Shown here: in pieces, positions 1 through 64,000 of the stretch
Position numbering within the stretch: the stretch's first letter is position 1
Layout: each line of letters starts with the position of its first letter
Source of the DNA: a virus
Taxonomy: Duplodnaviria > Caudoviricetes
DNA length: 64,000 nucleotides
IMG/VR virus record: IMGVR_UViG_3300032030_002802
Coordinates: 32,001-96,000 of that record
Reading direction: 5' to 3' (one strand)
Made by a program: the position numbers and the translations under genes
Notes under the pieces: model-generated
Database searches by the model: none
What the model was told of the DNA's origin: nothing
The model's input: the letters and a program-made list of their open reading frames with translations, nothing else

Positions 1-585
1 GGCGTTGGTTGCGGCCGCCGGCGCCCACCACCAGCTGTCCGGGATCCAGTTTGCCTGCGACGTCACGTACTTCTCCAGCGTTCCGTCCAGCGCGGCGCAG
101 AGTATCCACGCCTCGAGGCGCACGCGTGCCTCGCCCCGGGGCATCCCCTGCGCTATCTCGTCGTCCGTCATCTCGTCCACGTCCTTGGCCGGGAAGTTGC
201 TGGCCATGTACCTCTCGGCCCCGTTCGGGCGGGACAGGTAGTGCTCGCGGAACAGGTCGACCGGGTCCAGCCCCTGCTCGTACTCGGTGAGCCACGGCAG
301 TCCCGCGATGTCCACCTTCACGGTGGCCGTCTCCAGCGTCGGCACCTTGACCTCGCCGTTGCCTATTATGAACACATGCCCGACGAACGCGGAGTGCGCG
401 GTGAGGTCGAACTTCACCATGTCGGCGTGGCGGCCGTTCGTCCTGTACAGCTTCCCGTGGGTCTTGGCGACCTCCACGAGCCCGGAGTACACCGAGTCCA
501 CGTGGATTTTCCTCTGTTCCGGCTTCGGCTCGGCCATCTCGTCGGACAGCACGGCCGTGTCTTGCGGGTCTTGCTCTTCTTCCAT
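1..585 (-). CDS. Putative RT-partner protein (3' end runs off window; not in supplied ORF track)
   Basis: ATG at 585 preceded by AAAGGAG. Open for 195 codons to the window edge (MEEEQDPQD...LFREHYLSRPNGAERYMASNFPAKDVDEMTDDEIAQGMPRGEARVRLEAWILCAALDG...WWW). Lies directly downstream of array A. The partner role is inferred from context and recalled similarity. Confidence 0.7.
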   Translation of the reverse strand, partial: MEEEQDPQDTAVLSDEMAEPKPEQRKIHVDSVYSGLVEVAKTHGKLYRTNGRHADMVKFDLTAHSAFVGHVFIIGNGEVKVPTLETATVKVDIAGLPWLTEYEQGLDPVDLFREHYLSRPNGAERYMASNFPAKDVDEMTDDEIAQGMPRGEARVRLEAWILCAALDGTLEKYVTSQANWIPDSWWWAPAAATNA

Positions 586-614
586 TTCGGTTCTCCTTTG
601 GTTTGTCCCATTAG

Positions 615-1315
615 GTAGGCGGCCTGTTGGTTTGGCATTGGTCAGATTGAGACCTGGTAGAGGCCTCGGGCTGTGGGTAGACAGCTGGGCCGAAACCAGG
701 TCGAATGTCAGAGTCCGCCCTTCCTGGGTGTATGTCCGGCGTCCGGGTGTGTCCGGCGGGGTCTCCCGCGGAATGTGCGTCGTGTCGCAGATTGACAGCT
801 GAGAATGAGGCGACCGAGAGGATGGAGACCTCGACGGACGAGCGGTCGCCTTATTCCAGCTGAATGCAGTACGGGGTCCTCCCGCCGGCCTGTCTCGTCC
901 CGCACCGGTTTCCGGCCCTGTTTACGCAGCAGTGCGCAGATGCGCAGCGTGCTTGCCAGATCGGCGATCCTTCACGTGTCGGATCACCGATCTGGTGTGC
1001 ACGCCACGGTGGTCAGGCCGTCATGCCGGGAAGTCGTGCGCTTCCGCCGTTGTGGCTTCAGGAGCCCATAGATTGTGCGAGCCCCGTCCAGGGACATCGG
1101 ATGTGGATTGGCCCGGGCCATCCGATGTCACGGACAGTGCTCGTACGATGTACCTGGGCGTCATGCGCGTGTAGGCCGGGCTGCGCTTCGCCGCCTGTGT
1201 ACGGTCTATTGGTCAGATCCGGCTGGCCGAACCACGTGGTGTACCCGGCATGGGTAGACCGGGTGTACCACGTGGGGAGGCGCAGCCGTGTTCCAGCGGC
1301 ATCATGGCACAGTCT
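615..1315. ncRNA. Structured non-coding array A: 5 YAGAT-hairpin units
   Basis: YAGAT at 643, 788, 937, 1069, 1214 (spacing 145, 149, 132, 145). Each is followed by a long inverted repeat: 651-702, 796-862, 947-1004, 1075-1146, 1220-1288. No credible ORF. Confidence 0.85.
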
Positions 1316-1318
1316 CGC

Positions 1319-1603
1319 CTATTTCTTCCTGCCGGCCAGCGTCTTCCGCAGCAGCCGTTCGGCCCGCTGCATCGCGTATCTCCTCGCCCCTGGGCAGTTG
1401 CAGCCGCCGCTGAACCAGTGGCACTCGTACGGCGACACGAGCCCGGCCGAGTTCAGCGGCCTGTACCACTTGCACGCCTGGACGGTGAACCCGTCCTTCA
1501 CGCAGCCGTACGTCAGCCGCACGTCGTCCTCGCCGAACGCCTCGGGCGACACCTCAAGCGTCACCGTGCATAAGTTCATCCTGTTGTCGGTCGCCATCTC
1601 CAT
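1319..1603 (-). CDS. Hypothetical protein (94 aa)
   Basis: Start trimmed to MEMATDNRM, coupled to the stop of the upstream gene and preceded by AAAGGA. Confidence 0.6.
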   Translation of the reverse strand: MEMATDNRMNLCTVTLEVSPEAFGEDDVRLTYGCVKDGFTVQACKWYRPLNSAGLVSPYECHWFSGGCNCPGARRYAMQRAERLLRKTLAGRKK

Positions 1604-1791
1604 CAGTCCTTTCTCATGAGGTAGCAGCTGTGTATCGCGTCCTGCACCTTGGATATCGCCTGGTTCACGTACATGAATGCGGTAGCGGACCCCTCCACGC
1701 CGCATATGGACCGGCCTATCTCCTCCAGCCCGCGCTCTGCGCCGCGTAGGGACTCCTCGGCCCGCGCGACCGTGTCGCCGGTCTCGCTCAT
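1603..1791 (-). CDS. Small hypothetical helical protein (62 aa), translationally coupled to the RT
   Basis: ATGA overlap with the RT stop at 1788-1791; GGAGG upstream. Confidence 0.65.
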   Translation of the reverse strand: MSETGDTVARAEESLRGAERGLEEIGRSICGVEGSATAFMYVNQAISKVQDAIHSCYLMRKD

Positions 1792-3077
1792 GCGGTCACC
1801 TCCATCATCTCCGCCGTGTACACGCTCGGGCCGCACCGTGAGGCGCGGTACATCCGCATCAGGCTCTTGTAGCCCATCGTCCTGAGCATGTCGTCCGACG
1901 TCAGCGCCTTTGCCTTGCGGTGCTGGGTCTGCCGTCCGACGTACACGCCCTTGATGTGCTCCCTGATGTACTGGTCCAGCCTGCGCACCCGCGTCGGGTT
2001 GTCGATCACGCTGAAGAAGTAGCGCTCCCAGCCGAAGTTGCGCTGGTCGGCGTAGTGGCCGTCGCGCAGCAGCCAGTTGATCTTCCTGATGGCCTTGACC
2101 TGCTCCTCCCGGCTCTCCTTCGGGATGTACTTGTGCGGCCGGCAGATGCGCCGTATCTTGAGCTTGATGCGGTGGTAGCTCTCCTCGCTCATGTCGACCG
2201 TGCCGTTAGAGATCTCGCAGCCGAGGAACGTGAACGGGTGCGAGCTGTCGACCCGGGTGGTCTTCTTCTCGTTCAGCTTCAGGCCCTTCGCCGCCAGCAT
2301 CTCGCGCAGCGTGTCCAGCGCCTTGTCCGCGTCCGTCCCCAGCACCAGGATGTCGTCCGCGTACCGCAGGTACAGGACGTCCATGGCCGACAGCCGCTCG
2401 TCCACGTCCCTGAGGGCGAGGTTGGCGAGCAGGGTGCCGAGGGCGTTGCCCTGCCTGATCGCCATGTACCGCGGCTCCAGCTCGCCGTTGACGTACACGC
2501 GGTCGTCGTGGAAGTGCTTCCAGACGAGCGCGTCCACGGGGCTGCCGGTGTCCATGCTCTTCAGCGTGGCGTCCAGCGTCTCGCGGTTCACGCTGTCGAA
2601 GTACTTGCTGAGGTCGACCTTCCACCCACGGTCTCCGCGCCTCAGCCTTGGTATGAGGTCGCCGTGCAGGATCCGCTTCACGCCGATCCCGCGTTGGTAC
2701 GACCTGCACGACGGGTGTATCATCCCGCCGTACAGCCTGTTGTAGATCGCGCTCACGACACCGAGCACCAGGCCGTCCAGCGGCTGGCTCGGCGCGTACA
2801 GGGTGCGCACCTCCTTGAACTCCCTGTGCACCGCCTCCTTGTACGAGAGGTAGATGCCGGTAATCTTGTCGAGGTACAGGGTCTTCGGCGGCGACAGCGT
2901 GAAGCGCCCGTCGGCGATGGCCTGAACCAGCGCGGCGCGGCCGACCGTGTCGGCCACCGCCCCGAACGACTCCATGTCGATCCTGCGGCCCTTCTTCCTG
3001 CGGACGCGGTTCATCACGTCCTGCCAGATGGCCGGGTCGCACAGCATCTCCATTTTCTCGTCTTCGTCACTCATCAT
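1788..3077 (-). CDS. Reverse transcriptase, stand-alone unknown-group type (429 aa)
   Basis: RT motifs HPSCRSYQRG, WKVDLSKYFDSV, IRQGNALGTLLANL, YLRYADDILVLG, GLKLNEKKT and FTFLG. Start at 3077 (MMSDEDEK) with AGGAG at 3086-3090. Confidence 0.95.
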   Translation of the reverse strand: MMSDEDEKMEMLCDPAIWQDVMNRVRRKKGRRIDMESFGAVADTVGRAALVQAIADGRFTLSPPKTLYLDKITGIYLSYKEAVHREFKEVRTLYAPSQPLDGLVLGVVSAIYNRLYGGMIHPSCRSYQRGIGVKRILHGDLIPRLRRGDRGWKVDLSKYFDSVNRETLDATLKSMDTGSPVDALVWKHFHDDRVYVNGELEPRYMAIRQGNALGTLLANLALRDVDERLSAMDVLYLRYADDILVLGTDADKALDTLREMLAAKGLKLNEKKTTRVDSSHPFTFLGCEISNGTVDMSEESYHRIKLKIRRICRPHKYIPKESREEQVKAIRKINWLLRDGHYADQRNFGWERYFFSVIDNPTRVRRLDQYIREHIKGVYVGRQTQHRKAKALTSDDMLRTMGYKSLMRMYRASRCGPSVYTAEMMEVTA

Positions 3078-3099
3078 TGTCTGTTCTCCTTTTGTTGTT

Positions 3100-3965
3100 G
3101 TCCCGCCCTTCCGCGCCTGTGTGTGCGTTGTCGTGCAGATCGCCGTCGAGGCAGGATACCGTCGGGATCGGCATGGCCGATGCGACGGTATCTCGGGGGT
3201 CGACGGAGTGTCTCGGCGCGTCATGGGCGTACCCGCGTGCGCGCCTTCGGCATCGGCTATTCCGCCATGTGGCAGATCGGCCGCGGGCGAATCGGAGTCG
3301 CAGCGCCGGCGCGTGCTAGCGCGTGGGCGCAGCCATCCCCGTTTCGCCGCGGCTGTGCGTTGAATGCCTCCTGGCCCGCGTCCTGCATGTCCTGCGTGTC
3401 CGGCCGTGCGGCAGTGCGGCCTTCGGCACCCGTCCGTCAGGTGGCGGGTCAGATCCGTGTCGCATTAGGAGATGATGCGCATTCGTGCAGTCAGAGAATG
3501 CGCGTCATCTCCGTAACGACACAAAGGTGTCATGGTGTGCCTCGTGGCCTGCCCGGTCCTTCGGCGCGCGTCCCTTCGTCATAATGCAGATCGGAGGCAG
3601 CATTAAGCAGGTGATCACAGGGCGGTCGCAGTGTGATCACCTGCGTATGCTGCCGCGCGTGCAGGTGCGCCTCGTGGACTGGGTTCGGGGAATGGCCGGC
3701 GTCGGGGACGGTTCGTGCCATGTGGCTCAGATCGAACCCGGTGAAGGCGATCTTCGGCCAGGATGCTAGTCCTGGGCTAAGATCGCGTGAACCGGGTGAG
3801 TGGGCGGCCCCTCCTGCCGGCCTGGTCGGGCTGGGTTGGACGGCGCTTCCGCCGCCGTCTGCTGCTGGTCCCTTAGATTTGGCCGGATCCTTGGGCTCTG
3901 TCGGAGACGAACGGTCAGGTCGTATCCGTCGAGCTCCAAGGATCCGGGCGTGGATCGCGGCGTCG
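3100..3965. ncRNA. Structured non-coding array B: 6 YAGAT-hairpin units immediately upstream of the RT
   Basis: YAGAT at 3136, 3273, 3450, 3587, 3728, 3874. Hairpins at 3143-3206, 3280-3353, 3457-3522 (GGAGATGATGCGCATTC/GAATGCGCGTCATCTCC), 3596-3654 (GCAGGTGATCACA/TGTGATCACCTGC), 3736-3797 and 3883-3947 (CCGGATCCTTGG/CCAAGGATCCGG). Confidence 0.88.
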
Positions 3966-3995
3966 TGCGTCCGTGCGTCCGTGCATACGCCCGCG

Positions 3996-4652
3996 TCAGG
4001 TGTGCGTGGACCAGCTCCCGTACGGTGCGCGTTCGCCGCTTGGCAGGTAGTCGGCGTGGTAGATTATGCCGCCACACAGGCCGGGCCGGCGCGACATCGC
4101 CTCGCGCACGGCCGTGTCTGGCTGCGTTGCGGCCTTCATGGCCGTGTCGGCCTGGAACGTCCGCGAGACCCCCTCCTGTCCGAGCATGTCCGGGAGTTCG
4201 CTCTCGTCGAAGCCGTCCACCACCTCCTGCGTACGGCCGTCCCTGAAGATGTACCAGCACCGGTCGTAGATGTCCACGCGCTCGCGGGTGTACGGGTCGA
4301 TCCACTCCTCCCTGAAGAAGAACGAGTGCTGCGCCATGTCGGCGAACACGAACGTCTCGCGCACCGGCAGCCGGTCCTTCCAGTCGTGCGCCGTGTGGGT
4401 CTGCCCGTCCTGGAGGCGTATCTCCGACCCTTCCGGGAAGAACGGGCTCCTGTTGTCGATGGCGTCGGCGTTGGCCCTGTACCCGAAGCACGCGAGCAGC
4501 GTCCTCGCGGCCTGTCCGCGCTTTTCCTCCAGCTTTCTCAGCTCGGGGGCTTCGGTCAGTTTTGCGTTCCGGATGGCCGCGTCGAGCATCAGGTCCGCGT
4601 TTATCGCGAACTGCACGGCGGCGTGGAACTGCTCTGGGCATGTTATCGTCAT
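3996..4652 (-). CDS. Hypothetical protein, DUF4120-like
   Basis: FADMAQHSFFF and the C-terminal GGIIYH...WSTHT resemble DUF4120 phage proteins (recalled similarity). Confidence 0.55.
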   Translation of the reverse strand: MTITCPEQFHAAVQFAINADLMLDAAIRNAKLTEAPELRKLEEKRGQAARTLLACFGYRANADAIDNRSPFFPEGSEIRLQDGQTHTAHDWKDRLPVRETFVFADMAQHSFFFREEWIDPYTRERVDIYDRCWYIFRDGRTQEVVDGFDESELPDMLGQEGVSRTFQADTAMKAATQPDTAVREAMSRRPGLCGGIIYHADYLPSGERAPYGSWSTHT

Positions 4653-4653
4653 G

Positions 4654-4848
4654 TCAGTAGTCCGTTAGGGTTTGCGTCTCGTCGTCCGTCGCGTTCACCG
4701 GCTTCACGCCGATCAGCTCCAGCTTTGACAGGTCGGCGTTCTTGAACGCCTCCTCCGCCTGCTTGAACGCCTCCTGGGGCGTCTCGGCCAGGACGGCCAC
4801 GTCTATCCGCCCGTCAACGGCCAGGCTCACCGTGAATGTCTTGTTCAT
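4654..4848 (-). CDS. Small hypothetical protein (64 aa)
   Basis: MNKTFTVSLAVDG start with GAGGAG RBS and an A/C-rich leader. Confidence 0.7.
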   Translation of the reverse strand: MNKTFTVSLAVDGRIDVAVLAETPQEAFKQAEEAFKNADLSKLELIGVKPVNATDDETQTLTDY

Positions 4849-4879
4849 GTCTCTCCTCGGTTTTGTTGTTGTCGTGGGT

Positions 4880-5605
4880 TCCCGGTCCTGTTCATTCCGC
4901 CGTTCGTCAGATTCTGACGGCAGGTCGCCGCTTTGGTGGGCGCGGCCCTGGGGGAGCTCCGCAGCGCAGGTCACGGAGCGGAGGTGCTCCTCCTCGGGCC
5001 GCGCAGGGCGGCTGCCTGCCGGCTGATGGAATGCCGGTCATCCCTTTTGTTGTAGTTGTCTGGCTTCCGCGCTGTTGTTCTGTCTGTGTCGCAGATGGAG
5101 GATCAGCGAAGCGATGCCACGCCTCCTGAAGTCCCACGGAGGTGAGGCATCGCTGCCTGATCCGAATGCGGCGTGCGCGTACTGCCTTTTCCTGGTCGTG
5201 TTCGGCAGGCTCGGGCGGCTGTCTTTTCGCGGTTGGTCAGATCGCAAGGCAGGCTGAGGCTGAGCGGCGGTCGTAGCTAAACGATTTCGCGGCTCGCCGA
5301 GGCCTGCCTGGGGTGCATTCTCCGCCGCACGCCCGCCTCGGCTTTGTGCGCTTCTTTCGGGTTCCGCACCAGTGTCCTCTCGGTTAGGCAGATCGCGTCG
5401 TCGGCAGATCCAGAAGCCTCCGAGGTCGTCGGATGGCCTCTGGATCGCAGGGCGACGCACTGGATGGGTGCGTCTTCCCGGCGGCTTGGGCGCCTGTGTG
5501 TCGTTGATCCGCTAGATCGTCTGTCTTCTGAGTCGGTTCTCGAGACCTGCGGTCGCAGGTCGTGCGCGCGAATCGAGGAAGAAATACGGACGTGGAGCCA
5601 GCGCC
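4880..5605. ncRNA. Structured non-coding array C: 5 YAGAT-hairpin units
   Basis: YAGAT at 4908, 5092, 5238, 5389, 5513. Hairpins at 4918-5021, 5100-5163, 5247-5309, 5395-5458 and 5518-5592. Confidence 0.85.
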
Positions 5606-5646
5606 TCATGCCGCGTCGCGCGCCGTCACGTCGTCACGCCGCCGCG

Positions 5647-6306
5647 TCACCTGTGCAGGTCCATCACCACGTCGCCGGTCCCGAAGGCGCACTTGAACCC
5701 GCATCTCGGGCAGTCGCCGATGCACTTCGTCGCGTCCTTGGGCACGCGCCTGTCGGACCCGTCCTGCACCCAGCAGTTCCGCTTCACGTTCCTCTGGCGG
5801 GGCGGTGGCATGCGCGGCCACTGCGAGCGGAGCACGCGCAGGTTGTCCGGCAGCGAGGCGTGGTCGAGCCCGTCCATCTTCGAGTAGCCGTAGAACACGG
5901 TGCCGGGGTGGTCGCCGGCTATCCGCCTCCACATGTCCAGGTACTCCCGCGAGTAGAAGTCCCCAGCGACGTGGAGCCGCATCACCCGCGGCAGCGCCAT
6001 GTACAGGAACTTCCGGATGAGCAGCTCGGCGAGCGTCGGGTAGTTCTCCAGCATCCACAGGTTGTGGGTCCACATGTCCCACACGTTCGGGAACATGTCG
6101 CGTATCCGGTTGTTGTAGCAGCTCTTCGCGCAGTACCCGCGCAGCCTGGGGTTGCACGTCTTGACGTGGGGGATGCTCCACGACGGTATGTAGCCGATCT
6201 TGCGGTTGCCGGTGCCGATAGAGACGTACAGCTCGGGGCTGGCCGTGCCGACGATCTCTACGCCTTCCGCCCCGTCCACGTCCTCCGGGTCGATCCCCAC
6301 CTTCAT
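5647..6306 (-). CDS. Gp88-like Cys-rich protein (radical SAM-related phage family)
   Basis: GNRKIG..SWSIP..TC......C...CY, RLHVAGDFYS..Y...W, FYGYSK and C-terminal CxxxCxxC. Confidence 0.7.
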   Translation of the reverse strand: MKVGIDPEDVDGAEGVEIVGTASPELYVSIGTGNRKIGYIPSWSIPHVKTCNPRLRGYCAKSCYNNRIRDMFPNVWDMWTHNLWMLENYPTLAELLIRKFLYMALPRVMRLHVAGDFYSREYLDMWRRIAGDHPGTVFYGYSKMDGLDHASLPDNLRVLRSQWPRMPPPRQRNVKRNCWVQDGSDRRVPKDATKCIGDCPRCGFKCAFGTGDVVMDLHR

Positions 6307-6605
6307 GCCAGCACCTCCTTCCAGGTGTCCGTCACGTCGATGGTCCGCACGGTCTTGTACCGCTTCTCGTTCTCCCTGCGCGCCTTCAGCGTCTCCTGCC
6401 ACTCGTCGTCGCCGATCCCGTAGTATTCCTGCTCCTCGCCGAGGACGTCGAGCGCCGCGTCGAACAGGACGCAGTCCATGTAGGAGATCGCCTCCCCCCG
6501 CGCGCTCATGTCGACGAACCTCTTCTTGACCTGCCCGGCGGCCTCCCTGGACATCGTGTACTTGACCAGCGTGTCCATGGTCTCGATGTTCGACCCCGCG
6601 GTCAT
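6303..6605 (-). CDS. Hypothetical protein
   Basis: ORF with 4-nt overlaps to both neighbours. Confidence 0.65.
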   Translation of the reverse strand: MTAGSNIETMDTLVKYTMSREAAGQVKKRFVDMSARGEAISYMDCVLFDAALDVLGEEQEYYGIGDDEWQETLKARRENEKRYKTVRTIDVTDTWKEVLA

Positions 6606-6831
6606 CCGAACAGCTCCATCTGCACCAGCTTTGGGCGTTTCGCCGCTTCTTTGGCCAGCGTGGCCAGCGACTTGCCCGTCAGGGCCTTCAGCTGGGTGTC
6701 TATGGCCGCTCGGACGAAGTCGTCGATGGTCGAGCTGAACTGCACCCTGGCCGCGTGCTTGATGACCGTGTGCTCGACCATGGTGACCGCCGCACGCACG
6801 GTCGTCATGGGTTCTTTGCCTTCGGGTTCGC

Positions 6832-7455
6832 TCACAGCCTGTCCTCCAGCTCGATTACCTCGTACACGGTCCTGCCGCGCTTGTTCCTCTCGGCGGCGAT
6901 CTTGCACGCCTCGTCCTTGCGCTCCAGCAGCATGGCCTCGAACGGCGGCGAGTCCGTCACCGGCTTGCCTCCCACCAGCTTCAGGCCGACCTTGGGATAG
7001 GTCCTGCCGCAGAGGCCCGCGGGGCCGAGCCAGCCGACGGCGCGTCCGGACGGCGCTACGACGCGTATCGCGTAGCGCGTGACGTCCTTGGCCGTCACCG
7101 GGACCCGCTTGCCGTACACGACCTCGCCGGTCCGCACGTACACCCTGCCGTTCACGACCTCGATCTTCTCGAAGTCGTCGTCGTCCTCGCCGGACCGGTA
7201 TATCTCGCCGCTGAGCTTGATCCCCCGGGTCGACAGCAGCCGCTGGACGCGGAATGTGTCCTTGACGATGTCGTACCCGTGCATGTTGTAGCTGTCCGGC
7301 ACCACGTCGCCAACCTCGCCGCCGCAGTCCGCCGCATCGTCGCTGAGCGACGCGAGGACCCGCAGGTCGCACATGCCGTTTATGCGGTCGACGAGCTCCT
7401 GGGGTATCGGCTTGCTCGGGCTGAGCGAGCCCGAGAACGTTGAATTGTATCCCAT
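6832..7455 (-). CDS. Hypothetical phage protein
   Basis: AAGGAG RBS; MGYNSTFSGSL-type start. Confidence 0.7.
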   Translation of the reverse strand: MGYNSTFSGSLSPSKPIPQELVDRINGMCDLRVLASLSDDAADCGGEVGDVVPDSYNMHGYDIVKDTFRVQRLLSTRGIKLSGEIYRSGEDDDDFEKIEVVNGRVYVRTGEVVYGKRVPVTAKDVTRYAIRVVAPSGRAVGWLGPAGLCGRTYPKVGLKLVGGKPVTDSPPFEAMLLERKDEACKIAAERNKRGRTVYEVIELEDRL

Positions 7456-7464
7456 GTCGTCTCC

Positions 7465-7869
7465 TTAGAACGGGATGTCCTCCGGGTCGCCGGTCGCGAT
7501 GTTGGCGTCGGGCGGGTCTTCATGCGGGTCGGCTTCCTGCGGCTCGTTCCCGGCCCGTGGCGCCATGACGGCCCTGATGGCCGACATCGAGAGCACCCAC
7601 CGGCCGTTGCCGTTCCTGTCGGTGTACTTGTGCGACGTCAGCCGCGCGGTGCACGTGACGTGTCTTCCGAGGTCCAGCTGCTGGTCGAGGTCCGTCGCGT
7701 CGGTGCCGAACATCGTCATCGGCACGAACGCCTGCGCCCCGGCTTCGTCCTTCACGGACAGCACGACGTTGCGGAAGTACCCGTTGCCGTTCTTGTACGG
7801 CACCAGTTCGCCGATCTCCGCGATGTCGCCGGCCATCGGCGTCTCGGATATCCTGTACCTGTCGCTCAT
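7465..7869 (-). CDS. ssb: Single-stranded DNA-binding protein (OB fold)
   Basis: Beta-rich core with RLTSHKYTDRNGNGRW and an acidic tail ending EDIPF. Confidence 0.75.
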   Translation of the reverse strand: MSDRYRISETPMAGDIAEIGELVPYKNGNGYFRNVVLSVKDEAGAQAFVPMTMFGTDATDLDQQLDLGRHVTCTARLTSHKYTDRNGNGRWVLSMSAIRAVMAPRAGNEPQEADPHEDPPDANIATGDPEDIPF

Positions 7870-8249
7870 GGCCTGGTGTCCCCGTCGAATACCGGCTTGC
7901 CGTCGGACGCGACGTCGATGCCCCGCAGGCACTCCTTCGGCGGCATGAGCGACTTCGCGTTCTCGCGCTCCTTCTCGTCGGGGTCGGACTCCATCGTCGC
8001 GACGGCCTCGACGTATTCGACGAGGGGCTCGAACGGGATGTCGTACCCCGGCTTGTACTGGAAGTTAACCCGGTGCTGCCGGATCACCTTGGACAGCATG
8101 GGGCATGCGCCCCAGGCCTCAGCCGCCGCCTGGTCCATGTGGCCGTACAGCAGGAACTTGTACGAGGGGTACCCGTTGCGGATCTCCTCCTCGAGGACGG
8201 CCGCGGCGCCGAGGTGTTTCAGGACGCAGCCTAAGCATGGTTTTCTCAT
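7866..8249 (-). CDS. Hypothetical protein (MRKPCLGCVLKHL...)
   Basis: AGGAG RBS; ATGA coupling. Confidence 0.65.
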   Translation of the reverse strand: MRKPCLGCVLKHLGAAAVLEEEIRNGYPSYKFLLYGHMDQAAAEAWGACPMLSKVIRQHRVNFQYKPGYDIPFEPLVEYVEAVATMESDPDEKERENAKSLMPPKECLRGIDVASDGKPVFDGDTRP

Positions 8250-8815
8250 TCTTGTTCTCCTTGTGTTTTCTGTCTTGGCGCCAGGTAGTGCCGCAGGGTC
8301 TGTATCGGGTGCAGGGCCGACACCGGCACCGCGGCTATCTCGACCCGCGTGGCCACGCTTGTCGCGGCCCGCGCGTACTTCACGGCCTCTTCGCCGATGG
8401 CCCAGCCGGCCAGCTTCACGTTGAGCCCGCCCCTCGACTCGCGGGCGTGCTCGTGCTTGCTCACGAAGGCGCACACGAGCACGTGCCGCACGACGCCGGG
8501 CGGCACGGCCAGCGACGTCAGCGGGACGAGCATGTGCTTCGTCGACGGGTCTCCGGCGACAGTGGACACCATCACGGACAAGGCGATGCGCCCGCGGGCG
8601 GTGTCCACGATGTAGGGGGTCGTGCGCCTCGCGTGCACGGCCAGATGCCCGCTCCGGCACAGCTTCTCCAGGATCGCTGCGCCCATCACGGCGAACCGCC
8701 TGGAGTTCTCTGTCCTCGCGAACCTGGGCGGCGCTACGCCACGTGCGGCGTCCACGTCGGATTTCGGGACGCGAATGCTCTTGATGGGCCCCGGAAGGTT
8801 CGCGCGCGGGGTCAT
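8246..8815 (-). CDS. Hypothetical protein
   Basis: Coupled ORF starting MTPRANLPG. Confidence 0.55.
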   Translation of the reverse strand: MTPRANLPGPIKSIRVPKSDVDAARGVAPPRFARTENSRRFAVMGAAILEKLCRSGHLAVHARRTTPYIVDTARGRIALSVMVSTVAGDPSTKHMLVPLTSLAVPPGVVRHVLVCAFVSKHEHARESRGGLNVKLAGWAIGEEAVKYARAATSVATRVEIAAVPVSALHPIQTLRHYLAPRQKTQGEQE

Positions 8816-9161
8816 CCGAGCACCTCCCTGCCCTCGGGGAGCAGCGTGTACTCGACTCCGCGCGTTCCGGGCCTCGCCGCGAGCACCCCCATCTTGCAGA
8901 GGCGGTTGACCGGGCGCCGGGCTCTCACCATTATCGACATCCTCCCACTCCTCGTCTGCTGCCTCGGCGGGCCGTACAGGGCCGCGCCCAGCTGTTCGCA
9001 CGTGTACCACCCGGACTCCAGCACTTTGGCCGCGCGCCTCAGCAGGTCCATGCTCGCGCTGTCGGCCATCGGGCGGCGGGCACGCTTGTCGCGCCTGACC
9101 GCCGCCGGGCATCCGGCGCGCCCGGGGCAGTCGGCGCACAGGGTCTTCCGGCGGCACCGCC

Positions 9162-9572
9162 TCATTTCTTCCCCGGCACCAGTTCGGACGCCGGCGAGAG
9201 CGGCTGCTCGTTCCACAGTATGGTGGTCGACCGTGTCCCGGCCTCGACCAGCGTCGCCTGCCTCTGGTTGACCGTGACGGTGAACACCGTTCCGGGCTGG
9301 ACGTCGAACACGGCCTTCCATACGGCGAGTATGTAGTTCTCGTGCAGCGCGCGCGGGAGCCCGGGGTACTCCTTCACCATGGCGAGGGCCATTTCGTCCG
9401 CGTCCGCGCCCGTCTCGGCCACCTCCGCCTTCTCGGCCAGCTTGAACCCCGGCACGGTCAGGAACGCCCCGGAGGACTGGCTCGGAAAGCAAGGGACGAC
9501 GGGCTCGCGCCGCGTCGTCCACTCGCTGTCCGCTGTAGTCCGCTCCTTTGGTATGGAGACGAGGAACTTCAT
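9162..9572 (-). CDS. Hypothetical protein
   Basis: Coupled ORF starting MKFLVSIPK. Confidence 0.6.
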   Translation of the reverse strand: MKFLVSIPKERTTADSEWTTRREPVVPCFPSQSSGAFLTVPGFKLAEKAEVAETGADADEMALAMVKEYPGLPRALHENYILAVWKAVFDVQPGTVFTVTVNQRQATLVEAGTRSTTILWNEQPLSPASELVPGKK

Positions 9573-10138
9573 CCGAGGGCCTTCACCTGCTCTTCCGTGG
9601 GCGCCACGATCCCGCCCTTGGGCTGGTTGCGTCCCGGGACGCTGATCTTGGTCTTGGCGAGGAACTCGTCGACGTTGGCGTCGCAGCAGTTCACGAGCGA
9701 CACGGCCTGGGCCTGGGTGCAGTCCACGGTGGTGGATACGAACCCGAATCCGGAGTCGCGCCCCTCCGCGTCGACGTACACCGCCTCGACGCTGATCGCG
9801 CGGAGGTTGCTGTGGTCGGCGAGGAACTGCACGAGCTGCTGGACGTGCGTCCCGATCTGCCCCGGCGGTACGGTTGACGCCGTGAGCGCTTCTACGGCCT
9901 GAGCCTTGGGGGCGTCGAGCAGGACGCGCGGGTGTTCGGCGTCCTCTCCGGGGGCGGTGACGCGGACGGCCGCCGCGTCGTCGAGCTTCTTCACGCACTC
10001 CAGGATCGACGGGGTGTGGAAACGGATCTCCTCCGTCTTCTTCTCGCCGTTGAGCGTGACCTCTAGGGCCACGTTACGGTTCGGGGCCGGGGCTTTCTGG
10101 GTCTCCGGCGTCTCGGGTGTGTTGTCTGGCTTTTCCAT
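9569..10138 (-). CDS. Hypothetical protein
   Basis: AAGGAG RBS; plausible composition. Confidence 0.7.
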   Translation of the reverse strand: MEKPDNTPETPETQKAPAPNRNVALEVTLNGEKKTEEIRFHTPSILECVKKLDDAAAVRVTAPGEDAEHPRVLLDAPKAQAVEALTASTVPPGQIGTHVQQLVQFLADHSNLRAISVEAVYVDAEGRDSGFGFVSTTVDCTQAQAVSLVNCCDANVDEFLAKTKISVPGRNQPKGGIVAPTEEQVKALG

Positions 10139-10149
10139 TTCGGTTCTCC

Positions 10150-10878
10150 TTATTTCTGCAGGGCGTACCGTTTTCCGATGGTTGCGGCTTCGCTTTTCAC
10201 GGTATCGGCCATGAACATGTGCGTTGCTAGTTGCTGGGCGCGTATTTCCAGGGCGTCCATGTTCCGAGTCACGTCTTCCTTGTCGAAGAGTGTGGTTAGT
10301 GGCGCGTCGCGGTCGACGGCCATGTCATTCCCGGCTTTTGCGTCAGCCTCTGCGGCAGCCCGGGCCACGGCGCTGATCTGCTCCCTGGCCTCGGACATGT
10401 GCTTCAGCATGTACGCCAGTTGGTTTTCCTGCATCCTCGCCCGGTTCCTCGTGCTCATGTCTTGGCTGCGTTTCTCTGCCTCCTGGCTGGTGAGCGCTCG
10501 TTTTCCCCGCTCCTTGTCCTCCCGCGTCATTTCCTCCGCTAGCGTTTTTTGCCGCTTCTGGGCCTCAGCAAGCCGTGTCCGCAGCTTAATCGTGGCGTTT
10601 GCCTCCACCGCCGCCTTGATGGTGTTGATTGTCTCTACCTCGGCTTTGGCGCTCTCGCCGTTCGTGAATACGGTGTTTGCGATACCCATCTGTGTAGACA
10701 GGTTCCTAAGCAATGCCGGAACGAATCCGTGGCCGACATCCGTAAGCGGTTTCACCGTTACGACCGTCTGTCCGTCTGCACTGGTTTTCGCGCTGATCGT
10801 GAAGTCACGTCCCTCGGTGGGCATGGTGTTCGCGACTATGGTGTAGAGCTTCTGCGCGTCTAGCGTCTGTATGGCCAT
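10150..10878 (-). CDS. Hypothetical coiled-coil protein
   Basis: MAIQTLDAQK start with AAGGAG; helical A/E/K/R-rich C-terminal half. Confidence 0.65.
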   Translation of the reverse strand: MAIQTLDAQKLYTIVANTMPTEGRDFTISAKTSADGQTVVTVKPLTDVGHGFVPALLRNLSTQMGIANTVFTNGESAKAEVETINTIKAAVEANATIKLRTRLAEAQKRQKTLAEEMTREDKERGKRALTSQEAEKRSQDMSTRNRARMQENQLAYMLKHMSEAREQISAVARAAAEADAKAGNDMAVDRDAPLTTLFDKEDVTRNMDALEIRAQQLATHMFMADTVKSEAATIGKRYALQK

Positions 10879-10879
10879 A

Positions 10880-11389
10880 CTAGTTCTCCTTCTCTGTTGT
10901 TCCGCCGGCTTGGTTATTCGGCGACTTTTGGCGTTCCTGTTGTCCGGGCTGCTCGGCGTGAGCGGTCTCGGGTTGCTTGGATTCATTCTCCTCGGCGGGC
11001 TGCGGATCGAGTCCGTCGCCGCCTGAAGCCGGTGCGGGGGCCGTCGGTCCCGGCGGAGGGGCCCACAGCGAGGCCATCGCCTGAGCGTCCTCCTTCGTGA
11101 TCCCGAGCTGCAGGCCGTCGAAGCCTATGGCCGCAAGGTAGTCGAGGAGGGCCTTCCCGACCGCGTGCTGCCCGGCGATGACGGTCTCGGGCACGCCCGG
11201 TATGTCCACGGGGGTAGTCACGTCCTTGTCGTACGGATGGTCGAACACGCCTCTCTTGTGTATACGGCGCAGCCCGGCTATCGAGTGGACGCTCATCAGC
11301 CCGGCCACGTGCCTGAGGGCCGCGTTGGCGAGTGCCCTGAGCTCGGGGTACTCGTCGAAGTCAGCCGCCAGTTGCGGTGTCAGTGTCAT
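10880..11389 (-). CDS. Hypothetical protein
   Basis: AAGGAG RBS; fits the operon. Confidence 0.65.
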   Translation of the reverse strand: MTLTPQLAADFDEYPELRALANAALRHVAGLMSVHSIAGLRRIHKRGVFDHPYDKDVTTPVDIPGVPETVIAGQHAVGKALLDYLAAIGFDGLQLGITKEDAQAMASLWAPPPGPTAPAPASGGDGLDPQPAEENESKQPETAHAEQPGQQERQKSPNNQAGGTTEKEN

Positions 11390-12182
11390 CTTGCTCAGTC
11401 TCCTTCTTTGTTGTTTTGTCGGGAAGGTCTTCGGTGACCTTGTCCTTGTACCTGCTGTACAGTTCGGTCAGCCACTCCGCCGTGAGCGGCACCTTCTCGT
11501 GCGTCGTCGCGTGCTCCAGGTACATGCCAGCCTTGGCCAGGTCGGCTATCCGGTCGGTGAGCTTGCCCATCCCGTCGGCGCATGCCATCAGCGTGAACGC
11601 CGACACCAGGTGGGTAAGCCCGTTGTAGGTATCCTTGTCGTCCTTGAGCCGCCAGTAGAACGTCCCGTCCGGTTTCGGCCCGGTGCCGAACAGCCAGTCG
11701 AGGCGCTCCGGGAGGCCGTCCCCCGCATAGGGCCACTCCCGCCGCCCGTCGTCTTCCGCCTTCGTCTCGGCGAAGGGGTCGGTCCCGACAGGTGCGCGCA
11801 GCGTGGCCTCGATGCGTGCAAGCGTCTCGCGGTTGTTCAGGTTCACCTCGTCGTTCCTGTGGGCCAGGACGTACACCAGCCTGCCGGGGTGGTTCCTGCG
11901 GAGCCAGTCGGCGAACCAGAGTCCGCCCTTGTGGGCGGAGTCCTTGCCGAACTTGTGGTGGCTCGGGCACAGCAGTATCCCGTTCATCGTGTCGTACCGC
12001 AGCGCGCGGCACGTGTTGCGGTTCTCGAGGTGGTGGGCGTTCGGCGTGCTGCCGCTTCCGCAGACCGCGCACTTGTGCCCCCACTCCTCAGCCACCTTTG
12101 CCGTCCACAGGCGCATCAGGCGCCTTCGGATCCTGGCAAGCGGCTCCAGCTTCTTCCGTTTCTTCTTCTGTTTTCTGCTCAT
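11361..12182 (-). CDS. HNH (NinG-like) nuclease-domain protein
   Basis: CAVCG....NAHH.........RYDTMNGILLCPSHH. Confidence 0.75.
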   Translation of the reverse strand: MSRKQKKKRKKLEPLARIRRRLMRLWTAKVAEEWGHKCAVCGSGSTPNAHHLENRNTCRALRYDTMNGILLCPSHHKFGKDSAHKGGLWFADWLRRNHPGRLVYVLAHRNDEVNLNNRETLARIEATLRAPVGTDPFAETKAEDDGRREWPYAGDGLPERLDWLFGTGPKPDGTFYWRLKDDKDTYNGLTHLVSAFTLMACADGMGKLTDRIADLAKAGMYLEHATTHEKVPLTAEWLTELYSRYKDKVTEDLPDKTTKKETEQDDTDTATGG

Positions 12183-13674
12183 GGGTTTGTAGTATACCAT
12201 TTCCCGCGGCCGTCTGCAATGCCCGGGCTTGCGAAAAGAGCGCGGCGGCGACGGACGGCTTCCCGCCCCGTAGCGCCGCCTGGGCCTTTTTCGCGAGCGA
12301 CGTGGCGCGTGCGATGGCCGCGTTGCGAAGGTTCGTGGCGCGTCGGCGGGCGCGTCGGCGGCGTTTGGCCTCCGTCGCCCCCCACAGCCGCGCCTCGTAG
12401 TACATGACCGCCTTCTCGATCATGCCGAACACCTGGTTTATCCTGTCGTCCCAGTCGAGCCACTCGCGCTCCTCGCGGGTCAGGTGCTTTGACTTCGGGT
12501 TTGGCTTCTCCTTCGGCGGGCTGCACTGCGGCTTGCCCGGGGCGCCCTCCGCCCGCATGTTCAGGCGCAGGCAGTCGCGGCACGGCAGCGGAGGGGACGA
12601 CGCCACCATGTCGCGCATGTTCCGGCTCCCCAGCCACTCCGCCACGTCCCAGTACCTCTCGTTGTCCGCCACGGCCTCGCCGCGGGCCTCCCTGGCCGCG
12701 TCGATGTACTGCGGCAGGGTGTCGTACGGCATCAGCGACGGGGCCGCGACGACGAACTCGGGCACGGACCAGCCGCTCACGAGCACGTTGGGCTGCTGGC
12801 GCATCACGACGTCCGCGAGCTCCCAGCCGGCGAACGACACCATCGTGGGGGAGCACGACCACCGGTTCACCTCCAGCCACTTGCCGGTACCCTCCGTGAA
12901 CCCGCGCGGATGCGGCTCGATGTACACGCCCACCGCGAGGAAGCACACGTCCCTGTCCGGCACCGGCGCGTTGCGGCCGATGCACGGGACGCGCACGAAC
13001 GGCGCGTGGAAGCAGTTCGAGTCGCACAGGGATATCCCGTACCTGTAGAACCCGTCGTTCGACCTGGCGGCCTCCGCGGCCGTCGCGGGCGGCGGCTCTC
13101 CGGACACGTCAACGGGCAGGCCGTACTTCACGGCCGCGGCCAGCTTCGCCACCCAGTTTATCGTGAGGCTTCCGTACAGGCCGTACCCCTGCGGCTTGAA
13201 CCTCAGCTGCACCTCCGCCCTGTGGGCGAGGGCGTGGGCCGCCTCCAGGAGGCGCCATCCCCACCTTTCCGCGACCAGGTCGACGATCGCGGGGCTTTGC
13301 GGCCTCCGAAGCACCACGCCATCCCGGGGCATGCCGACGCGGTAGAACGCCGGCACGGTCTGCTCCAGCCACGTCGTGTTCGTCTTCCTGAAGGACGGGA
13401 CCCGCTGCGACGACATCGTGCGGAACTCCGTCCACGGCGTCGGCGCGGCCGCCGCGTCCCACAAACGCAGTCCACCAGCCGTCCCCGAGGCGCTTGGGGC
13501 GAACGGGTCCGGGTCCACGCTGTCCAGGCTCGCGAGCGCGGCCTCCTGCCTCTCCGGCGTCAGCCACGCCTGGTGCGGGTACTCCGGGTGCGCGAACGGG
13601 AAATGGCTTTCGCCCGTCGCCCGCACCACGCTGCACGCGGCCCTCGCACGCTCCGACAGCGCTGATCTGTCCAT
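12088..13674 (-). CDS. Large hypothetical protein
   Basis: About 528-aa ORF with GGAGGGAG upstream of MDRS. Confidence 0.65.
   Translation of the reverse strand: MDRSALSERARAACSVVRATGESHFPFAHPEYPHQAWLTPERQEAALASLDSVDPDPFAPSASGTAGGLRLWDAAAAPTPWTEFRTMSSQRVPSFRKTNTTWLEQTVPAFYRVGMPRDGVVLRRPQSPAIVDLVAERWGWRLLEAAHALAHRAEVQLRFKPQGYGLYGSLTINWVAKLAAAVKYGLPVDVSGEPPPATAAEAARSNDGFYRYGISLCDSNCFHAPFVRVPCIGRNAPVPDRDVCFLAVGVYIEPHPRGFTEGTGKWLEVNRWSCSPTMVSFAGWELADVVMRQQPNVLVSGWSVPEFVVAAPSLMPYDTLPQYIDAAREARGEAVADNERYWDVAEWLGSRNMRDMVASSPPLPCRDCLRLNMRAEGAPGKPQCSPPKEKPNPKSKHLTREEREWLDWDDRINQVFGMIEKAVMYYEARLWGATEAKRRRRARRRATNLRNAAIARATSLAKKAQAALRGGKPSVAAALFSQARALQTAAGNGILQTHEQKTEEETEEAGAACQDPKAPDAPVDGKGG
12191..12219 (-). 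promoter_or_regulatory. Sigma70-like promoter
   Basis: Minus strand TTGCAG-17 nt-TATACT with extended -10 TG. Confidence 0.65.
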
Positions 13675-13857
13675 TCTCTCCCTCCACAACCTTCGACGTT
13701 AGCAGCTTAAGTATCCCGCGTACGCACGCCTCGCCCGGCGTAATGCAGCAGTGCACCCCGTCGTGGTAGCTGTCGAACACGCAGAAGTCGCAGGCGTCGT
13801 GGTACGCGATCGCCCGCGCGAGCTCCTCCGGGCTGCGCGTGAGCCTCTCGAATAGGG

Positions 13858-14253
13858 TCATTGTCCGGGCAGGATTATCCTGCCCCGGCCTCGTATCCGC
13901 TCCCATTGGTCTATCTCCCGTATCACGCTCTCCTTTATCCCCGGGTTGCACACGCCGCACGCGTCGATGTGGAGGATGCTGTGCGGGCGGATGTAGAACC
14001 CGCTCGCCAGCATCTTGGGGGCGAGGCGGCACACGACCGCCTTGCACTTCGAGCATATGACCTTTGCCGTGTCCGCGTACGTCCGGATGCACTCCCCGCA
14101 GAGCTGGTCAGGCGTGCCGATGAACGGCGGCATGAGGAACGGCTTGCCGCACATCAGGCACGGCACGATGTTCCCGGGCAGCGCCGGATCGGACTTGACC
14201 TTCTTGAAGAGGATCTTGTTGTTCGTAAGGGCGGGCAGGTCCTCGAATCTCAT
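13858..14253 (-). CDS. Zinc-finger protein (multiple CxxC)
   Basis: CLMC, CGEC, CSKC and CGVC. Confidence 0.7.
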   Translation of the reverse strand: MRFEDLPALTNNKILFKKVKSDPALPGNIVPCLMCGKPFLMPPFIGTPDQLCGECIRTYADTAKVICSKCKAVVCRLAPKMLASGFYIRPHSILHIDACGVCNPGIKESVIREIDQWERIRGRGRIILPGQ

Positions 14254-14891
14254 TTCGCGGCCTCCGTGTTCTTCGCCTGGTTCCCGGCATCGGACGCCCT
14301 GCGGCGGCGGAACTCCTCGAGCCACCGCCGCGTCAGGGGTATCTTCGCCGGCGTCCCGCACGCGTACTCCTCCAGGTAGTCGCCGTGGGCCTCTAGCTCG
14401 TCCATGCGCTCGGCGAGCCGCCCCTCGCGCTCGTAGGCGTCCAGGTCCTCCATCAGCAGGTACGCCATCGCCTCGCCCGGGAATATCCCGACCCCGTTCC
14501 AGCTGTAGCGCCGCTCCGGCCTGAGGTCGTGGAATGCCTCGTCGCCTGGGCCGTCGCTGAACAGGGCCGCTGCGGCCGCCGCGAACTTCGCGTCCGTGGC
14601 GGCGATCTGGTCGCGGGCCTCGCCGACCACCGCAGCGGTGACCGCGGCGTCCGCGACGGCCTTCGGCGACGCAACGATGGTGGCAATGCCCGACAGGAAT
14701 CCGCGCCTCGTCATCCCAGCGCCTCCAGCTGCTCGATTATCGCGTCGCGCTCGGCCTTCAGGTCCTTGAGGCGCTCGTTGAACGCCTTGGCGGACTCCTT
14801 CTTGCTTGCCTCGACCTCGATGATCTGGCGGTCGATGTTCTCCAGCGACCTGCGCAGCTCGTCGGGCGTGCGCTGCGGCGTGTCCATGAAC

Positions 14892-15431
14892 TCATCCATT
14901 CTGACCCTCCGGCCTTATCAGGTGTCGGTAGAGCAGGTCCGCCTCGCACCAGAGCAGGACCGCCGTCCCGTCGCGGCTGCGGGTAAGGCTGCACGGCAAC
15001 GGCAGGTTGTCCGTGTCGACGAGCAGCGAGCCCAGGCGGGTCACGGCCATTAGCCTGTCCGCCCCCCGCACGCGGTACACCAGTTCGGCCCGGGCAGGCC
15101 GGCCGGCCTGTCCGCCGGCCTGCTCGGCCAGTTCCAGCACGATGTCCTCGGCCGCCTTCGAGCTGCTCACGCTACGCACCGGCGGGAGCCTGCCTAGGTA
15201 CAGGCGCAGGGTCTTCCCGTCCAGCTCGCGGACCAGCCGCTCGGCGCGCTCCAGCAGGGTCGTGTCCGGCCGTATTTCCGAGGCGGTTCCGGTGGCCTTC
15301 TCCATCGCCGCCATCGTCTTTTCGGTCAGGCCCATCGCACGGAGGATGCGCCTCGCGGCCATGTCCTCCGTGGACTGGTCCGTGGCCGTCCTGCCTTCCT
15401 CGTACCGTCGCTTTACGTCGACCCAGCTCAT
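14892..15431 (-). CDS. Hypothetical protein, tandem paralog 2
   Basis: MSWVDVKRR...; similar to 15428-15958. Confidence 0.7.
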   Translation of the reverse strand: MSWVDVKRRYEEGRTATDQSTEDMAARRILRAMGLTEKTMAAMEKATGTASEIRPDTTLLERAERLVRELDGKTLRLYLGRLPPVRSVSSSKAAEDIVLELAEQAGGQAGRPARAELVYRVRGADRLMAVTRLGSLLVDTDNLPLPCSLTRSRDGTAVLLWCEADLLYRHLIRPEGQNG

Positions 15432-15958
15432 TTCACGGCCTCCTTCTCCTTTACAGCTGGCGGCGTCCAGCATGCCCAACCGAGGTATTCGCCAGCGTCC
15501 ATGTCGACGGACATGTACTCCCCGTCGGCCGTCCTGCGTACGACGCACGGTATCGGTATCCGGATCGTGGGGGCGCGTCCACCTTTCCGGTCGACCTTCA
15601 CCAGCACGAGCGCGTGGAGTCGCCGCGCGCCGGCCGTGCGGTACACGTTCACCATCTCGTTGCGCAGCCCGAGGTCGTCGTCCGTGGCAGACGAGACGGA
15701 CGCCACGGCGATCTTCTCGGCTTCGGCATACGACTTCACGTCGCTTACTATCAGCCGCGGGAAGTCATCCTGCCTGTCGTGCCCGATCCTGATCGCCATG
15801 TTGAGCGGCGTCGCCCGTGCAGTGCCCGTCTTGGCTGCTAGCCTGCGCACCTCACTCTCCGTCAGGCCGAACGCCTTGATGATGTGCTTCGCGAGCATGT
15901 CCTTCGTCTCCCGGGACGCAGACCCGCGAAACCACCTCTCCGCAGAGTCCCAGCTCAT
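15428..15958 (-). CDS. Hypothetical protein, tandem paralog 1
   Basis: MSWDSAERW...; similar to 14892-15431. Confidence 0.7.
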   Translation of the reverse strand: MSWDSAERWFRGSASRETKDMLAKHIIKAFGLTESEVRRLAAKTGTARATPLNMAIRIGHDRQDDFPRLIVSDVKSYAEAEKIAVASVSSATDDDLGLRNEMVNVYRTAGARRLHALVLVKVDRKGGRAPTIRIPIPCVVRRTADGEYMSVDMDAGEYLGWACWTPPAVKEKEAVK

Positions 15959-17247
15959 TTCCCGGCCTCCTGGCCGTCCACGTCGCCGCCCTGCTCCGCC
16001 CCTTCCGCCGGCTGGTTCTTCCACGACGTCTCGAAGTCGAAGCCGAAGCCGCGGATCCTCAGCGCCTGGCGGCAGCACATGAGCAGGTCCTCGTTCGCGT
16101 AGAACGCGCGGACGAAGTCCTCCTCCGTCCGGAACGTCTTGTCCGAGAGGAGCGTGCACTTGATGCCAGCCGACGTGCGCACGGGCACCTGTCCGGGGTC
16201 GAACAGGCCGAACTTCGCCGAGAACGGGCTGCACGGGTGCTTGATGAGGAACTCCGCGTCCGTGTGGACCAGGTCGAAGCCTTTTCCGCCCGTGTTGAGG
16301 AACAGCGGCAGCTCCCTGACGGCGCCGGCGAACTTGTCGCCGGACCACTTGTTCTTGAGGCACTTGAACGTCGTGGCGTTCCCGACGATGTTGCCCGTCC
16401 GGTTGTCGGTCCACTTGGACGCACGCAGCTCGTAGGCGTAAGTCGCGGAGATGCGGACGGCCTCCTCGGCGACGCTGGTCTTCTGGGGGCCTGCGAACGC
16501 GGCGGGGCCGGACGCGATCTTCTGGGTCTCGTGCGAGGTCAGGAACAGGTTGGCCTTGCGCTGGTACATGCGCTGCACGCGCAGGCGGAACCACTCGCGC
16601 ATTTTCCTGGCCATCAGGCCCGGCTGTGTGGCGCGGCTCATGTCCACGACGTCCTGCTCGACCTTGTCCTCGGTGCCCAGCTGCGAAAGCGAGTCCACGC
16701 CGATCACTATGGGCTTGGTCATGTCGGGGTCTACCGGGTTCGTGAACTCGCTCTTCACTGGGCGTCCGTTCTCGCCGATCCCGCCGCCGACTCCGCCGCG
16801 GATCTCGCACACGAGCCTGTCGATCGTGCTTAGGCAGTCGTCAAGCGACGAGACTTCCTTCGTGAGGAGCCGCTGCGGGTCGCACCCGAACGAGTACACC
16901 CAGTCCGCCGGCGACCCGGCGCCCTCCGTCTCGAAGTGCATGCAGATGGCGTCCTGCTTCTTTATGGAGGTGGCGTACTGCAGGTACATGAACGACGACT
17001 TGCCGGCTGACGCGAGCGCCCGCTCCTGGCAGATGCGCCCCGACAGCCACCCGCGCCCGCCGACCAGGTACTCCTGCGCGATGCTGGGCAGGTCGTGCGT
17101 CGGGTTCCACACGTCGACGTAGGTGGCCTTCTCCATTGCCGTCGCGACCGTCTCTATCCCGGGGTCGCTCTTGCGGAGCCGCTCCAGGAGCGCCGACACG
17201 GTGTCGGTCGGCGCCCCCGAGGAGATGAGTTTCTCCTTCTTGGCCAT
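15955..17247 (-). CDS. recA: RecA/UvsX-like recombinase
   Basis: GGRGWLSGRI...SAGKSS (Walker A variant), HFETEG, IVIGVDSL (Walker B) and KNK. Confidence 0.8.
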   Translation of the reverse strand: MAKKEKLISSGAPTDTVSALLERLRKSDPGIETVATAMEKATYVDVWNPTHDLPSIAQEYLVGGRGWLSGRICQERALASAGKSSFMYLQYATSIKKQDAICMHFETEGAGSPADWVYSFGCDPQRLLTKEVSSLDDCLSTIDRLVCEIRGGVGGGIGENGRPVKSEFTNPVDPDMTKPIVIGVDSLSQLGTEDKVEQDVVDMSRATQPGLMARKMREWFRLRVQRMYQRKANLFLTSHETQKIASGPAAFAGPQKTSVAEEAVRISATYAYELRASKWTDNRTGNIVGNATTFKCLKNKWSGDKFAGAVRELPLFLNTGGKGFDLVHTDAEFLIKHPCSPFSAKFGLFDPGQVPVRTSAGIKCTLLSDKTFRTEEDFVRAFYANEDLLMCCRQALRIRGFGFDFETSWKNQPAEGAEQGGDVDGQEAGK

Positions 17248-18518
17248 TACTGGTTACCTCCCTGCGCGAGACGGGCGAGGAACGCCTCCTTGTTGAAGGC
17301 GGGCACGGGGTCGCCCACGACCTGGGCGGCCGGGGCGGCCTGGGGCGGCGTCGCCACGCCGGCCTTGACGGCAGCGGCGAACGCCGCGTCCGCCTCGTTG
17401 CCGGACGAGGTCACCGGGACGGCAGCGGGTGCCGCGACGGGTACGGACTGCGGGGCCGCGGACGAGGTCACCGGGACGGCAGCGGGTGCCGCGACGGGGA
17501 CGGGGGCGGCAGGCACGGGAGCAGCTGCGGGTGCCGCGTCGGGGACGGCCGCGGACTGCCCGGACGCGAAGCCGGCCTGGACGGTGCTGACGGCTCCGGG
17601 CGCGGAGGGCGGCTCGGGGATCTGGTAGGTGCTGCCGAAGGCGAGCTTCAGGAGCGCGTACTCGTGGTAGCCGGCGGGGCTGCGGCCGGTCAGCTCGCGG
17701 ATGAGGATCTGCACGATCTGCTCCGCGCTGAGGATGTTGAGGTAGCTCCGCAGGTCGGCCAGGTCGTACCGGGTCGCCATGATGTCCTGGGTGGCCGGGA
17801 TGCGCATCACGCGGCGGTTGGCGTCGAGCGCGAACTTGACGCTGTAGCCGGACATCTCGCCCTTGTCGTGCTCCTTCTCGACGACGAGAGCGGGCGCGCC
17901 CTGAGGCGCGGTGATGTCGCCGTTGGCGTACGCCGCGAGGTAGTTCGCCGCGATCTGCTCGGCCGTGGCGCTGGGCGACGGCTGGAACACGAGACCGTTC
18001 TCGCCGACCAGCTTCTTCGCGACTGCGGACGAGAAGATGCCGATGTGCGCGACGCGGTCCGGCTCGTTGGGCAGGAACACGTTGCAGAACAGGAACTGGC
18101 GTGGCGGGGGCAGGACGGCAGGGACGCGGTTCGGGTCGCCGAACTTCCCGTCGTCGAGCAGGTACGCCCACGTCGGGTCGCTCTTCGCGACCTTGCGCAG
18201 GACGGCGATCGGGCACTCCTCGCCGACGGACTGGAGCGACACGATGTCGTAGCGCTCCTTCCAGTCTCCGCGGCCGAGGCGGCGGTAGATGATCGCGCCG
18301 TTGCCCCAGTTGGACAGGGAGGGCGGCTCGCTCGGGAGGATCGACGGCAGGTAGGACACCCGCTTGTCGGGGTTGCCGGGGTCGAGCGCGGGCAGGATCG
18401 TGAACGTGATCGGCTGCTTCCCGCTCATGAACTTGGTCTTCACGCCGTTGAGGTAGAAGATCTTGTCGGAGTTTTCACCCTCGCCTGCGAGCGAGGAGAA
18501 CATGGTGTTGAATCCCAT
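17247..18518 (-). CDS. Probable gp32-like ssDNA-binding/recombination protein with Ala/Pro-rich tail
   Basis: ITFTILPA motif, position directly upstream of recA, and low-complexity tail. Function is inferred. Confidence 0.5.
   Translation of the reverse strand: MGFNTMFSSLAGEGENSDKIFYLNGVKTKFMSGKQPITFTILPALDPGNPDKRVSYLPSILPSEPPSLSNWGNGAIIYRRLGRGDWKERYDIVSLQSVGEECPIAVLRKVAKSDPTWAYLLDDGKFGDPNRVPAVLPPPRQFLFCNVFLPNEPDRVAHIGIFSSAVAKKLVGENGLVFQPSPSATAEQIAANYLAAYANGDITAPQGAPALVVEKEHDKGEMSGYSVKFALDANRRVMRIPATQDIMATRYDLADLRSYLNILSAEQIVQILIRELTGRSPAGYHEYALLKLAFGSTYQIPEPPSAPGAVSTVQAGFASGQSAAVPDAAPAAAPVPAAPVPVAAPAAVPVTSSAAPQSVPVAAPAAVPVTSSGNEADAAFAAAVKAGVATPPQAAPAAQVVGDPVPAFNKEAFLARLAQGGNQ
17403..17498. 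repeat. 39-nt direct repeat (57-nt period) in the Ala/Pro linker
   Basis: GGACGAGGTCACCGGGACGGCAGCGGGTGCCGCGACGGG at 17403 and 17460 (PVAAPAAVPVTSS x2). Confidence 0.9.
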
Positions 18519-18591
18519 TTGTTTTTCCTTTGGTTTGTTGGTTTGTCATTTCTCGTTTTTCGTTTTCAGGCCCTATACGTGGGCGGCCAGT

Positions 18592-18620
18592 AGTATAGCA
18601 AAATTCCTGCGGCATGTCAT
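18592..18620 (-). promoter_or_regulatory. Sigma70-like promoter of the SSB-recA operon
   Basis: ATGACA-17 nt-TATACT with extended TG. Confidence 0.7.
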
Positions 18621-18981
18621 CCGTAATAAGTCCCCTGGATCGAGCGGAAGAGCTTGCGCAGCCGCTTCCTACCGAACCTGGGGAGCCCCTTCACCTTCCT
18701 GTACGCGCGTTCCATGTCGTCCATCAGGGCGTCCATGTTGCGGTACACGGCCCTGAAGAACCTCGGGTACTTCGGGAGCTCCACGAAGTAGACGGTGTTG
18801 TCGTCGAACGTATCGCTCTTGCCCCAGTCCTCGCAGCCGTCGTCCTTGACCTCGAACGCCTCGCCCGTGAACGAGTACTGTGACGAGATGTCGTCGTTCT
18901 CGGCCATCTCCTCCAGCACGTCCTGGTCGACGACATCGTTCAAGACGATCCCGTATCCGGTGAACGAGTAGTTCTGCATGC

Positions 18982-19398
18982 TCATATGCTTGGCTCCAGT
19001 CCCTTGTCCATCAGCTCGTCCACGAACTGCTTGATCTGGTCGATCTGGCAGTAGTGGTTCCTGCATCCGCACCAGTCCGTCTGGTGCCTCATCTGGCGCA
19101 CCATGATGTGGTACACCCATTCCTTGTCCCAGAAGCGGACGTCGCTTATCGACAGGTACACGTACCTGTCCGGGGCCCCGTCCGCTCCCTTCCTCGTCAC
19201 GACCGCCGAGAACTCGTAGTGGTTCCCGTGGATCTCCACCTTGTAGCCGGCCAGCGTCTTCCTGAGCCAACGCCCGTATGACGCCTCGAACGCCTTGTAG
19301 TCAGGGCCTGTCGTGCCCCCGCTCGAGAACTGGTGGTCCCAGTACTTCTGCAGCGGGCGCGGGAGATCGCCCTTGTGCAGGATATGGTCTATGTGCAT
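18982..19398 (-). CDS. Hypothetical phage protein, distantly similar to 42585-42938
   Basis: YVYLSISDVR..IMVR....TDWCG.RNHY vs LVYFSADAS..VLYRTA..HDYTGGYNRY. Confidence 0.6.
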   Translation of the reverse strand: MHIDHILHKGDLPRPLQKYWDHQFSSGGTTGPDYKAFEASYGRWLRKTLAGYKVEIHGNHYEFSAVVTRKGADGAPDRYVYLSISDVRFWDKEWVYHIMVRQMRHQTDWCGCRNHYCQIDQIKQFVDELMDKGLEPSI

Positions 19399-21139
19399 TT
19401 GCGTTGTCCTTCTGTCGTCGTTGTCAGTCCCGCCCCCGCCACATCTCGAACGTGGCGTGCTCGACGTCCGTGCACGTCCACGCCCCCTCGGTGGCGTTCC
19501 CGTTGGCCATGTGGCCCACCAGCCTGAGCACCTCGTCGGGGTCGAGGCTCACCTCCTCGGTTTCGCCGTCCGCGTTGACGGACTCGAACTCGAGGTCTAT
19601 CCCGTCGTACGGGCCGTAGTCGAACAGCTGCAGGCCCGATGGGGTCTTGCCGTCGGCGCAGTACGAGACCTTCAGGCCCTCCTCCGCGTTCTCCTCGGCC
19701 CAGGCCTTCAACACGTCCTGCACGGTGGCCACCGCCTCGTTGAGGTGGAGGCCGACCGATAGCAGGGCCGCGGCCCCGTCGTGGCGCAGGTAGTCGTAGA
19801 GGGCGTCGCAGTCCACGACGCCGTCCTCCGACTCTATCTCCAGCAGCTCTTCCCACTTGTCGGCGGCCTTTAGCTTGCTGACCACGTCCCCGACGTCGTA
19901 CTCCTCGGGGTCGCGCATCCAGCGTATATCGTTAGGGTCGTTTACCTGGAATTTCATGTCGTCTCTCCTTTCAGTACGGTACGGCCTGCCCGGTGTCCTT
20001 GCCCATGTAGTAGGCGTACGCGCCCGCCTTTATGACGAGCGCGTCCCTGCCCCAGTACAGCTTCCGCATCCCGCTTATGGACGGGTACGGCCCTGCGGAC
20101 CCGACGCAGTCGCGCCCGAGCCTCCGCTCCAGGCCGTGCCTGTCCCGCAGGCGCAGGTACACCGTGCGTCCGCGCTTCACTTTCCGGCCTCTTCCGGTCT
20201 CTCGGCCTTCTCGGCCGCGTCGTCTATCGCCGACAGCACCTTGTCCATGGTCTCTGGGCCGCAGAGGACCTTGCCGCCGGGCTTGCCGCCGGCCACGGCC
20301 TCCGGGCGCAGGACGGCCCAGCGGCCGGTCGGCCACACGGTGCGGCCGTCAGTCGTCTTGAACGCGTACTGCTGCCCGGAGTCGAACGCCGACCCGTCCG
20401 GCGTCGTCTCGACGAGGAGCACGCCGGTCTCGAATTTCCTGCGGCACTCGTCGCAGGGCTCCAGGTCGACCAGGACCTGCTTGGGCGCCTCGGCGTCGTC
20501 GTTGTCCGGCTTGCGGACGCGGCCGAGCAGGGCGACGCCCTTCGACCCGCCGCACCAGAAGCACTTGTCGAGGGCCGGGTTGACGCCGTGCTTCGGCGAC
20601 AGCTCGAGCCCGTCGTCCTTCCCCTTACGCCTCGTCGCCATGCCATTCCCCCTCTCCCTGGTCCTGCACGGCCGACACGGAGTTCGGGCTCCACTGCGGC
20701 TTCTGCGGCTCTTGTGGCTCCTGCGGCTGCGTCTCCTCGCCCGGGACGACGGAGTCGTCGTGCGCGAGTCCGGTCCGGACCGCGTTGATCGCGTCGAGGA
20801 CGGCCCGCGCCAGGACCTCCGCCGCGCTGCGGGACAGCTCGGTGCGGCCGCGCACGTAGCCCAGGACGTCCGCCATCAGGTCGGCGGCCGTGTCGGCGCA
20901 CGCTATGACGCTCTCGTTGCTGGCGGCCGCAGCCACGCCGCTCTGGCACAGCTCGGCGATCCGGTCGCACGCCTGGCGCGAGCTGCAGCGGTTGAACCGG
21001 CTCGTGGCCGCGACCGTCGCCCCTGGCAGCGGCACCATGTCGGCCGGCACGCCTTCGCCCGGCTGCGGCTCGTCGCCCAGCGCGAGGACCGGCGGCTCGC
21101 CTTCGCGGATCTTGAGGTATAGCTGTTTCATCGACTGTC

Positions 21140-21877
21140 TCATTGGTTGTTTCCTTTCTGGTTGTCTGATTCGCTCTTCACGAGTCCGGCCTTGCGCACC
21201 GCGTCGTACAGGGTACGGGCCCCCGCGCACTCCGAGAGGCCGAGGTCGATCGCGTCCATCTGGTCCTTGAAGTCGCCGTAGTCGGCGAACCCGCGTTCTA
21301 CCACTTCGGCCAGCGCCTCCATGACCATGCGGCCGGCCGCCGCCCGCGTCATCTTCCCGCGCTTGTAGTACTTCAGCATCCGGACGATGGACGACGTAGG
21401 GTACTCGCTTCCGGTATACTCGGTCTGCCTGGTGACGTTGGCCGCCACGAACGCGTCCGTGTAGTAGACGTTGCCCTGGACCGGCGGCTCATTGCCCCCC
21501 GCGAACCAGATTCCGACCTGCACGTGAGAGAAGTCGAACGAGTCGACCAGCTCCTTCAGCGTCGGTTTCAGGTATGAGCAGAACTGCACGGTCTGCCCTT
21601 CGCGTAGCATGACCGTGACCGCGTTCTTCGTGATCGACATGAGCGACACGGTCGGGTCCGTGCCGGCCAGCGACGTCACGCTTTCCATCACGTCCGTCAG
21701 CGTGTACGGCCGCGCCGCGCACGGGTACACGTCGTAGTCGTGCACCGGGTCGCCGCACAGCGACCCTCCCGCCAGTATGAACGGGCGCCCGTCCAGGATC
21801 TCGTACACCTTCCCGAACTGCAGCTTGTTCGCCCGCTGCACTATCGCCCGGTGTATCTTGTTGTCTACGTCTATCAT
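21140..21877 (-). CDS. Nucleotidyltransferase-like protein (poly(A) polymerase/CCA head-like)
   Basis: ILAGGS.....HDYDVY (hGG...DxD) and downstream SFDFS. Confidence 0.6.
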   Translation of the reverse strand: MIDVDNKIHRAIVQRANKLQFGKVYEILDGRPFILAGGSLCGDPVHDYDVYPCAARPYTLTDVMESVTSLAGTDPTVSLMSITKNAVTVMLREGQTVQFCSYLKPTLKELVDSFDFSHVQVGIWFAGGNEPPVQGNVYYTDAFVAANVTRQTEYTGSEYPTSSIVRMLKYYKRGKMTRAAAGRMVMEALAEVVERGFADYGDFKDQMDAIDLGLSECAGARTLYDAVRKAGLVKSESDNQKGNNQ

Positions 21878-24800
21878 GTCTACGCCTCCTCCGGTTCGTA
21901 CTGCGTGTGGATGTGGGAGGCCTCCTGCTCCCAGTAGTCGCAGTCCTTCTTGTAGCCTTCCTTGCAGTGGCGCTCCGCCATCGCTACGGCCTCGTCCTGC
22001 GTGCGCGCCTGGACGTACAGGTAGTGCGCGTACGTTATCGCGCAGCGCACCTTGAACGTCCACTGGTTGTCCGGGTCCCGCGGCCCGTTGATCGGGTTGT
22101 CGAGGCTCGTCCCCGACTTGTTAGCCTTCATCCTTGCCATCTTTAGCCTTTCGCTTCGTCAGTTTCGACCAGCCGCGCGGGTGTTTCATCCGGCGCAACA
22201 CCGCCCCGGACGCGTCGACCAGCGCGTACGCGGACAGGTCGGTCGGCCACTCGATGAACTCAAGCGCCGGCACGACCAGGTCGCGGATGTCCCCGCCGCG
22301 GAACGTGCGCGACGAGTACATCATCTCGCCTCCGTCCGTCTCGGGGAACAGGAGCCCGTCCACGGCGTCTGCACGCCCGCCTTGCAGCTCCGCCGGCGTG
22401 GTCCAGGTGCAATCCACCGGCGGCAGCGCGTACTCGTAGACCATCACGTACCGGTCTATCAGGTGCCCGTTCTCGTCGCGCTGGGAGCAGTCCTCCTCGT
22501 CGAGGTTGTCGCCCGAGCCGAACGCGATGCGCACCATCCCGCGCCCTGGGAGCAGGAGCGTGACCTCAGCGTCCCGGTGCGGGTACACGTTGCAGGGTAT
22601 GTCGTCCAGTTTCATTGCTCCTCCTCGCCGTCCCCGTCTTCGTCGTCCTCCACGTCGCCGGCGTCGGGGTCGGCGTCCGGGTCGTTATTGTCGGACCCGG
22701 TCAGCGGGAGCGGGTCTTCCTCGTTGGTCAGCACGAGCTGCACCGGCTCGCCCGTGTCCGGGTCGCTGTTACGCTGGACGGCCCTGACTGGGACCGCCTC
22801 CTCCCCGTTCAGGGAGATCCGCAGCTCGCGGTGCAGGTCGCTGAGCCTGACCTTGTCAAGCAGTTGCCTTAGCGTCATTTGCCTTCTCCTTTTTGCTCCG
22901 CCTCACGAGGCGGTTCATCACCCTCGGCCTGTAGCCGAGCTCCAGTAGCCTGTCCAGCAGCCGCTCGCGCATGGTCGGGTCGTTGCACGGCTTGAGGGCG
23001 TGGTAGTAGGCCATGCACGATTCCTCGCACTTCCCGCGCACCTGGTCCAGCGACAGCATCCACCCGTCCGCGGACCGGCTGTTAGGCACGTCCGGGAGGA
23101 ACGCGACCGGCACCCATTTGCACTCGAACGGGCAGAACCGCTTCCGGAACACGACGCGGGTCTTCGGGACCCGCTCCGCCCAGTAGTCCTCCACGTCGCA
23201 CGCGAGCCCGAAGGCCGGGCGCGAGCAGAACCCGTTTCGCGTGCCGTCGATCGGGCATGTGAGGCGGAACCCGGAGCGCAGGAGGCGCTTCTTGTAGTCC
23301 AGTATCAGCCCCATGTCGTCATCGGTCAGCCCGGTGGCGTCGCCGTTGACGAAGTAGCACGCGGCCCAGCACGGCACGTTGCACACCACAGTGGACCTCG
23401 CGCCCATCACCGCACCTCCTTCTCCCGGCCGTTCGGCCAGTCCCTCGGGGCCCGGAAGAAGTGCATTCCGCGCGTGTTGGTGCCGGTCGGCCCGGACACC
23501 AGGCGTATGCCCCAGCCCTTCTCCCCGAGCTCCTCGGTCAGCTGCGTGAGCCGGGCGAGTCGCTCCGGGGCGTGGATTGCGGCCAAGGCCGCGGCGTAGT
23601 CGAGCGCGGCCCACAGCCGGTCCTCGTACTCCGCTCGTATGGTCTCTTCAGTCTCGGTAGTGGCGTCAGTCACTGTCTCCTCCTTCGCGTTGCCGCTCCC
23701 GGCGCATTTGTCCGGCCCGCCTGTTTCGGCCGCTCCGGCTTTCCTGTTCTCCGATATCGCCCAGGTGTTGACCATCTGGCACTGCTGCTCGGTGAGCCCG
23801 AGCCGCGCTACGACCTTTGCCAGTGCCTCGCGCTTGGTCTGCGCGGCCACCTCATGCCTGCCGGCGTGGCGCGTGTATATCGTGAAGCGTCTGTTCTGCT
23901 GCATATCTCCCCCGTATCGGGGTTTGGCATCTTCTCTCCAGCTCGGCGAGTCTGCCGGCCAGCACGCCGCGCAGCGTGCCGATCGCGTCGTCCATCGACC
24001 TGTGCTGCCTTCCCGCCTCCGTCTCCTGTATGTACAGCATGGCCGGCGACGACCACCTGGACGCGAACCGGTAGCGGTAGTCCCGCAGCGGCATGCCGAG
24101 CATGTCGCGCGAGTCCTGCACCAGCGTGTAGGGCAGGCCGGACTCGCGCAGTATGTCGGACACGGTGGAGTAGTGCATGCGGCTGCATGTCTTCCCCACG
24201 GCCGCGTCCAGTGCGGCGAGCTCGCGGGCGTACGCGTCCCGCTGCTCCTCCGGGGTCATCATTCCGACTCCTCCGGGCCCTCGGTCTCGGCCACACACAG
24301 CGTCCTGCTCGGCGCGCTCCCGGCGAACCAGGCGTCCCACGAGCGGCCCTCGCGGCGCAGTACGGCGAGGAGCCGGCTGCGCAGCCAGATGGAGTCGGCC
24401 GCCGTCCACCCGGACAGGTCGATCTCGGCGCGGGAGCAGTCCGGCGCCCGCACCACCGGCGGGACCGGCAGCTTCATCTTCGGGCACGTCTCGGCCAGCG
24501 CGGCGTCGACGCTGAGCAGTTCGTTGCACGTCATGCGCCGGCCCCCCACAGCCTGCGGACGGCGGCCGAGACCTTCTCGTCCCACTCCTTCCTGTGCTCG
24601 CCGAGGAGCTCGCACACGGCGGCGTCGCCCTTGCCGATGTTCTCGGCGATGATCTCGCGCTCCTCCTCCTTCACGCCGGCGACGTACTTCTCCACGCGCT
24701 CCGTGAACCGCTCGGCGGTGGCCTTCGCGTGCGCCGCGTTCTCGGGGCTCGAGAATGGTGCGGCGACGTACTTGTCGCGCTCCCCCTTCACCTGCGCCAG

Positions 24801-26422
24801 GAACTCGCCGAGCGGGCACATGTGGCTCCCGAAGCGCTTGCGGACGTCCTCGTCGTCGAGGACGGTGCAGAACTCGGACAGCGAGCCGTTGCCGCGGAGG
24901 TGCTCGACCATCCGCTCAGTCACCCACATCATGTCGTGCTTCCCGTCGAAGTCCTCGGGGTACTCTATGCGCCACAGCAGCGCCAGCACCGCCGAGATCT
25001 CCTGCGAGTCGTTGTCCCCGTCGCCGTTGCGCAGGTGCCCGATCGCGTCCTCGAGGTCGGCCATCAGGGCCTCCTCCACCTCCGCGTCGGTGGACAGCGG
25101 CTCGCCGTAGTGCCTGTGCCGCCACTGGTCGCGCGACAGGAGCTGCACGCGGTCCAGCATCTTCGACCGGAACCCGTCGTGCGACACCCAGTGGTCTATG
25201 CAGTGGTCCACTATCGTCTTCCGGTTGGAGGGACGCGTGAGCTCCGCCAGCGCCTTGCCGTAGAACGTGTCGTCGACGGTCACCTCCAGGTCTAGCCAGT
25301 CGGTCCCGAAGTTGTACTCGCGTGGCGAGTTGAACCTCGTGGCCTTGATTGCCGTCACCCCGTAGCTGGCGAGCGGCTTGTCGGCGTCGAACACCAGGTT
25401 CGCCTCGTGGACCAGCCGCTCGCCGAACTTCCTGGCGTCGTAGTCGTCGCAGACCAGGCGGCCCTCCTCCCGCTCGGACTCCGCGTCGGGCGCCCACATG
25501 CCGTCGTAGCTGAAGACGCCGGAGTACGTGTCCACGTCCACGATCATCGCCACGGTCGTGTATGCAGTGAATGTTTGCATCGCCTCATCTCCCTGTTCAG
25601 TCGAACCAGACGGAACCCTGGTACCTGGTGTCCGCCATGACCGGCGCGTCCGGCACGTGGCCCGGCTGCCTGTCGGCTATGGCCTCGGCGAGGGATTCGC
25701 GCACGAGGCGCTCGTCGTCCTCGCTCCTCGCCAGCGCCGTGTCTCCCGGCTCGTGCGGTTTCGGCAGGGGCTTCGCGTACCGCCGCGCTACCCGTGCCAC
25801 CTGGTCCCGCGTCATGCCGATCTCGGCGAGCATCGACTTCGTGCTCATTCCGCCGCCTCCCCGCTGTGCAGTTCGTTGACGACCTCCTCCATGGTCGACG
25901 CCTTGTCCAGCCCGAAGCTCCAGCGCATGTTGCTGACGCCGCCGGTGACGGTCTCCTGGTCCTTATCGGTGGTCCGGTCGTATCCGGCGAACAGGACGGC
26001 GACGTCCACGACTATCGCGTTGAACGTCTCCTCGTCCACGCCCGACAGCCTGGTCCTGCCGGCGACCGCGCGCAGCATGTTGTGTGCGAACCACACGGCG
26101 GCGGAGCTCACGCTGTCGAACAGCTCGGGCTCGTTCTCGACGCCGTCGCGGTCGGAGTTCAGCACGACTATGTCCGACATTTTCGCACCTCCTCCCGCGC
26201 CTTGAGCACGTCCTCGACCCGCGCGACGTTCATCTCGTGGAACGTCTTGCCGAGCAGCGTGCGGGCGGCCTTCTCGGCCTCGCCCTTCGTCTTGAACCGC
26301 CTGGCCTCGCCCAGGTCGGCGGTCAGCACGTCGCTGCCGCGCCCGTGGGGGATTATGCGCTTCGCGAACCCGAACACGAACTCGCCCTGCTCGTCCAGGT
26401 ATATCGGGCACTGCACGACGAA

Positions 26423-26463
26423 CTCGCCGGTCTCGCCGGTCTCGCCGGTCTCGCCGGTCTCGC
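26423..26463. repeat. 9-nt tandem repeat (CTCGCCGGT)x4 encoding ETG repeats
   Basis: Seen directly; in frame within ORF 26168-27031. Confidence 0.9.
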
Positions 26464-29400
26464 TCGTCCTGAGGCCGCGCGCGAACTTCCTTAGGGACTT
26501 GCCTCCCTCACCGAACACGAACATCATGCTCACGTCGGACACGAGGCTCGCTTTCTTGCCCGGCATGTCGATGCCACGCGCGACCTTCACGGAGATCGTT
26601 GGCTCCTCGTAGTACCCACCGCCGACGGTGCTGTTGGCCATGTTTGCTCCAGTCTCGTAGAACGTGACCTCGTACGAGGTCGCCGAGCGCCCTACCCGTG
26701 GCAGCACGAGCGCGATGAACTTGTCGATCGGCAGGGCTCCGTACGCCAGCGTCTGGTACAGGCCGCCGTCGACGGTGTCGTCCGGAACGGCCGTGCCGTC
26801 CGGCGTCAGGGTCATGCCGATCCTGACGAGCCGCAGCTCGACGTACCGCTTGATGCGGCGGGCGTCGGCGGACTCGGCCCGCGCGGTGAGCGCCAGCGCC
26901 TCGAACCTGCCGTCGTCCCTAGTCTCGCGCGCCGGCAGCAGCGGCATGGCCGGCGACACCCAGTAGTTTCCGTTGCCCTGCTGCACCGTGTCCACCCATG
27001 GCGGAAGTGCCTCTGTCCCTATCACCCTCATCCCCGCACCTCCTCGATTCCGGCCTGCTCCAGCAGGTCTCTGTACTCGTCCAGCCCTTCGCCCGGCTTG
27101 GCCGCGCGCATGCGCTCGAACACCGCGAGCAGCTCGTCGCCGCAGGCGGCCACCGTCAGCCTGTAGTGCGCGTACTCCACGCCCGGCTCGTCCCAGTTCG
27201 GCCCCTGTATGTAGCCCTGCAGCCGTTTCGGCTCCTGGACGTATCCGGGGTTGACGTCCAGCAGGTGCTTCGCCCACCGCTTGAACTGCACAAGCAGCGG
27301 GCCATCTTTCTTGGTTATCCTCTTCATCCGTTTTCCTTTCTTGTCATTTGAAGACCAGCTGGCTGTTTTTCGTGGCCTCGTGCGCCCGCTCCATGGTCCT
27401 GACGTAGTCCGGTATCGTCAGCCCGTTTATCCTCGGCTCCTTCGCGCGACCCCCGTCGGCAGCCGGTTCCTCGTCTGCGGACGCGGCATCCCACGGCGAC
27501 GCGTCCGCCAGCTCCAGCTCGGTTGTGACCCGGACCTCGCGTACGCGCGCACGGTCGTCGACATGCCCGGCCGCATTGGCCGCCAGGTCGCGGTGGATCC
27601 ACATGTCCGCATTGCCGAGATCCTCGCCCCATACGCCTCCCTGGCAGACGAACCTGCCGTCACGGCGCTGGATCACCCAGCGCGTGGTTTGTCTCTTCAT
27701 CTGTTTTCCTTTCTTGTCACGAGAATCCGTGGGCCTGGTACTCGCTCCCTTTGAAGCACACCCGCTTGACGATGCGGGCGAACAGCTTCACCATGTCCTC
27801 GAACGTCTCGTCGTCCGCGAACGACTCGTAGTAGTCCAGCCGTTCGGCAGGGCTCGTGTCGTCCATCACGTCGAACGGGCCGCCGTCCGGCACGCCGAGC
27901 ATGAGCCAGGCCTCGATGTCGCACTCGTCGTTCAGGTGGTGCATGATGCAGTCCATCGCGCACAGCACCGCCGCCCGGCTTTTCACCCGCTCGCCATCGT
28001 GTTTGTCGAGATTGTCCGCCATGTCACTCCTCCACTACCGCTGCCTGCAGCGTGATCTTGACCGGCCTGAGCCTGTGGATCTCGCTTCTCGGCATGGTGG
28101 ACGTCACCATGCCCGCCAGGCCCCGGTCGGAGCCCAGGCACTCCTGCGCCAGCTCCCGCGTCTTGAACGTCTCCGCCGCCAGCGGGTTGCTGGACCACGT
28201 CCAGCGGCGCGCGGATTTCCTGGCGTACAGCACGACGTTGTCCGTCGCCGTGATGCCGAGCACCCACGTGCAGCTGTCGGTGAAGTCGCGCGCCCTCATG
28301 CCGCGGCCCTCGGTTCGATCATCCACTCGCCCGTGTCATAGTCCATGTACGCGTCAACCTGTTTGTAGAGCCAGCCTGGCAGCCGGTTGTCGACCCACTG
28401 CGGGCACAGCTCCAGCAGCTCGCCCACGCAGCGCACGTCGACGCCGTTGACGAACTCTACGATCCTGGCCTTGAGCAGGTTGTACGCACTCGGGCATTTC
28501 GGGTCGAATGACTGCCGCGTCGCCAGGATCGTGCCGTCGTCAAGGTACTTCTTGACTACTGCCGCCGCGAACTTGGCGTTGGCCTGCAGTGCCGGAAGCC
28601 GGTCGATGTTCTCGAGCACGATCTTCTTGACGCGCCCGAACGGGATCACTCTCTCCATTGCTCCTCCTAGCCTGTCATGTAGTTGTATTTCGTGGCCCCG
28701 TCGCCGGTCAGCAGGAACTTCGGGACCGTGCCGTCGAACGGGATGTTGGCGCCGCGGAACGCCTCCCTCCCCTCCTCCAGGTCGTACCGCACGAAGAACC
28801 AGCCCTCGTTCGGCCCGTAGAACGACCAGTACTCCATGTACTTTCCGTTCACGGAGTACTCGTACACGCCGGTCTCCTCGGCGCGCACGAGGGCCCGCTG
28901 CTCATTGGGCGTCACTGCCCAGCCTCTTTCTGGTTGACGATGTTCACCATGGCCTGCCTGATCCCGTCGGCGGTGTGAGGCGGCAGCCTGAGCCGCAGCA
29001 CCACGGTCTTGATAATTGGCGAGTCGTCCTCCGGCGACAGCGTGACCTCCGGGTACTTGTCCCCGTACAGCTTCCGCTCGCGCAGCCCGGCGCGCATGAA
29101 CAGGCGCTTGACGACGAGCTGGCAGACGGTGCGCCAGTGCGCGACGGTCATCCGCTCTATCACGTCGTCGACCCCGCACGTCGGCCCGAACGAGTTGTGG
29201 TACTGCAGCTCGAGGTCGCACCACAGGACGTGGACGGCGTGCTCCTCGCACCAGACTATCGCGTCGGCCATGATGTCGGCGGCCTCGTCGCAGTCGTCGG
29301 CCGCTGCTATCCGCCTGGCGAACTCGCACTCGTCGTTGTAGGCCAGCTGTTTCAGGTTCTTGTCACTCATAGTACTTCTCTCCTGTCAGGCGCTCCCACC

Positions 29401-31298
29401 TTCTGCACACGGCCCGTATGGACCGTGTGCAGGCTCCGGCGAAGCGCATGCCCCACATGAACTCCCATATCTCCGGCCTGCCCAGCTTCGCGATGTCGGC
29501 GTCGCGCACGTCCCTCGACGTTCGCTTATCTAGGCCCAGCCTGATCATTCCGCCTCCCCGTCGTACGGCAGCTGGCCCCACTGGAACTTGCACTCGCTGG
29601 AGCTCAGCCGGCACGTGCAGCAGACGTGCGCGGCGCAGAACGCGTCGAACCGCCTTTTCTGCTCCGAGGCCGTGCCGACGTCGCAGTTCCGGCGCGGCGC
29701 GGCGAGTGCGCGGACGACCATCCCCCTCAGCTCGTCCACGCCTTCGCAGGCCGTGCACTTGTCGCCGGGGCACAGCGTCGGATGCCCGTGCCTCGACACG
29801 TTGCCGAGGAACAGCTCGCACTGCACAAGTGCCTCGCGCGGCGTTATCGCCCCGTCGGGGGCCGTCTGGCCGTCGCCCCGCGCACTGCACGCCTGGCGGC
29901 GCTCGGCGCGACACAGGGAGAGGCGGGCCTCCACTCGTATGTCGCAGTCGGCGCCTTTGTCGCGCACGGTGATGGTGACCGGCGCATCGCACTCGACGCC
30001 AGCCCGCTCGGCGAACCCGCGGACCCACCCGGCCGTCCTGCCGAGGTCGCCGACGTCAACGACGAAGCGGCGCGTGACCGTCAGCACGGCCTTGTCCCCG
30101 TCCATACGCAGGGTGTCGTCCTGGTCCCAGAGCGGCCGGCCCTTATCGTCGCACGCGATCTCGTCTCCGCCGGAGTCGTACAGGTCCGGGTGCGGGGTGT
30201 CGCGCACGTAGGCCGCGAACAGGTACCTGAGCTGCTGTATCATCGCGGCTCCTCTGGCAGCAGCTCGCCCGCGAAGCACATCTTGTACTTCGAGTAGCGG
30301 CGTTCCCTGAACCCGCTCGAGCACGACTTGTCGCCGTTTCCGCCCCTGACGCAGTACGCGCACGGCACTGGCTGCGAGCGCCTGCTCGGCCTGAGGCTCT
30401 CCTCGGCCTTGATCCGCTCCTTCACTTCTGCGTATTTCATGCTGTCTCCTCTCTAGTTCATTATTCTGGTCATGATCGCGGCGCCGGCCTGTATCGCCTT
30501 CAGCAGGAATATCCCGACCGATATGACGCACAGCGCCGCCGCCATGCACGCTAGCGCGTTCTTCGCCGCCCGGCCGATTCTGCGGAGGGCGGCGGTCATG
30601 TGCGCTCCCCCTCGCCGCATACCTCGCGGACGCACCACTTGCACTCCTCGACGAGCGCGAGCAGCGAGTGGTGCTGGCCCGGGTCGGAGTCGAGCTTCAG
30701 CAGCCGCTGCACGAGCCCGGCGACGTCCCGGCACCTGTGCGCGAGCTCGCGGCGGACGAGCACGCCGGCGGCCTTCGGGTCGCCGTTCACGGGGTCGTCG
30801 ATCTCGGCGCCGGCGACGACGTGGTACGCGGCCGCGGTCTCCCAGTGCTGGAACCCGGCATCCAGGAGGAGCCCGATCCCCATGGTCGGGCCGAACGTCT
30901 TCAGGATCGTGGTGGCGAAGAAGAAGCCGTTGGTCCTGTCCTTGCTGCCCCGGAGTTCGTACGGGATGTCGTGGGTGCAGAGGAACAGCCGCACTGCGTC
31001 GGCCTTGTTCTTCGCGTCCATGCACGCGGCCAGCAGCCCCTCGCGGAACCTCTTGACCTCGTCTCTCTCCTCGGTCTTCTTGGTCTTCTCGGTCTTTTCG
31101 CTCATAGTCCGGTCTCCCTCTTGCGTACGGTCTCGGAGATCTTGTCCTGGTGCGCCCGGAACACGGCCAGCGCGTCGTCGAAGACGGCGCACGAGGCGGA
31201 CTTGGCCCCGCGCTCGTACACGCCGTAGCCCCCGTCGTCGTGCCGCATCAGGTCGAGCGTCCGCTCCCCCGCGCGGAAGAACATCACCTGCACCGCCA

Positions 31299-31649
31299 TC
31301 AGTCGGCCTCCGGAAGCAGCCTGTCGCAGTACCCCATGTCGCCTCCGTGCTCGTCGATCGACAGCACGACGTCCTCCGGCCTGTGCGCGGTAACCATGAC
31401 CGTGGCGTTGACGCCGAGGTTGCCCTCGACGTCCCCGATGCAGATGCGCGTGTCCAGCCCCTTCGAGAACTCCGTGGTGCTCACGAGCTCGACGAGCTGC
31501 CTCACCGTCATCTCGCCCATGTGCTCCGTGTTCTCGATGAACGGGTTGCACGTCTTGGCCGGTCTCGCCGTCGGTTTCGCGGGTTTCGCCTGTTTCGCGG
31601 GTTTTGCCTGTTTCGCCGCCGGCTTAGCCTTGCTTTTCTTCTGTGCCAC
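31299..31649 (-). CDS. Hypothetical protein with histone-like AKPAKQ N-terminal repeats
   Basis: GTG start after AGGAGG; KAKPAAKQAKPAKQAKPAKP. Confidence 0.6.
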   Translation of the reverse strand: MAQKKSKAKPAAKQAKPAKQAKPAKPTARPAKTCNPFIENTEHMGEMTVRQLVELVSTTEFSKGLDTRICIGDVEGNLGVNATVMVTAHRPEDVVLSIDEHGGDMGYCDRLLPEAD

Positions 31650-32614
31650 GTCTGTCCTCCTTCTTGACCTTCCAATTGTCCTTCTCGGTATACGCAGTCG
31701 CCACCAGTCTCTCGTTGTCGGTGCCGAGCGCCCTGTGCGCCGCCTGGATCGCGTTGAACAGGCGGTAGAACACCTTGGCCCTGCCCCTGTCCTCGACCCA
31801 TGTCGGCTTGCCGTCCGCGTCGTCACCCGCGTAGAAGCTGCACGGCGTCGCCGCGGGCGTGTGCACGATGAACTCAGGGATCGTGTACTCGTACGCGTCC
31901 AGCCCGCGGTCCTTGTCCGCGACCAGGCACACGTCTGGCATGTAGTAGACCGGGATGTCGGGGTCGCGCGTGAACTCGATGTCGTCGGCGTGCTCCGTGA
32001 GGTACCCGCCGCACTCCTCGTCAGTTCCGGGATCCGTCTCCCAGTCGCAGCCTTCCTCGGTGCCGCCGTCGTCGTACGTCTTCGTCCAGTGCCTGCCGTG
32101 GCGCTCCGACCACCCGTAGCAGCTTCCCTGCTCGATGAGGTTCATCTCGTCGACCTCCTGCTGTGCCAGCGGAAGCAGGGTGAGCAGCCTGAACTCGCCC
32201 TCGTCGGCCGCGGGCCGCCACGGGGCGCCCCAGTCGTCCGGGTCCGTCGGCACGTGCATCCAGCGCTCGTCCCCGTGGAACGAGCAGAACCGCCTCTTGT
32301 CCACGTACAGGTAGGCGGCGCCGTACGTCGTGTCGTACGTGCCGGGCCTGGGCTTCTCGTTCAGCTCGCGGGCGAGCGAGAACACAAGCCCGCTGTGGTC
32401 GTAGAGGTTGACCGCGAACACGAACAGCCCTTTCCTCGGCACCAGGTGCCCGTTCGTGTCGCGCTCCAGCAGGAACGGCCTCTTGGCCCCCGGGTCGCTG
32501 AAGTCGTAGCGCGCGTGGTTGCCGAAGCGGACGAACACGTGGTCGCCCTGGTTCAGCCGGCCTCCGACGTACCTGTCGCGCCACACCACGACGCACGTGT
32601 CCGACCCGCAGCCG

Positions 32615-33319
32615 TCACGCTCTCTTATCGGACGCATTTTCCTGATCAGCATGTGTCTCTCCTTGTATTGTCTCGACTGTCGCCCGCGTCCCGGCGCACG
32701 CCTCACGTATCCGCCTCTCGGCCGAGTCGAAGAACACCGGCTCGGTCTCGCACCCGACGTAGTCCGCCTCGACGTCGAGGCAGGCCAGCGCGCACGACCC
32801 GCTGCCCATGAACGGGTCGAGCACCGGCAGGTCGAAGACGGGGCCGACGTACTCGCGCAGCAGCCAGCGGTACAGGGCCACCGGCTTCTGGTGCGGGTGG
32901 ATCTTCTTGTGGCCGGTCTCCTCGCCCATGCGGTAGCCGTCCCACCCCAGGCTCACGAGGTTGCACGGCACGCGGTACGAGGTTCCGGCTATCTCGCACT
33001 TGGAGTACCTGATCACCTGGTTCTGGTTCGACATCTTGTCCCACACGACGAGGTAGTTCGTCGGCGGCAGTACGTCGGTGAAGTAGTTCCAGCCCCAGAC
33101 CACCCAGTCGCGCGACACCCGCATCATCTCGGAGAAGAACTCCGCCGGCGGCCGCCTGTTCATGTACGCGCACCCCCGGTACTTCATCCTGTGCCGCCAG
33201 TCCCGCTTCTCCCAGTCGCGGCCGATGCCGTACGGCGGGTCCGCGATCGTGACGACGGACCTGTCGGGGAGCCGCCTCATGTAGTCGAGGCAGTCCCCGC
33301 GATATAACGTCAGCTTCAT
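32615..33319 (-). CDS. N4/N6 DNA methyltransferase (beta class)
   Basis: GDCLDYM, DPPYG, HPHQKPVALY and VLDPFMGSGS. Confidence 0.9.
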   Translation of the reverse strand: MKLTLYRGDCLDYMRRLPDRSVVTIADPPYGIGRDWEKRDWRHRMKYRGCAYMNRRPPAEFFSEMMRVSRDWVVWGWNYFTDVLPPTNYLVVWDKMSNQNQVIRYSKCEIAGTSYRVPCNLVSLGWDGYRMGEETGHKKIHPHQKPVALYRWLLREYVGPVFDLPVLDPFMGSGSCALACLDVEADYVGCETEPVFFDSAERRIREACAGTRATVETIQGETHADQENASDKRA

Positions 33320-35495
33320 CCTAGTACCAGTCGATCATGATGTAGTCGTACTTGTGCTCCAGCGCGGCGTTCAGCCCCTGCTCTAGCACGTCCGCCGCCG
33401 CCTCGCCGTGCGGGGAGCCGTCGTCGGTGGCGACGCGTCCTGGGTTCTTCCGCAGGTCTGCGATGAGCTTACGGATCTTGTCGTAGTTGTGCGGCTGGTT
33501 CCCGTCCTTGTCCGGCTTCTTCCGCCCGTCGTACGGTATCTCGATCTCCCAGTGGTCCGCGTCCTCGGTGTTGACGAACTCGTCACCGCTGGACGAGACT
33601 TCAAGCCCGTGCCTGGTCAGGTAGTCGTAGAAGGCGTCCTGCACCCAGTCGGATATGCAGGTGCCGTATTCCGGCTGCCTTGTCATCACGTGTCCTCTTC
33701 TTCCCATTTGGCTCTCCCTGTTTTAGCTGTCACGAGAGCACCACGTCGTAGTGCTCGCGCATGTCCTCGCGCGACTCGTATACGGACAGCCTGCCACCGT
33801 CAAGCACGACGTACCCGCCCACGCGCACGCCTCCGAGGCCGGGTATGTTCAGCATCCCGCTCCGTGGGCATGTCGACCACTCCTCGCACGGGACATTCGC
33901 CAGCTCCAGTATGCGCGCCACCTCGGCTAGGTTGTCGAACGTCCAGATGGCCGGCGCGAGGTGGCGCCCCCGGATCTCGCATGCGAGGCACACCGCGTCC
34001 TTCCGGCACAGGCGGAGCAGCCCGTCACCCCGCATACTCCGCCTCCCGCACCGCGACGGTGACCCTGTCGACCGGCGTGACCCCGTCCTCCTGCATCCTG
34101 ATGGCAAGCTCGAACATCCCGTGACGCCGGATCCGCCGCAGCACGCCGAGGCGGTCCAGCCTGCGCCTGACGCGCCTGCCGCCTGGCCCGGCGACCGTCC
34201 TCGTCAGGTCTAGCACCGGTACGTCCAGGAACTTCGCACGCTCGAAGACGACGTCGGCGAGGTACTCCTCGCACTCGCGCCTTACCGGGAAGGCGCGGTA
34301 GCACCCGAAGTCCTCGTCGTAGTTGTCAAGCCACGCGGCGACGTACACCTTTTCCGGGGGCGGGTACCCTGGCGATGTCGTCGAGGCACATCCGGACGTC
34401 GTGCGTCCCGATCTCCTGCGCTTCGCCCCTGACGTAGGCTTCCCTGCCCCTTGCGATGATTTCGTCATACTTCAGCTCCTTGTCCGACTCAACCGTGACC
34501 CGGGACTCGACCGTCTCCGTCACGTGCACGGTGTACCTGTACTTCCGCCTGCTATTCCCGCGTCTTGCCATCGCCGCCCCCCTTCCTGCCCACCGCGGCC
34601 CAGACTGGGCCGTCGATGAGCCTGAGCACCGCCTCCAGCCGGTCGCGGTCGAGGACGGCCACCAGCGACTTCTCGTCGAGCGTCGAGTAGTGCAGCCCTC
34701 CCCGGAGCTCGCACTTGTGCAGGCACAGGCACGGCATCCCGTCGACCTCGTTGACCGACAGCGAGTATCTCCCGTCGTACGTCGCCCCGGCGGTCGTCAC
34801 GGTGCTGCTCGTGATCCTGCACCGGCGCTCCCCGTCAGCCACGGCGTCCCGCTTTCCCGTCGATGCGCGCCCAGTGCGTGCATTCCTTGGCGCACTTCGG
34901 GCAGTGCAGCAGGTTCTCGTACACGTCGAACCGGCACCCCTCCCTCTCGTACTTGTGTATCTCCTGTCCGCACCGGTCGCAGTAGTACGCGTCCTTACCG
35001 TGGAAGCGCGCCTCGCGAGAGTGGCACTTGCCGTCCCACTCCTCGAGGATGTGGCTCACGACGGCCCACACCTCGTCGAGGTTGAGGATAGCCGGACCGA
35101 CCTTCATGCGCGTGATGTCGAGCCACTCGCGGTCTAGGTAGATCCAGTAGCCGTCAGCCGACCCGCTTCCGAGGATCGTCTCCGGGTTGCAGCACATGTC
35201 GTTGTAGATGTACCCGACCGTGCACTTCGCGAAGTTCGTGCGCACCTTCTCGTGCCAGTCGGCCACCGGGATCTTCGCGACGAGGTCGTTCGGGCCGTAG
35301 AACCCCCTGGAGTACAGGATGTCGCAGTACCCGAAGTACGTCCCGAACAGATTCAGGTAGGCGTCGTCCTTGCAGAGCCACCCGACGAGCGCCTTCTGCT
35401 CCGCCTTCTCCTGCTTGGAGTAGACGCGCTTTCCGCCACGCCACTGCGGGACAGACACGCCGAACTTCTCCTTGACCTGCGCGGCCAGCTCCCTC

Positions 35496-35774
35496 TCACT
35501 CGCCATCGGACTGCCCTCCTCCCGTCAGGTGGCCCTGCACTGCGTCCACGAGCTTGCCGAACGTGTCGATTGACTCGGCCTCGTCCAGCTCGACCGAGAT
35601 GCCGTACTGCTCCTCCATCGCCATGACCAGCTCCACGCGGTCAAGCTCGTCCGCGCCGAGGTCCACCGTGAGCGACGCCTCGTCCGTCACCTGGTCCCGG
35701 CTCACGCCGAGCTGCTCGCATACTATCGCGCGCATCTCGTGCGCGAGTTCCTCTCTTGTCTTCTGCTTTGCCAT
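35496..35774 (-). CDS. Acyl carrier protein homolog with Ser-to-Glu at the phosphopantetheine site
   Basis: IVCEQLGV...VTDEASLTVDLGADELDRVELVMAMEEQYGISV; canonical AcpP has DLGADSLD. Confidence 0.85.
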   Translation of the reverse strand: MAKQKTREELAHEMRAIVCEQLGVSRDQVTDEASLTVDLGADELDRVELVMAMEEQYGISVELDEAESIDTFGKLVDAVQGHLTGGGQSDGE

Positions 35775-36679
35775 TTCTTTTCCTTCTCTGCTGTTGTTGT
35801 CATGTTGTTGCCATAGCCTGCCGTCATTCCGGCCTCCCCCTTACAGGGTTGCTCCATTCGGACTCCCGCACGTGCATCCCGCGGAGCACCTTGCGGCCGA
35901 AGTCCACCACGCTCATGCGCGCGGCCCATGTCGGCGCTTCGCCGCCAGCCCATCTGGCCGCCCAGACGTCTCCGTCGAGCGGGCACCACCTGCCGCGGTG
36001 CTTGAGCAGCACGTCGAACCCGTCGGGGTCGTCGTCCAGTATGAACCTGCCGATGTCGCGCGGCAGGGAGACCGGCACCAGGTCGGGGTGCCTCTGCCCG
36101 AGCTTGCGGTACGGGGCCACGAAGTACAGTCTCTCAGAGCTTGCCGGCATTGCGCGCCTCCGCCCATTCCTCGTCGCGTATCGGGTCGCGGCCCCGCAGC
36201 TCGTTGTCCAGGTATTGCGCGAACGTGAGCAGCGCGCGCTCCTCGTTTACCGCCATCACCGGCATTTCGGCGAAGTGCGCGTAGGCGTCGCGGCCGTCTT
36301 TGTCCCGCACGACCAGCGCCGGCATGAACGTGTGCAGCCCGTCCGCGTCAGGCGGGCACGACCGCAGGTGCTCCATCTGCACCAGCAGGGCCGGCAGTTC
36401 GTCCGGGTCGTTCCGGCGTTTCGGGGCCTTCGGCCATGCCGGCTGTTGGATCTTCCTCTTTGCCATTTGCGTTCTCCGTTTGTTGCATCGTCTCTGGGGG
36501 GACCATGAGCGTCTTGCCCCTGGTCTGCTCGGCGAACAGGTACTGCAGCATCGCGTCGGCCTCGGCCGCGTTCTTCGCGCGGAACAGCAGGTCCAGCGGC
36601 TTCCTGTTCATGTGCGCCCGGTACAGCCCCCGCCCGTTGACGACGGGGGCCTTCTCCGGCCTGAACACTATCTCGGTCA

Positions 36680-37888
36680 TCAGTCTGCCCAGAATCGGGT
36701 TGCGGAGCTGCTGCGCGTGTACGAGAGGAACTCCTGCTCCGTAACGCGGCGCTCGAGGTCCTGCACGATCCGGCGCATGTCGCCGGAGTTCTGCGCGCTC
36801 TCTTGCGCGAGGTCGACTCCGACGTACGTCGAGACCTGCGTGCCGGCGCCGTCCACCAGGCTCCCGCGGGTCACGCCGAGCTCCTTCTCGAGCTTCTCGA
36901 GCGTGAGGTCGTCGGTATCGGTCTTCCAGTCGCAGATGTAGTACAGCTTGCGGCTGTTCTTGATCAGGCCGAACAGGATCGGGTCGCGGCGCTTCTCTCG
37001 CTCTTTCTTCTCGGCCTCCGCGCTGACGGTCTCGGCGACGGCGGCGGCCTTCTGGATCATGTCGCTGTAGTGCGCGACGACGTAGTTGTCGAACACCATG
37101 AGCTTGTCGGCCGCCAGCTTCTTCTCGACGACCTCCTGCGGGATCTCGTCCTCGTAGTACCGGAGGAAGTCTACGACCGTCCCGCGCTCGGACTTGCGCA
37201 GGAAGTCTACCATCGTCTCCTCGGTGACGTACTCCGTGAACCCGGCCGCGCACACCGCCGCCTCCTCGACGAGGATGGTGCGGAGGGCCTTGACCGAGTC
37301 GGCCCGCTTGTACTGGCCGGCCGCGCGCATCCCCTCCTCGATCGACAGGATGTGGGCGAGGCGGACCTCCAGCTCGGGAGTGGACGTCAGCTCGATGTGC
37401 TGGAGCAGGTCGCCCATCGCCACGTGCACCGGCAGGATCTTCCGCTTCCTGCGGCTCAGCGCGTTCTTGAGCCTGTCCATCCACGTGAGTTCGCGGACGT
37501 ATTTGGCCTGCTTCAGCACGGCCTCGTTCACCTCGCGCTCGTGCTTCCCGCGGATGTCCCAGCGGTCGTCCTTGACCGCCTTGTCCATCGCCATGAGGGC
37601 CTTGGCCCTGGTGAACTCCTCCTCGTGCTCGGCGTCGGTCCTGTCCGGCATCTCGCGCCTGATGCGCTCCCGCAGCTCGTCGTCGGAGTAGTCGTTCCTG
37701 GAGATGTGCAGGTCGTTCTTGACGGCCTCCCACTCCTCCTTGAAGCGCTTCCACTTGGGGAGCTCGGTCTCGATGTTGAAGTCCTCGAGGACCCGCAGGC
37801 GGATCTTCCCGCCCACCTCTATCAGCGAGGGGTGGTCCTTGTCGGTCACCACCGTCTTCGCTTTCTTCTCCTTGGCCTGTTTCGCCAT
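36680..37888 (-). CDS. Hypothetical protein, paralog of 53446-54678
   Basis: FDNYVVAHY...RRDPILFGLIKNSRKLYYICDW...DDLTLE. Confidence 0.75.
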   Translation of the reverse strand: MAKQAKEKKAKTVVTDKDHPSLIEVGGKIRLRVLEDFNIETELPKWKRFKEEWEAVKNDLHISRNDYSDDELRERIRREMPDRTDAEHEEEFTRAKALMAMDKAVKDDRWDIRGKHEREVNEAVLKQAKYVRELTWMDRLKNALSRRKRKILPVHVAMGDLLQHIELTSTPELEVRLAHILSIEEGMRAAGQYKRADSVKALRTILVEEAAVCAAGFTEYVTEETMVDFLRKSERGTVVDFLRYYEDEIPQEVVEKKLAADKLMVFDNYVVAHYSDMIQKAAAVAETVSAEAEKKEREKRRDPILFGLIKNSRKLYYICDWKTDTDDLTLEKLEKELGVTRGSLVDGAGTQVSTYVGVDLAQESAQNSGDMRRIVQDLERRVTEQEFLSYTRSSSATRFWAD

Positions 37889-38501
37889 TTCAGTCTCCTT
37901 GTCTCATTGCACTGCCTGTCCCGCGTCCGGCGTCAGGCGTCAGGCGTCAGGCGCTACCATCGCGTCACCCGCACCTCGGAGTAGTTTCGGAAGCGCAGCC
38001 TGACGATGGCCTTCGCGCACTCCACCGCGTTCCGCTCGCTGTCCCAGCGGTGCGTCATGGAGCCGACGCGGTAGCCCTCCCAGTCGGTCCGAGTGTCTAG
38101 CAGGTCGGCCGGCGTCACGCGGCGCCTGACGTCCATGCGGACGAGGCCGAACAGCGCGCCCGTGTCCGGTCCGCCCATCGTGACGGCCCCGTCCTCCAGG
38201 CGCAGCGACAGGCCGGTGAACCGTATCTCGCAGTACCAGTGGCGGGCGCCGACCGACACGCCCCTGAACGAGCTGGTCGATATCCTGACGGCGCGCGAGC
38301 CCGTGACCACCTCGTACCCGCCCGGGTGCCGCAGCCCGGCGAGCTCGTCGAAGTCGATGATCCGCGGCAGGTGGTCCATGCCGCACGTCACCAGCTCGGC
38401 CGGGTCGTGGAGGTCCGGGTTGTACCCGCTCATGCGGCACGCCTCGTCCAGGTCGATAGACCTCGGGTCGACCGTCCCGTCCTTGCGGAGCCTGTACTCG
38501 C

Positions 38502-40031
38502 TCATGCGGTCCCCCCTCCGGCCTTCCCCGTCAGCAGCCCGAGCGTGGACAGGCACAGCGCCTTGGCCGTCATGGCCGGCACGCTGTTCCCGACCTGCTT
38601 GGTCTGCTCGGTCTTGGTCCCGCACAGCACGAACCCGTCCGGCAGTGAGTGCGCGCGGGCCAGCTCCTTCGGCTTCAGCATCCGCATGTAGATGTCGATG
38701 CGCCGCCCGTCCTCCAGGACGGGCAGGGCCATCATGTGCTGGTCCTTCAGCGTCACCGTGTTCAGCGGCTGCCCCGCCCCGCGTATGATCCCGCCGTTCG
38801 CGTTGTCCACCACGATCGGCCGGAACATACGCATGCACGTCCTCACGCACGCCGTCGGTATCGGCCTGCTCGCGGGCCGGCACGTCGACCCGCCGTGCTG
38901 CCCGAGGACGAGCGTCGCGAGCGAGAAGTGGTCGTGCGTCGACACGGTCCTCATCGGCCTGTCCGGCGCGTACGCCTTCCCGTGGTTCTGGTGGTCGCAC
39001 ACGAGCGAGCAGACGGCGTGGTGCCCCCCGCCTGCGGATATCGTGGTGAGCGGGTCGTCCGCCGGCGCCACGGTGGCGTTGTGCCGCAGCTTCGCGATGA
39101 ACGGCCTGGCCTGCACCAGCGCGTGGTGGTTGCCGCCCGCCGTCACGGTCGTGAGCGGGTCGTCAACGTCCTCGGTCGTCGCGCCGCGGTTGAGCTTGAC
39201 GATGAACGGCTTGAGCGGCCGCTCCTTCCCGCACGCCCTCACGAGCATGTCGGTCGTGATGTCCAGCCCCCAGTACTTCCGGGCCCCTGCGGCGAGCCGC
39301 GCGAGCGTCTTCTCCTTGAGCGGGCGGTCGCGGCCGAAGATCGACTTGCCGAGGTCCGACAGGTCGAGGCACTCTCCGGCGCCTCGCCACTGCTTCCTGC
39401 CCGGCACGTGGTCGCCGTACGTCGGCTCCGGGAAACGCGGCGGCGGGAGGCCCACCTTCGTCGCGATGAGGAAGAACCTCCTCCGCGTGGTCGGGTCCCC
39501 GTAGTCCGCGCAGTTGAGGATGCGCCACTCGACCTGGTAGCCGAGCGACTCGATCATCTTCACCCACGCGCGGAACGCCTCTCCCTTGCGCTCCTTTATC
39601 GGCTTGCCCTCCTCGTCCAGCGGGCCCCACTCCGTGAACTCCGGGACGTTCTCGACGACAAGCGTCAGCACGTTGCAGTCGGAGAGCCACGTGGTCACGT
39701 AGGCGGGCTGCGAGCGGAGCTGGTCGTTCCTCGGTCGCCCGCCCGCCGCCCGGCTGTGGTGCGTGCAGCTCGGGCTCGCCCACAGCATGTGCACGGTGCC
39801 GTGCACGAGCTGGCCCGGCACGGCCTCCTCTATCTTGCAGTCGAGGGTGGTCACGTCCGGGAAGTTCGTCCGCATGGTCTTCACCGCGATCGCCCAGTGG
39901 TTGATCGCGAGGCCCGTGTATGTCAGGCGCAGCTCCTTCACCGCGTCGTGCATCCCGCTCATGTTCCCGCCGCACCCGCAGAACAGGTCGACGAAGTTGA
40001 CCTCGTCCCCCGGCAACAGCAGCGGCATCAT
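38502..40031 (-). CDS. C5 cytosine DNA methyltransferase
   Basis: DLFCGCGG, ASPSC, VENVPEF, DYGDPTTRRRFF and QVGNSV. Confidence 0.92.
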   Translation of the reverse strand: MMPLLLPGDEVNFVDLFCGCGGNMSGMHDAVKELRLTYTGLAINHWAIAVKTMRTNFPDVTTLDCKIEEAVPGQLVHGTVHMLWASPSCTHHSRAAGGRPRNDQLRSQPAYVTTWLSDCNVLTLVVENVPEFTEWGPLDEEGKPIKERKGEAFRAWVKMIESLGYQVEWRILNCADYGDPTTRRRFFLIATKVGLPPPRFPEPTYGDHVPGRKQWRGAGECLDLSDLGKSIFGRDRPLKEKTLARLAAGARKYWGLDITTDMLVRACGKERPLKPFIVKLNRGATTEDVDDPLTTVTAGGNHHALVQARPFIAKLRHNATVAPADDPLTTISAGGGHHAVCSLVCDHQNHGKAYAPDRPMRTVSTHDHFSLATLVLGQHGGSTCRPASRPIPTACVRTCMRMFRPIVVDNANGGIIRGAGQPLNTVTLKDQHMMALPVLEDGRRIDIYMRMLKPKELARAHSLPDGFVLCGTKTEQTKQVGNSVPAMTAKALCLSTLGLLTGKAGGGTA

Positions 40032-40567
40032 CGTCCGTCCCCCTGGCCGGCGTCCGGGTCGGCGTCCGGGTCCGGCGGCTCGGAGTATGCGCACGTGTCG
40101 CAGAACACCCTGTCGGGGTACTGGACGTCGACGCACAGGCGGCCGCCGCAGACCGGGCACGGCCGCGTCAGGTAGTCGGTCATTTCGCACCGTCTCCCAG
40201 CAGGCGCTTTGCCGTCTCGCCCAGTCGTCCGGCCTTGGCCTCGGCCAGTATCCATTCGCCCCTCGCCTCGTCGACGAATTTCTGCAGCCCGGCCCACGTC
40301 CTGACCAGCCGCGCGCCGCGGTCGCGTCCAGTGATGGCCGGGACCACAACGAACATGAGCGAATGCTCGGCGTGGCGGAACGGCGGCGTGCGCATGGTCT
40401 TCACCCACGGCGGGCTGAAGTCGCCGACACGGCGGAACGACGGCCTGCCACGCTCGTCGGCCGACCCGACGCACCAGCGCGCCGCATCGCCGTGCACGTA
40501 GCACGCCTCGACCTTCCAGCCGTACCGCTGCAGCTCCTCCAGCAGCAGCCTGTGGCGCTTGTGGCGG

Positions 40568-41209
40568 CTATTGCGCTTCATCGCCACCTCCTTTCACCAG
40601 CCCCCTCGCGACCCACTCGCGACCCTTCTCCGTCAGCCGGCAGACCTTGATGACCATGAACCCGGACTGTATCAGGCGCACCGGCTGCGGGTCGATTATC
40701 CCGGCCTCGGCCAGCGTCCTTAGGCTCCCCTCGCTCTCGGCGTAGTCCTTGACGGCGATCGTGGAGTCCGGCAGCCGCCGGCCGGGGTCGGCCGTCAGGT
40801 ACGCCCAGAGCCTGCCATTCTCCAGAGGCCTGGCGGACGCTGATACTGACGCCCCGGTGCATATCGCCTGGATCGCGACGTTGTTGCCCTCCGCGTACCG
40901 TCTCACGGCGAGGCGGCAGTTGGAGCAGAGAACATGGCCGTACGGGTCAAGGACGTCCACCAGTTCCGGTATCCCATCGTCAGGCTTCGCCGGCACGCCG
41001 CCGCACTCGAGCCCGTACTTGTCCGCGTAGTCCTGGAGCAGCTCGCGGATCCGCGACACCGCCGCCTGGCTCTGCACTGGGTCCGGCGTCCCGTGTAGCT
41101 GTTCCGCGTCGTCGACCGCGTCGATGATGCCGATCACCCGCTTCAGCATGTCGAGGCATTCCGACACGGCCGCCGAGTGCCCGCAGTCGGTGCATTTCCT
41201 GTCTGCCAT
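40568..41209 (-). CDS. Hypothetical protein with DUF4313-like C-terminus
   Basis: IAVKDYAESEG....LAEAGII.......SGF. Confidence 0.5.
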   Translation of the reverse strand: MADRKCTDCGHSAAVSECLDMLKRVIGIIDAVDDAEQLHGTPDPVQSQAAVSRIRELLQDYADKYGLECGGVPAKPDDGIPELVDVLDPYGHVLCSNCRLAVRRYAEGNNVAIQAICTGASVSASARPLENGRLWAYLTADPGRRLPDSTIAVKDYAESEGSLRTLAEAGIIDPQPVRLIQSGFMVIKVCRLTEKGREWVARGLVKGGGDEAQ

Positions 41210-43507
41210 TTCGCTCTCCTTTAGATTCCGCCAACGATTTCCCGGATCTCGTCGATGCACGCCGAGGGCTCGAAGCCCTCGTCGTATTCCGGGTTGGGGT
41301 TGCCGTCGTCGTCAGCCTCGAAGTAGCGGCGCAGCACGGCCTTGATCCTGTTCTTGAGCCCGTTGTAGTCCAGCTCCTCGGTGTAGTCGGTGGTTTCAGG
41401 CATCTTTCGCCTCCTTTTTGTCCGCCTCCGCCGTTATTGACTCGGGCGCGACGGCGTTGTTCAGTATCTCCGCGAGCTTGTCGGAGGGGAACCCGGACGG
41501 TATCTGGCGAAGCTTGTGCCCGCAGTGCGCGCAGTACACGGGGTCTTCCGCGACGCCGCGCACCTCTATTTTCCTGATCTCCGTCCCGCAGTGCGAGCAT
41601 GCCCGTATCATTCCGACCCCGGAGCCCTGCGCGATCTTTATCCCCGTGTACGTCATTGTTCTCTCTCCTGGGCGGCCCAGTCGGACGTACCGGCGAGCTC
41701 GCGCTTCGGGTTGTCGATGTCGTAGCAGGTCGCGATCGCCTCCTCGGCGTTAGGCGCCTCCACCGTCGCGGAGCAGTCGTATCGCTCCGTCCACGTCACT
41801 TTGAATTTTGCCATTTTCGTTATCCTTCATGGTAGACTGTGAAGTCCCCGATGTCCCGCTCGAACTCGTCCATCGGTATCAGCGCCCCGCTCTCGTCTGT
41901 CACGTAGTCGATCTCCACGTGGCCGTCGCTGTCGTTGCCCCAGCCGAGCGCCGGCCATTTCCGGCACTCGTCTGGAAGGCACGTCTGTATGTCGCCCCAG
42001 TGCTCCGGGCAGGCTAGGTCCACCGGGATGCGCCTTCCGTCGACCAGGTGCAGGACGCACGCGTACGGCGCCCTGGCCTGCCTGAACGTGACGCTCATCG
42101 ACTGGGACGGGTAGGCCACGATCTCTGCCGTGTGGCTCCCCAGCCTCCTGGCGACACGCACGAGGGCGTCGTCCCAGAGGACCAGGGTGTGCTCGTCGCT
42201 TATGTGGTCCATGGCTAGAACTTCGGGTCGTAGGCCGGGTTCGGGTTCTCGAGGACCACCCTCGAGTAGTGCGTGAGGACGACCTTGTGCCCTTTTGGGC
42301 TGGCGGGGTCCTTGACCCAGAGCTGGACCGAGTCCGAGTTCTCATAGTCCATCCACGCCACCACCTCGTACACCACGTTCGAGCTTCCGTACATCACGGT
42401 CGCCCTCGTGAACGTGTGGTTCCGGTCCAGCATCGCGCACCGGTTGGACTCCCACCAGTCGCCGGCGCATCCGGCGAGCGCGACCAGGGCGGCAGCCGCG
42501 AGGAGGAGGAAAGCCGCAAGCGCTACGGCGGACTTTGGGGTTTTCTTCATCTTGCCTTCCTTTTTCTTTTGGGTTTTGTTGCCGTCACCAGCGTTCCGGG
42601 TGCGCGAACAGCGTCCGCACGGCGTCGGCCAGCTCGCCGAAGCCGGCGTACCGGTTGTACCCGCCCGTGTAGTCGTGGTCGTGCAGGGCCGTCCTGTACA
42701 GTACCTTGTCCGAGACCGACGCGTCGGCGCTGAAGTACACGAGCAGCCCGGACTTCGGGTCCCTGATGAACCCGCTCGAGCCAGTAAGCACGTTGTTGAG
42801 GCGTTCGTTGTGCGCGCGCACGAGCTCGTAGCCCGCCTTGCGCATGGCGTTTCGCATCTTGACGACGCCGACCGCTCCATTGTAGTACCCTTTCGGGTAG
42901 TCGCGGTCGACGTCGGTGTAGACTATCTCTTTCGGCATCTGTCACTTCTTCGTCTTCAGGATGTACCTCAGGAACGGCCATACCTGGCCGTCGTCCCGCC
43001 TCCTGGCCTCGGAATACAGCCAGCGCAGCTCGCCCGGCGCCAGCGTCCTGCAGTGCAGGAACGTGGACTTGAGCGCCGCGTACCGCCTGTTCGTCTCTTT
43101 TTCTCCTTTGCCTGCCATACCTGTCTCCTCCTGCTTCAGCATTTCACTCTAACATCTCGTGGGCCCAGTTCACGGGGTCTCTGCGGCTCAGAGGTCTAGC
43201 GGTATTTCCCCGCTAGCCCATTCGATCTCGTTGTACGCGTAGGTTCCGCCGAACAGGAAACCGGACTCCGTCCCGGGGGCCGGCGCACGGTACGCGTTGA
43301 AGTTCACGCCGTCGGAGTACGTGCCGCCGTCGTGGACGTGCCCGCCGGCGTCATTGTACTGGAAGTCGGGGCTCCTGAAGAACTCGAGCACCTTGTCCTT
43401 CGCGGCGGATCCTTCGGGGACGTCGATCGTCTTCTCTCCGCCCTCGAAGTCTCCGTATTTGGAGCCCCACATCCATTTTACGGTGATTTTTTTCATGCCT
43501 TGCCCTT

Positions 43508-44053
43508 TTACTCCTTCACTTTCTGGCCCCAGCGCTCGTAGACGTCGATGTCCACGCCGAGGCTGAAATACCTGTCCGGCCCGAGCGGTATGTGGATGTC
43601 GCCGAGCGTGTGATGGAACATGTACTTGGTCTCCTCGATCTCGTCCTTCGGCACGTGCAGCATGACCGCGTCGTGTATCTGGTTCTGGATCTCGAAGTGC
43701 ATGCCGTGCTCGGTCCGCCACGCCTGCATCCTGTCCATGGCGAGCTGCACCGCGTCGCTCACGGTCGACTGGATCGGGAAATTCGCGAAGTTCCGCTCGG
43801 CCCCGGCGTCGCGCTGGCCCCTGAGCAGGAACGGCGCCCGGCGTATGCGGCCGAACGGGTTCTTGATGTAGCCCGGGTCGTACACCTTCGCCATGCAGCT
43901 CTCGATGAACGCCCACGCGACCGGGTACTCCACCTCCTTCCAGGTCTTGATGACCTGGTCGAGCTGGGCCGCCAGCACGTCGATCGACTCGGCCGCCCCT
44001 GTTTCGGCCTTGACCTGTATCGCGGTGTCACGTCCGCCACGTCCGTAGAGAAT
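43508..44053 (-). CDS. polA: DNA polymerase family A, exon 3
   Basis: ILYGRG, GYIKNPFGRIRR, NFPIQST and motif C QIHDAV. Confidence 0.9.
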   Translation of the reverse strand: MLYGRGGRDTAIQVKAETGAAESIDVLAAQLDQVIKTWKEVEYPVAWAFIESCMAKVYDPGYIKNPFGRIRRAPFLLRGQRDAGAERNFANFPIQSTVSDAVQLAMDRMQAWRTEHGMHFEIQNQIHDAVMLHVPKDEIEETKYMFHHTLGDIHIPLGPDRYFSLGVDIDVYERWGQKVKE

Positions 44054-44256
44054 CAAGTTGTTAGCGCGTCGGCTTTTTATCCGGCGCTTCTCATGGTTGC
44101 CCATGAGTTCGGCATATCTTTTGGGGTGCGGCAACACCCCTCGCGGCCTCGTGGGAGGATTATTCCGCCTCCTATGCTCTGCCCCTGGCCCGAAGGCCTT
44201 CGGGTCTGATCGCCCCGCGCGTCGCCGCACGGGGGTTCCAGGTTTTCTCCGCGATT

Positions 44257-45138
44257 TCACTTCGGCATCTCTCTACGGTCGGGCACGCTCTGGCCTATGA
44301 AGTCCGCCGGATTCAGGCGTGCTGATACAATGGCATTATAGCAGCCACGGCACAGCATGGAGACGTTCGGGTCGAACGCCTTCTTCCGGCCATCCCCGCT
44401 CCATACCGTCACGAGCCTGTCCTTGTCAGGGACATGCCCGCAGTTGGCACAGCGACACCCGCAGTTACGCAGCGCCGTGATAAGCACGTGCTGTTTCGCA
44501 TTGGTCCTGCTACGCATCGCCATTTCCGGAATACCGTGCTGTACTATGTAGATAGCACCCTCATAGTTCAGTACGGACTCGTCTATGTCGCCCTCTTCGT
44601 TCTCCAGTGACCGCAAGAAGGCTAGCCGGTCTTTGACCTCCTGGCTCAGCAGTATGTCTCCCGTCTTCCGTACCTCTTCAACTGTACTGCCGTGCCAACG
44701 GCTTCCGTGCATGCGCACGTGACACGCACGGCACAGCGGTATGATATTGGATGCCGCGTTGTTGTACGGGTTCTTGTCGAGATGATGCACGTCGCGCACG
44801 TTATCCGAGCCGCAGACAACGCAGCGATCCCCCCACAGCCGCCTGGCTATAGTACGGTATGTGGAGGAGGCGTAGCCGCGAAATACAACGCGGGATTCGT
44901 CCCCTCGGCCGACAATGTACTGGTGGTTGTTGTGCCCGAACTGTCCGCCACCCGTGCCTACGCCCGCCTGTACTTTCGGATTTACGCGAGCGCGCCATTG
45001 CATCTGCCGCCTCACGTTGAAGTCCAGCCGACACGCCGGACAGCACTTGGCATACTTGCCGTCTATGCCGAACACGCACCCGCAGAGCTGACACTCGCAT
45101 ACTTTGAGGAACTCCTCTAGTTTTGGGACTTGTTTCAT
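44257..45138 (-). CDS. Intron-encoded HNH homing endonuclease
   Basis: CVVCG...DVHHLDKNPYNNAASNIIPLCRACHVRMH plus extra Cys clusters; AGGAGG RBS; lower GC than flanks. Confidence 0.88.
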   Translation of the reverse strand: MKQVPKLEEFLKVCECQLCGCVFGIDGKYAKCCPACRLDFNVRRQMQWRARVNPKVQAGVGTGGGQFGHNNHQYIVGRGDESRVVFRGYASSTYRTIARRLWGDRCVVCGSDNVRDVHHLDKNPYNNAASNIIPLCRACHVRMHGSRWHGSTVEEVRKTGDILLSQEVKDRLAFLRSLENEEGDIDESVLNYEGAIYIVQHGIPEMAMRSRTNAKQHVLITALRNCGCRCANCGHVPDKDRLVTVWSGDGRKKAFDPNVSMLCRGCYNAIVSARLNPADFIGQSVPDRREMPK

Positions 45139-45160
45139 TCTAATACCTCCTGTCGCACGT

Positions 45161-45190
45161 AGTATAGCATAAATCAGGCTCGGAATGCAA
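45161..45190 (-). promoter_or_regulatory. Intron-internal promoter for the HNH gene
   Basis: TTGCAT-18 nt-TATACT with extended TG. Confidence 0.7.
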
Positions 45191-45230
45191 TAGAGTTTAC
45201 ATCCTTACGGATGAAATTCATCTTGTTATT

Positions 45231-45242
45231 ACCGAAGTTTAC
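45231..45242 (-). CDS. polA: DNA polymerase family A, 12-nt micro-exon (VNFG)
   Basis: GTA AAC TTC GGT lies between the terminal G of intron 1 and the start of intron 2. It completes RISGKN-VNFG-ILYG. Confidence 0.88.
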
Positions 45243-45494
45243 CATTGTGTTGATATGTCACGCTACTGACACACTGCCTTGCGGCACTCATGGTTTCCCA
45301 TGAGATCGGACCATATCATCCTCTCGTGTGAGAGGGAGCACTTCGGACGCGCTTGCGCCCTACTCCCTTACGGGATGGCCTCTGAACCTTCCACTACTGT
45401 GGGTCGGCTGCTGATTCCCATGCCTTACGGTTTAGGGTTCCAGCAGTTCACTTTCTTATTCGACAGGGGTCGCCCCCTGAAGGAACAATTTCTT
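45243..45494 (-). ncRNA. Group I intron 1 (252 nt, no ORF)
   Basis: P AACTGCTGGAA, Q AATCAGCAG, R GTTCAGAGGCCAT, S GATGATATGGTCC. P1 GAAGAAU/GUUCCUUC has the U-G pair. P9 is CTCATGG-GAAA-CCATGAG. Ends in G. Confidence 0.9.
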
Positions 45495-47753
45495 ATTCTT
45501 CCCTGATATGCGCGGGCCGGCCTTGTACTGGGCGTAGGTTAGCTCGTTGCCGTGAGCGTCCCTGAACACCAGGTGCTTCTGCCAGGTCTTGAACTCCTTG
45601 TTCTCTGCATCTCCGCCGTACTGGGTGCGCACGAGCTCGACCACGTCGTCCTCCGTCCACTCCTTGTTGTTTTCATCAAACATGTGGTAGCCGAAGGCCT
45701 TGGCGGAGATGCTCGTGTGCATGTCTCGCCCCGGCGTCCTGAGCATGTCGATCATGTGCGGGTCGCCAGACAGGCTTGCTATTGTGAATAGCTCGGCCTG
45801 TTGAAAGTCGGCCTCCATCATGACCATTCCCGGCGGCGGCACGACGATGGTCCGGATCAGCGGCGGCACGTTGTCCTTCCCGAAGATCTCGGCCATGAAG
45901 CCTTCCGCCTTTTTTGGCCAGTTCTGCGCGTTGGGCGAGCTGGACTTGAACCTGCTCGTGGTGCTCAGCTGCGACATGTGGCTGTGCAGCCGCCCGTCGG
46001 CCCACAGCTGGGCCTCCAGGCCGCGGTCGGCGTTCTTCGCGTCCTTGTGCCGGAGCCACGTCTTGACCGGCTGCTCCACGCGCCTGTACTGCAGGAGCGT
46101 GCGGACGAGCGGATGCGCGTCGCCCAGGATCTCCAGCGTCTGCTTGTCCGTCCCCGGCGACTCGTCGATGTCCTCGTCGAGCCCCCAGTTGCCGACCGCC
46201 TCCGCCCAGTCCTTCCCGGCCGTGGTCTTCACCGGCGCGAGCCCGAGCTTCCTGAACAGCAGCTCGCGCACCTGCGCCGACGAGCCGGGGTTGAAGTCCG
46301 GCATCCCGACGTTGGCGGCGCCGACCACGATCTGCGACAGCAGCTCGGCCTTCTTGGCCTGGAACGCGTCGATCAGCTCGTCGAGGCGCGCGCGGTCGAC
46401 CGGGAGCCCGGTGCGCTCTATCTCGTATATGACCCGCTGCGTGTTGAGCGTCGTCTGCAGCATCGACGGGTACTCGCCCCCGACGCCGCGCGGCTTCAGG
46501 TAGCCGATCCTCTCCAGCATCGGGAGCTGCGCGGCCATGATGTACCGCAGGCAGTCCACGTCCGCCGCGCCGTACGGCAGGAGTATGGAGTCGGGCACGT
46601 TGCCGAAGCCCAGCTTGCACTCCTTCCCGTGGCGCTTGACCCAGCACTCCAGCTCCGAGCAGTAGCGTCCGTAGGGTGCGTACTTCATCGCCGCCTCCTC
46701 CAGGCCGAACGGGCCGTCCTCGCAGAGGAGGTACTCGCCGAGCATCGTGTCGTACACGACGCGGGGGCGGATGTCGATGCCCTCCTCCAGCAGCCACTCG
46801 CCGTCCGATATGACGTTGTGCCCGACTATGCCGCAGCGCGGGTCCTCCAGCCACCGCTTCACGGCCGCGATCACGGCCTTCGTGTCGGGGTGCGACGGGA
46901 CCCCTCCGGCCTCGTGCAGCTTGACGATGGCGACCCGGCCCTTCGCGTACCCGATCTGTATGGTGCGTATGTACCTGCCCGGGTCGAGCCAGTTGCGGCC
47001 GTCCCATTCGCAGTCCAGGCACAGCAGCCCGTCAGCGACCCTCCGGCCGCCGACCATCGCCATCACCTGCTCGTGCACGAAGTCGACGTCCTCCGGGGTC
47101 GTCAGCACGTCGTACACAGGCCGGTGCGAGGCGTACGTCGCCTCCAGGTCCTCGCCGTCCGCGATGCGCTTCACGAGCCTGAGCTCGCGCACGGCCGAAT
47201 GCACGAGGACGTGCTGCGGGATGTCCTGCAGCTGGAGCCGGTCCTTGTACCCCTCGCCGCCGTTCATCATGACCTGGGCGAGGTTGTACGTCGGGAACAG
47301 CGTCCTGCCCTCCGCCGCGACCGGCTCGCCCCGGCAGCACGCGAACGGGCGCTCGCGGGCGTCCGCCACGGCGGCCCAGGCGTCCGCGCCGAACGCGACG
47401 ACGACCTTCGGGTTAACAGCCTCGATCTCCTCGCGCAGCATAGTCGCGCACAGGGCCTTGTCCCCGCTCGACGGCTTCCTGCCCGCACCGAACGGGAACT
47501 TCACGGCGTACGTGTAGTAGCACCGGCTCGGGCTGATGTCCGCGAGCCTAAGCAGCCACTGCAGGCACCGGCCGACGCGGTCGCCCAGCGGCCTGTTCGT
47601 CCGCTTGATCTCGTCCCCGGGCCAGCTGTCCACGAACACGATGTCCGCGTTCGGGCTTCCGACGCCGTTGTACCACCGCTTCCCAGCGATGTCGCGGTGC
47701 GGCTCGTCGAAGCGGTGGACCTCCGGCGCGGGCTGCTTGTCAGTCTTCGCCAT
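45495..47753 (-). CDS. polA: DNA polymerase family A, exon 1 (UDG-like domain, 3'-5' exonuclease, polymerase)
   Basis: GVGSPNADIVFV..EEIEAVNPKVVVAFG (UDG family 4-like). LDCEW, GHNVISD, YDTML and YGAADVD (exonuclease). RFKSSSPNAQN and motif A EADFQQAE. Confidence 0.93.
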
Positions 47754-47840
47754 GGCCCTCGTCCGCCCTGAGCTCGAGGCCGTTGACTGTCTTTGCGAGC
47801 GTCTTCGCTCCCTTGCGCCTCTCGGCGTTGCCTGCCTTGC

Positions 47841-48845
47841 TCATTGCTGCGTTCCTTTCGTTTCGTCTCGATGTTCTTCGGCGCCGCCGTCCGGCACCAC
47901 ATTTCCGGCCGCGTCCAGCGTGTACCACGTGTCAGGCCTGTACGTCCCGCCTATCTTGATCGACGCCCAGGCGACGACGTTCCCGTCGGCGTCCTCCAGC
48001 GCGATTGCCAGCATCGCGCCGAGGCCGCCCCTTATCCGCGGATGGCGCGACAGCACCGCGCCCACGCCGAAGTCGCCCACCGACACAGACCCGCGCGACG
48101 CCGCGACGCCGCGGTCGCCGGACTCCGCTACGGCGGACTTGCCCGCCGCGGCCATGCCGCAGCCGCCGGCCTTCGCGTGCCCGTACTCGCCGGCCATGGC
48201 GGTGCCGTGCTCGCCCGCCTCCGCCGCCCCGCAGTCGCCTGCCACCGCCGTGCCGCTCCGGCCGGCGACCGCGATCCCGAAGTCGCCTGTCTTCGCCGTG
48301 CCGGCGCCGGACGCCATCGCCGCCCCGTAGTCGCCGGCCATTGCGATGCCGCCGTAGCCGGCCGAGGCCGCGCCGCGCGCCGCGGCGACGGCCCTGCCGT
48401 GGAAGCCGGCGGTGGCGGCGCCACACGCGCCCGCGACGGCGAGGCCGCCCTCGCCCGCCGTGGCCGCGCACCTGTAGCCGCCTATGGCCGGGCTCCCGCA
48501 CTCGGTCGCGTTGCTGTGGGAGGTGCACGTCCTCCACACGTAATTGAGCGCGATCTCGCACATCCTGGGGAACTCGAGCGGCCCTCCGACGGTGATGCGC
48601 GCCGCCGCGACCTTGGTGTCGTCCCGCTTGGGGTTCGCGGCCCCGTCGATCTCGCCGCCGAGCGTCACGTGGTGGTACACGGAACGGTACGGCGGGTAGT
48701 ACCGCAGGCAGTCCACCGGGTTCTCGCAGGCGTGGAAGCCCGTCTTGCACGTCTCGGCCCTGTCCGTCTCGTACGTCCCGCCCTGGCTGTACGCGAACCC
48801 GCGGCACGTCAGCCCGTCGGCGTTGAATCCCTTGTATGCCTCCAT
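47841..48845 (-). CDS. Phage protein with YKGF..GFHAC N-terminal domain and 8-aa AxAGxxG repeats
   Basis: AYKGFNADGLTCRGFAY...CKTGFHACENPVDCLRYY followed by a run of (ATAGxxGx)-like repeats. Confidence 0.75.
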   Translation of the reverse strand: MEAYKGFNADGLTCRGFAYSQGGTYETDRAETCKTGFHACENPVDCLRYYPPYRSVYHHVTLGGEIDGAANPKRDDTKVAAARITVGGPLEFPRMCEIALNYVWRTCTSHSNATECGSPAIGGYRCAATAGEGGLAVAGACGAATAGFHGRAVAAARGAASAGYGGIAMAGDYGAAMASGAGTAKTGDFGIAVAGRSGTAVAGDCGAAEAGEHGTAMAGEYGHAKAGGCGMAAAGKSAVAESGDRGVAASRGSVSVGDFGVGAVLSRHPRIRGGLGAMLAIALEDADGNVVAWASIKIGGTYRPDTWYTLDAAGNVVPDGGAEEHRDETKGTQQ

Positions 48846-49707
48846 GTCGGTCTCCTTGTCGTCTTGTCTCCGTCCGGCGGTACGCGTCACCTGATCCCCC
48901 GCGCGAACTTCTCCTCCTGGACGCGTCTCCAGTATCCGGCGCGGAACCCTATCTGGTACGCCGTGGCGAGGGCTCCCACCACGATGAGCGCGGTGAGCAG
49001 TATCGCGAGCTCCGTCATCTCCCGCCTCCGCATCCGCCACGGCCGCATGGTTGTGACGGGCCGTCGATCGGCGACAGCATCCAGCCGGCGACGGCCCGGT
49101 ACCCGCAGACGCCAGAGGCGAGGTACGCCTCCAGGGCGTCGTTCGCGTCTTTCTCCACGTTGCCTGTGTTGAACCTGTCGCAGTTGCGCAGCCGGCCGGT
49201 CCTAGCCACGACGCGGTTCTTCAGGTCCCTGAGCCATTCGGTCGTCTCGCACCTTATGTCGGTGCCCTGCCCGTTCGACACGGAGTGGCTGACGTGGTGC
49301 AGGGCCGTCTTGAGCAGCGTCTCGTCCCGCTCCGTCCACGCCCCCTTGAGGACGGCCATCGCCTCCTTCGTGCGGTTCAGGGCGTTCACGACCCGCGCCC
49401 GGAGGTTGCACGTCAGCCACTCGAGGATCTCCTCCTTCGACGCGTCCTGCAGCCACCCGCTCGCCGGGTCCCCGTCCAGGCGTATCGTGGCGTCGTCTAT
49501 GCGCCCGAGCACCTGCTCGATCGCGCCCACCGGTTCTTCGCTCATTTCGGCTCTCCTTCCGTCTTCCGTTTGTCTCTCCCGGCGTCCCGCGTGTGGTCGA
49601 ACTCGACGTGGACGCCGTTCGACAGCGTCATGTCCAGTCTGACCACTATGACGTTCGGCATCCCCTCGAGCATAGCCTTGAGGGCGCCCACGGTGGTCCT
49701 GGAGTCC

Positions 49708-50097
49708 CTAATCACCATCTTCCGCGCCTCCGTATTCCTCTAGTTTCGCGGCCCGCTCCATGTATGGCCTGCAGATCTCGCACAGCTCGCGCAGGGTCTT
49801 CTCGTAGTTCCCGCTCGCTTCGCTGACGTACGCGTTCTCGGCCAGGTCCTGCGCGCACCAGTTTCCGATGCGGACGATCGCGGCGAACATCGCGTCGCGG
49901 TCCCTCTTCAGGGCTTTCGCCTTCTTGTCCGGAAGCTCCCTGTTGAGGTAGTTCCGCAGCTTTATCAGCCTGAAGGTCGCCTTGCGCGTGTCGATCCCGG
50001 CCCCCAGCGCGTCGGTCACGTCGGACAGGAGCTCCTGGCACCTGTCGATCTGCTTGCAGCGCCTGCGCTCGGTCTCAGTCGTGAAGTCGATCGGCAT
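49708..50097 (-). CDS. Hypothetical protein
   Basis: AGGAG RBS; partial duplicates lie immediately upstream. Confidence 0.65.
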   Translation of the reverse strand: MPIDFTTETERRRCKQIDRCQELLSDVTDALGAGIDTRKATFRLIKLRNYLNRELPDKKAKALKRDRDAMFAAIVRIGNWCAQDLAENAYVSEASGNYEKTLRELCEICRPYMERAAKLEEYGGAEDGD

Positions 50098-50707
50098 GAT
50101 GCTTTCTCCTCGCCCGGAATTTCGCCTTAAGCTCTCTTACTTTAGCTATGCGGCCTATATAGGGCCGGCACAGCTCGTTGATGTACTCGAGCGTGTACAC
50201 GCACTCGTCCTTCCGGCTTTTGCCGTTACGCGCCCGCTCTACGGCCTGTTGCGTGATTTTGCTGAGGCTTGAAAATTGCCTGAGCATTCCGTGCTGTTCT
50301 TCCAGGAGTACGCGAATGGCCTTCCTGATGAGATCCTGGTGTTCTTCTAGGGCCTCGACGTGCGCTCGGAGGAGTACGACCGTCTCCTCGTCAGCCTTCA
50401 CTGGTTTCTTCCCCATCTGCAGTCTCCGTCTTGATTTGCTTTTTCTCCTGCTTCTCGCGGGTCTCGGCGAGGATCAGCTCGCACCGGTCCATCTGCCTGC
50501 ACCGCCTTTCCCCGGTCTCTGTCATGAAGTCAATTCCCATTTCGGTCCTCCTAGTGTATGAGCCTGTCGTAGTCCTCTGCTGACAGGTTTTCGACCCACT
50601 TGCGCCCCTCGTCGAGGCGTTTCCGCCACGCAGGCGGGACGGGCCTGCCACGCCTCTCGTACCAGTCCGCCACAACGGCCGACTGTATCCAGTTGTTGAA
50701 CCCCTCG

Positions 50708-51367
50708 TCAAACGCGTCCACTCTGCTCCTCCTTCTGCGGTTCGCGGTCCCCGGCCCGCTCGTCATGTTCGTCCTGCTCGTCAGGCGGCCGCCTGTGCCA
50801 CAGGCGTATCACGCCCAGACGGTACAGCCTCGCGAGCTCCTCAACGAAGAGGTGCCGCCTGTACGGGGCGGCCCGGTCGTTCTTCCGCACCACTGCGAGC
50901 ATCTCGTCCGTGATGTACGTGGACGTGCGGAAGCGCTCCTCGACGTCGTATGCCTGCCTGAACCCGCCAAGCGAGTAGAACGACGCCTGGGCCATCTGGC
51001 ACTGGTCCCCGCCCTCCGTGTAGAACATGAAGTCGAACTCTCGCTCGAACTTCTCGTAGTTGTCCGCGCAGAACTTCTTGAGCCGGTCGTCCGCGAACGA
51101 CTCCGGGAGCACGAACGTGAGCCTGTGTATCCGCACGTCGTCGTGGAAGTGCGACTTCTTGAAGTCCGCTCGGAAGTCGCCCCATGAGCGCTTGATCTCG
51201 AACTCGTGCAGGTACCCCGAGCCGGACACCTGGATCAGGTCGCACTCGATGTTCCGGAAAAAGCCGAACGCCACGTTCGGGATCGATGTGTCGATCCTCG
51301 TGTGGCGGACGATCGCGTCCTGGATGTCCGCCACGCTCCACCTAGTCTCCAGTGCCTTACCGGCCAT
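50708..51367 (-). CDS. PD-(D/E)xK nuclease-like (MmcB-like) protein
   Basis: ECDLIQV...LHEFEIKRSWGDFRADFKK. Confidence 0.65.
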   Translation of the reverse strand: MAGKALETRWSVADIQDAIVRHTRIDTSIPNVAFGFFRNIECDLIQVSGSGYLHEFEIKRSWGDFRADFKKSHFHDDVRIHRLTFVLPESFADDRLKKFCADNYEKFEREFDFMFYTEGGDQCQMAQASFYSLGGFRQAYDVEERFRTSTYITDEMLAVVRKNDRAAPYRRHLFVEELARLYRLGVIRLWHRRPPDEQDEHDERAGDREPQKEEQSGRV

Positions 51368-53445
51368 CGTCGCCTCCCCTGCCTGCGCGGAGCCTCGCGA
51401 GCTCTCCCCTTAGCATCTCGCACCTGTCGCGGAGGTCGGCGATCGCGATCTTCGCGAAGATCACCCGCAGCATCACGAGGGTCACGAGCGACCACATCAC
51501 GGTGGCGGCGACGTTGTCGGCGCAGCCCGAGACGAGCATTCCGAGCGAGGCTATGAGCGCGGCCGCGGCGAGGGCGATCCAGTCCAGCATGTTGGCGATG
51601 GCTCGTATCGTATCCATGTCAGTCCTCCCCCCGCGGCGGGTGTTTGAGGCAGCCGGGCGTCTCGCAGCGCTCGCACCACTTCCGCCTCGGCTCTGCCGGG
51701 TCCGGGCGCAGGTCCACTCCGTACTTCGCCTTGAAGCCGAGTGCGATGACCTCCTTGATCGTGTCGTTGTTGAGCCGACTGCACAGCTCCTTCTCGTCGT
51801 ACTCGTACTCCGGGTCCATCAGCTCGTAGACCTCGTCGTCCTGGTTCTCCGCCGCGTCCACCAGCGCGGCGAACAGTATGCGCGCGAACTCGATTTCGAC
51901 CTGCCTGGTCAGTTTCTTTGCCATTGCCTCTTCTCCTCTAGTTTCTCCTCTCGACTATCCGCCACGCGCGGATCCCGTCCGGGCCGGCCACGTTCCGCAG
52001 CTCGTGCGTCCGCATGAACTCGTCGAACCGCATGAGGCAGCTCTTCATGTCGTTCCCGGCAGCGCACCCCCGGTCGGCGTCCCACCTGGGGCAGTGGGCC
52101 GGGCAGTAGAGCTCGCTCATGACCGTCGTCACCGCGTCGCGGAACGTGTAAGTGTCCATCCCGCCGTCGTCGGGGTCGACGTAGCGCCAGAGGGCGGCCG
52201 ACAGCCTCCCGCAGTGCTCGTGCGCCTTCCAGGTGTACACCCGCCCGTCGAACTTGTTGCTCGCCCGCACGTACCTGTCCCCGCGGTGTATGACGTGCCC
52301 GCAGTAGTCGCATACGTGCGGCTTGCGGGCACGCAGGGTCGACGACCGGATCGTCTCGACCATCACTTCCTCCCGCGCGAGAGGACCTCGTTCGCGTCCC
52401 TGAGCCACTCGTCGCAGTGCTCGACGAGCGTCCCGGGCGCGCTTATTCCGTCCTTCTGCGCAGCGAGATTGGCCATCACGGTGCGCAGCGTCGAGATCAT
52501 CGGCTGCGCCTTCCACACCAGGTCAATTGCCTTCACCGGTTTCATTTTCCGCGGCTCCCTTCCTTTGCGGCTTTCGCGGCCTTGGGCTTTACTGGTTTGT
52601 AGATCTTCCGCAGTTTGTATTTCTTGAGCAAGTACTGTAGCCTGCGACACGCCAGGCCCATCCACCACGCGACGGAATCGTCGCACTGGCAGAGCAAGTT
52701 CGTATTCGCCTCCTCCAGCATTCCGTAGACCTCGAACAGGTCAGCCCGCATGTCCACGCCATCGTATGCCACGTCCTTGTCCGGCGTGGAGCAGACGGTC
52801 AGGGCCAGCATCACGCATAGATCGAGTCCTTCGTCAATTGCTTGCCACCACGAGCTCCGCTTGCTATCATCGTATTTGAGGGTCTTTTCAGTCCCAGTGA
52901 TGCCGTTCCGCTGCATTACTTCGTTCAGCGTCATCAGCACGTTGGCCGGGGCGTAGAACCTGCCCTCGCGCAGCACCCGCTTGGCACGGTTTCTAGTGGA
53001 GATGCCGATCTTCATCCTCTGTTCCTCCTTCTGGCCTTCTTGGCCGCCTTGTTGCGTCTGTTCCGGCGTTCCTGCGTCTTGCGCTTGTGCATGTCCCGGT
53101 TTCTCTGCCCGTGCTTCCAGGGCGAGTCCATCCCGAAGGCGTCCGCCACCATCTCCATCGGCGTGCCGCGCCAGTCGGGCGGTGCGGATGCCTGCGAGAC
53201 CGGCATGTCCTGGAACTGGCTGATGTCCAGCGACGGGCAGGGGCCGGGGTCGCATGGCTCCATCGCTATGGTCGGCTCTGTGTGCATGGCCTACCTCCTG
53301 TTGCGTTTGCGGGCTTCCTTGGCCGCGTCGCGCCTTGCTTTCGCTCGTGCGCGGCGTCCGCGCTCCAGGCGTGCGGTTTCCGGGTCAACGTACGGCTGCG
53401 GCGTTCTGTGCACCAGGCCAGTGCGCCCGTCGACGTAGAAGTCGG

Positions 53446-54678
53446 TCATGCCTGCGCCTCTGCCCGACCCGCCGCGTCCGCCGCGTCCGCCGCGTCCGCC
53501 GGCGTCTGCGCGCCACTGTCGGACGTCCCGGTCTGCACGGCCTGCGCGGCCTGTTCGGCCGCCACCATCGTGGCTGTGTCCGGTTCCAGGCTGAGCAGCC
53601 GGCCGGTGTCGCGGGCCTCCGCGATCTCTCGGTCCACTGACTCCTTCACCTCGTGGAGAAGCTCGGACAGCTTGAACTGGCTGTCCTCTATCCGTTCGTC
53701 CTCGAGCGTCGGGATCGTGCCGATGGCCTTCTCCACCGTCTCCAGCGTCAGGTCGTCGTCCTTGTAGATCCAGTCGGCGACGTAGTAGAGCTCCCTGCTC
53801 CCGCGCAGCGTCCCGAAGAGGATCGGGTCGCGGCGCCGGTGGCGCTCGCGCTCGTCGACCTCCTCCTCCAGCAGGCGCACCGGATCCACGTTTGTGGAGT
53901 AGTACATCACGACGTAGTTGTCGAACAGGAGCGCCAGGTTGCACTCCGCGATCTTCGCGCCGACGTCGGCCGGGATCACCTCCGGGTAGTACCGCAGGAA
54001 CTCGACCTGCACCCCGCGCTCGGCCTTCGTCATGAACTCGATGGCCTGGTCCTCCGTCAGGTAGCGGCACATGCCGCGCTGGGCGAGCGCCAGTTTTGCG
54101 GCCAGCACGTCGAGATGGTCCCTGACCTTCTTGGCCATTGCGAATTGGCACGTCTCCTCGAAGCGCCTTATGAGGGCGCCAGCGATCGCACGGCTCCTGA
54201 GCAGCTCCTCGGTTGTGACGACGATCTCCCTGTCCTTGGCGAGGCCGAACGCGTCCTCCACCGAGATCGGCATTTCCTTCCGGGACACCAGGCGCTTTAG
54301 CCAGGCGGCGGTCGACCTGACTGCGGACATGAACGGGCTGTTTCCGCCCTTCTCGCCGCTGGTTATGTGCCCGGCCTTGAGGGCTACGTACCGGTTGCGG
54401 TTCCACTTCGCGGCTTTCGCGGCCTGCAGGTCCGTCTCGCGCAGGGCCACGCCCTCGCCCGTGTGCCATCCGGGCACGATCGCAGACGCAGAGCTTTCGA
54501 GGGCCATGATGTCCTCGGCGGCGGCCTTCGAGTCGTCCCCGCCTCCCGGCTTGGCGAGCAGCCTCTTGAACTTCGGGAGGTCCTCCTCGACGAAGTACTC
54601 CTCGAAGATCTTCAATTTCGGCTTTCCGTTCACCAGCGTGATGGACGGATGCCGGTCCCACTTGATTCTTTTTGCCAT
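53446..54678 (-). CDS. Hypothetical protein, paralog of 36680-37888
   Basis: FDNYVVMYY...RRRDPILFGTLRGSRELYYVADW...DDLTLE. Confidence 0.75.
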   Translation of the reverse strand: MAKRIKWDRHPSITLVNGKPKLKIFEEYFVEEDLPKFKRLLAKPGGGDDSKAAAEDIMALESSASAIVPGWHTGEGVALRETDLQAAKAAKWNRNRYVALKAGHITSGEKGGNSPFMSAVRSTAAWLKRLVSRKEMPISVEDAFGLAKDREIVVTTEELLRSRAIAGALIRRFEETCQFAMAKKVRDHLDVLAAKLALAQRGMCRYLTEDQAIEFMTKAERGVQVEFLRYYPEVIPADVGAKIAECNLALLFDNYVVMYYSTNVDPVRLLEEEVDERERHRRRDPILFGTLRGSRELYYVADWIYKDDDLTLETVEKAIGTIPTLEDERIEDSQFKLSELLHEVKESVDREIAEARDTGRLLSLEPDTATMVAAEQAAQAVQTGTSDSGAQTPADAADAADAAGRAEAQA

Positions 54679-55052
54679 GTTAATCCTTGTTGTTTAGAGT
54701 TCTTGTTCGGACATTCTGTCGATGTCGTCCTGCGACATGACCTGCAAGCTCGCGCGCTCGATCTGGACCGTCGGCCGCAGCCGGTCCGCGGTGTCGTCCG
54801 GCTCGTCCTGCGCCTCAGCGGTTTTCTCCAACGGGCTCATTCTGGATCCTTTCGGTTTTGTTCGTCTCGGGGTGGACTAATTTGGACGAATCTTTGCTGG
54901 ATTCGTCCACTTGCTCGTTTTCCCCTTTGTTTTCAAGGTTTTCGCCTGGACTAATCTGCATGACTTCGACGCGGATTAGTCCACGCGCCTCGTCGGCCAT
55001 GCCAACCGCCAGCCATTGTTCGTCATCCGTAGTCATTTTCTGTCATCCATAG

Positions 55053-55712
55053 TCATTTCCTTCCGTCGTTCGCGACGCCTTTGCACGGGTCTCTCCACCC
55101 GCCTGTCTTTGTAACCACGCGCGCAATCTGCTGTATGAACTCGTCCTCCCAGAGCGGGCAGTCGTCCGCCCCGATCACGTTGTACGCCGTGCAGCCCTGC
55201 TTGTACAGGGCGCACTTCGCGCAGTACCGCCCGACGACCACCGGCCGGTCTGGGGTGAACACGGCCGCCATCTGGTACAGGCTGTCGCACCCGAACCACG
55301 TGGCGAGCTGGAGCGGCGTGAGCGGGCTGAGCGTCCGCAGCGCCCGGTGCATGTAGTCGGAGCACGGCTCCGGCATCGACGTGCGGGCGTACAGCGCCCG
55401 CATCATCTTCAGGAGCGGGGCCGCCACGCCGTCGTTGTCCGCCGAGAAGCGCCACCACGCCATCGACGCGAGGTGCAGCCGCATCGGCTCGTCCGGGACC
55501 CTGCGCAGGAACGCCACGCACCGCGCGACCGAGCACTCGTCGGACTTCCGGGCGCGGCGCAGCTTACGCCCGGCTATTCGGCTCATGGACGCCTCGACCG
55601 CCTTGCGGCAGTTCATGCAGCGCGTCAGGGTTCCCGGACATACCGGACTGTCCGACGCGTCCGCCACTGTCTGATCTAGTTTCTCTGGCATTGCCTGTCT
55701 GTTCTCCTGCAT
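55053..55712 (-). CDS. Cys-rich hypothetical protein
   Basis: ORF just downstream of a TGATATACT element; start codon uncertain. Confidence 0.55.
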   Translation of the reverse strand: MQENRQAMPEKLDQTVADASDSPVCPGTLTRCMNCRKAVEASMSRIAGRKLRRARKSDECSVARCVAFLRRVPDEPMRLHLASMAWWRFSADNDGVAAPLLKMMRALYARTSMPEPCSDYMHRALRTLSPLTPLQLATWFGCDSLYQMAAVFTPDRPVVVGRYCAKCALYKQGCTAYNVIGADDCPLWEDEFIQQIARVVTKTGGWRDPCKGVANDGRK

Positions 55713-55735
55713 GTTATTTTGCACGACCGGGGGTT

Positions 55736-55765
55736 AGTATATCATAAATCCGCGTACATGTGCTA
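55736..55765 (-). promoter_or_regulatory. Extended -10 promoter
   Basis: TGATATACT in an intergenic gap; weak -35. Confidence 0.55.
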
Positions 55766-56791
55766 GATTTTGAGCGTAAATGTTGCCGGATCAAGCCCGG
55801 CGGCCGTGCACGCGTCCAGGATCTGCGACCACAGCTCCGTGCGCGGGGTCTCGCCGGCGTCCTTGTACCCGCGCAACGCCACCGCGACCACGTCCACCGT
55901 CGGGGCGAACATCGCCTTGGTGCGCTCGATGTCCTTCTTCGCGTCAGGGTCCAGGAGCAGTATCACGTGTCTCCAGTACTGCTGCAGCAGCCCGACCTGC
56001 GTCTCGCTGACGGCCTTGCCGAACGTGGCCACGCCGCACCTCCCCACGCGCACGGCGTCGAACACGCCCTCCGTCACCACCACCGTGTCCGACCCGCGGG
56101 CCCCGTCGAAGTTCCACAGCAGCTCGCGCTTGTCCATCCCCGGCATTGTGAAGTACTTCGGCGGCCGCACGTACTTCCCCTTCTCCGCGTCCCACTTGAA
56201 CCCCATCATGGCGCACCTGGAGTCGTCGACCTTGTCGGGGTCGTACAGGAGGCGCGCCTGCCATCCGATGAGCCTGCCGTCCACGGTGACGGGCGCCACG
56301 ATCGTGTTCGTGGTGCTGAACACGCCCTTCGCGAACTTCCTCCCGGAGCCGCAGTAGCACAGGCCGAAGTCGCGCCCGGCCTCGCGGTGGTCGAACCCGC
56401 GCGCGGCGAGGTACACCGCGGCGGGGTTGTCCGGCCCCACCGCGGCGAGCGGCACTAGCGCGCCGGGGTCTATGTAGCCCATGTCGCGCCTGACCTTCTT
56501 CGCGGGGGCCGTCGTCATCGGCAGCTTCTTGCCCAGGAGCTTCCTGACGGTCCCGGAGCAGCACCCGCGCCAGCACTTGTATATGCCGCTCACGGCGTTC
56601 ACGGAGAGCTTGTGCTCGCCGCACACGTAGCAGTCGCAGATGAGCTCGAGGCCGTTGTGGCCCTGCGAGCGGGTGACGTGGCCGAACCGCCTCTCGAGCT
56701 CGGCCTCAAGCTGGTCGGGGTCGGCTATGCGCCACTTCCTGCGGTTCTCGTCCAGCCCCAGCATCTGCGCCACCATCGCGTTGAGGTCCAT
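55763..56791 (-). CDS. DNA primase (Zn finger + TOPRIM)
   Basis: CYVC...YKCWRGCC, VTEGVFDA, LLLDPDA and KDAGE. Confidence 0.88.
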   Translation of the reverse strand: MDLNAMVAQMLGLDENRRKWRIADPDQLEAELERRFGHVTRSQGHNGLELICDCYVCGEHKLSVNAVSGIYKCWRGCCSGTVRKLLGKKLPMTTAPAKKVRRDMGYIDPGALVPLAAVGPDNPAAVYLAARGFDHREAGRDFGLCYCGSGRKFAKGVFSTTNTIVAPVTVDGRLIGWQARLLYDPDKVDDSRCAMMGFKWDAEKGKYVRPPKYFTMPGMDKRELLWNFDGARGSDTVVVTEGVFDAVRVGRCGVATFGKAVSETQVGLLQQYWRHVILLLDPDAKKDIERTKAMFAPTVDVVAVALRGYKDAGETPRTELWSQILDACTAAGLDPATFTLKI

Positions 56792-58263
56792 TACACGGAC
56801 CCCCCTCGGCAGTAGTGCTCGGCCGGGTCCTCGCGCTCGATGCGGGCCATCGTCCGGAGGCACTGCTCCTTCGACGACCACAGCCGCAGCGACGGGTTCT
56901 GGTAGATCATCTCGCGGTTGCCGGCGAGCGACGACTCGCGGGCCTTGAAGCAGCTCACGACGATCTGCCTGTCGGTCTCGGACACCTTGGCGGACGCGGA
57001 GCCGTCCATCGTCACCGCCTGCTTCTGCACGTCCAGCGCGGGCCGCGCGAACGCGATGCCGAGGTCCAGGTAGTTCTGGATCGCGGTGGAGTCGGCGATG
57101 TCCTCCGGGCCGAGCACCTCCTTGGTCTGGGCCTTGCGGTTCACCTGCTGGGCCGTCCACACGATGACCCGGTGCTTCTTGGCCAGCTTGCCGAGCGCCT
57201 GTATGGCGAGCGCGATCGGCTCGTCCGAGCGGCTGTTCTTCGTGACGCCCGGGACGGAGGCCATGTCGATGTACTTCAGCCAGTCTATGCAGACCAGCGC
57301 GAGCTTGTCCTCGGGTATCCCGCGCTCCGTGGCCTGGCGCTTCCACGAGGCTATCGCGCGGTCGATCTTCTCGATCGTCATCAGCTCCTTGTCGGACTTG
57401 TCCAGGATCGAGAACCTGTCCCAGTAGATGCACTCGCGGCTCGTGAGCGCCCTGAACCGGTCGGCTGCGCTCTTCGGCCACATGGACAGCGGCCTCTCGT
57501 ACAGCCCTATCGGGTAGTAGCCCATGATCGACTGCCAGCGCTTGCGGATCATCTGCTTCGGGTTCTCCAGCGTCATGAACAGGCTGTGCAGGCCGACCGC
57601 GTTAGCGTTAGCCGCGAAGTTGATCATGCCCACGGTCTTCCCGAGCCCCGACACGGCCACTAGCAGCGCGACGTTGCCGCGCACGAGGCCGCCGCCCATG
57701 TTCGTGTCCAGCCACTGGATGCCCGTCGCGACGCGCGGCTCCGGGTTCTCCATGCTGGCGAGGTCGACCTCGCAGCCGCTCGATATCTCGTCGGACGCGT
57801 CGACGCCGCACACGGACTTGGCGTCCTCGTTGGCGACGTTCATCGCCTCGACGGTCTGGCTCGGGGTCCAGCCGTTCTCCTGCGCGAGCCTCGCCACCTG
57901 GCGGATGCGGACTGTGGACAGGAAGTCCGGCAGCATCGCGCCTATCCGGACTATCTCCGACGCGGGCAGCCCGCGCCCGACGCGCTCGACCAGGTCGGCC
58001 ACGGCCGGGAACACGGCCATCTCCGGCTTCGTCGTGTACGTGAACTGCGAGTCCCCGCTGCACGCGAGCTCTATCTCCTTGGCGATCGTGTCCATCGTCG
58101 GGAGCATCCCGTGCCGCTCGCTGAACTTGCTCACCACGTCGAACACGAACCGGGTCGCGGGGGCCGAGAAGTCGGACACCCGCAGCTTCCACCCGGCGTG
58201 GCACTGGGCGTTCGTCGCCCACGCAATGAGGATGCGCTCCTCGTCGTCGCGGCTATATGCCAT
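56791..58263 (-). CDS. DnaB-like replicative helicase
   Basis: ATGIQWLD..GGGL, AVSGLGKT, TLEN, CIDWL, TAQQVNR and KARES. Confidence 0.9.
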   Translation of the reverse strand: MAYSRDDEERILIAWATNAQCHAGWKLRVSDFSAPATRFVFDVVSKFSERHGMLPTMDTIAKEIELACSGDSQFTYTTKPEMAVFPAVADLVERVGRGLPASEIVRIGAMLPDFLSTVRIRQVARLAQENGWTPSQTVEAMNVANEDAKSVCGVDASDEISSGCEVDLASMENPEPRVATGIQWLDTNMGGGLVRGNVALLVAVSGLGKTVGMINFAANANAVGLHSLFMTLENPKQMIRKRWQSIMGYYPIGLYERPLSMWPKSAADRFRALTSRECIYWDRFSILDKSDKELMTIEKIDRAIASWKRQATERGIPEDKLALVCIDWLKYIDMASVPGVTKNSRSDEPIALAIQALGKLAKKHRVIVWTAQQVNRKAQTKEVLGPEDIADSTAIQNYLDLGIAFARPALDVQKQAVTMDGSASAKVSETDRQIVVSCFKARESSLAGNREMIYQNPSLRLWSSKEQCLRTMARIEREDPAEHYCRGGSV

Positions 58264-58834
58264 CGATCACCCCCATCTTCCGCTCGAAGGCCTCCATCTT
58301 CGACGCCATGGCGGCGCGCAGGAACCTGACGAGGTCGCGATCGGCCCGCAGGTCCTCCAGCGCCTCCTCGCCCCACTTGGCGACGATCTCGTCCGGCATC
58401 TGCTCGGGGTACAGCACCCGGAACCACGCCGGGAACTGCGCGTTCAGGGCTGTCGCTAGTATGGCGTCGTCCGACTGCCCGGTCGCCCCCTGTATCCCGA
58501 TCACCAGCCGCACGAAGTACCCCCACTTCCCGGCCGCGTCGACCTTCTTGTCGCGCCTGTGTTCGTTCCAGATCTGCTGCGCGCGGGCGGTCAGCAGGTC
58601 GTGCGGGGTCAGCGCGTCGCTGTTCTTCGGGAACCTCTCGACGACTGTCGCCACGAACCGCTCCACGTCGCATCCGGCCTTCGCGCACTTGTCCGCGACC
58701 TTCAGGAACACCTTCCACGACCGGTGCTCCGCATATCTCTTCCTAGGCCAGTCGACGCCGTGGGCCGTCCTCCGCGTGCCGTAGTACGCGTCGAACGCCC
58801 TCATGGCGTCGGCATACTGTTGTTGCCCATCCAT
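58253..58834 (-). CDS. Hypothetical protein between the two helicases
   Basis: MDGQQQY start with AAGGAG. Confidence 0.65.
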   Translation of the reverse strand: MDGQQQYADAMRAFDAYYGTRRTAHGVDWPRKRYAEHRSWKVFLKVADKCAKAGCDVERFVATVVERFPKNSDALTPHDLLTARAQQIWNEHRRDKKVDAAGKWGYFVRLVIGIQGATGQSDDAILATALNAQFPAWFRVLYPEQMPDEIVAKWGEEALEDLRADRDLVRFLRAAMASKMEAFERKMGVIDGI

Positions 58835-60360
58835 GGCAGCTCCTTTTCGCTCTCTAACTGTATCTGCTCGAACCCGAGCTCTGTGTATATCCTGGCGCGC
58901 GCCGCGTCGTCCCTCGCGATGGGGCCCATGGTCGGGCGGCCGGTCTTGGGCGACTTCACCGTGTCCCAGTCGTGCCGGAACTCGACGATGTACGACCCGT
59001 CCTTTCCGTCGACCTTGCGGCTGGCGCGTCCGGGGACCTGCTTCGCCACGATCTCGCTGCCCCCGCCGCCGAGGTTGACCACTATGCGGAGGTCGGCGAA
59101 GTTGACGCCCTGCTTCCACACGTGCGTCGAGACGGCCTTGCGTATCGCGCCTGTCTTCATGCGCTCGTATATGTCGCGGCGCTCCTTCGGCGACACGGCG
59201 TGGACGTGCCAGAACGAGGTCGGCGGGAGCTTGGCCGGGTCGGTCTCCGCGTGGCACTGCTCGAGCGTCACGCCGGCGTTCGCGCAGCCACGCAGCACCT
59301 GCTCCATGTGCTTCACGAACTGGAGCATCCCGAGCGCCTGCAGGCCGTCCGGGATCCCGGCGAATATGCGGCCGACCATGTCGTTGAGCGCCCGGTTGTT
59401 GTAGACGCCCCACCTGTACCGCTGGTCCCGCGTCTTGTAGCGGGCGTAGTTGTCGAGGCCGATGTTCGGCTCCGGGCACCTGACCCACAGCACCTTCGTC
59501 GGGACGAGGCAGCCGGCCTTCACGCCGTCCTGGTACGAGAACGTCGCCACGATCGGGCCGAATATGCCCTCGGCCACGATGTCCTTGCCGTCGAACCTGC
59601 CGTCCGGGGTCGCCGACACGCCCCACCTCCGCGCCTTCGTGAACCTGCGCAGCTCGTCAGCCCGCGTGTCGGACGCGGCCGTGTGCATCTCGTCGACTAT
59701 CAGCACGCCGACGTCGTCCGCGTCCAGCTTGTGCAGGGAGTCCAGCGTTATGACCTGGATGTCGTCCGACACCTTGCTCCGGCCGGACATTATCAGCCCC
59801 ACGTCGCGGTCCGGCAGGAGCTCGGTCAGGTCGTCGAAGTTCTTCTGCGTGATGTCCTTGTCCGGGACGGCCACGACGATCGTCGGCGTCCCGCGCATCA
59901 TCAGGGCCTCGTGCGAGTAGGCGTTGCAGAGCGCCTTTATGACGTGGGTCTTGCCCAGCCCGGTCGCGCCGCTGAGTATCCCGCCGCCGCTCATCAGCAT
60001 CCTGTACACCAGTTCGTACTGGTACTCGCGCAGCCCGGTCATCGCCTTCGCGATGTCGGGCGGCGGCATCGGCGTCCGCTTGTCTACGACCTCGACCTCG
60101 TAGCCGCACTGCTGCAGGTGGTCCTTGCACCGCTTGGCGAACCCCGGGTCGGTTACGCACGACTGGACGACCCTGCCATCCGGGCCGGCCGCGGTCTGCA
60201 GCCGGTACAGGAGCGTGTTCGTGTACTTGAGCTCGCGCTTGTGCGTGCGCTCGTTGGTCTCGAACCGCTTCTTCCAGTAGTGCAGCTTCGCCAGCAGCGT
60301 CTCGGGAAACGGCGTGACCATCACGAAGCCGTCTCCCAGAAGTATGGTAGATTTCTCCAT
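58801..60360 (-). CDS. SF2 DEAD/H helicase (UvsW-like)
   Basis: LREYQ, GATGLGKT, VDEMH, SATP and QVPGRASR. Confidence 0.92.
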   Translation of the reverse strand: MEKSTILLGDGFVMVTPFPETLLAKLHYWKKRFETNERTHKRELKYTNTLLYRLQTAAGPDGRVVQSCVTDPGFAKRCKDHLQQCGYEVEVVDKRTPMPPPDIAKAMTGLREYQYELVYRMLMSGGGILSGATGLGKTHVIKALCNAYSHEALMMRGTPTIVVAVPDKDITQKNFDDLTELLPDRDVGLIMSGRSKVSDDIQVITLDSLHKLDADDVGVLIVDEMHTAASDTRADELRRFTKARRWGVSATPDGRFDGKDIVAEGIFGPIVATFSYQDGVKAGCLVPTKVLWVRCPEPNIGLDNYARYKTRDQRYRWGVYNNRALNDMVGRIFAGIPDGLQALGMLQFVKHMEQVLRGCANAGVTLEQCHAETDPAKLPPTSFWHVHAVSPKERRDIYERMKTGAIRKAVSTHVWKQGVNFADLRIVVNLGGGGSEIVAKQVPGRASRKVDGKDGSYIVEFRHDWDTVKSPKTGRPTMGPIARDDAARARIYTELGFEQIQLESEKELPWMGNNSMPTP

Positions 60361-60381
60361 AGTGCCTTTCGATGGGGGTGT

Positions 60382-60410
60382 AGTATAGCAAAAAACTCCC
60401 GCCGTGTCAT
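60382..60410 (-). promoter_or_regulatory. Sigma70-like promoter of the helicase-primase operon
   Basis: ATGACA-17 nt-TATACT with extended TG; same boxes as 18592-18620. Confidence 0.7.
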
Positions 60411-60705
60411 CCGGCTTTCCCGGGTCTTACGGCTCCTCCACGCCCTCCTCCTCCCGCGCCTCGGCCTCCAGCTGGCTCAGCTCCTCGTGTATGCTGTCCA
60501 GCCAGCGGTTGACGTTGCCCCTGCGCGTGGCCCGGCTGCGCTCGTACCCGTTCAGCGCGTTCAGCCTTTTCCTCCGCATGTCAGGCGGCAGCTTGTAGTT
60601 GTCGCGCAGCCTCTCGCAGAATTTCATCTCGTCGTCGATGTCCCGCAGCACGGAGTCAACATTGCACCTCTCAAACGTCCTCATCTCGTCTCTCCTTGAA
60701 GAAGG

Positions 60706-60747
60706 CGCCACCCGCCCGGCGTTTCCTAGGCCGCCGGGCGGGGGCGC
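60706..60747 (-). terminator. GC-rich stem-loop after sbcC (possible terminator or RNA stabiliser)
   Basis: GCGCC-A-CCCGCCCGGCG / CGCCGGGCGGG-GGCGC inverted repeat; only a weak TTCTTC tail. Confidence 0.45.
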
Positions 60748-60750
60748 ACG

Positions 60751-62934
60751 CTAGTTGAGGTCGATCACCGAGTCCATGTGCGGGATAACCGCACGCTCGT
60801 GCGTCGCCATCACGACCTGCGCGTTCATGTTGCGCGCGAGGTCCTTCGTCTTGGTCAGCAGCACGCCGAACCGGTCGACGTTGCTGTCGTCCAGGTACGC
60901 GGTCGGCTCGTCCAGTGACAGCAGCCCCAGCTTGCCGGCGAACATCGTGTAGATCGCGAGGCGGAACGCCACGGCCAGCTGCACCCGCTCGCCTCCGGAC
61001 AGCACGTCCGTTCCGGGCGGGTCCTCCGGCCTGTCGCGGCCGTCGGTGAACTGGACCCTGAATCCGAGCTGCTCCGTATCCGGTATCACTATGAACGGCG
61101 CCGTGAAGTTCCCGAGGAAGCGGTTGACGTCGTCCGTCAGCGCCTCCAGGGTCTGCGTCACGAGCACGCGCGGCCCGTTCGTGTAGTGGAACCAGTCCTT
61201 CACGTGCTCGACGACCTGCAGCCGCTTCGCGAGCTCGTCCTGCTCGGCCTGCGCCTTCCGCAGCGACTCGACGGTCTGCGCCATCGCGGCGATCGTGTTC
61301 GCCACCTCGTCGCGCGTGGCCGTGCTGCGCGTCACCGCCATCCGGAGCTCGGTGTGGCGGGCGCGGCGCCTGTCGGCCTCGGCCACGACCATCTCCATGG
61401 CGGAGCGGGCCTGTGACCAGTCCGCCGCGGCTTCCCTGCCGCAGAGCTTGACCGCCTCGGCCTCAGCCTCGTCGCGCCTTGCCTGCGCGGCCAGCAGGGC
61501 CTTGTCGGCCACCTGCGACCTTAGTTCCGCGTCGTGCACGGCCTGCTTGTGGCCGGTCGCCGCCGCGTCGTACGCGGCCTGGGCGGCCAGCTGCGCCTGC
61601 ACTTCCCCGAGGACACGCTCGACGGTCGCCTTGTCGACCTTCGGCGCCTCCAGGTTGGCCAGCGCGGCACGCTCCGCCTCGACGCGGGCGTTCAGCCTCG
61701 CGGACTCGCGGCCCCAGTTGTCGAGCGCCATGCGCCTGGCCGCCAGCTGCGAGCTGAGCGCGCTGGCCTTGCCGGCGAGGCCGGTCTCGCGGAGCCTCAG
61801 CGACGCGAGCTCGTCGCGCAGGCGCCGGGCCATGCCGGCGTCGAGCACCTTGCCGCACACGGGGCAGACGGACTCGTCGCCGTTGAGCACGCCGACGGAC
61901 TTGGCGCGGATGGCTATCTCCGAGCGCACCGTCGCAAGCTCGGCCGTGGCCGCGTCCAGCTCGGCGGACGCCCTGTCGACGTCCTCCTGCGTGCACGGCG
62001 GCTGTGGCAGCGCGGACAGGTTCCGCTGCGCGTCGGCCAGCCTGGACTGCCCGAGCTCGAGGGCGTGGATCTTGCGGAGCTCGTCCCTGAGGACGGCCTC
62101 CTGGCCAGTCAGCATCGCGCGGTCGTGGCCGGGGTCCGGGCCGAGGGCCGCCGCGGCTTGCCTGGCCTGCGCCTCGCCCTCCGCCGCCGCCCTGACGGCC
62201 TGCTCGCAGCTGACCACGGCCTCGCGCGCCTGCAGCACGGCGGACACCGCCGCTATCGCCCGCGACAGGTTGGCCGTGCGGGAGTCGTCGACCTCGCCGA
62301 ACTCGGCCAGGTCCCGCTCCGCCGCGCGCACCGCGTCGTCCAGCTCCGCCTTCCGGGCCTCCAGCTCGCCGAGCTTCTTCACGGCGTCGGTCAGCTGGAT
62401 GTCGTAGTTGAGCGGCTTGGTCGCGCCGTACAGCCAGTCGGTGAGGTTCTTGTGGATCTTGGCCGCGTCGATCCCGCGCAGCTTCTGGAACGCGACCTCG
62501 CGGTCCCGCTTGTCGGTCTTCGCCGAGATGATGGCGTCCACCTCCGTCTGCCGGACGAAGACCGACTGCTTGAGCAGGTCCCTGTCGACGTGCAGGCGGG
62601 TCTCCAGCTCCTTCGCCACGTTCGTTATGCCGGACGTGGTGACGCCGTCGTACTCGAGCGTCACCTTGTTGGAGGACACGGAGCGCTCGATGCGCCCGGG
62701 CTTCCCGTCCTGCTCGAACTCCAGCGTGACATGGCCCTCCTTCGCGCCCCAGTGGAGGAGTTCGGCCTTGTTCTTGCCGGGCTGCTCGCCGGTCAGGACG
62801 AACTGGAGGGCGCCGAGGAAGTTCGACTTCCCGACGCCGTTGTGCCCCACCACCGCGATGAGGTTTCCGACTACCGTGATCTCCCTGTGCTCGTGCTGGC
62901 AGTAGTTCACCAGCTCGATTTTCTTCAGGATCAT
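60751..62934 (-). CDS. sbcC: SbcC/Rad50-like SMC ATPase
   Basis: GHNGVGKS, coiled coils, CPVC hook, LSGGE, LDEPT and ATH. Confidence 0.93.
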   Translation of the reverse strand: MILKKIELVNYCQHEHREITVVGNLIAVVGHNGVGKSNFLGALQFVLTGEQPGKNKAELLHWGAKEGHVTLEFEQDGKPGRIERSVSSNKVTLEYDGVTTSGITNVAKELETRLHVDRDLLKQSVFVRQTEVDAIISAKTDKRDREVAFQKLRGIDAAKIHKNLTDWLYGATKPLNYDIQLTDAVKKLGELEARKAELDDAVRAAERDLAEFGEVDDSRTANLSRAIAAVSAVLQAREAVVSCEQAVRAAAEGEAQARQAAAALGPDPGHDRAMLTGQEAVLRDELRKIHALELGQSRLADAQRNLSALPQPPCTQEDVDRASAELDAATAELATVRSEIAIRAKSVGVLNGDESVCPVCGKVLDAGMARRLRDELASLRLRETGLAGKASALSSQLAARRMALDNWGRESARLNARVEAERAALANLEAPKVDKATVERVLGEVQAQLAAQAAYDAAATGHKQAVHDAELRSQVADKALLAAQARRDEAEAEAVKLCGREAAADWSQARSAMEMVVAEADRRRARHTELRMAVTRSTATRDEVANTIAAMAQTVESLRKAQAEQDELAKRLQVVEHVKDWFHYTNGPRVLVTQTLEALTDDVNRFLGNFTAPFIVIPDTEQLGFRVQFTDGRDRPEDPPGTDVLSGGERVQLAVAFRLAIYTMFAGKLGLLSLDEPTAYLDDSNVDRFGVLLTKTKDLARNMNAQVVMATHERAVIPHMDSVIDLN

Positions 62935-63506
62935 TCCTGGTCTCCCCTGTTCCTCGACAGGACGCCGGTGCCCCAGGCGTCGCACTTCTTGTCTTCGCCG
63001 ATGACGGCGATGGTCACGGAGACGGTCCAGGGGGCGCGGGCGAACTTGGGGTCGGCGCGCTTCACGACCTTCGCGCCCTCGACGCGGGGCTGGACCTGGT
63101 AGCGGCGCGGGTCGGGGAACTGCGTCGCGCGGTACCAGAAGACCGACGGGTTGTTCAGGAAGTCCTTCGCGTCCGCCTCGGCCAGCGCCTTCACCGGGAA
63201 CGACCCCAGGTTGAGCGTGATCTCGTGCGGGGTCAGGCGCACGGAAGCGGGGGTGCGGTGGCGCGTGACGGCCGGGGCCTCGGCTGGCTTCTCGGGCGCT
63301 GCGGGCTTCTCGGCCTTCGCCGGCTTGGCCGGGGCCTTGGGCTTGGGGGCCTTCTTCGCTGGCGCGGGCGCGTCTGCGGCCTCGAGGCGCATGGCGTAGG
63401 CGTGCGCCAGCCCCTTGAGCAGCGTGGTGGCCTGCTTGAATTCCTCGAGCGCCCGCTCCAGGTGTTCCTGCGCGAGCTGCGCGGTGTTGGGTTTATTCTT
63501 GCTCAT
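62931..63506 (-). CDS. Hypothetical protein with Lys/Ala/Pro linker
   Basis: Coupled ORF between sbcD and sbcC. Confidence 0.65.
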   Translation of the reverse strand: MSKNKPNTAQLAQEHLERALEEFKQATTLLKGLAHAYAMRLEAADAPAPAKKAPKPKAPAKPAKAEKPAAPEKPAEAPAVTRHRTPASVRLTPHEITLNLGSFPVKALAEADAKDFLNNPSVFWYRATQFPDPRRYQVQPRVEGAKVVKRADPKFARAPWTVSVTIAVIGEDKKCDAWGTGVLSRNRGDQE

Positions 63507-64000
63507 TTCTGCTTCTCCTTTACGTACTTGTCCATTATTTCCTTTGCCCGTTCCGGGTTGTCAATGACCTGGGCTATGAGCGCGGCCTCGTCCGTGTCCG
63601 GCGGGAAGAACCTGCCGATCGCGTCCTTCAGCCCGATCATCACCCGCGCCTTGCCGGACTGCTCCTCCAGCGCCTTGCTGCCGTACGGGAGGATCCGGTA
63701 TAGCCTGTCCTTGAGGAGCTCCTCGACGCGCGTTATCGGCTTGCCTGGGGCCGACAGGTTGACCTTCACGAGCCAGAACGTGTCCGGGTCGTTGAGGACC
63801 GGGGCCAGCTTCGCGTCTATCGCCTCCGCGGAGTCGACGTCGACGACCTCGAACCTGCGGGTGTCCAGCGCCAGGGAGTCGCGCATGTACGGCTGTCCGT
63901 GCGCGGAGTGTTCGGCGGCGTGGACGACGTCCACGTACTTCGGGCCGAGCTCTGAGATGTCGTTCATCTCCGTGCTGCCGGGATACCGGTATATCCGCCC
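63503..64000 (-). CDS. sbcD: SbcD/Mre11-like nuclease, C-terminal part (5' end outside window)
   Basis: Frame stays open to the window edge, giving ...RYPGSTEMND (YPGS metallophosphoesterase motif). Lies two genes upstream of sbcC. Confidence 0.7.
   Translation of the reverse strand, partial: GRIYRYPGSTEMNDISELGPKYVDVVHAAEHSAHGQPYMRDSLALDTRRFEVVDVDSAEAIDAKLAPVLNDPDTFWLVKVNLSAPGKPITRVEELLKDRLYRILPYGSKALEEQSGKARVMIGLKDAIGRFFPPDTDEAALIAQVIDNPERAKEIMDKYVKEKQK

What the first reader, a model, noticed from the sequence alone, without database searches (positions are those of the whole stretch)
1..5605. Phage reverse transcriptase embedded in three arrays of 16 sequence-diverse, structure-conserved hairpin units: a candidate multi-template retron-like system
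Seen: an intact 429-aa YADD RT (1788-3077) is flanked by three ORF-free blocks (615-1315, 3100-3965, 4880-5605) of 5, 6 and 5 units, with a period of 124-184 nt (mostly about 145). Every unit has YAGAT followed within 0-5 nt by a 52-104-nt imperfect inverted repeat. The hairpin sequences are all different, so a normal repeat or CRISPR finder would miss the array. Known: retrons copy one msd hairpin into ssDNA, DGRs need TR/VR pairs, and group II RTs sit inside a ribozyme; none of these layouts fits. Inference: one RT copies many ncRNA units into a library of distinct ssDNA hairpins. These might act as decoys for host DNA-binding or defence proteins, or as triggers for a partner protein. The layout recalls unknown-group (UG27-like) phage RT loci, but I have not verified that assignment.
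Basis: partly seen in the sequence, partly recalled or inferred. Interest (0 to 1): 0.97.

Follow-up and report, generated by a model that had tools for sequence, protein, structure and literature searches.

The report
UG27 phage reverse transcriptase hairpin-RNA array
This is a divergent, high-GC rumen-phage member of the UG27 reverse-transcriptase systems, in which one enzyme and two helper proteins copy many different hairpin RNA units into short single-stranded DNA hairpins; a September 2026 preprint already described this kind of system, and its biological role is still unknown.

Summary
A 429-aa YADD reverse transcriptase (1788-3077, minus strand) lies among 16 units of conserved motif plus variable hairpin. 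Four more units lie just left of the window. All 20 sit within 8.4 kb of a 199-kb phage contig and nowhere else in it.

The RT best matches PADLOC RT_UG27 (3e-66). The two UG27 accessory families are next to it (RTas346 1.5e-7, RTas337 8e-14).

Read on the gene strand, each unit is: P1, an AYGA/GAA internal loop, P2, a central hairpin, then AUCUR. P1 and P2 covary strongly across 63 distinct units from seven related loci.

A bioRxiv preprint of 24 Sep 2026 (10.64898/2026.09.22.753630) showed that UG27 systems carry this kind of array. They reverse-transcribe each central hairpin, starting at a conserved AUC, into 50-100-nt ssDNA.

What is new is the clade:
- ruminant-gut phage of 58-66% GC;
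- RT only 30% identical to canonical UG27;
- larger accessory proteins;
- its own ncRNA consensus, with the published AUCN7UANAG and UUYA motifs absent;
- probably below the published search cut-offs.

cDNA synthesis here is inferred, not shown. The function is unknown. Earlier notes from this scan on the same stretch agree.

The parts
1..585 (-). 5' part (first 195 codons) of a 315-aa gene, the UG27 small-accessory (cluster 346) homologue. The gene continues left of the window to contig 31638. The ~435-aa cluster-337 homologue (contig 30334-31641), a 172-aa gene and 4 more ncRNA units (AUC at contig 29223, 29917, 30067, 30211) follow, all outside the window.
   Evidence: PADLOC RTas346 1.5e-7 for the full 315 aa and RTas337 8.4e-14 for the next gene. 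Syntenic in 6 relatives at 39-73% and 34-66% identity. Units outside the window.
605..728 (-). ncRNA unit 1 of block A (AUC at 647-645). It lies next to the RBS of the 315-aa gene and its P1 is degenerate.
   Evidence: PWM 26.7 bits; hairpin and outer stem; z -2.05
750..889 (-). ncRNA unit (AUC at 792-790)
   Evidence: PWM 23.7; P1 GCCGGCGGG/CCCGCCGG; z -3.08
899..1034 (-). ncRNA unit (AUC at 941-939)
   Evidence: Seed of alignment A1; PWM 26.7; z -4.71
1031..1174 (-). ncRNA unit (AUC at 1073-1071, AUCUA)
   Evidence: CM R1 86 bits; z -2.75
1176..1315 (-). ncRNA unit (AUC at 1218-1216)
   Evidence: CM R1 70.4 bits; z -3.86
1319..1570 (-). 83-aa ORF of unknown function, conserved in 4 of the 6 close relatives (none detected in L004 or L008)
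   Evidence: tblastn 42-51% identity in L002, L003, L009, L010; no Pfam, PHROG or PADLOC hit
1603..1836 (-). 77-aa ORF overlapping the RT stop; unknown function, not detectably conserved
   Evidence: GC3 0.78; no tblastn hit in relatives, although relatives have a 78-86-aa gene at this position
1788..3077 (-). Reverse transcriptase, 429 aa, YADD active site, UG27 group
   Evidence: PADLOC RT_UG27 3.4e-66 / 221.9 bits against UG26 159 bits; Pfam RVT_1; sequence; 72-89% identical homologues in metagenomes
3098..3234 (-). ncRNA unit (AUC at 3140-3138). Its P1 3' arm abuts the RT's RBS.
   Evidence: CM R1 98.3 bits; P1 CGCCC/GGGCG and P2 CGCGCC/GGCGCG
3235..3380 (-). ncRNA unit (AUC at 3277-3275)
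   Evidence: PWM 28.8; outer stem; z -2.96
3411..3555 (-). ncRNA unit (AUC at 3454-3452)
   Evidence: CM R1 72.6 bits; z -5.77
3549..3680 (-). ncRNA unit (AUC at 3591-3589)
   Evidence: PWM 25.5; P1 GUCC/GGAC with loops ACGA/GAA; z -6.59
3690..3825 (-). ncRNA unit (AUC at 3732-3730)
   Evidence: CM R1 20.9 bits; PWM 26.4; z -2.89
3836..3977 (-). ncRNA unit (AUC at 3878-3876, AUCUA)
   Evidence: CM R1 33.6 bits; z -5.73
3996..4652 (-). 218-aa protein of unknown function. It is conserved at this position in this clade only and is not a core UG27 component.
   Evidence: 32-51% identity in all 6 close relatives, absent from L005-L007; no family hit
4654..4851 (-). 65-aa ORF of unknown function
   Evidence: 53% identity in L002 only
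4870..5045 (-). ncRNA unit with the longest hairpin, 102 nt (AUC at 4912-4910). It abuts the RBS of the 65-aa ORF.
   Evidence: PWM 19.7; P1 GGG/CCC, AUGA/GAA, P2 CCGG/CCGG; z -5.48
5054..5190 (-). ncRNA unit (AUC at 5096-5094)
   Evidence: PWM 31.9; z -3.70
5200..5340 (-). ncRNA unit (AUC at 5242-5240)
   Evidence: CM R1 27.3 bits; PWM 37.4; z -2.22
5351..5482 (-). ncRNA unit (AUC at 5393-5391)
   Evidence: PWM 32.8; P1 CGGG/CCCG, AAGA/GAA, P2 CGCACC/GGUGCG read; z -6.05
5475..5619 (-). ncRNA unit (AUC at 5517-5515, AUCUA), first unit after the GP88-like gene; its central hairpin is weak
   Evidence: CM R1 85.1 bits; z -0.04

Best explanation
The locus is a complete UG27-type phage reverse-transcriptase system from a divergent clade.

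Components: the RT (YADD), a 315-aa cluster-346 homologue, a ~435-aa cluster-337 homologue, and 20 ncRNA units of about 145 nt. The units lie in five intergenic blocks on the same strand as the genes.

Likely mechanism:
1. The operon transcript carries the units.
2. Each unit folds as an outer stem P1, a purine-rich 4x3 internal loop (5' AYGA / 3' GAA), a 5-6-bp stem P2, an asymmetric internal loop, and a sequence-variable central hairpin of 52-102 nt.
3. The three-protein complex recognises the conserved platform.
4. It starts cDNA synthesis at the invariant AUC (AUCUR) that lies 0-6 nt 3' of the central hairpin.
5. It copies the hairpin and stops in the roughly 8-nt 5' junction (RCAY).
6. 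This releases about 20 different ssDNA hairpins of roughly 60-110 nt.

Shown here: family membership of the three proteins, the unit architecture with covariation, restriction of the units to this locus, and conservation in relatives.

Inferred from the published experiments on canonical UG27: cDNA synthesis, its start and stop points, and the need for all three proteins.

The role of the hairpin DNAs is unknown. My best guess, at about 0.25-0.3, is a structure-based decoy or binder for a host DNA-sensing or DNA-processing protein during infection.
For: Proteins: RT_UG27 3.4e-66; RTas346 1.5e-7 and RTas337 8.4e-14. A canonical control locus, L007, gives 1e-231, 1e-68 and 1e-153, and an intermediate clade, L005, gives 1e-97, 2e-18 and 6e-28.

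Location: all 20 units in the 199-kb contig lie within 8.4 kb around the RT, all in one orientation.

Architecture:
- A covariance model built from 8 units finds 71 matches, 63 of them distinct. Apart from two weak, short matches elsewhere in the window (E 0.13 and 0.43, no AUC), all lie in the arrays of this locus and of six relatives with 72-88% RT identity, all on the gene strand. It finds none in loci of other UG27 clades.
- P1/P2 cells are paired 79% of the time against 46% in shuffles. The covariation score is 0.684 against 0.176 shuffled and 0.10-0.17 slid. The eight pairs next to the internal loop are paired in about 79-100% of units (seven of them about 94% or more), with GC<->CG swaps.
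- Cognate 5' and 3' arms pair better than non-cognate arms in all seven loci, p <= 0.024.

Strand and start site:
- Canonical UG27 units carry ATCN7TANAG on the RT gene strand. These include the experimentally tested Alistipes putredinis DSM 17216 locus (L036) and the Phocaeicola coprophilus DSM 18228 locus (L018), in a species the preprint modelled.
- They show the same P1 / purine loop / P2 / central hairpin / AUC plan.
- AUC directly after the hairpin is also kept in the L005 clade.

Literature: cDNAs of 50-100 nt map to the central hairpins, start at the AUC, and are lost in YSAA, sORF-deletion and bORF-deletion mutants. Mestre 2022 defined UG27 with clusters 337 and 346 in gut phages.
Against: - No cDNA or strand-specific RNA data exist for this locus. 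The RNA-library data are contigs only.
- The accessory-protein matches are weak (29.6 and 50 bits), and the RT is only about 30% identical to canonical UG27.
- The published 3' motif AUCN7UANAG is absent from the units: 0 of 16 match exactly and 1 at the AUC site matches with one mismatch. UUYA is found in only 2 of 61 5' junctions.
- The published pseudoknot was not examined.
- The covariation alignment was fitted to the model's structure, which favours that structure.
- All 20 units fold more stably as the opposite strand. However, the same bias is seen in 188 of 261 canonical units whose RNA strand is known, so this does not argue for the other strand.
Confidence: 0.85

Rival explanations
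1. The units are structured RNAs that work as RNA (RT-binding scaffolds, mRNA stabilisers or regulators of the interleaved genes). In this clade they are not copied into DNA, or only one of them is.
For: No cDNA evidence exists for this locus. The clade's motifs differ from those at the published start and stop sites. Each block ends with a unit directly at the RBS of the next gene, which would suit a role in translation or stability.
Against: The invariant AUC at the foot of every hairpin and the shared plan with experimentally validated units. All three proteins required for cDNA synthesis are kept. The RT is the most conserved gene of the locus, at 72-88% identity, against 26-73% for the accessory and other locus genes and 60-73% for the flanking GP88-like gene.
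Confidence: 0.08
2. The units are transcribed from the + strand, antisense to the genes. The conserved motif ending in CAGAT would be a promoter or 5' leader, and the hairpin would be the body of small antisense RNAs.
For: All 20 units fold more stably as the + strand. On the gene strand, single stem mismatches are A.C 32 against G.U 15. The motif has a two-block look, CCTGT-N15-CAGAT.
Against: Canonical UG27 units of known polarity show the same folding bias, 188 of 261. There is no sigma-70-like promoter at the units. In homologous systems the conserved AUC lies 3' of the hairpin on the gene strand. In P2, the column with 9 U.G pairs on the gene strand would be C.A on the + strand.
Confidence: 0.04
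3. The units are generic phage genome signals (terminator/promoter cassettes, REP/MITE-like elements or origin structures) that only happen to flank an RT.
For: They are intergenic, repeated, hairpin-forming, and lie in a replication-gene module.
Against: None of the other intergenic gaps of the 199-kb contig has one. There are no T-tracts or terminator-like hits on the gene strand. The hairpin sequences are all different, so they are not copies of a mobile element. The same arrays travel with the RT and accessory genes in six relatives and, in other forms, with distant UG27 RTs.
Confidence: 0.02
4. It is a retron, a diversity-generating retroelement or a group II intron.
For: It contains an RT with nearby structured non-coding DNA.
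Against: No retron RT model is among the 25 best PADLOC hits, all far below UG27. No TR/VR-type direct repeat was found. There is no Rfam family hit, including group II introns and retron msr. The RT has no maturase domain.
Confidence: 0.01

Closest known systems
UG27 reverse-transcriptase systems with variable ncRNA arrays (bioRxiv 10.64898/2026.09.22.753630, Sept 2026; UG27 defined in Mestre et al., NAR 2022, PMC9226505)
   Same: - Phage-borne class 2 UG/Abi RT plus cluster-346 and cluster-337 accessory proteins.
- Tandem units of about 150 nt on the gene strand, with unrelated sequences but one fold.
- Outer stems enclosing an asymmetric loop and a central hairpin.
- AUC at the 3' foot of the hairpin.
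- Extra units in neighbouring intergenic regions.
- No complementarity of the hairpins to the phage genome (as the preprint reports).
   Different: - The RT is about 30% identical to canonical members and has YADD rather than YSDD.
- The accessory proteins are about 315 and 435 aa, against 160 and 347 aa in the canonical control locus L007, and match their HMMs only weakly.
- The 3' motif is AUCUR-N4-AY-N9-ACR rather than AUCN7UANAG.
- The 5' junction is RCAY rather than UUYA.
- The internal loop is AYGA/GAA rather than RAGG/GAG.
- There are 20 units in 5 blocks, against a published mean of about 5.8 per locus.
- The clade is 58-66% GC and comes from ruminant gut, and this member is a 199-kb contig.
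- No copy was found in 185,579 bacterial species genomes.
- cDNA has not been demonstrated here.
Retrons (msr-msd ncRNA plus RT producing msDNA)
   Same: An RT copies a hairpin-forming stretch of an adjacent ncRNA into a short ssDNA hairpin. An outer stem flanks the template, loosely like a1/a2.
   Different: A retron has one template, not 20. The RT family is different. No msr or branching-G signature was found (Rfam none). Two unrelated accessory proteins are involved. The system is carried by a phage rather than being a host defence.
DRT2 (UG2) and DRT9 (UG28), class 2 UG/Abi RTs with ncRNA templates
   Same: Same RT class. A nearby structured ncRNA serves as template.
   Different: Those systems make long concatemeric or homopolymeric cDNA from a single ncRNA and act in host defence. 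UG27 makes many short discrete hairpins and is phage-encoded.

Membership tests
UG27 system | RT belongs to UG/Abi group UG27 | tested here: met
   The best PADLOC model is RT_UG27 at 3.4e-66 and 221.9 bits. The next best is UG26 at 159 bits. No phylogenetic tree was built.
UG27 system | Adjacent cluster-346 protein (small accessory, sORF) | tested here: met
   The 315-aa neighbour matches RTas346 at 1.5e-7, as the only family hit. The match is weak (29.6 bits) and covers the C-terminal two thirds of the profile. The L005 homologue bridges the gap: 29% identity to ours and RTas346 at 2e-18.
UG27 system | Adjacent cluster-337 protein (large accessory, bORF) | tested here: met
   The ~435-aa gene just left of the window matches RTas337 at 8.4e-14 over profile positions 65-314 of 316.
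UG27 system | Array of ~135-170-nt sequence-diverse ncRNA units on the gene strand | tested here: met
   There are 20 units with a period of 124-184 nt, in one orientation and with no mutual similarity. Relatives carry 7-17 units each.
UG27 system | Common fold: outer stem(s), asymmetric internal loop, central hairpin | tested here: met
   Covariation of P1 and P2, the cognate-arm test, hairpin z-scores, and the same plan in canonical units.
UG27 system | Conserved AUC at the 3' foot of the central hairpin (cDNA start) | tested here: met
   AUC is present in 20 of 20 units here and in 61 of the 63 distinct model matches. The other two are the weak out-of-array matches. The AUC lies 0-6 nt after the hairpin.
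UG27 system | Full 3' motif AUCNNNNNNNUANAG | tested here: not met
   The motif gives 5 tandem hits in the canonical locus L007. None of the 16 window units matches exactly, and one matches at the AUC with one mismatch. This is a feature of the main published model, not of the group as defined. The authors report clades that their model misses.
UG27 system | UUYA on the 5' side of the central hairpin (cDNA stop) | tested here: not met
   UUYA occurs in 2 of 61 5' junctions; the junctions read RCAY instead. A CAUUC appears in some units that the model did not capture.
UG27 system | Pseudoknot and basal extra hairpin (main published class) | not tested
   Some units have a small hairpin after AUCUR, but this was not analysed. 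The preprint also describes a class without the pseudoknot.
UG27 system | RT-, sORF- and bORF-dependent 50-100-nt ssDNA from each central hairpin | not testable with these tools
   Only contigs of public runs were available.
UG27 system | Carried by a phage | tested here: met
   The contig is 199 kb with genes almost all on one strand, and the locus sits in a PolA/DnaB/SSB/Rad50-like module.
Retron | Retron-clade RT and a single msr-msd ncRNA | tested here: not met
   No retron RT model is among the 25 best PADLOC hits. There is no Rfam retron hit. There are 20 templates, not one.
Diversity-generating retroelement | Template repeat and variable repeat pair | tested here: not met
   No direct repeats were found among the units, and the hairpins have no match above chance elsewhere in the genome.
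Group II intron | Ribozyme domains and a maturase (X) domain | tested here: not met
   Rfam found nothing. The RT has RVT_1 only.

The most novel reading that the evidence does not exclude
This ruminant-gut, high-GC clade is a separate lineage of UG27-like systems that the published surveys missed, because its accessory proteins score far below their cut-offs. Its RT-accessory complex would recognise its own RNA platform (AYGA/GAA loop, AUCUR start, RCAY junction) and so be orthogonal to canonical UG27. That would make it a second, independently programmable multi-template producer of ssDNA hairpins. Its unusually large set of 20 hairpin DNAs would act by shape, as decoys or binders of host DNA-sensing or DNA-processing proteins.
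Probability: 0.3. Interest if true: 0.6.

Novelty: new variant of a known kind. Interest (0 to 1): 0.4.

Why it matters
UG27 is the only known system in which one reverse transcriptase turns a genomic array of unrelated hairpin RNAs into a set of discrete ssDNA hairpins. Its purpose in phages is an open question.

This locus adds three things:
- It extends the system to a deep-branching clade in large, high-GC rumen phages.
- It separates what is invariant across clades from what is free to change. Invariant: three proteins, nested P1/P2 stems with a purine-rich 4x3 loop, and AUC at the foot of the hairpin. Free to change: the UANAG and UUYA motifs, the loop letters, and the number of units.
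- It suggests that searches requiring strong accessory-protein scores undercount the family.

It does not reveal the function. The main discovery is already published.

Tried and rejected
- Megablast of window 1-20000 against GenBank phages found no match. The best PolA protein match to a cultured phage is about 25% identical, so there is no named relative or host.
- A scan of IMG/VR with the RT found no relative.
- A first scan of GTDB genomes with the RT found none. A profile scan found only relatives of 33% identity or less, in Bacteroidota and Bacillota, so there is no host clue for this clade.
- Rfam gave no hit, there are no tRNAs, and promoter/terminator scans showed nothing at the units.
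- The published motif was searched in the window and is not present in the units.
- Two hand-written parsers for the outer stems failed and a forced-pair folding did not constrain. They were replaced by duplex tests and the covariance model.
- Pairwise compensatory-change counts in 11 orthologous unit pairs between this locus and L002 gave 38 double changes that kept pairing, against 10-21 in slid controls. But 190 pairs were broken, because hairpin indels misalign. This is too noisy to rely on.
- 'Fast turnover' of hairpins was rejected as a special feature. Only L002 shares recognisable units, but 4-fold sites between the two loci are already 47-66% identical while the units are 56-74% identical. 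The RT is simply the slowest-evolving gene of the locus.
- Strand asymmetry as evidence for + strand RNA, or for selection on the cDNA, is unresolved. The folding bias is shared by canonical units, and the A.C over G.U excess (p = 0.019) is reversed in canonical units.
- Public runs: two metatranscriptome runs of one sheep-gut sample hold the region as contigs. The contig over 2888-4316 has depth about 13, against 2-7 for most other RNA-run contigs (up to 9.7), while the DNA run is flat. Contig depth cannot show expression, strand or ends, and DNA carry-over is possible.
- P0009's contig could not be fetched.
- No complex or structure prediction was run.

Full report
**Observation.** The window is bases 32001-96000 of a single 199,078-bp contig. 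The contig is 65% GC and almost all its genes are on the minus strand. ORF 1788-3077 (-) encodes a 429-aa protein with LRYADDILVLG that matches Pfam RVT_1. Each occurrence is followed within a few bases by a long imperfect hairpin. Fifteen of the 16 adjacent 100-110-nt stretches fold better than dinucleotide shuffles, with z from -2.0 to -6.6; the unit at 5513 does not. YAGAT by itself is not enriched in the window. The conserved element is about 37 nt long. A weight matrix of it finds 20 sites above 14 bits in the whole contig, all on one strand and all at contig 29219-37513. It finds none above 12 bits on the other strand or in a shuffled genome. Four units therefore lie left of the window, and the locus has 20 units in five intergenic blocks. 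Units within an array share no detectable sequence similarity.

**What the proteins are.** The RT's best PADLOC model is RT_UG27, at 3.4e-66 and 221.9 bits; the next best is UG26 at 159 bits. The 315-aa gene whose 5' part is window 1-585 matches RTas346 at 1.5e-7. The next gene, about 435 aa at contig 30334-31641, matches RTas337 at 8.4e-14. These two families are the ones Mestre et al. 2022 found associated with UG27. As a control, a canonical locus (L007) scores 1e-231, 1e-68 and 1e-153. An intermediate clade (L005, RT 41% identical to ours) scores 1e-97, 2e-18 and 6e-28. The present clade is the most divergent of the three, but it has all three components in a comparable order. Two further genes, of 218 aa and 172 aa, are conserved only within this clade.

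**What is already known.** A bioRxiv preprint of 24 Sep 2026 (10.64898/2026.09.22.753630) reports several things about UG27 loci. They carry variable arrays of about 150-nt ncRNA units that differ in sequence but share one fold. [quoted passage not shown] Synthesis begins at the AUC of AUCNNNNNNNUANAG and ends after a UUYA on the other side of the hairpin. A YSAA mutation, or deletion of either accessory ORF, abolishes the products. The role of the cDNAs is unknown, and they show no obvious complementarity to phage or host.

**Anatomy on the gene strand.** Each unit reads, 5' to 3':
- P1;
- AYGA (AUGA in 35, ACGA in 15, AGGA in 3 of 61 units);
- P2, of 5-6 bp;
- a junction of about 8 nt, rich in RCAY;
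- the central hairpin, median 66 nt;
- AUCUR, then about 15 nt ending in ACR;
- P2';
- GAA (48 of 61 units);
- P1'.

A covariance model built from 8 units with only P1 and P2 annotated finds 71 matches, 63 of them distinct. They lie in this locus and in six relatives whose RTs are 72-88% identical, all on the gene strand. The model finds none in the loci of other UG27 clades. Elsewhere in the 64-kb window it finds only two weak, short matches, at E 0.13 and 0.43. On that alignment, 79% of cells pair against 46% in shuffles. The covariation score is 0.684 against 0.176 shuffled and 0.10-0.17 when partners are slid. The eight pairs next to the internal loop pair in about 79-100% of units (seven of them about 94% or more), with frequent GC<->CG exchange. 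That alignment is fitted to the model, so I also ran a test that does not depend on it. In every one of the seven loci, a unit's 5' flank pairs better with its own 3' arm than with the arms of other units, with permutation p <= 0.024 and mostly < 0.001.

**Comparison with canonical units.** In L007 the published motif occurs five times at a roughly 170-nt period on the RT's strand. Forty of the GTDB loci fetched with an RT profile carry three or more such motifs on the RT strand. Units of Alistipes putredinis DSM 17216, a system tested in the preprint, and of Phocaeicola coprophilus DSM 18228 fold as P1, a purine loop (RAGG/GAG), P2, a UUYA junction, the central hairpin, then AUC. The plan is the same as here but the letters differ. 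The published 3' motif is absent from the window's units, and UUYA is found in 2 of 61 junctions. The L005 clade has yet another version, AUCCUAAA-N4-UUUAGU, again directly after a strong hairpin inside an outer stem. Across the three clades the constant features are the nested stems and the AUC.

**Strand.** All 20 units fold more stably as the + strand, and single stem mismatches on the gene strand are A.C 32 against G.U 15. This could suggest antisense transcription or selection on the cDNA. However, canonical units of known polarity show the same folding bias, 188 of 261, while their mismatch bias runs the other way. I therefore treat the asymmetry as unexplained, and not as evidence against gene-strand RNA. 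Gene-strand polarity rests on homology of the plan and the position of the AUC. It is also supported by the absence of promoter-like sites at the units and by U.G pairs in P2.

**Evolution and context.**
- *Relatives.* The six relatives carry 7-17 units in the same syntenic gaps.
- *Rate of change.* Only the overall closest relative, L002, keeps recognisable orthologous units, at 56-74% identity. Four-fold degenerate sites in flanking genes are 47-66% identical. The units therefore drift at about the neutral rate while keeping their fold. The RT is the slowest-evolving gene of the locus.
- *Targets.* The hairpins have no match above chance elsewhere in the 199-kb genome.
- *Phage.* The window is a replication and recombination module, with a UDG-PolA fusion, a DnaB-like helicase, an SNF2/ResIII helicase, a Rad50/SMC-like ATPase, a C5 methylase and an SSB-like protein. 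It has no close cultured relative.
- *Habitat.* Near-identical sequence occurs in sheep, cattle and goat gut metagenomes, in runs from 14 studies; only the top four runs were laid, and most of the rest hold small shares.
- *Prophages.* No close RT relative is present in 185,579 bacterial and archaeal species genomes.

**Was this clade in the published surveys?** The published surveys required either two components at 120 bits or more, or all three at E < 1e-20. This clade's accessory proteins score 30 and 50 bits against PADLOC's models. It was therefore probably not in those data sets. This is my inference, because the published HMMs are not the PADLOC ones.

**Verdict.** What is new is a divergent clade with its own RNA consensus, larger accessory proteins and a large 20-unit array. 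cDNA synthesis at this locus and any biological role remain to be shown.

Noticed in passing
window 45456-47753 (-): A 765-aa family A DNA polymerase carries an N-terminal uracil-DNA-glycosylase-superfamily domain and a 3'-5' exonuclease domain. The best match in cultured phages is only about 25% identical.
   Followed up: partly
window 7465-62985: The rest of the window is a replication and recombination module: SSB-like (7465-7932), weak RecA-like (15955-17247), C5 methylase (38502-40349), DnaB-like helicase (56791-58263), ResIII/SNF2 helicase (58801-60360) and SMC/Rad50-like ATPase (60751-62985). All are on the minus strand.
   Followed up: partly
window 10139-10879, 44261-45455, 47754-48886, 55725-56790: Four other gaps of 0.7-1.2 kb have no ORF with the genome's GC3 signature. 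They contain no UG27 units and no clear repeat families. Their content is unknown.
   Followed up: partly
central hairpins of about 99 units (this locus and L002-L004, L008-L010): About 40% of the hairpins have a 7-10-bp basal helix followed by a small internal loop (2x2 to 4x4) made mostly of C, U and A. Unpaired frequency peaks at 39-46% at 8-10 nt from the base on the 3' arm (32-39% on the 5' arm). This may be a shape feature of the cDNA or of the template.
   Followed up: partly
all 20 units; L011-L075 canonical units: The cDNA-sense strand folds more stably than the RNA-sense strand in 20 of 20 units here and in 188 of 261 canonical UG27 units. The cause is unknown; it could be linker composition or selection on the DNA product.
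   Followed up: partly
window 3963 and 5534-5735: One public-run contig (X4) has an 8-nt insertion, CGTGCGTC, in the GTGCGTCC run just after the last unit of the middle block. One contig of run X1 skips 5534-5735, with only 21 nt on its short side. These may be strain variants or assembly noise.
   Followed up: no
L005:8230-8375 and 10975-11430: An AT-rich (33% GC) UG27 clade, with an RT 41% identical to ours, has four units whose hairpin is followed by AUCCUAAA-N4-UUUAGU. This forms a mini-hairpin directly after the AUC.
   Followed up: partly
window 5647-6402 (-): A GP88-family (PF17338) protein lies directly upstream of the first array block and is syntenic in four of the six close relatives. 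Its function is unknown.
   Followed up: no

Follow-up and report, generated by a model that had tools for sequence, protein, structure and literature searches.

Genes and hairpin units of the locus

The window (the whole stretch of 64,000 nt analysed here, part of a 199-kb phage genome of 65% GC) carries near its start a reverse transcriptase (RT) gene, its neighbours and arrays of hairpin units. The RT gene (1788..3074, minus strand) encodes 428 aa with an intact YADD catalytic motif. Its product matched Pfam RVT_1 at 2.6e-19, and the best of 77 PADLOC RT models was RT_UG27 (3.4e-66, model positions 2-358 of 420), followed by UG26 (2.9e-47) and UG17 (1.1e-32). We therefore assigned it to the UG27 class, although its identity to the RTs of Bacteroidota and Blautia is no more than 25-30%.

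Two further genes resemble the UG27 accessory genes. The window opens with the N-terminal 195 aa (1..585, minus strand) of a 315-aa sORF homologue, which as a whole occupies genome positions 31638-32585; a bORF homologue of about 430 aa follows it outside the window, from genome position 30334 to about 31630. The homology was established by chains of blastp and tblastn matches to proteins encoded after the arrays of L005, L006, L008 and of Bacteroides, Alistipes and Blautia loci. The 315-aa protein matched a 162-aa protein of L008 (7e-20) and a 169-aa protein of L005 (7e-19), and it directly matched the post-array ORF of the Bacteroides locus L012 at 1e-4; the L008 sORF protein in turn matched L012 at 1e-15. 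The protein of about 430 aa matched a 356-aa protein of L008 (2e-24) and, directly, the Blautia locus L027 (2.6e-13), while matches of the L008 bORF protein to loci of Bacteroides, Alistipes and related Bacteroidota ranged from 1e-11 to 1e-17.

Four extra small ORFs, all on the minus strand, complete the gene set. Two of them lie between arrays (3996-4652, 218 aa; 4654-4848, 64 aa) and are specific to this clade: both are conserved in the related phage contig L003 and the 218-aa ORF also in a second one, L004, and neither had a family match or a counterpart in canonical UG27 loci. The other two come after the RT (1603-1791, 62 aa; 1319-1609, 96 aa); neither had a family match, and the 96-aa ORF is conserved in L003.

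Interleaved with the three system genes and the four extra small ORFs are five arrays that total 20 units, spaced 132-184 nt apart and mostly about 145 nt. Their central hairpins measure 52-100 nt and all differ. Sixteen units lie in the window and four to its left, at genome positions 29219, 29913, 30063 and 30207. All 16 are read from the minus strand, and each carries on the plus strand a YAGAT at the foot of its hairpin. Measured from the motif to the far end of the central hairpin, unit 1, in the array adjoining the sORF-like gene, occupies 643-702 (CAGAT 643-647, AUCUG on the minus-strand RNA; hairpin from about 651). It is followed by units at 788-862 (CAGAT 788-792; hairpin from about 796), 937-1005 (CAGAT 937-941; hairpin from about 944), 1069-1147 (TAGAT 1069-1073; hairpin from about 1074) and 1214-1288 (CAGAT 1214-1218; hairpin from about 1220). 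Directly upstream of the RT start codon lies the unit at 3136-3206 (CAGAT 3136-3140; hairpin from about 3143), and next to it the unit at 3273-3355 (CAGAT 3273-3277; hairpin from about 3278), which has no counterpart in L003. Further units occupy 3450-3522 (CAGAT 3450-3454; hairpin from about 3457), 3587-3654 (CAGAT 3587-3591; hairpin from about 3596), 3728-3797 (CAGAT 3728-3732; hairpin from about 3736) and 3874-3947 (TAGAT 3874-3878; hairpin from about 3883). The unit at 4908-5020 (CAGAT 4908-4912; hairpin from about 4918) has an unusually long hairpin. The remaining units lie at 5092-5163 (CAGAT 5092-5096; hairpin from about 5100), 5238-5309 (CAGAT 5238-5242; hairpin from about 5247), 5389-5458 (CAGAT 5389-5393; hairpin from about 5395) and 5513-5588 (TAGAT 5513-5517; hairpin from about 5518), the last being the first in the direction of transcription.

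The stretch is present in public runs from sheep and bovine gut, including two metatranscriptome libraries of one sample, where it was found in assembled contigs for which DNA carry-over is possible. A nucleotide search of window positions 1-8000 against cultured phages gave no match, a protein search with the DNA polymerase returned only matches below 26% identity, and no exact RT peptides were found in IMG/VR. Relatives of the RT were taken from the protein database. An RT profile scan of bacterial genomes returned only Bacteroidota and Bacillota loci, with up to 47% identity, and no high-GC host.

The motif at the hairpin foot and the anatomy of the unit

The motif is a real feature of the units. 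It was present at the foot of 16/16 hairpins between 643 and 5517, as CAGAT in 13 units and TAGAT in three, always on the low-coordinate side of the imperfect hairpin and 0-5 nt from the foot of its stem; listing the positions thus bore out the counts and the orientation given in a preliminary description of this DNA. Two additional plus-strand copies, at 957 and 5405, fall within the stems of their units and are therefore not foot motifs, and six more matches lie within coding sequence (2143, 2743, 2851, 3025, 4060 and 4267). The preliminary description had also proposed comparing the motif with randomised sequence. In the 2,452 nt of noncoding sequence YAGAT occurs 18 times on the plus strand and once on the minus strand, while a first-order Markov simulation (2,000 runs) gave 2.7 occurrences on average and never more than 10. 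The resulting density is 7.3 per kb of noncoding sequence, versus 0.69 per kb per strand in the remainder of the 199-kb genome.

YAGAT is the DNA complement of AUCUR in the minus-strand transcript, which is co-directional with the RT gene, so that on this strand the order is hairpin-N0-5-AUCUR. The unit of about 145 nt starts with (A/C)GA, a basal stem P1 of 5-7 bp and a 5' loop strand ending in CAYUC, after which comes the central hairpin of 60-100 nt; its 3' part consists of N0-5, AUCUR, about 14 nt, ACAG, the return strand of P1 and GAAS. Given this order, the foot of the central hairpin adjoins an asymmetric internal loop whose long 3' strand begins with AUCUR; this strand has about 25 nt and faces a 5' strand of about 8-12 nt.

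Conservation was assessed in a MAFFT alignment of 42 units, comprising the 16 of the window, 19 of L003 and seven of L004. The motif lies 0-5 nt from the 3' foot in the four units left of the window and in the 26 units of the two related contigs as well, and exactly four columns of the alignment are invariant, namely the A, T, C and T of ATCTR (42/42). This bears out the earlier claim that the units have no sequence but the motif in common. Weaker shared boxes accompany ATCTR, with CAYUC marking the 5' foot and ACAG-stem-GAAS lying about 20 nt downstream. Between the genome and L003, whose RTs are 85% identical, ATCT was identical in 19/19 orthologous unit pairs, whereas loop positions +6 to +20 were only 11-53% identical. 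The central stems of these pairs contained 29 compensatory pair changes.

The stem that encloses the motif covaries too. In P1, 69.6% of the cells were paired versus 48.4% after shuffling, and the covariation score was 0.404 versus 0.156, a value reached by 0/500 shuffles; in slid registers 41% or less were paired. The G.U pairs of P1 fall on the RT-sense (minus-strand) RNA. Outside the units, the hairpins had no match in the remaining phage genome above the shuffled control, and an Rfam scan (window positions 1-6000, E up to 1) returned nothing but chance matches to pre-miRNA-like hairpins, with no retron or other family. A position weight matrix built from L003 and L004 recovered 18/20 units. 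It also scored sites at window positions 52604, 49776 and 41226 highly; these were rejected as units because they have no hairpin and lie at gene ends beside ribosome-binding-like sequence.

The putative start of cDNA synthesis

UG27 RT systems with variable arrays of noncoding RNA (ncRNA) have been described by Mestre et al. 2022 (PMC9226505) and in the Minerva preprint of September 2026 (doi 10.64898/2026.09.22.753630). UG27 arrays are a newly described phage system with a known biochemical output: according to the preprint, in five systems three proteins copy the central hairpin of units of about 150 nt into single-stranded DNA (ssDNA) of 50-100 nt. The ssDNA depends on the RT and all three proteins are required. 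Copying begins directly 3' of the central hairpin, at a conserved AUC that is the cDNA boundary in all five systems, which come from distant branches of the RT tree (doi 10.64898/2026.09.22.753630). The published units, about 135-167 nt long, carry their conserved motifs in an asymmetric internal loop that surrounds the central stem, and most contain a pseudoknot, which is absent from a class of about 135 nt; the preprint acknowledges clades outside the reach of its own models (doi 10.64898/2026.09.22.753630).

We found an AUC 0-5 nt after a hairpin, with a period of 140-190 nt, in Bacteroides, Alistipes and intermediate loci, apart from two poorly folded outliers. Its context is AUC-R-N6-UAAAG in the Bacteroides and Alistipes loci L010, L012, L017 and L019, AUCAUAAA in L006, AUCCUAAA in L005 and AUCUAAA in L008. 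Since AUC stands at the matching place in every clade examined, it is family-wide; the U-R that follows it here is specific to the present clade. The published UANAG box is absent, as ATC-N7-TANAG matched no unit, and the 5' foot of the units reads CAYUC, with UUCA in only some of them. A model made from 24 canonical units gave no hit in the window or in L003-L008 and matched only another Bacteroidaceae locus. This model lacked consensus base pairs and thus scored sequence only; what speaks for homology of the RNAs is therefore their architecture, the position and the three letters AUC.

Judged by its sequence, the locus is a divergent 65% GC phage member of the known UG27 system, and we consider it likely that YAGAT/AUCUR is the clade-specific form of the conserved UG27 AUC start signal for cDNA synthesis. 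The preliminary description had read AUCUR, 3' of each hairpin, as the site where the RT recognises its template or starts, and homology lends this reading support, through the UG27-class RT, the accessory proteins, the position of AUC and the preprint. The UG27 RT, together with the small and the large accessory protein, would start cDNA synthesis at the AUC of each unit, copy the central hairpin and halt at its 5' foot, yielding one short ssDNA hairpin per unit. The predicted products would be about 60-105 nt long and start near 5'-GAT of the plus-strand sequence. The motif, its position and conservation, the basal stem, the RT class and both accessory-protein homologues were observed at the locus itself; the start at AUC and the need for three proteins are carried over from a single preprint on other UG27 systems, and we infer that this clade would behave in the same way.

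AUCUR might instead be a determinant in the internal loop that the RT or an accessory protein recognises, with the first templated position elsewhere in the loop or at a primer from another part of the unit. A priming mechanism is absent from the preprint's description (doi 10.64898/2026.09.22.753630), and, compared with canonical units, this clade has an extended conserved block (AUCU) and about 10 nt more in the 3' loop strand, so the geometry may differ. However, the mapped boundary is AUC in five distant systems and AUC here keeps its placement with respect to the hairpin foot, which makes a role in recognition alone unlikely. We regard it as quite improbable that AUCUR is mainly an RNA-processing site, at which a host or phage RNase cuts the array transcript into units and whose conservation is independent of the cDNA start. 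The motif does occur once per unit, in a single-stranded context beside a stable hairpin, as ribonuclease sites often do, but a cut inside the P1-enclosed unit would part the hairpin from the covarying return strand of P1, and the letters conserved across the family are those mapped as the cDNA start. Processing may be a second role of AUCUR. Finally, a function on the DNA or plus strand, as a -10-like promoter (TAGATT) for antisense hairpin RNAs, a GATC-type methylation site or part of a terminator, is very hard to credit: TAGATT fits TANNNT, but 13/16 motifs start with C rather than T, a scan revealed no sigma-70-like promoter or intrinsic terminator at any unit, GATC is present in only 11/16, the base preceding the A is not conserved, and the G.U pairs of P1 are on the minus-strand RNA.

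That last reading draws also on a strand bias of the hairpins. The plus strand folds more stably than the minus strand in 18/19 units, and stem mismatches are more often G.T on the plus strand (83 vs 43). This bias could alternatively arise from folding of the cDNA, which has the plus-strand sequence, or from an A-over-T skew of the coding strand, and for the mismatches it vanishes in the substitution counts of orthologs (22 vs 16); as a real signal it is unproven. Combined with the AUC start signal, it would enter a broader picture that we put forward only tentatively and doubt as a whole: that the units are a distinct structural class of UG27 ncRNA (AUCUR, ACAG-P1'-GAAS, no UANAG, extra small ORFs) missed by the published covariance models, that the start signal of the family reduces to an AUC set a constant distance away from the foot of the hairpin, and that G.T mismatches outnumber A.C ones on the cDNA-sense strand because selection acts both on the RNA template and on how the DNA product folds.

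The start signal is not new as a discovery, since the preprint (doi 10.64898/2026.09.22.753630) already mapped the start site. The locus adds a distant 65% GC lineage in which the three proteins, the unit architecture and AUC are kept and the other conserved boxes replaced. The comparison points to AUC, 0-5 nt from the hairpin foot, as the unchangeable part of the start signal, and the locus may serve as a natural variant set for what the RT complex reads.

Comparison with known RT systems

In retrons, too, the template is an adjacent structured ncRNA: its hairpin-forming part, which a closing stem flanks, is copied by the RT into a short ssDNA hairpin, the kind of product predicted here. Retron RTs are primed by the 2'-OH of a conserved branching G in the msr; an equivalent of this G was not identified at the locus. 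Retrons also have one template per RT versus 20 here, and retron models fit the RT far less well than UG27 does. Membership among the retrons was therefore rejected: the match to NCBIfam retron_St85_RT reached 53 bits against a cutoff of 235, there are 20 templates, and no Rfam retron matched. DRT2 (UG2) and DRT9 (UG28) share with the locus an RT of the same class (class 2 UG/Abi) and a neighbouring structured ncRNA as template. However, they use a single upstream ncRNA and make long concatemeric or homopolymeric cDNA, whereas the locus has arrays with short predicted products, and they are host defence systems, while the system described here is phage-carried.

The published UG27 systems differ from the locus in several respects. 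They carry AUC-N7-UANAG, whereas the units here have AUCUR, with ACAG-P1'-GAAS about 20 nt downstream in place of UANAG, and their 5' foot reads UUYA-N4-5 rather than CAYUC. The 20 units in five arrays, the interleaved genes and the four extra small ORFs set the locus apart, as does its 199-kb, 65% GC phage, the published hosts being Bacteroidota, Bacillota, Pseudomonadota and Spirochaetota; the units are also missed by the sequence model of canonical units. Their length of about 145 nt lies between the published length classes. Yet in both, a phage encodes a class 2 UG/Abi RT along with two accessory proteins, one small and one large, and the arrays consist of units of about 150 nt that are diverse in sequence and alike in structure. 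In both, single units are gained or lost between close relatives, nothing else in the phage genome matches the hairpins, and a basal stem encloses the central hairpin and an asymmetric internal loop, with an invariant AUC 0-5 nt 3' of that hairpin.

Enrichment of the foot motif

We determined whether YAGAT marks every hairpin, as the preliminary description had claimed for 16 of them. In the window (bases 32001–96000 of a 199,078-bp IMG/VR virus record; GC content about 65%), the genes near the arrays all lie on the minus strand. On the plus strand, YAGAT was found at all 16 positions, as CAGAT in 13 and as TAGAT in three (1069, 3874 and 5513). A long imperfect inverted repeat begins 0–5 nt beyond each of them; the repeats were detected both by a motif-independent repeat search and by folding. 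Extra copies of YAGAT occur inside stems at 957 and 5405, and six other matches fall within coding sequence. The non-coding sequence (2,452 nt) holds 18 YAGAT on the plus strand and one on the minus strand, while a Markov model predicted 2.7 for these 2,452 nt, and the highest count in any of 2,000 runs was 10. YAGAT was 10 times as dense in this non-coding DNA as in the remainder of the genome. The observation is thus correct and highly non-random. Four more YAGAT-footed hairpin units lie to the left of the window, downstream of a bORF-like gene, at genome positions 29219, 29913, 30063 and 30207 (window coordinates −2781, −2087, −1937 and −1793), so that the five arrays together comprise 20 units.

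Unit anatomy and close relatives

In the sense of the reverse transcriptase (RT) gene, where YAGAT reads AUCUR, each unit begins with (A/C)GA, the 5′ arm of a basal stem, P1 (5–7 nt), and a stretch of about 10 nt whose last letters are CAYUC. The central hairpin comes next and is followed by 0–5 nt of any sequence, AUCUR, about 14 nt, ACAG, the 3′ arm of P1, and GAAS. Given this order, the central hairpin has an asymmetric internal loop at its foot, and AUCUR begins that loop's long 3′ strand. The predicted stem P1 is supported by covariation: 69.6% of its cells were paired versus 48.4% after shuffling, and its covariation score was 0.404 versus 0.156, a value reached by none of 500 shuffles. 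Slid registers of P1 gave 41% or less in every case. The G·U pairs of P1 fall on the minus-strand RNA.

The flanks of P1, (A/C)GA on the 5′ side and GAA on the 3′ side, are conserved in all units (for example, in the unit at window 3104–3245, minus strand). They are candidates for tandem sheared G·A pairs, and could form a putative kink-turn-like base of the unit. A position weight matrix of the units' 3′ flank scored highly at three gene ends on the minus strand (window 52604, 49776 and 41226). At these sites, ATCTR precedes A/C-rich DNA and a GGAAG-like ribosome-binding sequence, yet no hairpin is present, and they were therefore rejected as units. It may be that part of the GGAAGC box just looks like leader sequence.

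The two closest related phage contigs, L003 and L004 (RT identity of 85% and 72%, respectively), are syntenic and carry the same arrays, and in both of them ATCTR follows every hairpin in the RT sense. In a MAFFT alignment of 42 units, only four columns were invariant, namely the first four letters of ATCTR (A, T, C and T). Between L003 and this genome, we compared 19 pairs of orthologous units. ATCT was identical in 19/19 pairs, with the fifth letter alternating between A and G, while loop positions +6 to +20 had only 11–53% identity; the central stems contained 29 two-sided compensatory changes. The unit at 3273 (window 3273–3382) has no orthologue in L003, which has 19 units versus 20 here. 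One unit has thus been gained or lost, an event also described for other UG27 arrays (doi 10.64898/2026.09.22.753630). In a related strain (run X4), several substitutions lie within the hairpin of this unit, and an 8-nt insertion, CGTGCGTC, is found at window 3963, in the short tandem repeat that immediately follows the unit at 3874.

Roles considered for AUCUR

The RT (428 aa; 1788–3074, minus strand) matches Pfam RVT_1 and has an intact YADD motif; its best defence-RT model is RT_UG27 (3.4e-66). UG27 was defined as a phage-borne class 2 UG/Abi RT that comes with two uncharacterised partner proteins and a putative ncRNA (Mestre et al. 2022, PMC9226505). A preprint dated 24 September 2026 (doi 10.64898/2026.09.22.753630) describes UG27 intergenic regions as arrays whose ~150-nt units vary in sequence but have a common structure, with short conserved motifs in an asymmetric internal loop bracketing the central stem. 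Five cloned systems yielded RT-dependent ssDNA (50–100 nt) mapping to the central hairpins, and its production needs all three proteins. Reverse transcription starts at the conserved AUC of AUCNNNNNNNUANAG and stops past UUYA, on the hairpin's other side; the text of the preprint gives no account of priming. By homology, AUCUR would be the counterpart of this AUC. The earlier proposal, in which the RT recognises the motif or starts there and cDNA 5′ ends fall at or near AGAT, agrees with the published UG27 results on the homologous AUC.

AUCUR may instead serve as an RNA-processing site, the other role first suggested for it, but a cut there would fall inside the unit enclosed by P1. A plus-strand promoter or a terminator at YAGAT is not supported, since no consensus site of either kind coincides with any unit, 13 of the 16 motifs have C as their first letter, and P1 forms its pairs in the minus-strand RNA.

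Plus-strand folds of the units are the more stable. Across 46 units (from the window, L003 and L004), the central stems held 83 transition mismatches that are G·T on the plus strand (A·C in the RNA sense), versus 43 that are G·U in the RNA sense. Because the cDNA has the plus-strand sequence, this excess could reflect selection on a DNA hairpin; alternatively, it may stem from strand composition. The coding strand is A-rich, and substitution counts between orthologs revealed no strand bias.

The public runs that contain the phage come from sheep and bovine gut; their data are contigs, which carry neither strand nor end information. In two metatranscriptome libraries made from a single sheep-gut sample, word depth within a 9-kb stretch peaked in the contig covering the array upstream of the RT (window 2888–4316), at ~13 versus 1–9 elsewhere; derived from contigs only, this depth is no gauge of expression level.

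Array proteins and relation to known UG27 systems

A gene for a 315-aa protein starts at 585 on the minus strand and runs off the window, and a gene of ~430 aa comes next. In every related locus examined, including those of Bacteroides, Alistipes and Blautia, the RT and array are followed by two ORFs homologous to these genes, whose products are therefore the small (sORF) and large (bORF) accessory proteins of UG27. Interspersed among the arrays are four small ORFs (64, 218, 62 and 96 aa; 3996–4848 and 1319–1791, minus strand). Three of the four (64, 218 and 96 aa) are also present in the closest relatives; none has a counterpart in canonical UG27 loci or a family match, and they may be clade-specific accessory proteins. 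Elsewhere in the window, a replication module (45456–47753, 38502–40349 and 60751–62985, minus strand) has among its products a family A DNA polymerase with a uracil-DNA-glycosylase-like domain fused at its N terminus, as well as a C-5 cytosine methylase and an SMC/RecF-like ATPase.

The published UG27 motif was recovered in four Bacteroides and Alistipes loci (L010, L012, L017 and L019), where the conserved columns are AUC, UA-AG and a 5′ box containing UUYA. In the intermediate relatives, the motif is AUCUAAA in L008 (RT identity of 45%), AUCCUAAA in L005 (41%) and AUCAUAAA...UAGAG in L006 (35%). In canonical and intermediate loci alike, the unit period is 140–190 nt and, a few poorly folded units excepted, AUC lies 0–5 nt past the 3′ foot of a 60–90 nt hairpin. 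Since this position is shared, AUC is the family-wide element; the U-R after it is restricted to the clade of this phage and, as U-A, to L008.

Published UG27 units carry a UANAG box, whereas none was found in the units of this phage. A sequence model built from canonical units detected none of them either, in agreement with the remark in the preprint that some UG27 clades escape its models (doi 10.64898/2026.09.22.753630). Like the hairpins of the published systems, those of this phage have no match elsewhere in their own phage genome. We regard the locus as a divergent representative of an already described system rather than a new kind. For comparative purposes, it is of value in reducing the conserved start signal to AUC in a fixed position.
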